Shown here: in pieces, positions 1 to 64,000 of the stretch
How positions within the stretch are numbered: the stretch's first letter is position 1
Layout: every line of letters begins with the position of its first letter
From: Pristiophorus japonicus
Taxonomy: Eukaryota
DNA length: 64,000 nt
NCBI RefSeq assembly: GCF_044704955.1
Contig: NC_091984.1
Location: forward strand, 145,452,001-145,516,000
Direction: 5' to 3'
Program-made: the position numbers and the translations under genes
Notes under the pieces: generated by a model
What the model was told of the DNA's origin: nothing
The model's input: only the letters and a program-made list of their open reading frames with translations
Databases searched by the model: none

Positions 1-237
1 ATCTTGTCACCAATTGTTATGCTCATAATAAATGCTCAGACCGATTACTGCGTGTAATGAGCAAGTGTGACCTTAGCTCCTTTATTGTAGTTCCAGAGTG
101 CAGGTACCTCGTGGGTGGCCTGCTTATATACTGTACTGCCAAGGGATGCTGGGATCCCTTGGGACTCCAACAGGTAGGCCCTCTGGTGGGCAGGTGTGAT
201 GCAAGTTACAATGTTAAAAGGGGTCAAATACATAACA
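1..237 (-). mobile_element. 5' LTR (15-237) and primer-binding site of a Gypsy element that runs off the left edge of the window
   Basis: The reverse complement resembles the LTR at 57038-57245 (shared GGAGTCCCAAGGG..CCCAGCATCCCTTGG, TATATAAGCAGGCC and AATAAAGGAGCTAAGGTCA). It has TG...CA ends and is followed by TGGTGACAAGAT (PBS-like) at 1-12. Confidence 0.8.
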
Positions 238-394
238 ACAATGCTCCTGTGAAGCACTCAGGGAGTTTTACTGTGTTAAAGGTGCTGTATAAAAGTTGCT
301 GTTGTTGTTTGTTCTGAGTTAGCTGTTCCAACTGAGGTCGGGATATGACTCACAGCTCAGACTGTGCGGCATCCAGTGATGCAATGTTGTATCG

Positions 395-697
395 TGGGTT
401 CAAGCCCCACTCCAGGGACCTGAGTGCAAAATAAAGACATGCACTACTGTGCAGTCCTGAGGGAGTGCTGCAGTGTCAGAGGGGCAGTACTGAGGGAGTG
501 CTGCACTGTCAGAGGGGCAGTACTGAGGGAGTGCCACACTGTCGGAGGAGCAGTAATGAGGGAGTGCTGCACTGTCAGAGGGGCAGTACTGAGGGAGTGC
601 TATATTGTCGGAGGGGCAGTTCTGAGGGAGTGCTGCACTGTCAGAGGACAGTACTGAGGGAGTGCTGCACTGTCGGCGGGGCAGTACTGAGGGGTTG
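395..697 (+). repeat. Deu-domain SINE head with a ~33-bp tandem expansion (about 7 units)
   Basis: GTGGGTTCAAGCCCCACTCCAG (B-box-like) is followed by tandem GAGGGAGTGCTGCACTGTCAGAGGGGCAGTACT. The same motif occurs once in the SINE at 20980-21265. The 11-aa periodic ORFs here are artefacts. Confidence 0.75.
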
Positions 698-699
698 CC

Positions 700-2606
700 T
701 GTAGGTGGTTCTCTCAGCCGTACCAAAAATGCACCTCCTACTACAAGTTCTGGACGATAGGGATTATATGGATAGATGAGACTTGGACACACGTTTTTCG
801 GGTTCAACCGTATTGTGTTGAATAAGATGAACAACACCACTCATAAACAGTGCAAAATAGTACAACCCTGGCTTGTCCAATAAGCCCTGCCGTGCTAAGT
901 TAGCACAGCTTAATAAAAGGACCCTCCCATGAAATAAACGAACACAGGACCCCCCCTTGGGTTTGGTTGGGACTTACAATCACCCCCTCACACAGTTAAG
1001 TGGTCTTGTGGATGTGTAGGCGCAGGTAATATGCTCACACGGATTGCCCGTTGTCTTGCTTGCAGCTTCTTCCTGAACATCTCACTCCTGGGCTTTTTCA
1101 TGGCTTTTTCCTGGGCTTTTCTGAAGCTTTTACCTGAGCTTTTACCTGAGCTTTTTCCTGGGCTTTTTCCTGGGCTTTGTCCTGGGCTTTTTCCGGAGCG
1201 TTCTTCCTCCTGAGCTGGAGTTTGTTGCAAAGTGGCTCCTTATATCCCCAAAACTCATCACCTTTCCTCCCGCCAATACTGACCGATGGATTGACTACGG
1301 TGATTTGTCTGGATCCCCTCTCCCCGTAGAGCCTTTGATTCTTTGTGAAAAATGATGTTTTATTTTCCCGCTCCCAGACCTTGCGTCTGGAGAGACAATG
1401 GGTGCTGATTACTGGATGTCTGTCGTTTCCTGAGTTGATGGCCCCCATTAGCAGGTAATGGGTTTCGATCACAAACCGATCTTGCTTAACCGGCTTATCT
1501 CCTGGAAGACAATGGGCCGGCCATTTCCTGCCTTGCACCAGTTTGGGTTGGGACTGAGTTGTGACTGTGCTTTAATAATGCGAAGGCACAGTGTCTCTGA
1601 GTTACCTCTCGGGGTATTGTTCCCAGGAATCACTTTAGATGGTGATGACATCAATGGGCCTGGGTTCCCTGCCACCCAGCCTGTCAGTGTGAAATGTCCA
1701 GTTGGATATGAATGCAGCTTAGTGCCACCCCACAAGCTCGCCAAACAGTACAGTTCTTTCTTGTGAATCTGGATTTAAGGATTTAAAGTATTGTTGATAG
1801 AAATAGCCAGAAAGTTGGGGCTACAATCCCCCCGCTGATATTTTGTCACCAAAACCAGAAATATCTCGAATTGCGTCGTCTTCTGCTGTGGGAGGTGCAT
1901 TGTGGGTCCATTGCTGATCAATTACACCCGGGCTTCCGTTTCTTCTGATTTCCTGATTAAGACAAACATAACAACACCACCGTTCTGTGAGCGGTTTTCC
2001 CCTCCACAGGTTGGGCTTTCATTATTTACATATATATACAGTTCGTTCAGGTGTTATCGAGTGCCCCAGTTAAAATCTCTCCTGTTGGGGCATCTTGCGG
2101 CTCGCAGCCAGTGAGTAAGGAGGCGTCCACGGCGCCCTAGGCCATGGTATCCGACTGTTTCTCCTTACCGTCCCGCCCTCTGGGTCATCAGCATCGTCCC
2201 ACACCATGGGAGGAAGACCTGCGTCCACCAGGCTCATTATCATGCCCTGGTTTCTCTTTGCCTTTGTCTTCCCCCCATCGGGGTTAAACAACTTACATTG
2301 GTTGATATGGCAGCATTTTGTATGTTTCGGGAGTCTGACTGCATATCCCATGGGGCTGGCCTTATCTACGATGTTATAAGGCCCCATGTACAGTGGCTCG
2401 AATGCCCCCACTCGGGCACAGTTCCTGAACATTACCTGGTCTCCCACCTTCCACTCGTGACTTTTCCGGGGCTCGAGTAGCAACCGATGTTTCCCGGTGC
2501 TGGTTCCTCAGGTTACTGGCTGCCTGCCAGTGAATCTGTTTTCAAACATCAAACAGATTCTGGACAAACCTGTCCCGGTTTACCTCACGGTCATGAGCTC
2601 ATGTGA
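700..2606 (-). mobile_element. Retrovirus-like LTR element A, 3' portion only: integrase C-terminus, accessory region and 3' LTR (700-978)
   Basis: ORF 2070-2483 (WKVGDQVMFRN..EPLYMGPYNIVDKASPM, GPY/F integrase tail) is homologous to elements B and C. On the minus strand the PPT GAGGGGGTGAT precedes TGTAAG at 978, and the LTR ends CCTACA at 700. Confidence 0.75.
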
Positions 2607-3414
2607 TGTAGGGGGTTGGTTTTCCACGCTACTCTGATTCATAGACCTCAGGAATTACAGGAAAGACTCCACGTAATGCAAAGTTTAGGCTTAAACCCAA
2701 CTGTTATTTTGTGACACAAAAAACAGCTAAACATTACAGAACAAGACTTCTTAGAGATTGACCGAAGACATACAATCGCCCATCCAGCCAGTTGCTACTG
2801 TTGTCCATTGTCGGCTCGTGGAGCGAGGGAAGGTGTTGTGGCCCTGCTGCTGCTTCGTGGCTGTAGTTCATTGACCTGCTGGTCTGAGAAGTTTCTTCGA
2901 TCTGTTCTTCCTCTCTCTGAACCTTTGTTCTCAGCTCTTACAGATATATCCATTCGATTATACACATCTCCTGCTGGGCTGCCTTTCAGTTAATGCAGCT
3001 GGATGAGTCTCGATGGCTGTGGTGATGGGTCTGAATCTGTTCGGACGGCTACAATTCACACATGGAATCAACGGGGCAAAAGATAACTGCTTATCTTTTG
3101 AGCCCCGTTATCCAAGAATGCACGCCTTGTGGGATCCTTTATTGTCCTGGGTTTTTGCAGACTTGGAGTCTCCAGAGGGAACTGGTTTTCCCCTCCGGCC
3201 AATGGGCTCCTCTGCTTGATTGTATCAAACCCTTTGTCTCGATGTTAATCGGGTCTCGCTGCTGACCCCAGAAATCACATTAATCAGTGATCAGTCACCA
3301 CCTGCCCCAGGCTGGTGCTCTTTCTCCTGCCCAACAATCCCAAAGGTTTTCTTTTAAGCCATTTTAGTCCATGGCTCTTGCTGTACATCGATCATGAAAC
3401 ATATAACCTTTACA
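2607..3414 (-). repeat. 3' LTR of element B (~808 bp)
   Basis: The minus strand reads PPT AAAGGGGGAAG then TGTA at 3414, and ends CCTACA at 2607. It is homologous to 11187-11520. Confidence 0.8.
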
Positions 3415-3659
3415 CTTCCCCCTTTAATATGTCTTGTTATAAACTCAGAGATATTACACTAGGTGGCATCTTCTTCTTTCCATTGAGCTCTTTTGGGTGT
3501 ATTGCAGTCTTCAGTCAAATCTCCATATTACATACCTTTTACAACAAAACAATGTTTGGCCTTAATCCATCTGACTTCAGTTTTTATTTTTACAAACACT
3601 TTTGCCTTGGTTGATTTTAATAACCCTTCAAGATTCCCTTCCCTCATCTTTTGCTTTAA

Positions 3660-4728
3660 TTAACAGGACAAGACGAATAGATACAACACTATTACCAACT
3701 GTACAATTACTAACAAGTGTGATACAATTCGAACCCAGGAGGGGATCTCAATATTGAGTCCCACATCCCACTGTGGAGGGGCAATCATTTCTTCAATTTC
3801 CGCCCTTACTTTTTCGTTCTTTTGGTGTAACATGTAATAATGTTTCTGGGACAACTCGATGTTCTTTAACAGTTCAGTCAAATATTCGGGTCACGGTGGG
3901 ATATAGTATCCAACACGCGATATGTATCCCTGGAGGTTCGTAACGTATCATTGACTGTAATACGGATATGTTTGTGGTCTGAGATAGGAATTATTCTTTC
4001 TTGTGCTACTTGTGCCTCTACCTGGGGTTTGAAACAAAAGGATGAATCTTTCAGCATTTTAGGGAGAGGTTTTAATCTGCTTGCTATCAGTTCGGTCGCA
4101 TTTACTGCCTTTGGTCAAGATCACACAGGAATCAAAACCCTGCGTCCAATTCATTCCTGACCCGGAATCCTGCCATTGTCATTTAAAAACAATCCCCACA
4201 CCTCCCCTGCACTTGTGGCTAGATCCAACCACACAGACATAAATCCCTTGTTCCTCCTTCCACCACTTTTCCCAACACTATTTCGCCCCTTCTCTTGTTC
4301 CTGTGGTCCGCCTGTTTGAGTTATTACCCAGTTTCTCCCATTCTGTGGATGCATTAACTTTTCCCCTGTCTGTTTTCTGTAACCACCACCACCCTCCCAT
4401 GGGGGTAATCCCTTTACATTCCAGACAAACTCGTCTCCCCTCTCTCACCCGTACATTCCTGGCCGTGATGCCTGGGGCAGGACACTGACACCTCCCCAAG
4501 TTTACCCTTGGTTTGTCTGGAGTACTTGGTCGAATTTGACCCTAACCACCCTGGCCAGCTCCCAGTGTGAGCATAGGCGTTTGTGCCCTTGTTGCTCCGT
4601 ATGGCTCCCCCTTGAGTTACAGTGGGACCGGTTCCTCCCATACACCCATGTGTAAGGAATGTCTCGGTGTCTCCCCGATCTCCCAATCCTTTAATAATAA
4701 TGGCCATCCACAGGCCTATCCACAACAT
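3660..4728 (-). pseudogene. env-like type I membrane protein of element B (frameshifted)
   Basis: Lies between the integrase and the PPT. ATG at 4728 starts a hydrophobic signal-like MLWIGLWMAIIIKGLG. The C-terminal piece has a heptad-like helix (LTELLKNIELSQKHYYMLHQKNEKVRAEIEEM), Trp residues and a TM segment (IVSHLLVIVQLVIVLYLFVLSC). Confidence 0.6.
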
Positions 4729-4950
4729 CCACCTCCTCTCGTACCCTTGGCTCGATTCGCTCCTATAAAGACAAAAATGAAAGAAATACCTTTGCTCTGT
4801 GGGGCCTCCCCCTCACAGGTCCTCCTTCAGTTATTCACAAATGTACATAACTCCTTTTTACAATCACTGCTTCCCTCTCCTTTTATCCCGATGCTTGGGC
4901 TTACGGAGGCTCGGGGGTGGAGATGGAGGAGGTGTCCAGGGCACCCTAGG

Positions 4951-7900
4951 TCACAGTACCTGACCACTCCACCTTACTGCTCCGTCCCTTACTTCTCCAT
5001 CCTCATCATCCCACAGTATTGGTGGGAGGCTGACACTGATCAAACTCATTATTGTTCCTGGGGCCTTCGCCCGCTTTTTACTTTTCTCTCCGGGGTTGTA
5101 CAGCTTACACTGGTTTATATGGAACCATTTTATATGTTTTGGCAGCTGGATCGCGTACACCATAGGGCTTGCCTTGTCTACAATGCTATATGATCCTTTG
5201 TACAATGGTTCAAATGTCGCTATTCTGGTATAATTCCTGACCATTACCTGATCCCCTACCCTCCATTCCTGTGTAACCCGGAGTTCCAGCAGCAGTTTAT
5301 CCTGCTGGTGCTCGCTGCCCATATTGTTAGCTGTTTCCCAATGCAGCCCCTTCAGAGTATCATACAGATCTGGCAAACATGTCCTGTGTGACCTCTTTAA
5401 CCTGCGTTTCAGTCAGGACTGGTGCTAGGATATGAGTCGGGATCCTCATTAGTCTCCCTGTCATCATCGCATGTGGGGAGTGTCCCGTACTCTTAGAGAG
5501 ACTGGCTCGGTGGCTCATCAGTATTAGGGGTAGGGTCTCATTCCATTTCTTCAGGGTATTTCCTATCTCCTTCCTAAGCCTCTCTTTTAAGGTCCGGTTT
5601 GTCCTCGACTGGATCTAACGATTGGGGGTTATACGCCACATGAAATTTCCCCTGTATCCCTAACAGCTTTAGGGTGGCCTGCATTACTGCTCCGGTGAAA
5701 TGACTCCCTTGATCTGATTCCACTATCAGGGGCAGTCCCCATTGAGAAAATACTTCTCGCACCAGAATCTTTGCTGTGACTATCGCGGTGGCCCCGACAT
5801 GGAAAAGCTTCAACCCATTTTGTAAAGAGATGTATTAACACCAAGCACTATTTATTGCCTCTGCCTGAGGTGGGCAGTGGCCCAATGGAATCTATCTGTA
5901 TAGATTGCCATGGCCCCTCTACCCTCCTCGTGTGTCCCAACGGAGCCTTCCTCGGTGGGGGTGTGGATTGTTTGTGGCACATACCAGACAATTCTGGCAA
6001 TAATCCCTGACATCACTTCTAAGCCCGGGCCACCATCCCACGGCTTCTACTTTGTTCCACATTGTTTCTGGCCCTGGATGTCCAGCTCCTGGACCCACAT
6101 GCACCAGCTGCAAGAATTCTTCCCTGCACTGCCCTGGCACGCTCCAACTATCTCCATTGAACAACATTCCTTGCTTTACTGCTATGTCTGCAACTCCCAA
6201 AGGTCCCACTGCAGACTTCGCGTCTATTTTGTCCCTAATCGCTGCTCTAAGGTCTGCATCCCGTAGCTGAGCCTGTTTTAAATCAGGCGGCAATGGGACT
6301 TCTTTGGGCCCCTCGCTGCCTGTTACAGCCATGATCTCTCCACAGTGACATGGGTCCCAAGGTGTCCCTTCTCCTGCCCCTGTTTTAGCCAGCGTGTCTG
6401 CTTTCTCATTGCCTTCCCACTTGGACTCTGTCTTAGATTGTGCTTTGACCTTTTGGATGTAGTCACCCTTCTGGTCCGTACCCTTGACGTCCAAAATGAC
6501 TTTTAACAACGGAACCATCACCAACCATTTTCCGTTTGAGGGCTTAAACTATTGCCTCGCCAATATGGCTAAATACTCTGTACAGGAGTTAGAAATGAAC
6601 ATGGAGTCTGAACATATCGTATAGGGAGTTGGGAATTCGTTCGGGTGTGTGACTACATACGCTACCGCTACTAGCTCGGTCTGCTGAGTACTCAAAGTGT
6701 TGGGGATTATATGGCTTTCTCTGTCACTGACTCTGGATCGTAAATCCCACAGCCTGTCTTTCTCTCTCTGTTTATTACTGAACTGGACCCATCTACACAG
6801 ATGTCCCTGCCTGCCGGGTGTTCTCCTGCTCAGAACACTGAACACACATGAGCTGCCCCCGGATAAACCAGGCTCGGGGCTAGCTTTGGTTCTCCTGGCC
6901 TCTCGACCTTCAGGTCTAACTGAGTAAGCAACAATGTCCAGCGGGCAATCCTGTTACTGCTCACTGTCCCATCTTTCATTCTACCGTCCAGTAGCATTTG
7001 TGTCATTGTGTGACAGGTCAGTAAAGTTACTGTAGCTAACCCTGTGAGCGACCGAAAATGCTTCACTGCCCAAAATATTACTAACAGATGTCGTTCGCAA
7101 TTCGAAAAGCTCTTTTCTACTTCGGTGAGAACTCGGGAGGCGTAGGCCACTGGTCTCAGCTTGCTGTGTCGCTCCTGGAGTAACACTGCACTCAAACTGT
7201 CCCCAGTCATTGCTACCTCCAGACTAAAGTCCTGGTCCCCATTTACTGCTCCCGATGCTGGTGCTGTCTGTAACACCTCTTTTAACCAAATGAAAGTTTC
7301 CTGACAAGTCTCACTCCATTCCCACTCTACTCCTTTCCTAAGAAGCATCAACAAAGGAGCTGCCATGGTTATATATCCCTCTATGAATTCCCTGCAGTGA
7401 CCCGTTATTCCCAGAAAGACCTTATTCCAGACACGTCCTTAGGAACAGATAGTTCCTGGACTGACTTTCTCTTAGCTCCATCTATGGCCCTTTCTCCTGC
7501 CCTAATGGTCAAACCTGGAAACTGCACCTCCTCTTTGCCTATTTGAGCTCTCTGGGGATTTACTTTAAAACCTGCTTCTTTCAACAAATGCAGTAACTCA
7601 CTCAATAATGGCCCGTGGTCCCCCGCACTTTCGGAGAATAACAACAGGTCGTCCACATATTGGACCAACCGGTCTGGCTGACTAAAACCGTTTAATGCCT
7701 CGGCCATACTTTGGTGAAAGTTCGAGGGACTGTTGTGAAACCCTTGTGGAAGACATGTCCACATATACTGCTGACCTTTAAAGGTAAAGGTAGATTTATA
7801 CTGGTCCTCCCGTCTCAGGGGAATGGACCAAAACCCGTTTGAAATGTCCAGCACTGTGAAAGTTGTTATGGCCGCAGGGATACTCCCGATCAAATCCGCT

Positions 7901-8700
7901 ACCACTGCTACCGTGGGCGCACAGGCTGGAATATTTTTATTCAGGATTCGGTCATCTACCGTGGCCCTCCATGAGTTATCGGGCTTCTTTACTGGTCATA
8001 GGGGTGAGTTTACATGTGTGGCTATGGTCCTCAGCACACCTTGATCCACCAGGGAATTTATAGCAGTTTCCAAATCCCTTTCTGCTTCCCGGGGAAAATT
8101 ATACTGTTTCTGGGGTCGTGTCATCGAATCCCCATCTATCTTCACCTCTACCCTAGATACTATCCCGCAATCGGGCTTGTGCATTGCAAACGCATCTATA
8201 TTCTCCCGTACATACCCTTGATACTGGGCCGGAATGTTATCGACTAATCCTTCTAAATCATAACTCCCTTTCGGTTTCATCGTGCAGGTGCTGCCTTTGT
8301 CTGCACTGTCGCTGGGAATCACTACGATCTCTCCCATCTTATCTGCATCAACTGCCCGCCATAGACAATTGTTTTCCATACCCACTAAGGTGTGGTGTGC
8401 CAACATGTAGTCGGCCCCGAGAACTCCCAAACCGGGCTGTTCCCACTTCATTAAAATGCCCTCCCATTTCGTTATGTTCGGTCCTAACTCTACGGTTAAG
8501 GGTTTCCACACTGCCCCAGCCTGCTCATTACCCGTAAAACCCACCAGTGTAAATGGGACTCAGCTCGACCACGCGGAAGTGGTCAGATTCGGTGAGTGGA
8601 CAACCGTGCTAGAGGCTCCTGTATCTACTAGATCCCTTCTCCTAACTGTTTCCACCTTCACATCCACACATGGCCTGCCCCACCCATCATATATGAGCAG
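4951..8700 (-). pseudogene. pol of element B (PR-RT-tether-RNase H-IN), multiple frameshifts and stops
   Basis: Motifs: LVDTGAS; RPQKQYNFP; LDISNGFW; LPQGFHNSP; QYVDDLL; FSLEVAMTG (degenerate RH); ICSDS; GNEKADTLAK; HVGPGAGHPG..CQNCLVC; VESDQG. Confidence 0.9.
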
Positions 8701-8749
8701 ACACAGGTATTCTGGCTGGGCACACCGTCACAGTGGGGGTGCCGACACA

Positions 8750-10325
8750 TTGGGTCCCTTTTCTCCCACTGCTGCGTCCAGCTTTCCTCCACCTGTGCCC
8801 ATAACCTGCTGTAATGTGGCCACTAAAACCTGCACTGGGTCGTCGGCTACCTTCTTCTGGCCTTTTCCTGCCTCAGCACCTCGTACCCTGGCTTCCCTCC
8901 TTTAGAGAGCCTACAATCCTTGCTCCAGTGTCCCAACTTCCCACAGTTAAAACATTCACCTTCAGATCGACCCGCATTACCTCCCTCTTGTCTCCATTCT
9001 TTCTATGGCCTAACCTCTCCTTTTACTTCGTGTACCTTCCCGTTTAGTTTCTCCTCCTCCCCTTGCCTAGACTTAAAGCTAGAGTTAATCTTCTCAGCAC
9101 CCCTGCCTCTGTATTCTGGAGATGGTCTGGGTCAAACCATACTTCGACCTTTGCTCTGAGCCGTGGCAAACTGTTACCATTACGGTTCTCAGCCAATGGT
9201 CCCTGGGTTCCCCTATTAAATCTGCCCGTACCAGATTTCCTCCAGCGGCCCTGAAATAAATCGCCTACAGTCTGCAAACGTATCGGGCGATTCGTTTACT
9301 TGCTGCCTAGTCTGTTCTACCTGCCAGAACGGACTACCCTGACTGTACCCGAGCACTGCCATCATTTGCTCCTTTAAGCCCTGTGGGGTTCCTGCACCTA
9401 ACTTGGTGGCTGTCGACAAGCTCTGATAAAGCTTCCCCTCCAGCGAGAGCAGTGTCAGCTTCACTTTCTCCTCCTCGCTGCAGTTATTGATACCCTCTAT
9501 CTGCTCTATATTAGTAAAATGAACAGAGGCATCTCCTCCTTGCTTTAACTGTACTACACCCGTCAGCATCTCCTGCAGCTGAAGCGGTGTGTATGGGATC
9601 ACTAGTCGCTCTGTAATGGTGCCGGACCACCATTTGGGGGGGGTGGGCTGAATTTCTGCTGTCTCAAAGGACACATAGGTTTCGGGGGTCCCGGTGCCTC
9701 GGGAGCCGGCCGATGCTCGCTATACTCGGGCCCATAATCTGACTCTTTCTCCTCTGGATCCCAACCTTCCTCGCCTGTTCCGGGTGCCCTGAGACAAACC
9801 ATCCCTTTGGCCCCGTCTAACTCTGCCGTTAATTGGTGGATCTTTTCCTTACAAGGTCCGTGATCTGTTCTCGCGTAACCCTGTTTCTGAGCTACCTGAT
9901 AGGCTATCGACTCTCCTGAGCTGGTCCTCTGCCTCTTTGGCTCTTTCTAAATGCCTTTCACTTTGTTCAATGTGGATCTGCTGCTGCTTTTTGCAGTCGG
10001 TCACCTGGCATTGTAAATACTCAAAGTGATTCCACGCCGTTTCTTCCTTCCTACCCTGGTCCTGCCTTTCCTTCTCCACACTGCCTACCTCGCCCTTTAA
10101 CCCTTTATTCTCCTTCTCCAGCTTTCCTACCCTTTCTCTCAACAGTTGTGTCTGCTTCTGCAGGCACATGAGCCAAACCTCCTTCTCTTTTGACCCTTTG
10201 TGGTTACTACTGACTGTCCACTCTGCCGCATTTTCCTGCGGATCCCCAGAGTGCAGCATTTCCTGTGCCCATGGCACTGAAATGTCCAATTTGTTGCCTA
10301 TATATGCAGCTACCTTAGCCTCCAT
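8750..10325 (-). pseudogene. gag of element B (coiled-coil N-terminus, capsid-like region, CCHC knuckle)
   Basis: ORFs 9849-10325 and 9216-9674 are homologous to the gag of element C. CFNCGKLGHWSKDC occurs at ~8914-8955. Confidence 0.8.
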
Positions 10326-10419
10326 GGACTTCCTACAACTGCTCTAGCCGCGGACTCTGCCATGTTTTGCTGCGCTGAGTCCATTCCACTGCCTCTGGCT
10401 GAGAAATTCTCCCTGACTA

Positions 10420-11075
10420 CCTTGGTGTCCCCTGAGACCACCTCGCAGTGACCTGTGGTTCCTGTTACTCTGGCTTCTCTCTGTGGCTACCCTAGTCGAC
10501 CCGAGACTACTCCGGCCTGTCAGAGACTTTCTCTCCTGGTCCCCTAGTCGCCCTTGAGATCACCCTTGGCCTCCCTGAGACTATCAGAGATGACTATTGG
10601 CTTTGCTCTGTGACTACCCCAGTCAACCGAGATTATTCCAGCCTATCCGAGACTGTTTCTCTCCTCAGGCTGCCCTGGCCGCCCGTGAGATTATCCCTGG
10701 CCTCCCTGAGACCCCTGCGCAGACTACTTGTAATTACTTCTCCCGGTGGCTGCCCTAGTCAGCCGGAGCTCTTTGGCTACCCTGGTCCCCCTTGAGATTC
10801 CCTTGGTCTCCCTGAGACCCCTTCGCAGACTACCTGCGGCTTTCTCGGTGGCTACTTTAGTCAACCCGGGATTACTCCAGCCTACTCAAGACTGTTTCCT
10901 TCCTCTGCTGGCTGCCCTAGCTGCCCTTGAGAGTACAATGGTCTCCCTCAGACCACTGCGCAACTACCTGAGACTTCTTTTCTCAGTGGCTACCCTAATC
11001 GACAGAGACGACTCAAGCCTATCAGACCCTGTTACTCTCCTTGTCGCCCTAGCCGCCCTTGAGAAGATCCTTTTC
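10420..11075. repeat. Degenerate ~105-140 bp tandem repeats in the leader of element B
   Basis: GGCTACCCTAGTC..GAGACTACTCC..GCCCTTGAGA..CTCCCTGAGAC recurs at ~10487, 10614, 10749, 10852 and 10990. Confidence 0.7.
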
Positions 11076-11163
11076 GACTACCTTATCCGACCTTAGATGT
11101 AACCAAGCTTCCCTCGGGGTTTTTGCTCTGGTATGTGTCCGTGATACTATACCCAAAGCCGAG

Positions 11164-11181
11164 GTCCTGCCGCAGTCACCA
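11164..11181 (-). promoter_or_regulatory. Primer-binding site, tRNA-Arg type
   Basis: Minus-strand TGGTGACTGCGGCAGGAC lies 5 nt after the LTR end. It matches 16/18 with the complement of the vertebrate tRNA-Arg 3' end GTCCTGCCGCGGTCGCCA (recalled), and both differences are CpG-type transitions. Confidence 0.75.
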
Positions 11182-11186
11182 ATTTC

Positions 11187-11520
11187 TGTAGGTTGTTTGT
11201 TTTTCACTCTACTCTGATTCTTAGACCTGGGAACTTATAGTGGACAAGGACAACACGTGGCACAACATTTAGGCTTCACCCAGTGTCAGTTTTATTATGC
11301 ATAAAAACCGTCGAAAACTACAGGACTAGACTTCTGAGAGAAATCGACTGAAATCATACAATTGCCCTTCCTGGCTGTAGCTATTGTCGGTTCGTGGTCA
11401 TTGGTTCCGTGACCGGTTGGTTCTTTTTGTGGCCGTTCTCTGCAGTGCTGTTCCTTCTGTGTATGTTCTGTACAACATGTCTTTCCGTTCGTTCATCTGT
11501 TCGTTCTTTCATCAGAACTG
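11187..11520 (-). repeat. Truncated 5' LTR of element B
   Basis: Homologous to, but clearly diverged from, 2607-2940. It ends abruptly at the Harbinger transposase. Confidence 0.7.
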
Positions 11521-11521
11521 A

Positions 11522-13486
11522 ACTGTCCTTCAAGGTCAAAGTCACCACGCCACTATCGTTCTATGCCTCGGGTTCTTTTCAGACCACAGCTGGCGACATT
11601 TGCAGACTTTCTCAGCATGCCACACATTGCTGCATTAGACAGGTCACTGAAGCCCTGTACGCACGCAGGAGGGACTTGATCAGCTTCCCTATGACCAGGG
11701 AGGCACAGAGTGAGAGGGTTCGAGGTTTCTTCAGAATTGCAAACTTCCCCAAGATGCAGGGAGCAATAGACTGTACGCACATCACGATGTGGGCACCTTT
11801 TCAGGATGCTGAGGTTTTCAGGAACCGCAAGGGTTCCACTCCCTGAATGTCCAGCTGGTTGTCGACCACCAGCAAATTACACTGGCAGTGAATGCTCAAT
11901 TTCCGGGCAGCATCCATGATGCGCACATCCTGCGTGAGAGCACTGTATCTGATTTGTTTTACAATGAGCCACAAGGTTAATGCTGGATGCTTGGGTACAA
12001 AGGATATGGCCTTGCCACCTTGCTGATGACCCCCTGTGTGACACCCACACTGAGGCCGAGAGGCGATACAACGAGAGCCACAGAGCAACTCGCAATATCG
12101 TGGAGAAAAGATTGGAGTGCTGAAGCAGCGCTTCAGATGCCTGGACCACTCAGAAGGCGAGCTCTAATACCATCCTGAGCAGGTAGCTCAATTCGTGGTG
12201 ATGTGCTCCATGCTGCACAACTTGGCTATCAGGAGGGGACAAGAATTGCCTGATGAGCCTGACAGTCCACCTCACCAGAGAGAGGAAGAGGAGGACGAGG
12301 AGGCGGACGCCGACATCGGGTCAGACAATCAGGCTGATGCTGAAGCCATGCTCCCGCCCTTCTGTAGATCACATGAAAGGGCCCATGGTGGCATGATAGC
12401 TGCAAGAGCCTTATGTCAGGAGCTCATCAATGATCACTTTGCTTGAAAGAACATTGGTGTTATTTCCACTGCTGACACACTGCTAGGTGTGCAGGTCGTA
12501 AATCAATTGTGAGCATCATCTTGCTGACCGTTAAAGTTTACTTTGATTGAAGTTAAGTGTGATTATATCCTTTGATGTTAACGAATCACCAGCGTGTAAC
12601 GGTACAGCTATCTGAGACAATGTGCTGCAAAGTTTTGTTAAATAAAAAACATTTAAACCGAACATTAGTCTGAAATCATCAGTATTTCTATACAAATCAA
12701 TCCTTCCTCCAACCCCCCTGCTTCTCCTCCCCAACACTACCCCTTCCCCTTCCCCTCCTGACTCCAAGCCGTCTGACCACGGAGGTTCTCAGGCGATGCT
12801 TCATTGAGAGGTGGGTGGTGACGGCCGAGGCACTGCTTGGACGGATACGGGAGATGACGGTCCCAAGGTGGGAACGTGCTTCGAGCCAGAAGCAAGATGT
12901 TGCTCCTGGCTCTCATGTGTGGTTGGCAATGGGGTTGCGTCACCTTGGGGTGCAGTGCGGCACTCCAGGACCACTGGGAGCCCTCTGCCACCAGTGTTCC
13001 TGGCTACCAGCTTCAGGGCCTCCTCCATCCCTTCCATGTTATATGTTATTTGTGAGACAAAAACTCGATGCCAACTATGTTCTTGGTGCTTAGTGCGCTT
13101 TTTGCTGCAGGTAAATCTCCCTCGTGCCTCCCACAACAGCCAGACAGGCACACACCACAGCCACACACGCTTTCAGTGCCTCTGAGCTCACTCTCTCTCT
13201 GTCCCCTCTTCTGCGTATGTCATGGTTACCCTTGACCTCCAGAATCGTGGGAATGGACCATTGCCATGCTGTTGCTAAGGACAGCCACACTTTACAACAG
13301 AAGGTCAGAAAATTTAACGCTGCCACCCATTTGATATCGTTCGCGGTAACGCCCATTTTCAAATATATAATCTAAGTGTTTTGTGAATGGGCGAGAAGCC
13401 GGTGATCTGAAAACCTTTTTTTACCGCCCGCGCTGGAAATCACGCCCATTTTTGGGCTCTCAGCTCAAAAGTGGAGCTTCTAGCCC
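11522..13486 (+). mobile_element. PIF/Harbinger DNA transposon remnant with decayed HARBI1-like DDE transposase (11522-12446)
   Basis: Motifs: VKVT..LSFYASGSFQ, GAIDCTHI, FRNRKG, PGSIHDAHIL, IGVLKQRFRCL and CSMLHNLAIRRG. A probable terminus TTCTAGCCC lies at ~13486. Confidence 0.85.
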
Positions 13487-13867
13487 TTGGTGTCTCCAGT
13501 GAGCTTGTTTTCCCCACCCTGGTCAATCAAGTTCAGGGCCTCACGTAACAACTCCATTCTTGTTATGCATGAAGTCAGTTTTGGTCCCTGACCACAGAAT
13601 GTTATTAATTGTCCAGCTTCATTCCAAAAGCTGGTATTAAATTCCAAAAGCTTGTATTAAGCAATTTTTACTTCATGGTCTCCTTCTGTGCTTTTCTGAA
13701 GATTGGTAACCTTACACACAACACCTCACCTCTCCCACCCCCAAAACCACCCCTCTCCCAACCCCAACACCGCCCCCAACTCCCGCCCCCAAAACAACCC
13801 CTCTCCACCCCCCAAAACCCACCTTAAACTGATACACACAGCGGGCAGGACTTATATGGGCACATGT

Positions 13868-14101
13868 GGTGAACCTGTGGAATTCTCTACCACAGAAAGT
13901 TGTTGAGGCCAATTCACTTAATATTTTAAAAAAGAGTTAAATGTAGTCCTTACAACTAGGGGATCAAGGTGTATGGCGAGAAAGCAGGAATGGGGTAGTG
14001 AGGTTGCATGTTCAGCCATGAACTCATTGAATGGCGGTGCAGGCTCGAAGAGCCGAATGGCCGACTCCTGCACCAATTTTCTATGTTTCTATGTTTCTAT
14101 G
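13868..14101 (+). mobile_element. CR1 LINE 3' end
   Basis: GTGAACCTGTGGAATTCTCTACCACAG... ends in the (CTATGTTT)n tail shared with other CR1 copies in the window. Confidence 0.85.
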
Positions 14102-14289
14102 ACCCGCCGCGGGACACATCACCACTGAGGGCTCATGTCCCCTGGCCTCACAATGGAAACCATGGCAACACAGAAGCCGCAGGGGTGGACCAATCACAGC
14201 AAAGTGCTACAGAATGTGCATTTGTGCCTGAGAGAGCAACGAGGAGAGAGCTTCAATCTATTTAACCCTTCGATCCCTGGCTGCCGTCT

Positions 14290-15890
14290 GAAAACTAAGC
14301 CCGAGTTGGGAGAGACAGTGACTACATTATTCCCGCTGTTATTCTGCACCCTGCTCATTCATCTCAACCCCTGTGTTAATGTTTCTCTGCTCAATGGTAC
14401 TGCTCCCCACGGCAAATCCAACCAGAGAGATTTCTCAGCTGGGTGTGAAACATGGAGAAGCAGAGATGGGCATGGACTGTGTGGGGGCACTAAAGGACCC
14501 ACTGGCTCCGACCAATAATAAAACAGTCAGTAAGGACACGGTGAAAAGTGGGGGATGGGACCAGATGATGGACCTGGGCAAGTCCGACAAGGAGGCTGTC
14601 CTGCCGGCCAGAGCGATGGTGAAATACGCTGGCCTCAGCCTGCCTGGCATTGTGGAAGGGCAGGCAGCTCCGATCCTTACCGTCCCAGACTGTCAGCCAA
14701 TCACCGTGGCTTCCTCCTTCGGAGAGCTGTTCAAATCTCCACGGGTTTCACAGCTGCAGCTCACAGACACGCTGGTGAGCAGATTGTTGGGGTGTTTGCT
14801 CTACACGTGTCCAGTTGCTGTGTGTCATGGGCCTGGGCAACATTATAATTGGAGCCCATTACTGGTCTCATAAAGTGACGGTCACGTTGATTAGTCTGAG
14901 CTTTTGACCACACATCCGCAGCATAACTAAGACCGCCTATTTCCATCTCCGTAACATCGCCCGTCACCGCCCCTGCCTCAGCTCATCCGCTGCTGAAACC
15001 TTCATCCATGCCTTTGTTATCTCTGGACTCAACTATTCCAACAAACTCATGGCTGGCCTCCCACATTCTACCCTACGTTACCTAGAGGCGATCCTAAACT
15101 CGGCTGCCCGTGTCCTAACTCGTACCAAGTCCCGCTCACCCATCACCCCTGTGCTCACTGACCTACATTGGCTCCCGGTTAAGTAACGCCTCGATTTCAA
15201 ATTTCACATCCTTATTTTCGAATCGCTCCATGGCCTTGTCCCTCCCTATCTCTCTAATCTCCTCCAGCCCCACAACACCCCCCCGCCCCCACTAGATATC
15301 TGCGTTCCCTAATTCTGCCCTCCTGAGCATCCCTGATTACAATCACTCAACCATTGGTGGCCGTGCCTTCTGTTACCTGGGCCCCAAGTTCTGGAACTCC
15401 CTCCACACACCTCTCCGCCTCTCTATCTCTCTTTCCTCCTTCAAGATGCTCCTTAAACTCTATCTCTTTGACCAGCGCTAATTTCTACTTATGTGGCTCG
15501 GTTTCAAATTTATATCGCATAATACTCCTGTGAAGCGCTTTGGGTCATTTCACTATGTTAAAGGCACTATATAAATACAAGTTGTTGTTGTTTGGGGGAA
15601 CAAGGAGAACCAGAAGGAGGCGATGTTGAGCTTCTCCAAGAACATAATCCAGTTGAGAGCAGACACTATCCAACTGTTTGTAGACAAAACCCACGCAAGG
15701 ATTCAACCGCTCTGCGATGCCGCGTGATAAAGTGTGGGCTGAAGCGCTCAGTGTGCTGGGGAACTTGGCCATGGTGGGAATAGGAGGGTCCAGGTGTTGC
15801 TGCACCTGGATGGAAACAGTGAGCAGGTCACCAGGTCCTGTCGTTCAACACTGTGCTCGGTATTCCCACGTATTGGATCTGCCAAGACTT
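14290..15890 (+). pseudogene. Maestro HEAT-like repeat (MROH1-like) intronless pseudogene, split by an L2 insertion
   Basis: Colinear matches to remembered MROH1 blocks: LFPLLFCTLL, GGWDQMM, ARAMVKYAGLSLP, QPITVASSFGEL, LTDTLVSRLLGCL, EAMLSFSK, RIQPLCD and LLHLDGNSEQVTRSCRSTL. Frameshifts are present. Confidence 0.7.
14900..15592 (+). mobile_element. L2 LINE 3' fragment
   Basis: Encodes the ETFIHAFVISGLNYSN / RSPITPVLTDLHWLPV region and ends TATATAAATACAAGTTGTTGTTGTT. Confidence 0.85.
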
Positions 15891-16133
15891 CCTCAGTAAC
15901 TGAGAATGATCCAGGGGAATCCAAAGGGACTACATGGACTCCCTCTGTAACTGAGAATGATCCAGGGGAACCCAACAGGGGCTAGGTGGACTTCCTCAGT
16001 AACTGAGAATGATCCAGGGGAATCCCACAGGGGCTACATAGACTTCCTCAGTAACTGAGAATGAGCCAGGGGAACCCAACAGGGGCTAGGTGGACTTCCT
16101 CAGTAACTGAGAATGATCCAGGGGAATCCCACA
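15887..16133. repeat. ~52-bp tandem repeat, 5 units
   Basis: GTAACTGAGAATG recurs at 15896, 15947, 15999, 16051 and 16103. Confidence 0.9.
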
Positions 16134-16685
16134 GGAACATACCATTATTGTTGCCGGAGGAGAAGAGAAGAGTGAGAAGTGAGGAACATATCATTATTGT
16201 CCCCAGGGCGGGGAGAGAGGAGATGAATATACCATTATTGTACCGGGGTGCGGGGGGGGGGAGAGGAGAGGGAGAGGTGAGGAACATACCAATATTGTCC
16301 CTGGGGAGGTGTGTGGGGAGGAACCTACCATTAGTGTCCCCGGCGGGGGAGAAGAGAGGGAGAGGTGAGGAAGATGCAATTATTGTTCTGTTGGGGAGAG
16401 TGAGAGGTGAGGAACATACTACTATTGTCCATGGAGGGGGGTGGAGAGGAGAGGAACATACCATTATTCTCCCCGGCGGGGTGGGGAGAGTTGAGGAACC
16501 TGCCATTATTGTCCCCAGGGGGAGAGCAGTGAGGAACATACCATTATTGTCCCCAGGGGTGGAGAGGAGAGGGTGAGGTGAGGAACATACCATTATTGTC
16601 CCCGGCAGGGGAGTTGGGGGGGGCGGTGGGTGCGGGGGCGAGGAGAGTGCGGGGTGAGGAATTTACCATTATATTCCCCACAGGG
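16133..16685. repeat. Degenerate ~40-50 bp satellite (GAGGAACATACCATTATTGTCCCC plus G/A-rich spacer)
   Basis: The core motif is repeated about 12 times. The same family occurs at 56770-57035. Confidence 0.85.
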
Positions 16686-16699
16686 GTAGATGTGTGGAC

Positions 16700-19600
16700 C
16701 GTCGGCGAGAGATGACAGTCCGGGGTCGAGGAGGCCTATAAAGGCCGGAAGATCAGGAATCGGGCAGCGTCGAAGAGAGGCGACAGTCCGGGGTCAGCGA
16801 GAGGCCAAGAAAGGCCGCAAGATCAGGAGTCGGGCAGCATCGGAGAGAGGCGACAGTCCGGGGTCAGCGAGAGGCCAAGAAAGGCCGCAAGATCAGGAGT
16901 CGGGCAGCGTCGGAGAGAGGTGACAGTCCGGGGTCAGTGAGAGGCCTATAAAGGCCCGGCTTGTACAGCTACAGGGAGAAGGCAAAAAAGAAGTAGAAAG
17001 AAATAGAAAGGTGATGTCACAGCCAAGTGGGCAAGTGTTTGGCTGGTGATTGGTTCTTATTTCTCTTCTATATCAGTGAGTAACTTTTAGCATTATTGTT
17101 GCCAATTTAGTTTAATCTAAGGGTTAAGTCATGGTAGGAGAGCTCGGCCACGTGTTATGCTCCTCGTGTACTATGTGGGAAATCAGGGACGCCTTCGGTG
17201 TCCCTGACGACTATGTGTGCGGGAAGTGTATCTGCCTCCAGCTCCTGACAGACCGCGTTGCAGAATTCGAGCTGAAGGTGGATTCACTCTGGAGTGATGA
17301 CGTGAATAGCACGTTTAGTGAGTTAGTCTACCCCAGGTAAAGGGTCCACAGCCAGATAGGGAATGGAAAACCAACAGGAAGAGTAGTGCAAGGAAAGTAG
17401 TGCAGGGATCCCCTGCGGTCATCCCCCTGCAAAACAGATACACCGCTTTGAGTACTGTTGAGGGGGATGACTCATCAGGGGGGAACAGCAGCAGCCAAGT
17501 TCATGGCACCATGGCTGGCTCTGCTGCACAGGAGGGCAGGAAAAAGAGTAGGAGAGCGATAATGATAGGGGATTCAATTGTATGGGGAATAGATCGGCGT
17601 TTCTGCGGCCGCAACTGAGACTCCAGGATGGTATGTTGCCTCCCAGGTGCAAGGGTCAAGGATGTCTCACAGCGGGTGCAGGACGTTCTGAAAAGGGAGG
17701 GTGAATAGCCAGTTGTCATGGTGCACATTGGTACCAACGATATAGGTAAAAAACGGGATGAGGTCTTACGAGACGAATTTAAGGAGCTAGGAGCTAAATC
17801 AAAAAGTAGGGCCTCAAAAGTAGTAATCTCGGAATGGCTACCAGTGCCACGTGTGAATCAGAGTAGGAATTGCAGGATAGCTCACATGAATACGTGGCTT
17901 GACCAGTGGTGCAGCAGGGAGGGATTCAAATTCCTGGGGCATTGGAACCGGTTCTGGGGGAGGTGGGACCAGTACAAACCGGACGGTCTGCACCCAGGCA
18001 AGACTGGAACCAAGGTCCTAGGAGGAGTGTTTGCTCGTGCTGTTGGGGAGGAGTTAAACTAATATGGCACGAGGGTGGGAACCAATACAGGGAGACAGAG
18101 GGAAACAAAATGGAGACAGAAGCAAAAGACAGAAAGGAGATGAGTAAAAGTGGAGGGCAGAGAAACCCAAGGCAAAAAACAAAAAGGGCCACTTTGCAGC
18201 AAAATTCTAAAGGGTCTAAGTGTGCTAAAAAGGCAAGCCTGAAGGCTCTGTGCCTCAATGTGAGGAGTATTCGGAATAAGGTGGACGAATTAACTGTGCA
18301 GAGAGCAGTTAACGGAAATGATGTGGTTGGCATCACGGAGACATGGCTCCAGGGTGACCAAGGCTGGGAACTCAACATCCAAGGGTATTCAACATTTAGG
18401 AAGGATAGACAGAAAGGAAAAGCAGGCGGGGTGGCATTGCTGGTTAAAGAGGAAATTAATGCAATTTTAAGGAAAGACATTAGCTTGGATGATGTGGAAT
18501 CAGTATGGGTGAAGCTACGGAGTACCAAGGGGGAGAAAACGTTAGTGGGAGTTGTGTACAGACCTCCAAACAGTAGTAGTGATGTTGGGGAGGGCATCAA
18601 ACAGGAAATTAGGAGTGCATGCAATAAAGGTGCAGCAGTTATCATAGGTGACTTTAATATGCACATAGATTGGGCTAACCAAACTGGAAACAATACGGTG
18701 GAGGAGGATTTCCTGGAGTGCATAAGGGATGGTTTTCTAGACCAATATGTCGAGGAACCAACTAGTGGGGAGGCCATCTTAGACTGGGTGTTGTACAATG
18801 AGAGAGGATTAATTAGCAATCTCGTTGTGCGAGGCCCCTTGGGGAAGAGTGACCATAATATGGTGGAATTCTACATTAGGATGGAGAATGAAACAGTTAA
18901 TTCAGAGACCATGGTCCAGAACTTAAAGAAGGGTAACTTTGAAGGTATGAGGCGTGAATTGGTGAGGATAGATTTGCGAATGATACTTAAGGGGTTGACT
19001 GTGGATGGGCAACGGCAGACATTTAGAGACCGCATGGATGAACTACAACAATTGTACATCTCTGTCTGGCGTAAAAATAAAAAAGGGAAGGTGGCTCAAC
19101 CGTGGCTATCAAGGGAAATTAGGGATAGTATTAAAGCCAAGGAAGTGGCATACAAATTGGCCAGAAATAGCAGCGAACCCGGGGACTGGAAGAAATTTAG
19201 AACTCAGCAGCGGAGGACAAAGGGTTTGATTAGGGCAGGGAAAATAGAGTACGAGAGGAAGCTTGCAGGGAACATTAAAATGGACTGCAAAAGCTTCTAT
19301 AGATATGTAAAGAGAAAAAGATTAGTAAAGGCAAACGTAGGTCCCCTGCAGTCAGGGGAATTCATAACTGGGAACAAAGAAATGGCAGACCAATTGAACA
19401 AGTACTTTGGTTCAGTATTCACTAAGGAGGACCTTTATATACATTCCGGATATAAAAGGGGTCAGAGGGTCTAGTAAGAAGGAGGAACTGAGGGAAATCC
19501 TTATTAGTCGGGAAATTGTGTTAGGGAAATTGATGGGATTGAAGGCCGATAAATCCCCAGGGCCCTGATGGTCTGCATCCCAGAGTACTTAAGGAGGTGG

Positions 19601-20355
19601 CCTTGGAAATAGCGGATGCATTGACAGTCATTTTCCAACATTCCATAGACTCTGGATCAGTTCCTATGGAGTGGAGGGTAGCCAATGTAACCCCACTTTT
19701 TAAAAAAGGAGGGAGAGAGAAAACAGGGAATTATCGACTGGTCAGCCTGACATCGGTAGTGGGTAAAAGGTTCTGTGCTGGGGCCCCAGCTGTTTACATT
19801 GTACATTAATGATTTAGATGAGGGGATTAAATGTAGTATCTCCAAATTTGCGGATGACACTAAGTTGGGTGGCAGTGTGAGCTGCGAGGAGGATGTTATG
19901 AGGCTGCAGAGTGACTTGGATAGGTTAGGTGAGTGGGCAAATGCATGGTAGATGAAGTATAATGTGGATAAATGTGAGGTTATCCACTTTGAGGGTAAAA
20001 ACAGAGAGACAGACTATTATCTGAATGGTGACAGATTAGGAAAAGGGGAGGTGCAATGAGACCTGGGTGTCATGGTACATCAGTCATTGAAGGTTGGCAT
20101 GCAGGTACAGCAGGCGGTTCAGAAAGCAAATGGCATGTTGGCCTTCATAGTGAGGGGATTTGAGTACAGGGGCAGGGAGGTGTTGCTACAGTTGTACAGG
20201 GCCTTGGTGAGGCCACACCTGGAGTATTGTGTACAGTTTTGGTCTCCTAACTTGAGGAAGGACGTTGTTGCTATTGAGGGAGTGCAGCGAAGGTTCACCA
20301 GAATGATTCCCGGGATGGCGGGACTGACATATCAAGAAAGACTGGATCAACTGGG
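16700..20355 (+). mobile_element. Near full-length CR1 LINE: 70-bp 5'UTR repeats, ORF1 (Zn finger + SGNH esterase) and ORF2 (APE endonuclease + RT) with internal deletion
   Basis: ORF1 motifs: CSSCTMWE..CGKC, IGDSIV, VHIGTNDIG and DGLH. ORF2 motifs: GITETWL, GVVYRPP, IGDFN, SDHNMV and RPHLEYCVQFWSP. The sequence jumps at ~19765, and the 3' end is replaced by a minisatellite. Confidence 0.93.
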
Positions 20356-20850
20356 CTCGGCTCATGGGACGTGGACATGGCTCACGTGGCGTGGACTCGG
20401 CCCACGGGGGGTGGACTCGGGCCACGGGGCGCGGACACGGCTCACGGGGCGCGGACTCGGCTCACGGGGCGCGGACACGGCTCACGGGGCGCGGACTCGG
20501 CTCACGGGGCGCGGACTCGGCTCACGGGGCGCGGACACGGCTCACGGGGCGCGGACTCGGCTCACGGGGCGCGGACACGGCTCACGGGGTGCGGACACGG
20601 CCCACGGGGGGCGGACACGGCCCACGGGGCGCGGACACGGCTCACGGGGCGCGGACTCGGCCCACGGGGCGCGGACACGGCTCACGGGGCGCGGACACGG
20701 GGAGCGGGGAGCGGTCTCGGCTCACGGGGCGCGGACTCGGCTCACGGGGCGCGGACCGGACTCGGCCCACGGGGCGCGGACTTGGCCCACGGGGCGCGGA
20801 CATGAGGAGTGGGGAGCGGACGCGGCTCACGGGCGCAGACACGGCTCAGG
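20356..20850. repeat. 20-bp CpG-rich minisatellite (GGCTCACGGGGCGCGGAC[A/T]C)n
   Basis: About 24 near-perfect units, directly visible. Confidence 0.95.
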
Positions 20851-20979
20851 GAGCGCTCTCCATTTCGCCCCCTGCACCACCCCACTTCCCAGGGAAGACA
20901 ATGTCACACCCCGTCAGCGCCCCCCGGAGGCACTAAATGCAGACACACAGAGGGGGAATTTCATCCCCAATCTGTTTTT

Positions 20980-21265
20980 GTGATGTTAATTGAGGGATAA
21001 ATATTGGCCAGGACACCGGGGAGAACTCCCCTGCTCTTCTTCAAAATAGTGGCATGGGATCGTTAACAGCCACCTGAGAGAGCAGACAGGGTCTCGGTTT
21101 AATCTCTCGCCTGAAAGACAGCCCCTCCGACAGTGCGGCACTCCCTCAGTACTGCACCGGAACTGTCAGTCTCAATTTTGGAGCTTAGTCTCTGGAGTGG
21201 AACTTAAACCCACAACCTTCCGACTACAGAGGCAAGTGTGGTGCCCATTGAGTCACAGCTGACTG
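20980..21265 (-). mobile_element. Deu-domain SINE (SacSINE1/AmnSINE-like)
   Basis: The minus strand reads GCAGTACTGAGGGAGTGCCGCACTGTCGGAGG...GATCCCATGCCACTATTTTGAAGAAGAGCAGGGGAGTTCTCCCCGGTGTCCTGGCCAATATTTATCCCTCAA. Confidence 0.8.
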
Positions 21266-21399
21266 ATCCATCCACAGAGTTCGCCCTCAGTGGGGTGAAC
21301 AAATCCAGAAATTATGGCCTGAATGATGTAGGCTAGGCCGTTACTTGCTTTTCTATAGTTTTAAGTTTATTTCTGCTAAGTTAGTTCTTTGACTATTAA

Positions 21400-24165
21400 A
21401 TAGAGGCATAGCAGGGCAGTTCTGTCCCGTGCAGTGCACATCCTGTGCCATGTGGGAAGTCCTGGACACTTCTCGTGGCCTGGACGACCACATGTGCAGG
21501 AAGTGTCACCAGCTACAGCAACTCGAGCTCCGCGTTTCGAAGATTGAGCGGCGGCTGGAGTTACTGCGGTGCATCCGCGAGGCTGAGAACTTCGTGGATA
21601 GCACGTATCTAGAGGTGGCCACCCCGCAGCTTAAGAGTGTGCAGGCCGAGAGGGAATGGGTGACCACCAGACAGAAGAGGAGGTCCAGGCAGGTAGTGCA
21701 GGAGTCCCCTGAGTCCATCTCACTCTCCAACCAGTATTGTGTTCTGAGTACTGGTGGGGGCGATGGTGTCTCTAGGAAGTGCAGCCAGACCCAAGTCCAC
21801 GGCACCACGGGTGGCTCAGCTGCACAGGGGGGAGGAAGAAGAGTGGAAGAGCAATAGTGGTAGGGGATTCGATAGTTAGGGGAACAGACAGGCATTTCTG
21901 CGGCTGCAGACATGACTCCAGGATGGTATGTTGCCTCCCTGGTGCCAGGGTCAAGAATGTCACTGAGTGGCTGCAGTACATTCTGAGGGGGGAGGGTGAA
22001 CAACCAGAGGTTGTGGTCCATATCAGTACCAATGACATAGGTAGAAAGAGGGATGAGGTCCTACAGGCAGAGTTTAGGGAGCAAGGAGAGAGATTAAAAA
22101 GCAAGACCTCAAAGGTAGTAATCTCCGGATTACTCCCAGTGCCACGTGCTAGTGAGTACAGAAATATGAGGATAGAGCAGATGAATGCGTGGCTGGAGAG
22201 ATGGTGCAGGAGGGAGGGCTTTAGTTTCCTGAGGCATTGGGACTGTTTCTGTGGGAGGTGGGACCTGTACAAACCGGACGGGTTGCATCTCAACAGAGCT
22301 GGAATCAATATTCTTGCAGGGATGTTTGCTTGTGCTGTTTGGGAGGGTTTAAACTAGCTTGGCAGGGGGATGGGAACTGGAGAATAGATTCAGTGGGGAG
22401 AGAAGCAAAGCTGGAATTGGAAAGCAGAAAAGGAGAAATTGAATTTGTAAGGCAGAGGAAACAAATCTAGAAAATAGACAGCAAGGCAGTTTGGGAGTGC
22501 TCAATGGTATATACTTCAAGCAAGGAGGATAGGGAATAAGGCAGATGAGCTGAGAGCACAGATAGACACTTGGGAGTACGATATTATAGCTATTACTGAG
22601 TCATGGCTGAAAGAAGGGCAGGTATGGCAGCTCAACATTCCTGGTTACAGGATTTCAAACGGGATAGAGAGGGGGATAAAAAAGGAGGGGGTCGCAGTTG
22701 TGAAACAATTGAAAGAAACAATTACAGCTGTGAGGAGGGATGATATGTCGGAAGGATCATCAAATGAGGCCATATAGGTCAAATTGAAGAACGAAAAAGG
22801 GGTAATCACACTGCTGGGAGTGTACTATAGACCCCCAAACAGTCAGAGGGAGAGAGAAGATCAAATATGTGGGCACATTTCTGACACGTGCAAAAACTGT
22901 AGGGCAGTTATAGCAGGGGATTTCAACTACCCTAATATTAACTGGGATAAAATTAGTGTGAAAGGTATAGAGGGTCCGGAATTTAAAAAATGCATTCAGG
23001 AGAACTTTTTTAGCCAGTATGTAACGAGCCCAACAAGGGAGGGGACGGTTCTGGACTTGGTTTTGGGGAATGAAGAGGGGCAGGTGGAAGGGGTATCAAT
23101 GGGAGAGCATTTTGGTGCCAGTGATCATAATTCAGTTAGATTTAGGGTAGTTGTAGAAAAGGACAAAGATAGACCAGGAATAAAAGTTATCAACTGGGGA
23201 AAAGCCAATTTTGCTGAGTTGAGATGAGATTTGGCCAAAGTGGACTGGAAACGGCTACTTGAAGGTAAATCAGTGTCAGAGCAGTGGGAGGCATTCAAGG
23301 GGGAAATCCTGTGGTTTCAGAGTAAGTCTGTTCCCTTAAAGAAAAAGGGTGGGACTAACAAATCTCGAGGCCCTGGATGTCAAGGGAAATACAGTGGAGG
23401 ATAAAGTAAAACAGGGGAGGCTTATGGCAGATACCGAGGGTTCAATACTGCAGGAACTTTCGAGGAGTATAGATAGTGCAGGGATGCAATTAAAAAGGAA
23501 ATTAGGAAAGCAAAGAGAGAGCATGAAAACTTTTTGGCAAGTAAAATCAAGGAAAACCCAAAGTTGTTTTATAAATACATTTAGAGAAAGAGGATAATTA
23601 AAGACAGAGTCTGGCCTATTGGAGACCATAAAGGTAATCTGTGTGTGGTGCATATGATGTATGATAGGTCCCACATGGCAGATTGGTCATGAAAATAAAA
23701 GCCCATGGGATCCAGGGCAAAGTAGCAAGTTGGATCCAAAATTGTCTCAGAGGCCGGGAGCAAAGGGTAATGGCTGATGGGTGTTTTTGTGACTGGAAGG
23801 CTGTTTCCTGTGGGGTTCCACAGGGCTCAATGCTGGGAGCCTTGCTTTTTGTGGTATATATCAATGATTTAGACTTGAAGATTGGGGATATGATAAAGAA
23901 GTTTGCAGATGATAGTAAAATCTGCTGAGTGGCTGATAATGAAGGAGAAAGCTGTAGACTGCAAGAAGATATCAATGAAATGGTCAAGTGGGCAGAACAG
24001 TGGCAAATGGAATTTAATCCGGATAAGTGTGAGGTAATGCATTTGGGGAGGTCGAACAAGGCAAGGGAATACACATTGAATGGCAGGACACTGAGAGGTG
24101 TAGAGGAACAAAGGGACCTTGGTCTGCATGTCCATAGATCCCTGAAGGTAGCAGGCCAGGTAGAT
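21400..24165 (+). mobile_element. CR1 LINE (second family), decayed ORF1 and deleted ORF2
   Basis: Motifs: CTSCAMWE..CRKC, VGDSIV, LGVYYRPP, AGDFN, GVPQGSMLG and KFADD. Confidence 0.9.
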
Positions 24166-24310
24166 GGGTTTTTACGACAATCCGGCAGTTTCATGGTCAC
24201 CATTACTGACACTAGCTTTTTATTCCAGATTTATTGAATTAACTGAATTTAAATTTTCCAGCTGCTGTGGTGGGATTTGAACTTGTGTCTCTGGATCATT
24301 AATCCAGGCC
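24165..24310 (-). mobile_element. tRNA-derived SINE fragment
   Basis: The minus strand contains the B-box-like AGTTCAAATCCCACCACAGCAGCTGG and interrupts CR1 sequence. Confidence 0.5.
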
Positions 24311-24597
24311 ATAGTAGTCCATAGCTCTTTCAAAGAGCCAGCACAGGTTTGATGGGCCGAATGGCCTCCCTCTGAGCTGTGAGATGCTGTGATTAAGGAG
24401 CGGGGCTCCAACTCGCGTAGACAATGTGGGTGCAATTATTGAAAGCAGGGGTTTGGGTGGAGCACATATAGATGTACCACAAGGGAGCGCAACAGCATTG
24501 ATTGATCCAATTATTGGCAGCGGGGAAACCGGGGATGGAAATAGTTTCAATAAAATGTATGCTGCGACTTTTAAAGTGGTCAACACCACCAGCACGA

Positions 24598-25372
24598 TCA
24601 TAGAATCACAGAAAATTACAGCACGGAAGGAGGCCTTTCAGCCCATCGTGTCCGTGCCGGCCAACAAAGAGCTACCCAGCCTAATCCCACTTTCCAGCTC
24701 TGGGTCCGTAGCCCTGTGGGTTATGACACTTTAAGTGCACATCCAAGTACTTTTTAAATGTGGTGAGTGTTTCTGCCTCTACCACTCTTTCAGACAGTGA
24801 GTTCCAGACTCCCACCACCCTCTGGGTGAAGAATTGATTCCTCATCTCCCCTCTAAATCTTCCACCAATTACTTTAAATCTATGCCCCCTGGTTGTTGAC
24901 CCCTCTGCTAAGGAAAATGGGTCCACTCTATCCAGGTCCCTCATCATTTTATACACCTCAATAAGTTCTCCCCTCAGCCTCCTCTGTTCCAAGGAAAACA
25001 TCTCGAGCAGATCCAATCTTTCCTCATAGCTAAAATTCTCCAGTCCTGGCAACATCCTCGTGAATCTCTTCTGTACCCTCTCTCGTACAATCACATCTTT
25101 CCTGTAATGTAGTGACCAGAACTGCACGCAATACTCTAGCTGTGGCCGAACTAGTGTTTTATACATTTCAAGCATAACCTCCCGGCTCTTGTATTCTATG
25201 CCTCGGCTAACAAAGGCAAGTATTCCGTATGCCTTTTTAACCATCTTATCGACCTGGCCTGCTACCTTCAGGGATCTGTGGACCTGCACTCCAAGGTCCC
25301 TCCGTTCCTCCACCCCTCTCAGTACCCTCCCATTTATTGTGTATTCCCTTGCCTTGTTGCCCCTCCACAAAT
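24598..25372 (-). mobile_element. CR1 LINE 3' fragment
   Basis: ORF 24681-25475 contains RPQLEYCVQFWS, RRLRGELIEVYK and FFTQRVVGVWNSL. Confidence 0.9.
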
Positions 25373-25569
25373 GCATTCGAACAAGGCTGCAGTTAGAGCA
25401 GCCTTTCCACCCGCTGACAGCACTCACTGAGTCTGACTCATGGCATCGATCAGCTGGACATTGATCTGGAAACACCAGCCCCCTGTTGAGGGAATCAAGG
25501 CTCTGATGCGACTGATAAAAGTCAAGATGAGGTTGCGGAGAGGTACACAGCTGCTGCTGGTAACAATGA

Positions 25570-26002
25570 CCAGAAGGAGGCTATTCAGCCCCTCGAGCCT
25601 GTTCCCCCATTCAATCAGATCACGGCTCATCTGCATCTGAACTCCATCTACCCGCCTTGGTTCCACAAGTTCCAAGGCCTATACTCTCTAGAGTTTAGAA
25701 GAATAAGAGGTGATCCCATTGAAACATGCACAATTCTGACAGGGCTTGACAGGGTAGATGCAGGGAGGATGGTTCCTCTGGCTGGGGAGTCCAGAACCAG
25801 GGGTCACAGTCTCAGAATAAGGGGTTCGCCATTTCGGACTGAGATGAGGAGAAACCTCTTCATTCAGAGGGTGGTGAATCTCTGGAATTCTCTACCCCAG
25901 AGGGCTGTGGAGGCTCAGTCCTTGAGTATATTCAAGACGGAGATCGATAGATTTTTGAATATTAAGGGAATCAAGGGATCTGGGGGCAGTGCAGGAAAGT
26001 AG
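25570..26002 (+). mobile_element. CR1 3' fragments (short minus-strand tail followed by a plus-strand ORF2 end)
   Basis: SRTRGHSLRIRG..QRVVNLWNSLP. Confidence 0.75.
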
Positions 26003-26069
26003 CGGGGTGGGGGGGGCGCGGTGTGGCAGGACACGAAGCCTATTCGTGCGGGGGAGGGATTAATTCGCA

Positions 26070-26517
26070 CCTAGTCCCGCTCACCCATCACCCCCGCTGA
26101 CCGACATTAGCTTCCGGTTAAGCAGCGCCTCGATTTTTAAATTCCCATCCTTGTTTTCAAATCCCTCCATGACCTCGCCCCTCCCTATCTCTGTAATCTC
26201 CTCCAGCCCCACAATCCCCCGAGATGTCTGTGCTCCTCCAATTCTGCCCTCCTGAGCATCCCTGATTATAATCGCTCAACCATTGGTGGCTGTACCTTCT
26301 GTTGCCAAGACCCTCAGCTCTGGAACTCCCTCCCTAAACCTCTCCGCCTCTCTACCTCTCTTTCCTCCTTCAAGATGCTCTTTAAAACATACCTCTTTGG
26401 TCACCGACACTAATTTCTTCTGATGTGACTCTGTGTCAAATTTTGTATCTCAAATTTTGTGCCTTGGGACGTTTCTCTACGTTCAAGGTGCTATATAAAT
26501 ACAGGTTGTTGTTGTTG
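26070..26517 (+). mobile_element. L2 LINE 3' fragment
   Basis: Homologous to 15125-15592, with a (GTT)n tail. Confidence 0.85.
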
Positions 26518-26585
26518 AATTGAGGCAAAATCTGGTATTCTGGATGTCGCCGCTCCTTTTAACACCCTCTGCAAAGCACGCACAG

Positions 26586-27960
26586 CAAATGTAACGCCCC
26601 TATTTAAAAAAGGAGGCAGACAGAAAGCAGGAAACTATAGACCAGTTCGCCTAACATCTGTCGTTGGGAAAATGCTGGAGTCCATTATTAAGGAAGCAAT
26701 AGCAGGACATTTGGAAAAGCATACTTCAATCAAGCAGAGTCAGCATGGTTTTATGAAAGGGAAATCATGTTTGACACATTTGTTGGAATTCTTTGAGGAT
26801 GTAACAAGCAGGGTGGATAAAGGGGAAACAGTGGATGTGGTGTATTTGGATTTCCAGAAGGCATTTGATAAGGTGCCACATAAAAGACACAAGATAAAAG
26901 TTCACGGGGTTGGGGGTAATATATTAGCATGGATAGAGGATTGGCTAACTAACAGAAAACAGGGAGTCAGGATAAATGGGTCATTTTCCCTTTGGCAAAC
27001 AGTAACTAATGAGGTGCCACAGGGATCAATGCTGGGGCCTCAATTATTTGCAATCTCTATTAATGACAAAGGGACCGAGTGTAAAGTAACCAAGTTTGCT
27101 GGGAGGACAGAGGCACCAACATTATTGTCCTCGAACAGGCCAACATCCCCAGTATTGAAGCACTGACCACACTTGATCAGCTCCGCTGGGCAGGCCACAT
27201 TGTCCACATGCCAGACATGAGACTCCCAAAGCAAACGCTCTCCTCGGAACTCCTTCGCGGCAAACAAGCCAAAGGTGGGCAGAGGAATGTTACAAGGACA
27301 CACTAAAAGCCTCCCTGATAACGTGCAACATCCCCACTGACATCTGGGAGTCCCTGGCCAAAGACCTCCCTAAGTGGAGGAAGTGTATCCTGGAGGGCGC
27401 TGAGCACCTCAAGTCTCATCGCCGAGAGCATGCAGAACCCAAGCACAGGCAATGGAAGGAACACGCGTAAACCTGTCCCACCCTCCCTTACCCTCAACAA
27501 CTATATGTCCCACCTGTGGCACGGACTGTGGTTCTCGTATTGGACTGTTCAGCCACCTAAGGACTCATTCTACGAGTGGAAGCAAGTCTTCCTCGATTCC
27601 GAGGGACTGCCTATGATGATGGGTGGGAAAGCAAATTGTGAGGAGGATACAAAAAATCTGCAAAAGGGATATAGACAGGCAAAATGAGTGGGCAAAACGT
27701 TGGGAGATGGAGTATATTGTGGGAAAATGTGATGTAATCCACTTTGGCAGGAAAGCAATTTATTTTTTAATTGGAGAAAAATTGCAAACTGTTGCAGTAC
27801 AGAGGGACCTGGGTGTCCTGGTGCATGAAACACAAAAAGTTAGTATGCGGGTACAACAAGTGAACAGGAAGGAAAATGGAATATTAGCCTTTATTGTAAG
27901 GGGGATGGAGTATAAAAGTAGGGAAGTCCTGCTACATCTGTACAGGGTATTGGTGAGACC
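26586..27960 (+). mobile_element. CR1 ORF2 RT fragment
   Basis: QHGFMKGKSCLT, YLDFQKAFDKVPH and VPQGSMLGPQLF; interrupted by an RTE. Confidence 0.9.
27100..27621 (+). mobile_element. RTE-clade LINE 3' end nested in CR1
   Basis: Encodes QLRWAGHIVHMPDMRLPKQ and a C-terminal Cys/His remnant, with an (ATG)n tail. Confidence 0.8.
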
Positions 27961-28154
27961 CCCTGAGAACCCCCCCCGATCGTCCAGATTCCCTCCCGTT
28001 CCCACAAGGTCAGCCCCCGATCACTCCCCTTGGTCTACCCCCCACTCCCCAACCCTCCTCCCCCCAACCCCCTAACGACCCCCGACTCCACCAGGAGCTG
28101 GAGCATCACCGCGGAGCTCTCCTCAGGCCGACATAACAGTGCTGGATAACATTC

Positions 28155-28465
28155 ACTAACACACACACACACACCTACAGACAGTGCTGGGTAACAGTCA
28201 CACACACACACACGTACACAGAAAGTGCTGGGTAACAGTCACACACAGAGACACACACCTACANNNNNNNNNNNNNNNNNNNNNNNNNNNNNNNNNNNNN
28301 NNNNNNNNNNNNNNNNNNNNNNNNNNNNNNNNNNNNNNNNNNNNNNNNNNNNNNNNNNNNNNNNNNNNNNNNNNNNNNNNNNNNNNNNNNNNNNNNNNNN
28401 NNNNNNNNNNNNNNNNNNNCAGTCACACACCACACCTACAGGCGGTACTGGGTAACACACACTAA
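28155..28465. repeat. CA-rich minisatellite (CAGTGCTGGGTAACAGTCACACAC...) spanning an assembly gap (N 28264-28419)
   Basis: The same unit is present on both sides of the 156 N. Confidence 0.85.
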
Positions 28466-28962
28466 CACTCAGGGATATGTACACGGTAATACACTGACTG
28501 CTCCTCTCCCTAAGCTGAGGCCTCACTCAGTACAGTTTTGTGCTGCTGCCACGAGCCACACGTTAAGGAGAGAGAATGCAACGTTGTGACTGTGGCCTCC
28601 TGCCCCCAGATTGTCCCCAGCAGTCAGCACAGAGTGCACAGTGCGATCCCACCATCGGGGGCTGCCCCAACACCCCCAGTGTGCAGAGTGAGAGCCAATG
28701 CTCAGCCTGGGAGGGTTTAACCCCAGCAGCTTTTAGTGTCTCTGTGTTTAATCTTGTGCACTCCAGGGGTTCGAGGTCAAATTGGTCGTTTTAAAATGAT
28801 TGAAAAATTGGCTTTGAATCAAATCTCCTGCTGATGTGCCATTGATTGACAGCCAACCCAGCCAATCAGGACAGACACTTACTGAAATGCAGCCAATCCA
28901 GCTGAGGGGGAGGTGGGACATTTCCAAAGCACTCGCCAGACACAGACTGAATATTCTTCACG

Positions 28963-29063
28963 TTTATTGCCTTTTACAGATTCACATTTACAGAAACAAG
29001 ACTTGAATAAACAGCCCAGCGAGAGCGAGCTGGAGACATTCACAGGGAGAATGCAGCTTTATT
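28963..29063 (-). terminator. Two candidate polyadenylation signals (AATAAA) for the Ig kappa C transcript
   Basis: Plus-strand TTTATT at 29058-29063 and 28963-28968, about 500-600 nt after the stop codon. Confidence 0.5.
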
Positions 29064-29258
29064 AAAACAGTTGTGGGGATTTTCTCCACACCGTGAGAAT
29101 CCTGTCCCTTTAAACGGGGACAAAACCTTGAATTGTAACAGCAGGGTGAGCAGGGAGGGGGTCTGCTTACTGAAGCGGCACTTCGCAGTTTAACATTAGT
29201 TTTACTCTGCTGACAGTCTTCAACATCTTCGAGAGGTTTTACTTGGCAGCACGAGTCA

Positions 29259-29402
29259 ACACTGCCCCATCAAACCCTCCCAGGGCAGGTGCAGCATGGG
29301 TTAGATACAGAGTAAAGCTCCCTCTACACTGTCCCATCAAACCCTCCCAGGGCAGGTGCAGCATGGGTTAGATACAGAGTAAAGCTCCCTTGACACTGCC
29401 CC
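29259..29402. repeat. ~67-bp direct duplication in the Ig C 3' UTR
   Basis: CCCATCAAACCCTCCCAGGGCAGGTGCAGCATGGGTTAGATACAGAGTAAAGCTCCCT occurs twice. Confidence 0.85.
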
Positions 29403-29559
29403 AATAAAGTGCCTTACACCCTGACCCTCAGATGTTTTCCCTGACCCAGTCCCGAGAAGGAAGAGAGTAGAAATGAAGTGCTAAAGTGACCTTTGCCCTC
29501 CCGGCTCACCCCCTGTTCTATTTAAAGTTGCGTCTCCCCCCCGGACTGTCCCTGACACA

Positions 29560-29888
29560 CTACGCACATTCTGCTCTCCTGACCCCCTTGCTGAGGGGAG
29601 AGGAGAGGCTCTCGTGGGTGAGGCTGCAGGAGAAGCTGGCGTTGGACTCCCAGTCGGAGCCAGAGAGGGTCAGCAGGCTGCTGACACTGTAAGTGTTGTC
29701 CGAAGCTCGCAGGTAGTCGCTGGTCTGGACCCCGGCCGAAATGGTCTCCCCGTCCTTCTTCCACTCCACCTCCACCGCATCGGGGTAGAAATGATCGGCG
29801 AGGCACACCAGGGTTGCAGTGCCCTTGGTCGTGACCTCCTCCGGGGAGGGGGGCAGCAGGGTCAGCGTGGGTGGTGTCTTCCCTCGGC
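29560..29888 (-). CDS. IGKC: Immunoglobulin light-chain constant exon, kappa (shark type III/NS4-like), intact
   Basis: A polypyrimidine tract and AG acceptor at 29890-29889 (phase 1) precede RGKTPPTLTLLPPSPEEVTTKGTATLVCLADHFYPDAVEVEWKKDG...SDNTYSVSSLLTLSGSDWESNASFSCSLTHESLSSPLSKGVRRAECA*. It has the C1-set Cys/Trp/Cys pattern and a penultimate interchain Cys, and closely resembles remembered nurse shark kappa C. Confidence 0.93.
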
Positions 29889-30460
29889 CTGAAAGGGAGG
29901 AGAAGGATGTTTAATAGGTGTATATTAATGTGTGTGTGTGTGTGTGTCACTGTGGGTGTTTCCGTGAGAGTGCGCTTAAGTGCGTGTGCGTGGCCTTCTA
30001 GGCGAGCCGTACCCAGGAACCGCGATTCACCGGCAACTGTCTGAAGGGATTGGTGAGCATAGCCCCTGAACCCTCAGAGCTCTAACTTAGTTAGTTAGGG
30101 GAATTGGGAGGGGGGAGGCTGGGATAACTTGTGTAAATGTATCTGCATTCTCCTCTTCACCCCATTTAGAGTTTAAGCTGTATTCTTTTCCCCACAGGCT
30201 GTAATTTGACATTTTATTCAATGTGTTGTACCCCTCAGTGTGTATTGGTCTGTGTGTGTTATTAAAGGTGTGCCTTTTACTTCTTTTTAAACACAATAAA
30301 GCCATACCTGCTTCCTACCTTGAAACCGATTGTCTGTCCAAGTCTGTCACAGTCCCTTCATAATTCCAGTGTCTAGAACCAAGGGTGTGGGAGCGATTCG
30401 GAACCGTTCATATAAGGTCAGAAGGGAAAGCTTACCCTCTGCAAACCACCCCTTACATAA

Positions 30461-30478
30461 TGGCAACCCAGATGGGAC
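30461..30478 (+). promoter_or_regulatory. Primer-binding site, tRNA-Arg(CCG) type
   Basis: TGGCAACCCAGATGGGAC lies 3 nt after the LTR end ...TTACA. It matches 17/18 with the complement of the recalled tRNA-Arg(CCG) 3' end GTCCCATCTGGGTCGCCA. Confidence 0.8.
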
Positions 30479-30530
30479 ACTGGTACAATGGACGTGATAA
30501 GAGAGAGGCTGGTTTCAGGAAACGAAGCAA

Positions 30531-32165
30531 AATGGAAGAGGAGATTTCCTCGTATGTGTTTAAGAGGGTAAATGTGGCTAAGGAGTGGGTACTTGATCTA
30601 TTGTATGCTGAGCATCCAGAAGATGCTGCAGCTCAATGGACCGAGAGCAAGGACCATAAAAAGTCGACAGAGAAGGCCATTTGGCTAATTTGCCTTCAGC
30701 AACAGATCCGGCTTCTCGATGAGGAGAATGAGAAATTAAAGGGAGTATTGAGACAGGCAGAAGAGAGGTCCAGCGCAAGGGCCACAGTCGGGGAAAGGCT
30801 GTGGACAGAGGTGGGACAGTTAAAAGAAAGTAGAGAGCTCACTAAAGAAAGGCACAAAACCCAATTGGACCATTTACAGTGTCAGATTATTGAAGCCAAG
30901 AATAGCGAACTGGCATTGCGGGAAGAGAATCCCTGCCTCGCCAAGCAAGCTAAAGAGTACGGGCAGAGGGTGAGAAACATTCAGGTAGCCTATAAGGTAG
31001 CCAGTACCAGGGAATTTGAGGCAGGAGACCACGGCCCCTGCCAGCAGCAGATCCAAAGCTTGAACCTTGCTCTATCCCAGGCTAAAGGCATGGTGTGCCT
31101 GATAAACCCGGGTTTAGCCCAGAAACACCTGGTTGAGCAAGGAGAAACCCCTCAGTCACCGCCTGCAGCTCCCAGGAATGGCCCTGGGCAGCAGAGGTGT
31201 CAGCCAGAGTGCGGGGCAGGCAAGGATTACACCGGCATTCCCGAGTTTTAACTCAGCTTGGCAGCAGGGGAAAGAGGGCGAGCCAATACAAGAAGGGCCG
31301 GAACCAGGGCCAATGCACCCAGTCCGGCAGCAGAAGTTTGGCCCACCTGATGCCAATGGGGCAGCAGGACCCCTAGAAAGCAACTTCGTAGTCCCCCACG
31401 ACACCCAAAAACTGAGGGCTATGATAGGCCACCTAAGTAAGCTCACCCAACAGAGGGATCCCTTGGTACACTTCCTGGAAGTGGAACACACAGGGAATAT
31501 TAATGGGTGCGATGATTCAGAGCAGGCGAAGCTGTTGCTCTTCTCACTAGACACCAAGCTGTGCCATTCCCTCTCTGCAGACAGCAGAAAGGGGCGAAAC
31601 ACGTACGCTACGGTTAAGGAGGAGGTTCTAGAGGCCATAGGTATGAACGACGGGAGTCCTTTCTCCCGAGTGGAGAAAACAGTGCAGCTCTATGGGGAGA
31701 CTCCACAGGCTTTCGCCGACAGGTTGTGGCCGGTCTACGAAAGGGCCTGTAGTGGGGTTCTTGACCGGGCCCACCTGACCCCTAATGAGCTGGCTCACTG
31801 GCTCCGCAGCCTGGTGGCAAACAGCTTACCTGGAGTAAAGGCAAAAGCCCAGGTCTGGTTCGATCCAAGAGATCCCAGAACCACCGAGTAGACAGTGGTT
31901 AGACAGTTGACCCTGGCTTACTGGAACGGTAGAGGGACAGAGGAGCCCTCCTCTAAAGAGAGGGTCCATGAGATAAAACCCAGCCAAGGCAAGAGAGAGT
32001 GGCATCAGGAAGGTGGGAACCCTCCCCATAAAGGGGACAAGTGTTTTGGGTGTGGGAAAAGTGGGCACTGGAGGAAGGACTGTAGGAACCCATGGAAAGA
32101 GACTAAGGGAAAGGCCACTTCAGCCCCAACCCATAAGGCCGGGGCAGGAACACCGAGTACGATGC
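30531..32165 (+). pseudogene. gag of element C
   Basis: MEEEISSYVFKR.. coiled coil, then the capsid-like ORF 31133-31891 and the zinc knuckle CFGCGKSGHWRKDC. One frameshift and an in-frame stop are present. Confidence 0.85.
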
Positions 32166-32187
32166 CTGGACGAGACCGTGCGTTACG

Positions 32188-35100
32188 ATGGAGGTGGAGA
32201 AAGTGAAAGGGACCTACCTGCTAGATACTGGTGCTTCCAGCCCCCTTGTATATGCAGATAACCCAGCTATCTCACCTCTATCGAACGGGGTCCCGTACAG
32301 TCTCGTGGGGTTCACAGGCAATGAGCAAACTGGTTCGTTTTCCATCCTGCTCACCATTCAGTTAGGGACACTCAAAACCAAATGGAAGTGTGTCCTGATG
32401 AAATGGGAGCAGAAGGGAAAAGGGATCCTGGGGGCTGATTTTATCATTGGCCACCAGATCCTAGTGGATCTCAGGAACCACTGTCTATGGGGAGCCATAG
32501 TGACTGACAGGGAAGGTGAGGTGGCGGTGATCCCAGAAAAAGGGGCCAAGGGAACATTGTGTACCGTGAAGCCAAAGGAGGGTTATGACTTGGAATTACT
32601 GGTCAGTAACACCCCAGTGGAGTACCAGGCATATGTACGGGCACACCTTGCAGCATTCGCCACCCACAAACATGACTGTGGCAGGGTAACGGGGGTGGAA
32701 GTTAGTATAAAAGGGGACCCCATGACCCGACCACAAAAGCAATATAACTTCCCCAAGGAGGCAGAGGCAGACCTGACAACAGCGCTGGGATTACTGGTAG
32801 AGCAAGGGGTGTTAAGACCGATAGCAACCCATGTGAACTCTCCACAACTCATGGAGGGCCACCGTGGACTATCGAGTACTAAATAAGAATATCCCTGCCT
32901 GTGCACCCACTGTAGCAGCCGTAGCGGATCTCATGGGAGTATTCCAGCATCCGCGACCACTTTCACAGTGCTGGACATTTCAAATGGGTTCTGGTCCATT
33001 TCTTTAAAACGGGAGGACCAGTACAAGTTCACCTTTACCTTTAAGGGCCAACAATACACGTGGAACTGTCTTCCCCAAGGCTTCCACAACAGCTCCAGCA
33101 TTTTTCACCAATGTATGGCGAACTGTTTAAAGGGCTTTAGCAGACCCCAGCAGTTGGTGCAGTATGTGGATGACCTGCTCCTGTTCACCGATCAGGGGGA
33201 GGAGCATGACCCACTGCTGGCTGAGCTGCTGGAGCTGCTAAAAGAAGAAGGATTTAAAGTAAACCCCAATAAGGCACAGGTCGGCCAGAAGGAAGTCAAA
33301 TTCCTGGGGTTGACTCCGCGCTGGGGAAAGGACCATAGACAAGGCAAGAAGGGAGGCAGTACAAGAGTTACCAGCCCCCAACACAGTGACAGGGGTAAGA
33401 TCCTTTCTAGGACTCACCGGGTACTGCAGAGACTTCATTGAGGATTATGCAGCCACTGCAGCCCCTCTGCTCAGGCTCCTACACAAGGGTGTAGAGTGGG
33501 ACTGGAATGAGGGTTGCGAGGCAGCATTTAATCAGCTGAAGAAGAACTTGCAGACCGCGCCAGCCTTAGGAACGATAGATGTAGGAAAGGAGTTTTTCCT
33601 GGAGGTGGCAGCCAGCGGGGACAGTTTGAGCTCAGTGCTGCTTCAAGAGCGGCACGGCCAGCTGAGACTGGTGGTTTACTCCTCCAGGATCCTCACAGAT
33701 GTGGAAAAGGGGTACTCCAACTGTGAGAGACACTCCTAGCCACACATTGGGCAGTGAAAAGATCCTTGATCTTCACGGGAGGGTCTCCTCTTACACTCCT
33801 AACCCACCACACACCTACTCAGATGCTCCTAGATGGGAGGATTAAGGACGGGACGGTGAGCAGTGCCCGCATTGCTCGCTGGACACTGCTCCTCTCCCAG
33901 ATGGACCACAGAGTAGAAGGCCCCCGTGAGCCAATGCTCGCAGCCAACCTAATCTATCCAGGGAAAGCCCACAGGTGCTCCATTGAAGGGTTATGGGAGG
34001 TGAACATTGGCCTTCGGGCGGGGTTACACCCTACGGGCCGGGACATCTACGTGGACGGGTCCAGCACGGTATCTGTTGGCGAATGACTCACTGGGTGCGG
34101 AGTTTACGACCCAAGGGCAGGTATTGCCCTGGCAATCAAGCTCCCCAGCACCATGAGCGCCCAGCATGCTGAACTTTCCGCCGTAATGTACGTGGTGACC
34201 CACCCCGAGGAATTCCCTACCCCGTACACGATTTGCTCGGACAGTATGTTCACCTACAATTCATATACGGAGTACCTGGCTATCTGGTCCCATCGCGGAT
34301 ACACGTCCGCTGACGGGAGACCCCTGGCAATCAAGCCCCTGCTGGAGAAAATCATGACAGCGGTGGGGGAAGAGGGAAAGGTCTACATACATAAGGTGAA
34401 GGCCCATTCAAAAACCGAACCCCGTGCAGAGGGAAACCAACAGGCTGACAAACTGGCCAAAGAAGGTGCCCGCACGGGAAAGTTCTGGGACCCCTATGAC
34501 ACCGGCCGCATAGCAGCGGTCAAGAATAAGAACAGGGCAGCAGAGAGTACAGGGACAGCCTTGGCCCCGGACTTAAAAACAGTTCAGGCACAGGACCCAG
34601 TCCTGAAAGCTGTCCTGAATGCGCTAGCTAGAGGAGAGAGAGTAGAAGGTCCGTACGGCACAGCAGCCATTACCGTTAAGGAAGGCATGCTGTTTAAAGA
34701 GGGACAATGGGTCGTGCCACAGCAGCACCAGAGGGAATTCCTAAAACTGGCCCATGAGGGTCCAGGACCGGGACACCCCGGGCCTGAGACCACCTGGCAA
34801 CGGGTGGAACAGGCAGGATGGTGGCCGGGACTCAGGGAGGACATGCGCGAGTTCTGTGCGAACTGCCTGTTGTGTGCTGCGAACAACCCTGACCACCAGA
34901 AAAGGAAGGTGTCCCTAGGAAACGTCAGGAGGGTAGAGGGACCATGGCAGTCAATCCAAATTGACTGCATCGGGCCCCTACACACTGCCCAGGGAGGCTA
35001 CAAATACTGCCTCGTCCTGGTGGACTTGTTCTCAAAATGGGTTGAAGCCTTCCCCTGCTGAACAGCCACCGCACTAGGGACAGCTAAGATTCTAGTGAGG

Positions 35101-36267
35101 GAAGTGTTCTCCCGGTGGGGACTTCCACAGTATGTGGAGTCGGACCAGGGGAGCCATTTCACCGGGCAGGTAATGCAGGCAACCCTTAAGGTGCTCGGCA
35201 TTGAGGGGAAATGGCACGTTGCCCACAATCCACAGTCACCTGGTATTGTGGAGCGTTTAAACCGCACCATTAAAGAAAGGCTGCGGAAGGAAACGGGAGA
35301 CTCGCCCCAAAAGTGGGTAGAGGTCTTACCGTTGGTCCTAATGGGGATCCGAGCCAGTCAGTCAAAGAGCACGGGGTATTCCCCATATGAGCTCATGACT
35401 GGCTGGATCATGCGGACCCCCACCCATGTCCTAGCCCCGGTGCTCACAGAAGGTCAGCTCAGAGAGGTGAACTGCGACCGGTTTGTCAGGAACCTGTTTG
35501 AACACCTCAAACAGATTCACTGGCAGGCTGCTAGTAACATGGGCAGACAGCATCAGAGTAACCGATTGCTGCTAGAACCCAGCAAACACCACGAATGGGA
35601 GATAGGGGACCAGGTCATGGTGAGGAACTATGCTCGGGTCGGGGTTTTTGAAGCATTATATATGGGGCCATACAGCATTGTGGACAAGGCAAGCCCGATG
35701 GTCTATGCCATAAAGCTGCCCTGCCGTACTAAGTGGTTCCACATCAACCAGTGCAAGCTGTACAACCCAGGGTCAGCCAACCACAGAGGACAGCCGGGAC
35801 GGGTGAACTATCCTCAGGACAGGGACCCTCCGTTGGCCGCCCCCGACAGTGGAGGGCCCACAGGGAATGTGGCAGGCTCAGAAACCATGCCTATAGGGGC
35901 GGTGAATTGCAGTACTGGAGGGGCTATCCCACCCATCGTTTGGGATTCGGACGCACTCCCAGTAACCCAAGCCCTGAGAAGGACCCTCCATACGCCACGG
36001 CCAAAGATACCGCGGTCACCGGCATCTGAGCCTCAGCGATTCTACCCTAGGAGAAGGGCAGCCCGACAGGAAAGGCCGAAGATCAGAAGTACAGAGGCCG
36101 CTCAGAGTAGGGACCACCAGCCAGCCGCCTCCAGCGGTGAGGGTCTCACAGGAGCAGTAGCAACGAGCTTTCCCAGAGACAAGGGTTTCCAGCTCACCGG
36201 CTGCGGGGAAACCCTCGCACCCAGGCAGCTATCAGGCCGCACAAGGCATGGGCCTGACAGGGACTAA
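32188..36267 (+). pseudogene. pol of element C (PR-RT-tether-RNase H-IN)
   Basis: Motifs: LLDTGAS; RPQKQYNFP; LDISNGFW; LPQGFHNS; YVDD; FFLEVAASG; IYVDGSS..SAQHAEL..CSDS..KVKAHS..GNQQADKLAK; HHCC; IQID / ESDQG / VERLN; MGPY. Confidence 0.93.
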
Positions 36268-36828
36268 CCAGGCCACCCGGAGACCGGTGGCGGTTGTACA
36301 TAGCTCTACTTTTAGTTTAAGGCAGCTGACTGCAACATTTTACATTTTAAGGTTTAGTTTAGAATTGAGGTTAATGTTGCAGTAATGTTTAGGTGATTAT
36401 TTTGAGTTTGTCTTGTGTGTCAGCCAGCCTGAGACCAGTTCTCAAGGACAGGATCTAGACATTACCGGGTGATGGACAAACCTCAGGAGACCAATTGATG
36501 TTGTTTAGTTTTAATCTATGTTTTCTTTCCTTCTGTAATGTGGTTGTACATTGCCTATATGCTGGTGAATATAATGTAACTGAAATGAAATATAACTGTG
36601 CTGAAATGCAATTGTAGTAATTGAACCCCCTCCAAGCTGGGAGGGTATAAATGTAAAAAGTTTTTACCTGTAAAGGGGAAAGTGTGCATCTATGGTGATG
36701 TTGCATAAGTGTAATGCATTTTGGCTGTTAGTTTAGCTAATTTACGGGGAAGGTTATCTCTTGGGAGTCAGGAACTTTGCTCACCTCGAAGGATGATACC
36801 ATAAGTGATATGGTATCACAGGGGGGAA

Positions 36829-38359
36829 TGTAGAATTTACCAATATCTCGCAAAGATTCCAGGTACCTTTCCTCTGCAGAGGAGAAGAATCCCTTTCTGG
36901 ACTTTTAAAATGGAAAGAAAACTTTGGGACACAAATGAATTTTAAAGGGGCAGACGAGGTCTGCAGGGGATAAAAGGGGGTGCATTCATGGAGACCACCC
37001 CCCAGTGTTTGGACTCATAGGAAAGGGAATTTAATTTTGAACTATCTACCAGAAAGTTTGAAATCCTAAAGTGCACATGGAAGAAACTACGAACTTTAAT
37101 CGAATTTGGGATTTTTAAAAGGTGTATGTTGGGTTTGCAAGAAAAGGGGTGGAGTCAATATCTAAAGGGCCAGTTTGGACATTGGAACTAATCAAATTGT
37201 CTGGGAACTGTATACCCTCGAAACTTGCCCCTTGAAAACATTAGCATTTAAACAATGCCACATACATATTCCAACACCTTTTCAACAGGCATGGAAATAT
37301 CTGGCTCAGGCCAGACAAGCACAATGGAGAGCTCATCAACTTCGAAAAGCCTATTAACGCCAGATTAAAACCACTTAATCAAGTTTCAGTTAGCTGGGCT
37401 AGATTTGATGGGAGATAACGGAGCCTTTTTTTGTGGGTATATCTATTCCCAGTTTTACCAAGGAACAGACTCGAACAGCAGAACACAGACTCAAACACTG
37501 ACAGACACAAGCAGCCGGAAGTGAGGAGTGAAGAAATGGAGTAGTGAAGGAAACTACAAGAAATCATCAAGGACCGACTGAGCACGAGGCCCACGAAATG
37601 GAAGGTTGTCAGCAACCAAATTGACAACCCGGGCCACCACAACCAGCGAAACGACCAACCAAAACCAACTCAGAAAAAACCGAAGAATCGACATTTATTT
37701 CCACTCTACAATCTACTTCGGAATGACCAACGGGTGAGAAATGACCAAAAGGGACTAACTAAACTATTCCTAACCAAAGAAAGTGGGTACTTACCCCATA
37801 CATCCAAAACGCAACTTACCGCATCAATGGACGCACCCCAACCAAAGACTACGCAGTCCGAAGTCCTCTCCTCCGACTGAGGTACGGCTCACCTAGAAGG
37901 CCAAGTGCAGCGAACCCCGAAACCGTGATTCACCGGCAACTGTCTAAAGGGATTGGTGAGCATGGCCCCTGAACCCTCAGAGCTATAACTTAGTTAGTTC
38001 GGGGAATTGGGGGAGGGAGGCTGGGATAACTTGTGCAAATATATCTGCATTCGCCTCTTTACCCCATTTAGAGTTTAAGCTGTATTCTTTTCCTCACAGA
38101 CTGTAATTGGACAATTTATTCAATGTGTTGTACCCCTCAGTGTGTATTGGTCTGTGTGTGTTATTAAAGGTATGCCTTTTACTTCTTTTTAAGCACAATG
38201 AAGCCATACCTGCTTCCTACCTTGAAACCGGTTGTCTGTCCAAGTCTGTCACAGTCCCTTCATAATTCCAGTGTCTAGAACCAAGGGTGTGGGAGCGATT
38301 CGGAACCGCTCATATAAGGTCAGAAGGGAAAGCTGACCCCCTGCAAACCACCCCTGACA
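36829..38359 (+). repeat. 3' LTR of element C (1531 bp)
   Basis: Starts TGTAG directly after the PPT and ends ..CCCCTGACA, where homology to the 5' LTR stops. Confidence 0.85.
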
Positions 38360-39099
38360 TAACAGATAAAAGGATGAGGACCCCGGAATTGGGGACAATA
38401 GATGGGGAATCCCGTCTAGTTGCCCTTGAGAAGGTGGGGATGGGGCCACTTCTTCAAACGCTGCAGTCCACCTGGTGAATGTACCCACAGTGCTGCTCGG
38501 CAGCATCTTTCAGTATCGTGACCCCTTGACGGTGCCAGCAAATATCAGCGGGTAATATTTTGCAATGTTACTGATCTTTTGCAATGAGCAAAACCTGTCA
38601 ATAATTTATTGATCGAAAGTCGGCAGCATGATAAACATTTCGAAATCAAGTCATCCCAAACCATTATTCGCCAAACCACAAATGTATTCAACAATTCGAG
38701 CAGTGTTTCAGTGAGTTATTAATTTCCTGCCCGCCCTACTTAAACAGAGTTATATTTTAAACTGTGGTGACACTTCATTAACAATTCATCTGGTTATAAA
38801 ATGACTGCGAACAAGGCCACGTGTTTCTATTTTCCAGGGTTGTACAAGGATCGAGACTCAGAAATCAAATGTCCAACACTCATAGAATCTAAGCACCAAT
38901 GTTATCAGCTCAAAATAAAAATAATACCATTGCTACTTTACTTTAATGTGTACATTTGATCCACTTTCCATCCCGTCTGTCTCAGGATTGACTGCTCGTG
39001 CAATGTTCCGAATATTCATATTGCAATATGTTTTATACCTGACGGCAAATTTATAATCATGGATTTTTTGCGGCCATAAGTGGACTTTCTCCTGGACTT

Positions 39100-41900
39100 G
39101 GTTTCAGGAGCTCCTTGACAACACGGAACTGTGAACGGCGACCCACACAACACAGATTCCCTTTCATTTCCCAGAACTACAGTGTGATGTAACACTTGTG
39201 ACTGACACACTAACAGTGTTGGCCCATCGCCGGCTCTCAGCAGATACTTACTTCCGTTCCCTAGAATACCGAGTAATATAAATCAATGTCAATTCAAACC
39301 ATGTGACTTGTCATGGAGTACAGTTACTGTCAGTCCCAGTTAAAGGTGAGGGAGAGAAGGGAGGCAGAGAAAGTCAGCAGGAGAAGGCCAGCCCGATTCT
39401 CCCAGCACAGCCCGGCTCCCTGTCTCTGCCACAGATCTGCCACGACATAAACTGACAACATGCCACTGTGTGAATCCTCCCATAGACATCATCCTGATAC
39501 ACGCAAGGTATAACATCACTGGGTCTTTAGTTGTAGGTTAAAAGAACATTATAATATCAACACACATATTCCAAAGGGAGAGAGAGAAAAGGGAGCAGGT
39601 GATATTTCTGAATTTCTGACACTAACCGGAAATCAGCAACAAATACTGAGTGCAGGGCAAACAGCAAGTTCCCAGAGCCGGCAGAAGGGCAGTAATACAG
39701 TGGGCACGGATTCACACAATTAGTAACAGCTTACAGTGACTTGCCGGGGACTGTAAGGACTGCAATAATACAATCACAGACCATTTGATACTCTGGAGTT
39801 TACACTCACACTGAACATGGATTTAGATGAATGTAACTCCCGCTTCAGAAATGGCGATGACTCGGGGTGTGGAGACAGGGAAAGAAGTGAGTGATACAAT
39901 TTGAGAATATGGCGATAAACAACGTGAACTGAAGACATCTCCAGTCACACTTCCAACAGCAGACGGGATATGCACTGACCAGAACCGCGAGGAGACTTTG
40001 CCCGACAGTGTCAGTGTATTATGATGTCAATGAACATATTACACAGGGAAGGCAGAGGAAAAGGAGAAGATGATATTCAGCAAATTTCTGACAGTGAGCG
40101 CTGAGCAGCAAAACAAAAGCTTCGGAAGAAACAGAACAATCTCTCGGGCCCGCAGCAAGCGCAGTCATAAAGTGAAGCCCTGCTTCACAAAGTAAGTCAT
40201 TTCATAAGCAGTTCCCGGGATACTGAAAGCAGCCTTTAGAACTGGAACAGGTGACAGGGATATCAGCCAATGGGACCGCACTGAAGCAGGCCATTCGGCC
40301 CATTGTAACCGGGCCTGCTCCCTGAAAGATCTGGCCAATTCCTCCCAGTCGCTGCTTCTTCCCCATATCCCGGAAAGTTTTATTTGTCAAGTAGATAACC
40401 AATTCTCTTCTGCGAGTGATTATTGCATCTGCTGAGCCAACCTCTCAGGCAATGCATTCAAGATCAGAGCAATAAATTCAACTGGGTTTGTCTCTGAGAA
40501 TTGACGGTGACCTTGGTGCTGGACACAGGGCGACAACTGACCCTGGGCCTTGATATATTCCAGAAAGCCTTATTATTACAGGCGCCTATCTTCCAGTGCG
40601 ATCATTGGGCTGCATTGACCCTGGGAGTGGAGACAGTCAGTGGGGCAGTCAGACTCGCTTCACTCTGAGCTTACTGACTTACATCTTTCAATAGACTGTA
40701 GACTTTTACAATCTAACAGCCGAAATATCCGAGTTTTAAGCTGCTCACATTTCTTTCACATTAAACCTGGGAGGTTGGGTCGCATCCTGTGGCGGGAACT
40801 CATTGACTGAATGTGAGATATCAGTTTCCTGTTGAAATTGCATATCCATCGGACCGAACGGTTTAACATTGGCCGCTTTCACACACTGGGCTCTGACACA
40901 CGGAACTGTAACTGTGCGGGAGGAGAATGTAAGACAGACACAGATTATGGGGCGGGGTGACAGGACTGCATCAAGTTGTGAAAGGTTGGGAGATGGGAGG
41001 TAGAAGCACATTGTTCCCAGTGGATGGGGGCTCAAGGAGGAGGCACCAAAGGCACTAGACATTTGGAATAAGGAACAGGACAAACTTCCCAACAAATAGT
41101 TGTGAGGCTGTGAGATTCAGTTCCAGGGTTTGTGTATAAGCAGCAAATATGTCCACATAAAAGTGGATGGGATAGGTGTGTGAGGGAAGGGGTGATGAGG
41201 GATGTGGGGACAGAGGGATAAATGCCATTCTCACTAACTGCTCACTGTAAGGATCTGACGGGATTTTCAATGTGAATTTGAATTGGGTGTTGAGCGGCTG
41301 TTTCTGGATGTGTGTGGAGCGGGAATCAGAGGGGGAGAATCTGGGCCAATTTCAAACATATTGTGTGTCCAGTAATTGTCAGACATTCCCGGCTATTACA
41401 GCAGGGGGAGTGGAAGGAGAGGCTGTCTGTTGTAATGTGAATAAACCCATTGTATCATAAACTGCGCGGATTCTCAGCTATAATTGCACCAGTCCCAAAG
41501 TCAGTAAATGAAGGAAATAAATGATGTTTAAAATTAACATTCTAATGTCAATAAAACGCTCAGTTAAGGAACACGGGAGAGCGGGAAATATATTCATTGA
41601 ATTTCTGATAATGAATGGACTTGGAAAAACGCAGCGAAAAAGGACAGTTACCGAGATAGGATCAGTAATGCAGTTAACCCCTGGTCTGTACATTTAGTCC
41701 CGGAATATAGTCACTTCCCGGGGATTCCAAGGAATGCTTCAATGGGACATTAAATCATTCCTGTCTGTGTCAGTGTCGGTAGCACGGTGAATGGATAGGC
41801 GGTGAACAGATCTCTCATTCTGACAGAGAAGTGATGTTTACTCTTGATTCTGGACACAGGGCTCCAACTGACTGTCAGATGTGAGATTGAGATAAATTCC
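39100..41900. repeat. Old, diverged tandem duplication (~2-kb unit plus an internal ~470-bp copy)
   Basis: Colinear motifs AATTTCTGA (39611, 40083, 41600), CAGT.AT..AGT (39690, 40162, 41663), CCGGG.. and TGGA.ACAGGG (39870, 40520, 41851). Confidence 0.55.
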
Positions 41901-43199
41901 TTATTTATAATCGAGGAACACCTCCCGTGGGATCAGCAAAAAGCAACATTGACATTACTTCCAGTCAGTGGGACAGCGTGACATCTCCCTTCATGGAAAG
42001 GTGTTGTGTAAGTGTTTATAAATTGATGTTGGGTGTTATGAAATGAAACAGCCCAAAGATTGGAATAATATGATGGTCCCATGTCCATGTCTGGATGTAC
42101 TGAAAGCCGGGCTCTGAGCCAAGCACTGCCCCTGAACCACAAACAGCTCCCTTTTCCTTCTGTGCTGGGACCCGGCTCACACCTGGCCATGCACCAATTG
42201 CATTCCCCCAATTTTCAGACACCTCTCAAGGCTTCATACCGCCCCTGACCATGAGAACTCGCTCTTGTTCATCTCACACTGAGCTTTCACAATTGGAATA
42301 CCAATTTGTGTCCTTAGAACAGGAAGAGGTCGGGCTTTCGACCAACACGAGGAATAAAGTAACATTCAAACCTCAGACAGAACAATGTGCCCAGGCCCTA
42401 AAATAACCTGGGTTTGATAAGGATTAGGAGCAGGAGGAGGTCATTGGGCCCCTCGACCCTGCTTCACCATTTAATGAGATCATGGCTGATCTGAAATGTC
42501 AGTGGAATTAAAATGCTCTGAATGTTTCAGGGGATGATACGGACACCAGACGCCGGACGGGCGGGAACCGAGGTATAGGGATTGGAGGGTGATCTGATTT
42601 GCAATATTGCAATAAGCTCTGCCAAGTGTGAAACAGGATGTGTCTGGAGATCTCCGTCCCCCAGGATGCTGCGGTGGGTCCAACGTTTGTGCTCAGCTCT
42701 TCATTGTCCATTATTATCCATTCTGTGCCCACTTTGATCATTTCAGTAATATAGGATATTAGGATTCGGGATATAGTAACATTGGGAACAGGAGCAGGCC
42801 ATTCGGCCCCATAGATCCTGGCCAATCTGCAGGCCAGCTCCATTTTCCCTCCTTGCTCCATATCACATGATACCCTTATCGAACAAATATCTTCCATCTC
42901 AGCCTTGGAAGCCCCACTTGGCCCTGTATCCATTGGGGCGGGAATACCCACATTCCCACTACACTTCCTGCCGAAAAGTGCTTCCGGACCTGGCTCCTCA
43001 AAGGCCTAGATCTAATTGTACCTTTATTTCACCAGGTCTTTAATCCCACACCAGAGGAAATAGTTTCTCTGCATCGACCCAATAGAAATGGTTCACATTT
43101 TACACAACACTATCAGATCACCCTCCAGTCCCCTATACTGCAGTGAATTTATGTCATATTTATGCAATATTTAGCCACTAAAACCTGGTAATATTCTGT

Positions 43200-43355
43200 G
43201 CAGGAAGGTTCTCTTCCCTTCTAATGGGCGGGAGGGACCTCCACAGGAGATCAATGCAGCCTGGTTGCACAATGCACAGGACTCAAGCGGGAATGTCATC
43301 AGAGGACCTGGCTGCAGTGGTGCAAACCTTTCAATGATCTCAGTGGATCACAAAC
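43200..43355 (+). mobile_element. Harbinger Myb/SANT-like gene remnant, interrupted by the Gypsy element
   Basis: RTWLQWCKPFNDL at 43303-43341 resembles the Myb/SANT-like RTWxQCxKxFNDL motif. Confidence 0.45.
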
Positions 43356-46300
43356 TATTATTTATGTATACTTGTATTTACTCTGTACAGCCATCAGAGG
43401 GCTCATCCCCTGGAGTCCCAAAGGATCCCATAATCTCTTGGGAGCACAGGTATTTAAGGAGGCTTCACAGGTTAGAGAGGCACTCTGGAGACCTGCAATA
43501 AAAGACTACGGTCACACTTTACTTTGAGCTCACTGTTCAGTCTGACTCTTTCTCCATACACAACAACTGACGACGAGATACAGATAGTGAACCCAAAGAT
43601 GCAGAGAACAGTGGGCATCCTGGAGAAATTCTCGGAGGAAGATGATTGGAAAACTTTTGTGGAGTGACTCAACAAATATTTCGTGGCCAATGAGCTAGAT
43701 GGGGAAGAGAGCACTGCCAAACGAAGGGCGAAACTCCTCACCATCTGTGGGGCACCAACTTATGGCCTCATGAAGAATCTGCTCACTCCAGCGAAACCCA
43801 CGGAAAAATCATACGCCAATTTGTGCATACTGGTCCGAGAGCATTTGAACCCAAAGGAAAGCATTCTGATGCTGAGTTATCGGTTCCACACCTGCAAAAG
43901 GTCTGAAGGCCAGGAAGTGGCGAGTTATGTCACCGAGCTAAGACGCCTTGCAGGACATTGCGAATTTGAAGGACATTTGGAGCACATGCGCAGAGACTTT
44001 TTCATATTTGGGATTGGCTATGAAACCATACTTCGCAAACTTTTGACTGTAGAGACCCCAACCTTAATTAAGGGCATAGCGATAGCCCAGGTGTTCATTG
44101 CCATCAATGACAATAGGAAGCAAATCTCTCAGCACCAAATTGCTGCTACAAATACAGTGAACAAACTGATTTGTTTTTGAATCATAACGTACAGGGCAGG
44201 TCACACATACCTGCAGCTACATGACCGCAGATGTCTCAGAGTCCACCATCAAGGGTGATGAGTGCAAGCTATTAACACCTTGTTGGCGCTGCGGGGGTGA
44301 TCATCGCTTCTATTCATGCCGATTCAAAGACTACGTTTGCAGGGAATGTAGTACAATGGGACGCCTCCAACGAGTGTGCAGGTGAGCTGCAAAGCCTGTT
44401 AAATCTGCAAACCACCAGAGGAGGACAGATCCACACAGGGTCACGACGAACCAGAGCCTCAGATCGAGGAGGCAGAGGTACATAGGGTGCACACATTCAT
44501 CACGAATTGTCCCCCGATAATGCTGAATGTTGAACGAAATGGACTCCCGGTCTCAATGGAGCTGGACACGGGCATGAGCCAGTCCATCATGCGCAAAATG
44601 ACTTTCAAAAAGTTGTGGTGCAACAAGGCCTCGAGGCCAGTCTTAACTCCAGTTCGCACGAAACTAAGAACTTGCACGAAAGAACTGATTCCTGTAATTG
44701 GCAGTGCTACCATAAAGGTCTCCTACGATGGAGCGGTGCAAAAGCTACCACTCTGGGTGGTACCGGGCGATGGTCCCACGCTGCTCAGCAGGAGCTGGCT
44801 GCGAAAGATACGCTGGAACTGGGATGACGTCCGAGTGCGATCGCCTGCTGACGACACTTCATGTGCCCAGGTCTTAAACAAATTTTCTTCTCTGTTTAAA
44901 CCATTCATCGGGAAATTCCAAGGATCAAAAATGCAGATCCACCTAATTCCGGCGGCACAACCCATCCATCACAAGGCGAGAGCAGTATCGTACAAGGGTA
45001 GAGATTGAGCTAGACTGGCTGCAAAGAGAGGGCATCATTTCGCGGATCGAGTTCAATGAGTGGGCCAGTCCTATCATCCCAGTCCTCAAGGGAAATGGCA
45101 CCGTCAGAATCTGTGGCGATGACAAAGTAACTATCAATTGTTTCTCCCTGCAGGACCAATAGCTACTACCAAAGGCTGCTGACCTCTTTGCAATGCTGGC
45201 GGGAGGAAAGACGTTCACAAAGCTGGATCTGACTTCAGCCGACATGACGCAGGAACTGGAGGAATCATCGAAGGCCCTCACCTGCATTAACATGCACAAA
45301 GGTCTTTTTGTTTATAACAGATGCCCGTTTGGAATCCGATTGTCGGCAGCGCTATTCTAGAGAAACATGGAAAGCTTACTGAAGTCAATCCCGCACACCG
45401 TGGTCTTCCAGGATGACATCTTGGTCACGGGTCGGAACACAGTCAAGCACCTGCAGAACATGGAGGAGGTTCTTAGTCGACTCAACCGCATGGGGCTCAG
45501 GTTAAAACGCTCGAAGTGCATTTTCCTGGTGCCTGAAGTGGAGTTCCTGGGAAGAAGGATTGCGGCGGACAGCATCAGGCCCACCAACGCGAAGACGGAG
45601 GCAATCGAGAACACACTGAGGCCGCAGAATGTGACGGAGCTGCGGTTGTTTCTGGGACTCCTGAACTACTTTGGTAACTTCTTACAGGGTCTCAGCACAC
45701 TGTTAGAACCACTGTATGTCTTACTACGAAAAGGGGATGAATGGGTTTGCGGCAAAAGCCAAGAAAATGCCTTTGTAAAAGCGAGAAAATTGCTATGCTC
45801 AAACAAATTGCTTGTGTTGTATGATCCATGTCAGCGTTTGGTACTAACATGTGATGCGTCGTCAGATGGCATCAGGTATATATTGCAACAAGCTAATGAT
45901 TTCGGGAAAATGCAACCAGTTGCTTTTGCATCCAGATGTCTGTCTGAGGCTGAGAGAGCCTACAGTATGATTGAGAAAGAAACGTTAGCGTGTGCATATG
46001 TGGTAGAGAAAATGCATCAATATCTGTTTGGGATAAAATTTGAATTGGAAACTGACCATAATTCACTTATATCGCTGTTTTCCGAGAGAAAAGGGATAAA
46101 TACCAACACATCGGCCTGCATCCAGAGATGGGCGCTTATGTTGTCCGCATACAACTTCGCCATCCGCCACAGGCCAGCCACAGAAAACTGCGCCGATGCT
46201 TTCAGCAGGCTGCCATTGGCCACCACAGGGATGGAATTGGCGCAGCCCGCAGATCTAGGCATGGGTATGGAAGCATTTGAGAGTGAGCAATCACCCGTCA

Positions 46301-47879
46301 CTGCCCGACAGATCAAAACCTGGTCAAGCCAGGACCCCTTATTATCTCTAGTCAAAAGCTGTGTGCTTCACGGGAGCTGGTCCAGTGTCCCAGTGAAAAT
46401 GCAGGAAGAGATAAAGCCTTTCCAGTGGCGCAAAGATGAAATGTCTATATATGCAGACTGCCTTCTGTGGGACAATCGAGTAGTGGTCCCCAAGAAGGGC
46501 AGAGACACCTTCATCAATGACCTCCACTGTACCCACCCGAGCATTGTAATGATGAAGGCGATAGCCAGATCCCACGTGTGGTGGCCCGGTATCGATGTGG
46601 ACTTAGAGTCCTGCGTTCACAGATGTAACACATGCTTGGAGTTAAGCAATGTATCCAGGGAGGTGCCGCTAAGTTTATGATCTTGGCCCTCCAAACCATG
46701 GTCTAGAGTACACGTTGACTATGCAGGCCTGTTCTTGGGTAAAATGTTCCTTTGAGGTTGAAGAGCGTACTCCAAGTGGATTGAATGGGAGATAATTTCG
46801 GCTAGCACATCCGCTGCCACTACTGAAAGCCTGGGGGCCACCTTTGCCACACACGGCCTACCCAATGTGCTGGTGAGCGACAACGGGCCATGTTTTACCA
46901 GTGCTGAGTTCGAAGAATTCATGAGGGATCAAACATATCACATCTGCCCCGTTTAAACCAGCGTCCAATGCGCAGGCAGAGAGAGCAGTGCAAACCATCA
47001 AGCAAGGCTTGAAGAGGGTAACTCGCCCATCCCAAGTCCTGCTTAGCTACCGCACGGGACCCCACTCACTCACTGGGATCCCACCTGCTGAACGGCTCAT
47101 GAAAAGAGCACTTAAGACAAGGCTCTCGTTAGTTCACCCTGATCTACATGAACAGGTAGAGAGCAGGCTGGCTTCAACAAAGTACACACCGTGATAGCGC
47201 TAATGTGTCACGCGAGATTGAAATCAATGATCCTGTATTTGTATTAAATTATGGACAAGATCCCAAGTGGCTTTCCGTCACTGTCATGGCCAAAAAGGAG
47301 AGCAGGGTGTTTCGGGTCAAACTTTCAAATGGACTCATTCAAGAGAAACACTTGGACCAATCAAACTCAGATTCACGGACTATCCTGAGCAACCCACCTT
47401 GGACCCTACCGTTTTTGATCCCCCAACATACACATGAGGGGCAACCGGCACCACGGTTGACCATGAAGCAGAACCCATCATCCGCAGCAGCCCAGCAGGG
47501 CCCAACACACCAGGGCGCAGCCCAGCAAGGCCAGCTCCACAGCAGCCCAGTGAGGGCCCAACAAATGATTCAACACCAGCTTTCACACCGAGATGATCAA
47601 CCAGGGCAAGAAGGGCCCCAGATCGACTCACATTGTAAATAGTTACACTTTTGAATTTGGGGGGAGTGTTGTTATATATGTATACTTGTATTTACTCTGT
47701 ACATCCACCAGAGGGCTCATCCCCTGGAGTCCCAAGGGATCCCATAATCCCTTGGGAGCGCAGGTATTTAAGGAGGTTTCACAGGTTGGAGAGGCACTCT
47801 GGAGACCTGCAATTAAAGACTAAACTCACACTTTACTTTGAGCTCAGTGTTCAGTCTAACTTTTTCTCCATACACAACA
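43356..47879 (+). mobile_element. Full-length decayed Ty3/Gypsy retrotransposon with 210-bp LTRs (43356-43565 and 47670-47879)
   Basis: Matching LTRs, PBS-like TGACGACGAG and PPT GGGGGGAG. Motifs: MELDTG protease, VFQDDILV RT, a single RNase H LTCDAS, and integrase LVSDNG. Confidence 0.93.
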
Positions 47880-48129
47880 CAGATCCTTACTGAAAAGCCA
47901 CACTCAACCTCATCCTGCAGTGCCAATCCTCACATCCCCATCACTCTACCTTCCCTAATCCTGCACTTCCTTACTCACACCAACTTAGCTTGCACCTCCA
48001 CTCATCCCCTCTCTCTATCTCCATTATCACATCCCTTTCTCACCAGCCACCCCTCACACTCACCCTCACCTCATCCAATCATACCAACTAAGCACACAAG
48101 GGTAGGCACTTGGCTCTTTTAGCCAAATA

Positions 48130-49100
48130 GTAAATCTTTATTTTTAACATGTTGCCTTCTTGGACAGTGGAAGTGTCTCAGTGAGTTGCAGTGATTAGCG
48201 AGACATAACATTACCCCCGCAATGGTGCTGAGTGTGAAAGGAATGATTTGTGCATTGTAGGGGTACTGTAGGGGTGCTGTTGTGGGGTGGTGCCAAACTG
48301 GTGCATCATGTGGCAGCCACAGTGCACAGTGTGAAGGGAAGTAAATGTGGCCACGGTGAGGGTATCCCTGGCCTTCCGGGCAGCAATATCTTCAGGTGCT
48401 GATGCCCCGTGTCCTGTGCAGCATCAGGTGATGACGGAGAATGTTGGTGCTGTGGTTGGTGTTGCTGGTGTGTCTGGTGCTGCTGGTGTGCCGGGTGATG
48501 CTGATATGTCCGGTGATGCTGGTGTGTCTGGTGATGCTGGTGTGCCTGGTGATGCTGGTGTGCCAGGTGATGCTGGTGTGCCTGGTGATGCTGGTGTGTC
48601 TGGTGATGCTGGTGTGCCGGGTGATGCTGGTGTGTCTGGTGCTGCTGGTATGCTTGGTGCTGCTGGTTTGTCTGGTGATGCTGGTGTGTCTGGTGCTGCT
48701 GGTTTGCCTGGTGATGCTGGTGTGCCTGGTGATGCTGGTGTGTTTGGTGATGCTGGTGTGCCGGGTGCTGCTGGTGTGTCTGGTGATGCTGGTGTGCCTG
48801 GTGCTGCTGGTGTGTCTGGTGATGCTGGTGTGCCTGGTGATGCTGGTGTGTCTGGTGCTGCTGGTGCGTCTGGTGATGCTGGTGTTGGGGCTGATCTTGG
48901 TGGGATTCTGAGGAACAAGGTGAGACTTTTTCAAGGGCACCGATGCGGATGGAATATCTGGCAGCTGAAGTTGAGATGACAGAAGCGATCTGTCAATGGT
49001 GAGAGAGGTTGCTCCAAGAAGGTGCCAGTGAATAGAGAGTTTACTCCAAACACTTCCAACCAGCTTCAAGCTCAAATGTGTATTCCAAATCCTGAATGCT
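48130..49100 (-). mobile_element. Probable Harbinger remnant (transposase C-terminus) hosting a minisatellite
   Basis: Minus-strand IAARKARDTLTVATF at ~48345-48390 resembles the C-terminus IAARALCQELINDHF of the transposase at 12446. Confidence 0.35.
48445..48890. repeat. 18-bp minisatellite (GGTGATGCTGGTGTG[T/C]CT)n
   Basis: About 24 units, directly visible. Confidence 0.95.
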
Positions 49101-49139
49101 CCAGCTTCTGAGATTGGAAGAATAGGCAGATATTTCAGG

Positions 49140-50657
49140 AGAACCCTAAGGGGAATCTCGCTCTCTAACCAGTTTTGTGTTCTGAAATTCGGTGTGGGAG
49201 ATGTTTCCCAAGGATAATTCAGCCTGCTCCAAGACCACAGCACCATGTGTGGCTTTGCTGTACGGGACGGGTTGACAAGGGGGGGTGGGGGGTGGACAAG
49301 GGGAGGTGGGGGGTGGACAATGGGGTGTGGCGGTGGACAAGGGGGGGGCGAGGGAGGAGAAAGGTCAAGAGAGCCATAGTTATAGAGGATTCTATAATCA
49401 GGGGAGCAGACAGGTGTTTCTGTGGCATGAGTCCAGGATGGTATGATGCCTCCCTGGTGTGAGAGACAAAGATATCACAGAGCAGCTGCAATCCATTTGG
49501 AAGGGGGAGGATGCACTGCCAGACATGTCAGACTGCCAATGACATGGGTAGAAAGAGGGACAGGAATGGCAACTCAACGTTCCTGGTTACAGGGCTTTCA
49601 GATGAGATAGAGAGAGGGTTTAAAATGAGGCATCGTGACATTATTGGTTCAAGAAACAATTATAGCTGTGAGAATGCATGCCATGTTAGACGAATCTTCA
49701 ACTGATGCTATATGGATTGCACTAAGGAATAAAATAGGGACAATCACATTGCAACGAGTGTACTATCAACCCGCAAACAGTCCGAGGGTGATAGGAGAGC
49801 ACATTTGCAGGATCATTTAACACAAGTGCAAAAACAATAGGGCAGTAATAGTGGGGGATTTCATTTAGCCCAATATTAGCTGGGATACAATCAGTGTAAA
49901 AGGTACAGGCGGCCCAGAATTCCTAAACTGTATTCAGGAGAAGGTTTTTAGACAGTTAGCCAGCCTAACAAGAGTGTGGGGGATCAGTTCTGGATTGAGT
50001 GTCAGGGAATGAAGCTGGGAAGGTGGAAGGGATATCAGTGGGAGAGCATTGTTGTGGAAGTGATCATAATTCAGTTAGATTTAGCATAGTTATGGATAAG
50101 GACAAAGATAAAACTGGAGTAAAGGTTCTAAATTGGGGGAAGTCCAATTTTACTGTGTTGAGAAGTGATTTAGCCAAAGTGGACTGGAAACAGCTACTTA
50201 AGCTACAGTGGGAGGCATTCAAGAGGGAGAAACAAGGGGTTCAGAGTAAACATGTTCCCACAAAGAAAATAGAAGAACTGCCAAATTTAAAAGCCCCTGG
50301 ATGACTAGGGGCAGAAAGGGGAAGATAAGGCAAAAAGGGAAGCTTAGATCAGATATCGAGAGCTCAATACTGCAGAAAGCCGAGAAGAGGATAGAAAGTG
50401 TAGGGGTGACATCACAAACACAATTAGGAAAGCAAAGAGAGAGCATGAAAATATACTGGTGAGTAGAATTAAAGAAAACACAAAGATATTTTCTCAGTTG
50501 ATAAAGAGCAAGAGGATAAGTAAGGAAAGAGTAGGGCGGAGGATGGGGGTAAGGTACTTAATGAATCATTTGCCTCTATCTTCACAAAAGAGGGGGACCA
50601 TGCAGATGTTGAAGATAAGGAGGAAGAGAGAGAAATATTGGACGGGATAAACATAGT
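49140..50657 (+). mobile_element. Old, heavily deleted CR1 LINE
   Basis: RAIVIEDSIIRG, VYYQPANS, GSDHNSVRF and LNWGKSNF. Confidence 0.8.
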
Positions 50658-50659
50658 GA

Positions 50660-51040
50660 ACGCCAATGCCTCCAATGCTTCATTGCAGAATGTGCAGGCT
50701 CTCTCCCTGGGGCGTGGATCTGCCATGAGTACAGCTGCTTCTGTCCTCTGGCTCCTTGTCCTTGTCCTGCTCCTTGCTGAGGCAGCTGCACAGCCAGCAA
50801 TGCTGAGAATGAGCTTCTGCAGCATCAATCAGCCTCCCCTTTAAGAACTAGAACCAGCCGGTGAAAATGATGACTTGCAATTAAACTGCACGTGATATTG
50901 GTCCACCTTTTGAGTGTAATGCCAATGAGCTTGGTCTTAAAGACTTGAATTAGCGCTCCAATCATTTCTTTGAGTGGTCAGAATGAATTTTGCGTACAAT
51001 CTAAAGCATTAGCACCTGGCGCTAATTCTCCAACTTTTCA
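50660..51040 (-). mobile_element. Harbinger Myb/SANT-like gene 5' end remnant
   Basis: MADPRPRERACTFCNEALEALA resembles the RxRxxxFSxxxLExL start of Harbinger Myb/SANT-like proteins. Confidence 0.4.
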
Positions 51041-51149
51041 AATGATACTGGCCATTCCTGGATATAAATAGTTTCTTCCCATTGTCTTTGTTCCCACCAC
51101 AAAATCCGTTCCCTAGCCACCAATTCCATCCCTCTCCCTTGCAACTGAC

Positions 51150-51882
51150 TGAGCTGAACTTTGGTGGCATAGTTGACACGTGATGAGCTTCTGAAAACGT
51201 GCCATCACGAAGACTGCCAATTTGCACCTCTGTAACATCGCCTGTCTCCACCCCTGCCTCAACACATCCCCAGCTGAAACCCCCATCAATGCCTTTGTTA
51301 ACTCTAGACTTGACTATTCCAATGCTCTCCTGGCCGGCTTCCCACATTCTACTCTACGTAAACCTTAGGCCATATAAATCACTACTGCCTGTATTCTAAT
51401 TCTCTCAAAGTGCTGTTCACCCACCGCCCCTGTACTCGATGACCTACATTGGATACTTGTTAAGCATTGCCTGGATTTTAAAATTCTCACCCTGATATTC
51501 AAATCCCCCATAGCTTTGGCCCTCCCTATCTCTATAATATCCTCTAGCCCTACAATCCTCGCAGATAGCTGCGCTCCTCCAATTCTGGCCTCTTGTGCAC
51601 CTCCCATTATAAGGGCTCCACTATTGGTTGCCGTGCCTTAAGATGCTGAAGCCCTAAGCTCTGGAAATCCCGCCCTGTACCTCTCCGCCTGGCTCCGACT
51701 CTTTCCTCCTTTCAGACTCTCGTTAAAACCTACCTCATTGACTAAGTATTTGGCCATTGGCCCTAATATCTCCTTATGTGGCTCAGTGTCAAATGTTGTT
51801 TGATAACGCTCTTGTGAAGTGCCTTATGGTGTTTTACTGCTTTAAATGTGCTGTATAAAGGTACGTTTTTGTTGTTGTTGTA
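51150..51882 (+). mobile_element. L2 LINE 3' fragment (old)
   Basis: Homologous to 14900-15592, with a (GTT)n tail. Confidence 0.8.
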
Positions 51883-52484
51883 TTTATGATAAAAGTATAA
51901 GAAATAGGAGCAGGAGAATGCTATTCAACCGATCGAGCCTGCTCTGCCACTCAATAAGATCATGGCTGATCTTCTACCTCAATTCCACCTTCCCGCACAA
52001 TTCCCGTAATGTCTTGTGATCGAGACAGTGCCTGGGGTTGCCCTGAATTTCTGAAATACTTGGTACCCCTTTATAAACTGAGACACTCTCATAAACCCCT
52101 GTTAACACTGATACAGTCCAAGGACTCCCTGACTGTCTACTGTCCTCGGCATCCCTTTATACACTGACTCACTGTCTCTGAGAGCCTAAATAGTGACCTC
52201 ATTTGGGGATGTCCTAAATGAATAGTGTCCTTGACACCCTTTTAAACATTGACCCAATCTCACACAATCCTTTGATGCTGACACAGTCTGGGTACTACCT
52301 GAATGATACAATACTTGGTGCCCTTTTTACATATTGACCAATGCAAATAATGAAAGTATTGGAGACCGCATTTTGTACATTCCAAATACCACTGCCCTAT
52401 CATGTTTGCCTGCTGATTTATTCCAGTTGCCCAGCCCTCATAAAGTTAAAGGACTTCCTGGCCATTTGCTTGGAGCACTGTTAG

Positions 52485-55072
52485 AATCATAAGAACATAA
52501 GATAAGGACAATAGGAATAGCAGCAGGAGTAAGCCTTACAGCCCCTTGAGCCTGCTCCACTGGTCTATAAGATCATGGCTGAAGTTGGACCTTAACTCCA
52601 CCTTCCCGCACTATCTATTTTTAGGCTGGATAGCTCTTGGTCGGCCGGCACGGACACAATGGGCCGAAATAGCCTTCTTACATGCTGTAAATTTCTATGA
52701 ATCTATGATCTCCATATCCCTTGATTCCCCTCGAGTCCAAAAATTTAGCAATCTCAGCCTTGAATATACTCAACGACTGAGCATCCATAGACCTCTCGGG
52801 AGAAAATTGCAAAGTTTTACATCCCTCTGACTGAAGAAATTCCTGTTCCTCTCAGTCTTAAAGGGCCTGCCCCTTATCCTGAGACTATGCCTCCTAATTC
52901 TAGACTCTCCAGCCAGGGAAATAACCTCTCAGCATCTACACTGTCAATCCCTCTCAGAATCTGAAGTGTTTCAATGAGATCAGTTCACATTGTTCTCAAG
53001 CTCAGAGAGTATAGTCCAATCTACTCAATCTCTCCTCACAGGACAACGCACTCATCCCAGGAAATAATCTTCTGATTCTCATCAATCTGATGATAAAAAC
53101 TTGCTGGGAATGTAAGTTGTGAGGAGGATGCAAAGAGACTACCAGGGGATATAGACAGACTAAGTGAACAGGCAAGACATGGCGGAAGGAATATAAAGTG
53201 GAGAAATGTGAAGTTATCCACTTTGGTAGGAAAAATAGAAAAGCAGAGTATGTTTTAAATGGTAAAATTGGGAAATGTTGTTGTTTCGAGGGATGTGGCT
53301 GTCCTTGTACAACAATCACTGAAAGTTAATATACAGGGACAGCAAGTAATTAAGAAAGCACATGGTATGTTGGCCTTGATTACAAGAGGATTTGAGTTTA
53401 AGAGTAAAGACGTCTTACTACAATTATACAGGGCCCTGGTGAGAAGGCACCAGGGGTATTGTGTACAGTTTTGTTCTCCTTACTGAAGGAAGGATATACT
53501 TGCCATTGAGGAAGTGCAACAAAGGTTCACCAGGCTGATTCCTGGAATGTGGTGATTGTCCTATGAGGAGAGATTGAGTAGACTGGGCTTATATGCTCTA
53601 GAGTTTGAAAGAATGAGAGGGGATCTCATTGGAACATACACAATTCTGACGGGGCTTGACAGGGTATATGCAGGGAGGATGTTTCCTCTGGCTGAGGAGT
53701 CTAGAACCAGGGGTCACTGTCTCAGAATAAGGGGTTGGCCATTTAGGACTGAGATGAGGAGAAACTTCTTCACTCAGAGGGTGGTGAATCTCTGGAATTC
53801 TCTACCCAGAGGGCTGTGGTGGCTCAGTCTTTGAGTATATTCAGGACAGGATGGTGACAATTTTTTTCGGACAGCCGAATTTGAGAAGGACACTCTATAA
53901 TCCCTCATGGTTGACAGAGTCGAAGGCCTTTGTGAAGTCAAAGAAGGCCATGTACAGAGGTTGATGCTGCTCCCTGCATCTCACTTGAAATTGATGTGTG
54001 GTGAAGACCATGTCCCTTAGTGGGCAGAATCCACATTGTGACTCTGGAAGGAGCTCTTCAGCCATTGGGAGGAGACGATTGAAGAGGATTCTTGCGATAA
54101 TCTTTGCAGTGGCAGACAGCAGGGTAACTATTCTGTAATTACCGCAATCGGATTTGTCCCCTTTCTTGAAGATGATTTCGATCATGGCTTCTCTGAGATC
54201 CCCAGGCATGCTCTCCTCCTTCCAGATAAGAGAGATGAGGTCATGGATTTGCGTCAAGAGTACTTCTCCGCCATGCTTTAGTACTTCGGCGAGGATTCCA
54301 TCTGCTCCTGAGGCCTTGTTGTTCTTCAGTTGTTGGATGGCCTTTTCATCCTCATGCCGGGCTGGGATTGTGCTGAGGTGGTGGTGGGCAGCTTGCTGTG
54401 GGATGGAGTCAAGGACACTCTCATCAAAGACATATCCTTGGTTGAGGAGATCCTCGAAGTGCTCCTTCCAGCAGGCACTGACTGCATCTCTGACCTTGAT
54501 GAGCACTCCTCCATTCTTAGCTCTCAGTGCAGTAGGACCTCAGTGCTTGGGCCATAGGTGGTCTTGATGTGCTAAAAAATCCACCCTCGTCGTGGTTGTC
54601 GAGTCGTTGCTGGATCTCCTGCACTTTTTCCACCCACCATCTGTTCTTTAGGTCACGAGTTTGTTGTTGGACTTCGGCCTTCAGTTGTCTATAGATCTGC
54701 TTTCTTTCTCTCGAGTTGTGGTGTTGTTTTCAATTCAAGAATGCCTTGCATTTACAGTTTATTAGCTCCTGGATCTCCTGGTCCTCCTCATCGAACCAGA
54801 CTTGATGTTTCCTGGTCGAGTAACCAAGAGTTTCTTCACAGCTGCTAATTATTGTGCGCTTGAGGTCAGACCAGACTGCCTAAGAAGAAGGATATTCAAG
54901 ACGGAGATCGAAAGATTTTTGGATGTTAAGGGAATCAAGGGATACGGGGACATTGCAGGAAAGTGGAGTTAATGTAGAAGGTGTGCCCTGATCTCATTGA
55001 ATAGTGGAGCAGGCACAAGGGGCCGAATGGCCTACTCCTGCTCCAATTCTTTGGTTCTTATGTTCTTATGAA
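52485..55072. mobile_element. CR1 3' fragments (minus 52485-53088; plus 53089-53850 and 54890-55072)
   Basis: YCVQFCSPY, RMRGDLIGTY and FFTQRVVNLWNSLP, with (TTCTTATG)n tails. Confidence 0.85.
53850..54880 (-). mobile_element. RTE-clade LINE internal fragment nested in CR1
   Basis: WKEHFEDLLN, KASGADGI, GNYRIVTLLS, LPESQCGF and FFDFTKAFDSV. The flanking ATATTCA(G/A)GAC is duplicated. Confidence 0.85.
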
Positions 55073-55289
55073 CCATTGTTGCAGCTCCTGCACAGCGAGC
55101 TTCTGGGTCCAATGGCAATGGTGCCTCAGAGCCAGGGTGCCCCAGAGCGAGGGTGCCCCAGAGTGAGGGTGCCCCAGAGCCAGGATTTTTTTTTTTTTAA
55201 ATCCAATTTCGTTCCAGATCAACTCTAACGCCAAAGATCACTTTGCACCAATGTGTTTGATCTTCGGCCAAAAGGCCGAGAGGCGAAGT

Positions 55290-55425
55290 TGCACCGTTCC
55301 TGGAAATATTGCAATACCAGGTCGGTGCATGGAGTGGACGGGGCATGCCCCTGATCCAGCTCCCTGTCCAAAAATCAATTCAATATCATGTCCCCATAGG
55401 GGATATTAAACTGATAAGAACAGAT
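55290..55425 (-). ncRNA. U2 snRNA-derived sequence (nt ~38 to the 3' end), non-functional
   Basis: ATCTGTTCTTATCAGTTTAATATC...GATTTTTGGA (Sm site)...GACCTGGTATTGCAATATTTCCAGGAACGGTGCA. The branch-point recognition GTAGT is absent. Confidence 0.9.
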
Positions 55426-55687
55426 TTTTTTTATTTTTTTTTATTTTTCGTTACCAATCTTTCCAATCCTTTGTCAAATCACAAACGCCAGAGGTCACCT
55501 TGCACACATCAAGGATCACTCTGCGCCAATGCTCTTAGCCAAAAGGCCTAGAGCCACTGCACCGTTCCTGGAAGTACTGCAATACCAGGTTCGTGCCATG
55601 GAGGTGAATGGGTCAGGCCCCCAACACACCTCCGTGGAGTTGGATGGGTCAAGCCACCCCACCCACCTCCTATTTCCAAAAAGCATA

Positions 55688-55756
55688 GGAGAACCACCTT
55701 CCTGATCCAGGGAGAGCCACTTTGGGGTCATGGTTATTCCCCTGTCAGGTCAGTTA
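55688..55756 (-). ncRNA. U1 snRNA 5'-derived sequence (partly duplicated), non-functional
   Basis: AACTGACCTGACAGGGGAATAACCATGACCCCAAAGTGGCTCTCCCTGG then ATCAGGAAGGTGGTTCTCC, versus U1 ATACTTACCTGGCAGGGGAGATACCATGATCACGAAGGTGGTTTTCCCAGG. Confidence 0.75.
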
Positions 55757-56010
55757 CGCATGATCTTAGCCAAAAGGCCGAGAAGCGTGCCCCAGAGCCA
55801 GGATGCCCCAGAGCCAGGGTGACCAAGTGCGAGGGTGCCCCAGAGCCAGGGTGACCAAGTGCGAGGGTGCCCCAGAGTGAGGGTGCCCCAGAGCCAGGGT
55901 TATCCCGAGCCAGGGTGCCCCAGAACCAGGGTGCCCCAGAGCCAGGGTGACCAAGTGCGAGGCTGCCCCAGAGTGAGGGTGCCCCAGAGCCAGGGTGCCC
56001 CAGAGCCAGG

Positions 56011-56718
56011 GTGCCCCACAGCCAGGGTGCCCTTGCTAGGGGTTTGGAGGAGTCGGCCTCCAGCACTGTGCGTGTCTCCCAGCACACCTTGCAGCCCATC
56101 CTTGGCAGCTTGCAAAGCATGGTGGGCTCGCAGAGAGAGGGTGGGGACCCAGAACTCACGCCACGTGTCACGGGGGAGGGAGCAGCAGCTATTGCAGCAC
56201 AGGCTGGTGCAACGCAATCGCTTACTGCTGTAATGGGCTCAGTGCTTGGTGGCATAAAGACTGGGTCTGCTCTCGTGCACGCTCAGTCCGCTCTCATGCA
56301 TGCTCGGTCTGATCTAGTGCACGCTCGGTCTGCCCTCGTGCACGCTTGGGCTGCTCCCGTGCACACTCAATCTGTTCCCGTGCACGCTCGGTCTGTTCCC
56401 GTGCACGCTCAGATCGATGCCATGCAAGCGCTGACTGCTGCCATCATTTCTGGGTTCCCCGCAGTTCAACAGAGAGGTCATGGTGCCGAAGCAGGCCAGC
56501 AATCTGTGCTCGATGAGATTGGTCCGGATGCTGAGGCACTGAGGGGGAATGGCAGTGGGTCGGTAGAAATGGAAGGTGTTGCCCTCTCTCAGGATATCAG
56601 CATTCCTCCCACCACTGCCACTTCACCATTGCAGTTGGCGCTGTCTGCACCCCAGCCGTCCGAGACTGCTGCTGCCCAGGCTGAGGTGGTGCAGAACTGG
56701 TCCAGGGCATCCTGCTAG
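56011..56718 (+). pseudogene. Ala-rich ORF with 21-bp repeats, probably the C-terminal part of a Harbinger Myb/SANT partner protein
   Basis: The frame continues from LQLLHSELLGPMAMVPQSQG (55078) across the minisatellite into ALARGLEESASS; it contains LVHARSA heptads. The family assignment is by resemblance only. Confidence 0.35.
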
Positions 56719-56769
56719 GCCATGTACAGTCTCTGTATGGCATACTGAGCAGCGGTGGGGGGGCGGGGT

Positions 56770-57035
56770 TGCATACCATTATTTTCCCCGGGAGGGGGGA
56801 GGGGAAACATAGGGACGTACCATTATTGTCCCCGGGTCGGGGAACATATCATTATTATCCCCAGGCTGGGGCGAGACGTACCATTATTGTCCCCAAGGGG
56901 CGGGGGGACGGGGGGGAACATACCATTATTGTCCCTGGGGCGGGGGGGAGATGGGAACATAAACATTACTGTTCCTGGCGAGAGGGGTGGGAACATACCT
57001 TTATTGTCCCTGGGGGGGAAGAGGGAGAGGTGAGG
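56770..57035. repeat. GGAACATACCATTATTGTCCCC satellite, second locus
   Basis: About 7 units of the same core as 16133-16685. Confidence 0.8.
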
Positions 57036-59234
57036 GCTGTTATGTATGCAACCCGAGGTAACCTGTATCACACCGGCACCAGAGGGCGTACCTGTTGGAG
57101 TCCCAAGGGCTCCCAGCATCCCTTGGGAGCACTGTATATAAGCAGGCCTCCCATACTGTACCAGCACTTGGAGTTTGAATAAAGGAGCTAAGGTCAAACT
57201 CATGTCCACAATACTCACTTACATTACTTTATCATGAGCTTAACACCTGGTGACGAGATAATGAACAATCATGCGAAAATGCAGAGAACTGTTGATACCC
57301 TGGAGAAATTCTCAGAAGGGGACGATTGGGAGATCTTCGTGGAGTGAATCGACCAATACTTCATGGCCAACAAGCTGGAAGGGGACGAGAACGCTGCCAA
57401 ACGAAGGGCGATCCTCCTCACCGTCTGTGGGGCAACAGCCTATGGCCTCATGAAGAATCTTTTAACTCCGGTGAAACCAACAACCAAATCATATGAAGAA
57501 CTGTGTACGCTGGTCTGGGAGCACCTAAATCCGAAGGAAAGCGTTCTGATGGCAAGGTATTGATTTTACACGTGTCAACGGTTTGAAGGCCAGGAAGTGG
57601 CGAGCTACGTCGCCGAACTAAGGCGCCTTGCAGGACATTGCGAATTCGATGGATTCCTTGAGCAAATGCTAAGAGTCTTCTTTGTGCTTAGCATTGGCCA
57701 TGATGTTATCCTTCGCAAACTATTGACGATTAAATCAACGAACCTGAGCAACGCCATAACGATAGCCCAGGCATTTATGACCACCCGCGATAACACCAAA
57801 ACAAATTTCATGGTACAAAGAGGTTTCGGCAAGTACTGTACACAAAGTTATGTCATTTTCAGGTAGGAATGCATATGGCAGAACGTACACGCCTGCAGCT
57901 GCATGACCTCAGATGACCCAGAGTCTGCCATCAAATGTTAATGCGAGGCAGTTAACACCTTGTTCGCGCTGCGGAGGTGATCATCGAGTCCATCAATGCC
58001 GCTTCAAACACTGTGTGCAAAGTCTGTGGAACAATGGGATACCTCCAGCGAATGTGCAGACGAGCTGCAAACCCTGCAAACCACCACGTTGCAGAGGAGG
58101 ATCGATCCATGGCAGATCAGGCTGAACTAGAGACTCGAACTGAGGAGGCAGAAGTGTCTGGGGTACACACCTTCACCATGAAATGTCCACCGAGCATGCG
58201 AAAAGTTGAACTGGATGGAATTCCAGTATCCATGGAACTGGACATGGGTGTGAGTCAGTCCATCATGAGCAAAAAGGCCTTCGACAGGCTGTGGTGCAAC
58301 AAGGCACACAGGTCCAAGCTTAGCCCCATTCATACCAAGCTAAGAATTTACACTAAAAAGCTGATCCCTGTTATTGGCAGCGCAGCAGTAACAGTCTTCG
58401 ATGATGGAGCAGTGCACAAACTCCCACTGTGGATTGTACCAGGAGATGGCCCCACACTGTTCGGCAGAAGCTGGCTGGGAAAAATCCTTTGGAACTGGGA
58501 CGACATCCGAGCGCTTTCGTCCGTCGCCAACGCCTCATGTGCCCAGGTTCTGAGCAAGTTCCCGTTGTTGTTTGAGCGAGGCATTGGAAGTTTCTTGGGG
58601 GCGAAGGTGCAGATCCACTTGGTTCCCGGTACACGACCCATCCACCACAAGGCACGTGCGGTGCCATACATGATGCGAGAGAAAGTGGAAATTGAGCTGG
58701 ACAGGCTGCAGCGAGAAGGCATCATCGCGCCGGTGGAGTTCAACGAGAGGGCCAGTCCAATTGTTCCGGTTCTCAAAGGCGATGGCACGGTCAGAATTTG
58801 TGGGGACTATAAAGTAACAATTAATTGTTTTTCGCTGCAGGATCAGTACCCGCTACCCAAGGCAGACGACCTATTTGCGACCCTGGCTGGAGGAAAGACG
58901 TTCACCAAGTTGGACCTGAACTTGGCCTACAGGAGCTGGCGGAATCTTTGAAAGGCCTCACCTGCATCAACATGCACAAAGGTCTGTTCATCTACAATAG
59001 ATGCCCGTTTGGGAATCGATTGGCCGCGGCAATTTTTCAAAGGAACACGGAGAGCCTGCTAAAGTCGGTTCCGCGCACCATGGTTTTCCAGGACGACATA
59101 CTGGTCACAGGTCGGAATACCATCGAATTCTTGAAGAACCTGGAAGAGTTTCTAAGTCGGCTAGATCGCGCGGGACTCAGGTTGAAATGCTTGAAGAGTA
59201 TTTTCCTGGTGCCAGTGGTCAAGTTATTGGGGAG

Positions 59235-59402
59235 AAACATAGAAACATAGAAACATAGAAAATAGGTGCAGGAGTAGGCCATTCGGCCCCTCGAGCCCGC
59301 ACCACCATTCAATGAATTCATGGCTGAACATGCAACTTCAGTACCCCATTCCTGCGTTCTTGCCATACCCCTTGATCTCCCTAGTAGTAAGGACTACATC
59401 TA
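59235..59402 (-). mobile_element. Short CR1 3' end inserted in the Gypsy RT
   Basis: (AGAAACAT)n tail; the Gypsy sequence resumes at AAGAATCGCGGCAGAC. Confidence 0.85.
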
Positions 59403-59621
59403 AGAATCGCGGCAGACGGCATCAGACGGAGGCCATCAAGAATGCGCTGAGTACACAGAATGTAACGGAGCAGCGGACGTTCCTGGGATTCCTCAACTAT
59501 TTGGGTAATTTCCTCCTACCCAGGTTAAGCACCTTGCTATATGTGCTGCGACGCAAGGGAGATGACTGGGTATGGGGGAAATCACAAGAGGCTGCGTTTG
59601 AGAAAGCCAGAAATCTGTTAT

Positions 59622-62600
59622 AGAAACATAGAAACATAGAAAATAGGTGCAGGAGTAGGCCATTCAGGCTTTCAAGCCTGCACCGCCATTCAATGAGTTC
59701 ATGGCTGAACATGCAACTTCAGTACCCCCTTCCTGCTTTTTCGCCATACCCCTTGATCCCCCGAATAGTAAGGACTTCATCTAACTCCCTTTTGAATATA
59801 TTTAGTGAATTGGCCTCAACAACTTTCTGTGGTAGAGAATTCCACAGCTTCACCACTCTCTGGGTGAAGAAGTTTCTCCTCATCTCGGTCCTAAATGGCT
59901 TACCTCTTATCCTTCGACTATGACCCCTGGTTCTGGACTTCCCCAACATTGGGAACATTCTTCCTGCATCTAACCTGTCTAAACCCGTCAGAACATTAAA
60001 TGTTTCTATGAGATCCCCTCTCATTCTTCTGAACTCCAGTGAATACAATCCCAGTTGATCCAGTCTTGATATGTCAATCCCGCCATCCCGGGAATCAGTC
60101 TGGTGAACCTTCGCTGCACTCCCTCAATAGCAAGAATGTCCTTCCTCAAATTAGGAGACCAAAACTGTACACAATACTCCAGGTGTGGCCTCACCAAGGC
60201 CCTGTACAACTGTAGCAACACCTCCTTGCCCCTGTACTTAAATCCCCTTGCTATGAAGGCCAACATGCCATTTGCTTTCTTAACCGCCTGCTGTACCTGC
60301 ATGCCACCCTTCAATGACTGATGTACCATGACACCCAGGTCTCGTTGCACCTCCCCTTTTCCTAATATGTCACCATACAGATAATAGTCTGTCTCTCTGT
60401 TTTTACCACCAAAGTGGATAACTTCACATTTATCCACATTATGCTTCATCTGCCATGCATTTGCCCACTCACCGAACCTATCCAAGTCACTCTGCAGCCT
60501 CATAGCATCCTCCTCGCAGCTCACACTGCCACCCAACTTAGTGTCATTCGCAAATTTGGGGATACGACATTTAATCCCCTTGTCTAAATCATTAATGTAC
60601 AATGTAAACAACTGGGGCACCAGCAAAGAACCTTGCAGTAGTCCACTAGTCACTGCCTGCCATTCTGAAAAGTACCCATTTACTCCTACTCTTTGCTTTC
60701 TGTCTGCCAACGAGTTCTCAATCCACATCAGCATATTACCCCCAATCCCATGTGCTTTAACTTTGCACATTAATCTCTTGTGTAGGACCTTGTCGAAAGC
60801 CTTCTGAAAGTCCAAATACACCACATCAACTGGTTCTCCCTTGTCCACTCCACTGGAAACATCCTTAAAAAATTCCAGAAGATTTGTCAAGCATGATTTC
60901 CCTTTCACAAATCCATGCTGACTTGGACCTATCATGTCACCTCTTTCTAAATGCGCTGCTATGACATCCTTAATAATTGATTCCATCATTTTACCCACTA
61001 CCAATACCAGGCTGACCAGTCTATAATTCCCTGTTTTCTCTTTCCCTCCTTTTTTAAAAAGTGGGGTTACATTGGCTACCCTCCACTCCATAGGAACTGA
61101 TCCAGAGTCAATGGAATGTTGGAAAGTGACTGTCAATGCATCCGCTATTTACAAGATCACCTCCTTAAGTACTCTGGGATGCAATCTATCAGGTCCTGGG
61201 GAGAGTGTTTGCTAGTGCTGTTGGGGAGGAGTTAAACTAATATGGCAGGGGGATGGGAACCAATGCAGGGAGACAGAGGGAGACAAAAAGGAGGCAAAAG
61301 CAAAAGACAGAAAGGAGATGAGGAAAAGTGGAGGGCAGAGAAACCTCAGGAAAAGAACAAAAAGGGCCACTGTACAGCAAAATTCTAAAAGGACAAAGGG
61401 TGTTAAAAAAACAAGCCTGAAGGCTTTGTGTCTTAATGCAAGGAGCATCTGCAATAAGGTGGATGAATTAACTGTGCAAATAGACGTTAACAAATATGAT
61501 GTGATTGGGATTATGGAGACATGGCTCCAGGATGATCAGGGCTGGGAACTCAACATCCAGGGGTATTCAACATTCAGGAAGGATAGAATAAAAGGTAAAG
61601 GAGGTGAGGTAGCATCGCTGGTTAAAGAGGAGATTAATGCAATAGTTAGGAAAGACATTAGCTTGGATGATGTGGAATCTATATGGGTAGAGCTGCAGAA
61701 CACCAAAGGGCAAAAAAAGTTAGTGGGAGTTGTGTACAGACCTCCAAACAGTAGTAGTGATGTTGGGGAGGGTATCAAACAGGAAATTAGGGGTGCATGC
61801 AATAAAGGTGTAGCAGTTATAATGGGTGACTTTAATATGCACATAGATTGGGCTAGCCAAACTGGAAGCAATACGGTGGAGGAGGATTTCCTGGAGTGCA
61901 TAAGGGATGGTTTTCTAGACCAATATGTCGAGGAACCAACTAGGGGGGAGGCCATCTTAGACTGGTGTTGTGTAATGAGAGAGGATTAATTAGCAATCTC
62001 ATTGTGCGAGGCCCCTTGGGGAAGAGTGACCATAATATGGTGGAATTCTGCATTAGGATGGAGAATGAAACAGTTAATTCAGAGACCATGGTCCAGAACT
62101 TAAAGAAGGGTAACTTTGAAGGTATGAGGCGTGAATTGGCTAGGATAGATTGGCGAATGATACTTAAGGGGTTGACTGTGGATGGGCAATGGCAGACATT
62201 TAGAGACCGCATGGATGAATTACAACAATTGTACATTCCTGTCTGGCGTAAAAATAAAAAAGGGAAGGTGGCTCAACCGTGGCTATCTAGGGAAATCAGG
62301 GATAGTATTAAAGCCAAGGATACACTTCCCGCACACGTAGTCACCAGGGTCACCCGAAGTGTCCCTGAGTTCCCACATGGTACAGGAGGAGCATAACATC
62401 TGACCGAGCTCTCCTGCCATGACTTAACCCTTAGATACACTTAAATTGGCAACAACAATGTTAAAAGTTACTGACTAATATAAAAAGAAAAAGAAAAACT
62501 ACTCACCAATCACCAGCCAATCACTTACCCCCTAGGCTGTGACGTCACCTTTCTGTTTCTTTCTACTTCTTTATTGCCTTCTCCTTGTAGCTGCACAAGT

Positions 62601-62940
62601 ACGCCTCACCAACGAACTCCCGACGCCTCTCGCGGCCTTTTATAGGCCTCCGACCCCGGACTCACGCCACACCAACGAACTCCCGACGCCTCTCGCGGCT
62701 TTTTATAGGCCTCCGACCCCGGACTCACGCCTCACCAATGAACTCCCAACGCCTCTCGCGGCCTTTTATAGGCCTCTGACCCCGGATTCACGCCTCACCC
62801 TATTACGAATTCATCCACCTTATTACAAATACTCTTTGCATTAAGACACAAAGCCTTCAGGTTTGTATTTTTAATATCCTTTGTCCTTTTAGAATTATGA
62901 TGTAGTGTGGCCCTTTTTGTTTCTTGCCTTTGTTTACTCG
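59622..62940 (-). mobile_element. Rearranged CR1 insertion with an internal inversion (plus-strand segment ~61200-62320)
   Basis: RT ORF 60021-61136 on minus, endonuclease ORF 61318-61989 on plus, and ORF1 start plus 5'UTR repeats on minus. GTTAT is duplicated at both ends. Confidence 0.88.
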
Positions 62941-64000
62941 GTTATGTTCCAACAAATTGCTTGTTCTGTATAACCTATATAAACGTTTAGTGCTAGCTTG
63001 CGATTCATCTTCGTACGGGGTCAGGTGTGTGTTACAACAAGTAAACGAATCGGGTAAAATGCAACCGGTCCCCTATGCATTCAGGAGTTTGTCTAAGGCC
63101 GAAAGCATGATTGAAAAAGAAACTCTGGCATGCGATTACCGGGTGGAAAAAATGCACCAGTATCTGTTTGGTCTCAAGTTTGAGTTAAAAACTGACCATA
63201 AGCCAATCATATCGCTATTCTAAGAGAGCAAAGGGATTAATACCAATGCCTCTGACGGCAATCAAAGATGGGCGCTCACGCTGTCTGCATATAACTATGT
63301 AATCTGCCACAGACCAGGCACAGAGAACTGTGCTGATGCTCTCAGTCAGCTACCATTGCCCACCACCGGGGTGGAAATGGCACAGCCTGCAGAATTGCTC
63401 TTGGTGATGGATGCATTTGAAAGTGAAATGTCACCCGTTACGGCCCGCCAGATCAGGACCTGGACCAGCCAGGATCCTTTACTGTCCCTTGTAAAAAAAC
63501 TGTGTGCTCCATGGGAGCTGGTCCAGTGTCCCATCGGAGATGCATGAAGAGATCAAGCTATTGTAGTGGCACAAAGATGACATGTCCATACAGGTGGACT
63601 GTCTTTTGTGGGGCAATCACATGGTTTTGCCTAAGAAAGGCAGAGAAACATTCTTAGGCGACCTACATATTACCCATCCAGGAATAGTAATGATGAAAGC
63701 TATAGCCAGATCCCATCTGTGGTGGCCCGGCATCGACTCTGATTTGGCGTCATGTGTGCGCCAATGCAACACTTGCTCTCAACTGAGCAATGCACCTAGA
63801 GAGTCACCGCTAAGTTTGTGGTCATGGCTCTCCAAACCGTGGTCTCGGATCCACGTTGACTTTGCGGGCCCATTTCTAGGCAAAATGTTTTAGTTGTTGT
63901 GAATGTTTATTCAAAATGGATTGAGTGTGTAATAATGTCTGTAAACATATCCACTGCCACCATCGAAAGCCTATGAGCCATGTTCACCATACACGGCCTG

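Follow-up and report, generated by a model that had tools for sequence, protein, structure and literature searches.

Endogenous retroviruses of the shark Pristiophorus japonicus with a reverse transcriptase that groups with the true retroviruses

Structure of the elements

The window analyzed here, a stretch of 64,000 nucleotides of the Pristiophorus japonicus genome (contig NC_091984.1, positions 145,452,001 to 145,516,000), contains remains of three members of one family of LTR elements, designated A, B and C (Table 1). The family has the layout LTR-PBS-gag-pol-(env)-PPT-LTR, and sister copies are flanked by 4-bp target duplications. In element C the duplication is unreadable because the 5' end is missing. 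Its LTR pair gave a K2P distance of 0.058 (449 sites compared), and in two other C-type copies the 5' LTR matches the 3' LTR of element C from end to end (~94.7%).

Table 1. Features of the LTR elements (coordinates are positions within the window).
Feature	Position	Strand	Details
Element C, 5' LTR remnant	30008..30457	+	last 450 bp only, TACA end; 94.2% to 37911-38359
Element C, primer-binding site, tRNA-Arg(CCG)	30461..30478	+	host tRNA match 17/18 bases
Element C, gag	30460..32154	+	coiled-coil N-terminus, putative capsid-like region, CCHC knuckle 32042-32083
Element C, aspartic protease (LLDTGAS) and spacer	32155..32727	+	Pfam gag-asp_proteas E 0.012, below cut-off
Element C, reverse transcriptase (RT)	32728..33530	+	LDISNGFW, LPQGFHNS, YVDD; Pfam RVT_1
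Element C, tether (degenerate Gypsy-type RNase H, no catalytic D-E-D)	33531..33930	+	FFLEVAASG 33593
Element C, second RNase H, catalytic type D-E-D-H-D	34036..34476	+	YVDGSS 34048; Pfam RNase_H
Element C, integrase and low-complexity tail	34714..36267	+	H2C2 zinc finger, core, SH3-like C-terminal domain
Element C, non-coding spacer, 560 nt, no env	36268..36828	+	polypurine tract at its end
Element C, full 3' LTR, 1,531 bp	36829..38359	+	TGTA...GACA
Element B, primer-binding site, tRNA-Arg(TCG)	11164..11181	-	16/18 bases match host tRNA
Element B, broken gag (CCHC) and pol	4930..10330	-	protease, RT, tether FSLEVAMTG, RNase H, integrase
Element B, env remnant	3597..4770	-	N-terminal Ig-like part and C-terminal/TM part kept
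Element B, 3' LTR, 807 bp	2607..3413	-	71% to 5' LTR remnant, 203 bp compared
Element A, integrase end (third family member)	2115..2606	-	adjoins element B 3' LTR; tblastn 65-67% to sister Pol

The gag gene of element C is broken by a frameshift, a stop codon and a deletion that takes out the gag-pol junction; the capsid-like call within it is a lead only, coming from an ESM Atlas search with one sister Gag. The RT region, with RPQKQY at 32728 and YVDD at 33163, is frameshifted near 32850-32890 and near 33330, and the tether near 33733, while stop codons interrupt the second RNase H (34084-34086) and the integrase (35059-35061). An Env-profile search gave no match in the spacer that precedes the 3' LTR, nor in any of the other C-type copies (5/5). 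Element C is a dead env-less copy and, taken alone, an ordinary dead provirus. A simple pattern scan for J, V and RSS motifs found none in the window.

In element B the 5' LTR remnant ends at 11187, directly before the primer-binding site, and the gag-pol stop lies in the context TGA CGG. The tether motif (FSLEVAMTG, at 7228) is accompanied by CVDGSS, QQTEL, CSDS, KVKAQS and GNEKAD. The central ~400 codons of env are gone, and tblastn aligned the remnant with residues 7-209 (E 3e-45) and 620-777 (E 2e-26) of sister Env. A Gypsy element in the same window served as a control, with LTCDAS at 45844, Pfam RT_RNaseH present and a second RNase_H absent. Every motif that the original prediction had named in elements B and C and in this control was found in its place, and the CCHC Gag (with the element C knuckle at 32042) and the fit of both primer-binding sites to tRNA-Arg were likewise confirmed.

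Two RNase H domains in Pol

The Pfam domain order of elements B and C is RVT_1 (E 3e-32), RT_RNaseH_2 (E 2e-17 in C, 6e-21 in B), RNase_H (E 5e-17 in C), Integrase_H2C2 and rve. The first of the two RNase H regions had been described as lacking the catalytic Asp and the second as a further RNase H domain, and both descriptions are borne out. At the catalytic positions of the tether the family has A-H-H in the alignment, versus D-E-D in 12 of the 12 Gypsy rows, i.e., all three catalytic acids are lost. The second domain retains the full D-E-D-H-D set in intact sister ORFs; in element C (motifs YVDGSS, SAQHAEL, CSDS, KVKAHS and GNQQADKLAK) the stop codon separates the first D from the E-D-H-D that follows. 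As in MLV and HIV, the second RNase H would cut the RNA strand and the tether would be structural. All retroviruses combine such a tether with a further RNase H, and the pairing is therefore not diagnostic of a lokiretrovirus (Loki).

Placement of the reverse transcriptase and of Pol

The trees included two full Loki Pol rows and one of SnRV, and were built without Odin, ERV-L, fish foamy-like, CmiERV, lentivirus or CGIN1 rows. Domain fragments with <55-60% coverage, a partial Loki (L190) and near-duplicates among the Gypsy, foamy and gamma rows were dropped. In the RT trees Loki and Gypsy together are separated from all retroviruses, including the family of elements B and C, with support of 99/95 (74 rows) and 99/92, and the same split reaches 100/99 in the RT+tether and whole-Pol trees. 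The RT thus groups the family with the true retroviruses; it is neither Gypsy nor lokiretrovirus, and the original prediction was right that this is no ordinary Gypsy element.

Among 35 matching viral loci SnRV was the best match to the family RT (43.7%, 224 bits vs 180 for the next), and over the RT core it scored 191 bits, with foamy viruses at <=133 and Loki at 119-122. The RT motifs that had been said to echo foamy viruses are indeed present, but they are nearer to SnRV, in which LDISNGFW is identical; a foamy RT was the top match only in PDB, where no SnRV entry is among the matches listed. A clade of the family with SnRV appeared on RT (66/84), whereas SnRV stands apart in the RT+tether, 3'-half and whole-Pol trees. 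In the best whole-Pol tree the family branches before SnRV, foamy viruses and class I viruses (95/99), and the term "basal" in the original prediction fits the best trees. The alternatives stay unrejected, since in the whole-Pol AU test a clade of the family with Loki (p 0.066), foamy viruses (p 0.33) or SnRV (p 0.27) was in no case formally rejected.

The nearest named group varies along the remainder of Pol. The tether scored 66-73 bits with Loki vs 26 with SnRV (identity 38% vs 25%), the second RNase H 41 bits with SnRV vs 32 with Loki, and the integrase 168-170 bits with Loki vs 118 with SnRV (44% vs 34%). For a lokiretrovirus one would expect the integrase to fall with Loki and CGIN1 and the RNase H with Loki and foamy viruses. 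Loki is the closest by integrase score, the integrase trees do not resolve the placement, and the tether-only and RNase H-only trees are both polytomies.

Relatives of the family

The closest relatives found are "NYNRIN-like" elements of frog and coelacanth (P0002-P0005) and P0020, all of them gene models only, with 50-53% in RT and the same domain order. Their RT groups with the shark family at 95/83, and other trees leave this grouping open. The C-terminal Ig domain of P0002 matches the N-terminus of a member of the Env family (E 3e-32). A scan of viral contigs for related loci found nothing.

SnRV, treated together with clade Huo and class III ERVs in the part of Xu et al. (2018, PMC6001957) available to us, resembles the family in having gag-stop-pol in a single frame, similar lengths (625+1398 vs 665+1423 codons) and a CCHC Gag. 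A weak alignment also links its Env to that of the family (349 columns, hhalign E 2e-6). It differs in the gag-pol junction (UAG-GGC vs UGA-CUA), a much longer Env, accessory ORFs and a divergent tether and integrase.

Lineage I of CmiERV, from the elephant shark, clusters with SnRV according to the accessible portion of Han (2015, PMC4422223). Compared by eye, the available part of its scaffold 2 carries ATHKHDCGR, LDISNGFWSIP, LPQGFHNSP, FHLEVA, CERHLLA and KWYHVNQ, and so shares the signatures of the family in RT, tether and integrase; its host is likewise chondrichthyan and its Gag has a CCHC knuckle. Since these Pol signatures are shared, the Pol lineage appears to be already catalogued. 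Earlier cataloguing of the family in sharks had been named as something that would refute the original prediction, and for Pol the family was largely anticipated by this chimaera lineage. What differs, as far as that source goes, is the Env, gamma-type in CmiERV-I (LQNRMALD, CX6CC) vs F-type and Ig-tipped here, together with another PBS and an LTR of ~0.83 kb.

Gag-pol junction and envelope

In the family, gag and pol share a frame and are split by a single UGA, in the context UGA-CUA or UGA-CGG, both known readthrough contexts (PMC13517186). No stem-loop above shuffles was detected after this stop in four sequences (z -1.1 to +1.7). Gag-Pol would be produced by stop-codon readthrough, and tRNA-Arg probably primes reverse transcription.

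The Env encoded by young sister copies is Ig-tipped, and its predicted fold is that of paramyxovirus F. The model required a 37-row alignment (the single sequence gave pLDDT 33) and its confidence is middling (pLDDT 61, pTM 0.42), with the Ig region poor. Foldseek matched it to the F proteins of hPIV3, RSV and henipavirus (E 2e-11), and against F proteins VIA gave Z 12.7 (368 residues, rmsd 18) or Z 11.7 (288 residues, rmsd 5.5). A match to feline foamy Env had E 2e-4. Pfam and PDB sequence searches detected no F similarity for sister Env. The Ig call draws on Ig_3 (E 0.017, below cut-off), the motif DQGIYLC and the annotations of relatives. Among named groups the Env is nearest to Loki (50-53 bits vs 5 for SnRV; profile E 1e-17, hhalign 97.6%), and the gamma-type features, immunosuppressive domain and CX6CC, are absent from the sister Env examined. 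As modeled, a relation to Mononegavirales F, a trait also of Loki, holds for the sister subfamily and for the env remnant of element B; element C has no env. Our literature search, to which most subscription journals and Repbase were out of reach, found no F-type Env on a CmiERV-I- or SnRV-like Pol.

The Env-bearing subfamilies encode a furin-cleaved fusion protein of this predicted fold, preceded by an Ig-like domain, and infection was probably their means of spread. Having lost env, the C subfamily probably spread within cells or with a borrowed Env.

Origin of the family

Our preferred explanation, which we consider likely, is that elements B and C are defunct germline copies of an ERV family whose RT groups with the true retroviruses, that this family is probably part of an early-branching grade with SnRV and CmiERV-I, and that it replicated much as simple retroviruses do. 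Where its tether, integrase, Env and junction resemble those of Loki, they are best read as ancestral states kept in a slowly evolving lineage.

An improbable alternative is recombination, by which an SnRV-like protease-RT would have acquired tether, RNase H, integrase and env from Loki. It would explain why SnRV is the best named match in RT (42% vs 37%) and Loki the best in tether and integrase, and the gamma-type Env in the available CmiERV-I data shows that env has been exchanged within the lineage. However, neither the 3' half of Pol (p 0.51) nor the integrase alone (p 0.30) rejects the RT topology. The 3' half being compatible with it, no mosaic is needed, and a mosaic Pol was set aside as unsupported. 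Gypsy rows are about as near to the tether (35-36% identity) as Loki, which points to slow evolution, the RNase H is nearer to SnRV, and the Loki-like junction sits upstream of RT.

Slightly less probable again, and unlikely in our judgment, is that the family represents a divergent lokiretrovirus or a sister of Loki and Odin. The Odin retrotransposon, with an RT sister to Loki, is env-less and has sea-anemone hosts; that the family lies outside Odin would follow indirectly from the result for Loki. A Loki identity would fill a reported gap in cartilaginous fishes, none of 6 chondrichthyan genomes being positive in the part of Wang and Han (2021, PMC7947760) available to us. It draws on the tether, integrase and Env, on the UGA-CUA junction shared with 2 of 2 Loki contigs, and on the whole-Pol AU result. 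Lokiretroviruses are however defined by RT position, and the RT rejects membership: AU tests on RT rejected a clade of the family, its relatives and Loki (p 0.016) and one of the shark rows with Loki (p 0.045). The RT starts ~210 residues into Pol vs ~640 in Loki, whose long protease-RT spacer the family lacks. Of the 21 rows of Loki RT data set S3 (Wang and Han) that were compared, 20 carry [CLM]PFG[YL], a signature read off these rows and not a published criterion, one carries TPFGY and none LPQGF; the family carries LPQGFHNS(P) and lacks the CPFGY signature. The exact Loki RT pattern had no matches in this genome or in viral contigs. The CCHC knuckle found in the Gag of the family and of SnRV is absent from the Loki Gag tested, and the N-terminal Ig-like domain of Env is a further difference. 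Membership of the lokiretroviruses is thus excluded by RT, and the relatedness originally suggested survives in the tether, integrase, Env and gag-pol junction, which are nearer to Loki than to SnRV.

A foamy-like (spumavirus) identity, also raised in the original prediction, is very improbable. Its attractions are the PDB match, the F fold of foamy Env (PMC11468914, in the part available) shared with the predicted sister fold, and a sister relation that is not rejected (p 0.155 and 0.33). Against it, the foamy clade excludes the family at 100/99-100 (fish foamy-like elements being outside the trees), and tether identity is only 14-19%. Foamy viruses are characterized by a Gag that lacks the CCHC knuckle, a pol in a separate overlapping frame and an A9 protease; in the family the Gag has CCHC, the gag-pol stop is in frame vs the overlapping, different frames of foamy gag and pol, and no match to the A9 family was obtained. 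Finally, a Ty3/Gypsy element with an independently gained second RNase H, for which there is precedent (L185 combines a Gypsy RT with one) and which would suit a tether still matching Gypsy RNase H profiles and a Gag resembling that of retrotransposons, is practically discounted by the Gypsy clade, which excludes the family at 100/99-100 in every RT-containing tree.

Within the early-branching retroviral placement that we prefer, a more specific and tentative proposal, to which we give clearly less than even credence, is that the shark family and its frog and coelacanth relatives are the earliest branch of canonical retroviruses, after Loki and before SnRV, foamy viruses and orthoretroviruses, and retain an ancestral kit including the F-type Env. 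In the available part of their paper, Wang and Han (PMC7947760) set out four ways in which retroviral env may have arisen. An F-type Env on a canonical retrovirus Pol, nearest among named envelopes to that of Loki, the weak link to SnRV Env and the foamy F fold favor one ancestral F-type envelope with later replacement, and hint that such an envelope, as modeled here, may be ancestral in retroviruses. If the earliest-branch placement were true, an F-type envelope would date back to the common ancestor of Loki and retroviruses, the gamma-type Env would have taken its place later, in a replacement visible within the lineage (CmiERV-I), and independent env origins would be less tenable. Tether, RNase H and F-like Env in combination do not diagnose a lokiretrovirus. 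The ancestral kit in question would consist of a tether that has decayed little, an integrase resembling that of Loki, readthrough at UGA-CUA and the F-type Env. With its young, high-copy members, the family is of interest as a representative of the base of the retrovirus tree.

Domain structure of elements B and C

The two broken endogenous retrovirus copies of the window, element B (minus strand) and element C (plus strand), have an identical domain order, which in Pfam terms reads RVT_1, RT_RNaseH_2, RNase_H, Integrase_H2C2 and rve. Pfam found no second RNase_H in the Gypsy element at 45844. All the motifs listed in the original prediction for the reverse transcriptase (RT), the RNase H domains and Gag could be confirmed. 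The tether (the degenerate Gypsy-type RNase H domain between the RT and the second RNase H) does lack the catalytic Asp, as had been claimed, with A-H-H in the alignment where 12/12 Gypsy rows show D-E-D, and the second RNase H is present with D-E-D-H-D residues. The proposed fit of both primer binding sites to tRNA-Arg also holds (17/18 bases for the host tRNA-Arg(CCG) and 16/18 for tRNA-Arg(TCG)). The Gypsy elements at 43392-46859, 57077-59236 and 62943-64000 of the window are of the ordinary kind, their RNase H being catalytic; two related copies among them are about 72-76% alike.

Features of element C and of the neighboring immunoglobulin exon (window positions)
Feature	Position	Strand	Remarks
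Immunoglobulin light-chain-like constant exon	29560-29890	-	C1-set, E 6e-25
Element C RT	RPQKQY 32728, YVDD 33163	+	downstream of protease
Element C tether motif FFLEVAASG	33593	+	
Element C second RNase H, start YVDGSS	34048	+	followed by integrase
Element C full 3' LTR, 1,531 bp	36829-38359	+	

Placement of the reverse transcriptase

For comparison, L146/L183 were taken as snakehead retrovirus (SnRV) on the match of their RT to the published row and L184 and L187 as lokiretroviruses (Loki) on a by-eye match to published Loki rows, while the remaining viral loci were labelled by layout and tree position. The best RT match was SnRV (43.7%; 35 matching loci among 61 viral loci), and the RT core scored 191 bits with SnRV, at most 133 with foamy viruses and 119-122 with Loki. 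All four RT-containing trees split Loki and Gypsy from all the retroviruses, the B/C family included (99/92 to 100/99). Where the family has LPQGF, the published Loki RT rows examined differ in having PFG[YL]. The B/C family belongs among the true retroviruses, in an already known and likely early-branching lineage, and is not a Loki, foamy or Gypsy element. The original prediction of a basal retroviral lineage stands as regards a true retrovirus distinct from Gypsy (RT trees), and falls as regards membership of the lokiretroviruses, a clade with Loki being rejected in the AU test on the RT (p 0.016 when the frog and coelacanth 'NYNRIN-like' gene models, the closest relatives found, are included, and p 0.045 when they are left out). 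A clade with foamy viruses was not rejected in the same test (p 0.155), and the grouping with SnRV had a support of 66/84. In the survey of Wang and Han (PMC7947760), 0/6 chondrichthyan genomes contained Loki, a gap that the B/C family does not fill.

Loki-like traits and the possible basal position

The family tether scores 66-73 bits with Loki versus 26 with SnRV, the integrase 168-170 versus 118, and the family Env is nearer to Loki Env than to SnRV Env. The gag-pol junction is UGA-CUA in 10/10 of the sister copies viewed (other copies of the family in the same genome) and UGA-CGG in B. As in the sister copies, a UGA-CUA stop lies between ORF1 and pol in both Loki contigs (2/2), whereas the SnRV junction is UAG-GGC. 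CCHC was absent from the Loki Gag tested. Both Loki contigs carry about 430 extra residues before the RT. A mosaic Pol is not required, because the 3' half of Pol accepts the RT topology (p 0.51) and Gypsy tethers are almost as near to the family tether as Loki tethers are.

SnRV, foamy and class I viruses grouped together without the B/C family in the careful whole-Pol tree (95/99) and in the RT plus tether tree (82/95). Clades of the family with SnRV (p 0.27), foamy viruses (0.33) or Loki (0.066) were not rejected, and the foamy branch shifted in a quick tree with class II rows added. The SnRV, foamy and class I branches are long, and the basal position is a lead rather than a result. In a metagenome element (L185 1133-5431), a Gypsy-clade RT is accompanied by a tether-like domain and by a second RNase H of the catalytic type, an apparent independent gain.

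Previous description of the Pol lineage

The elephant-shark CmiERV lineage I clusters with SnRV (Han 2015, PMC4422223). Read by eye, the scaffold 2 sequence in that paper shows motifs like those of the B/C family (ATHKHDCGR, LDISNGFWSIP, LPQGFHNSP, a tether FHLEVA...CERHLLA, a CCHC knuckle and nearly identical integrase motifs), and the Env that follows is, unlike the family Env, gamma-type (LQNRMALD and CX6CC). The original prediction named an existing catalogue entry for the family in sharks as grounds for refutation and, given these motifs, its Pol lineage is already catalogued in a chondrichthyan. SnRV-related ERVs form clade Huo, present in all major vertebrate groups (Xu et al., PMC6001957), and are described as still unclassified and possibly carrying a zinc finger (Chong et al.). 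What is new is the pairing of a CmiERV-I/SnRV-like Pol with a Loki-related, Ig-tipped Env of predicted F type, together with the possible basal position.

Envelope of the sister copies

The third ORF encodes an Env of 777 aa. It opens with a signal-like stretch, carries the Ig motif DQGIYLC, a cleavage site (RQRR), helical repeats and a single transmembrane segment, and lacks both CX6CC and LQNR. At least 138 Env matches in this genome scored at 95% or more. A 50% library contained 48 relatives, the named ones being from sharks, skates and frogs. Named sharks and skates supplied the closest ones, which makes a cartilaginous fish the very likely host. The predicted structure (alignment of 37 rows, pLDDT 61) matches the F proteins of paramyxoviruses and pneumoviruses (E 2e-11; Z 12.7 over 368 residues), and the ESM Atlas gave Baculo_F and Fusion_gly clusters (0.94). 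The family Env profile scored 50-53 bits with Loki Env and 4.9 with SnRV Env. For comparison, shuffled sequences peaked at 1.4-2.8, and none of 13 partial gamma, epsilon, delta and foamy ORFs exceeded 3.5. The hhalign values were 97.6% for Loki Env and 89% (E 2e-6) for SnRV Env. The SnRV Env (L183 6131-9532) aligns weakly with the F-type family (shuffle maximum 2.1 for this profile comparison), which suggests that it may also be F-type. Env pieces are fused into four shark gene models (P0018, P0019, P0070 and P0103; Niban 1-like, cadherin-related 5-like, ZFP2-like and fbxo15), putatively either exonisation or annotation artefacts.

Copy number, state and age

Elements C and B are today non-coding. 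Only the last 450 bp of the 5' LTR of C are left, its gag and pol carry frameshifts and stops, the gag-pol junction is deleted and 560 nt alone separate pol from the 3' LTR; the Env profile found no match in C or in 5 other C-type copies. Element B keeps the two ends of env, the middle being absent. Beyond the integrase of element A (the integrase end of a third family member) lie the decayed remains of a reading frame that contains a QEKA-type repeat (about 1000-1950, minus strand), and the family Env had no match to it.

Copies are numerous in this 5.9 Gb genome, with at least 150 matches each to the B RT protein (77-100% among the matches listed) and the C RNase H protein (93-100% among the matches listed), and 19/150 of the B RT matches listed have open frames of at least 1,400 codons. 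In eight long-ORF copies inspected, LTRs of roughly 1.3 kb enclose a gag and a pol that an in-frame stop separates, and 7/8 have a third ORF. Sixteen of the 20 best matches to B RT sit within a 5-Mb interval (G000:C8:143.4-148.3 Mb, 92-100% identity), which suggests probable segmental duplication rather than separate insertions.

The LTR-pair distance (K2P) was 0.002-0.010 in 6 young env-bearing sister copies (L021-L036), 4/6 with exact 4-bp target duplications, versus 0.058 in C. This young subfamily has two alternative primer sites, each beginning TGGCGACC. The two rates applied in the cited papers (2.2e-9 and 2.2e-10 per site per year) would put the age of C at 13-130 million years, but the rearranged 5' end of C makes this a weak estimate. 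A 340-bp block of the C LTR (36988-37327) recurs, 91-94% alike, in the LTR of L021 (638-960), a member of the env-bearing subfamily, yet pol is only 77% alike between the two subfamilies, pointing to LTR exchange between them.

Proposed replication

Reverse transcription in retroviruses is primed by tRNA, and a tRNA would prime it in the B/C family as well. The layout, motifs and primer sites are observed directly in the sequence, as are the 4-bp target duplications of 4/6 sister copies. The tether would be structural and the C-terminal RNase H catalytic, following the retrovirus model of Wang and Han (PMC7947760). UGA-CUA and UGA-CGG are readthrough contexts (PMC13517186), and the gag-pol stop would be read through at one or the other. 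The env-bearing subfamilies probably spread by infection, and the env-less C subfamily may spread intracellularly or with a helper.

Possible rearrangement beside element C

The immunoglobulin constant exon, which from its motifs we take to be light-chain, lies just about 100 bp from element C, and a scan of the 64-kb window found no V, J or RSS motif. The 5' LTR of C is truncated at a fold-back junction (29991-30018). Two paralogous segments (L196 and L198) are 99% identical to the window from 29991 to about 43500-44000 and have upstream, in place of the exon, a 450-bp inverted LTR piece (about 1547-2000 of L196 and L198), a difference that points to a rearrangement or an assembly breakpoint in the window at this junction.
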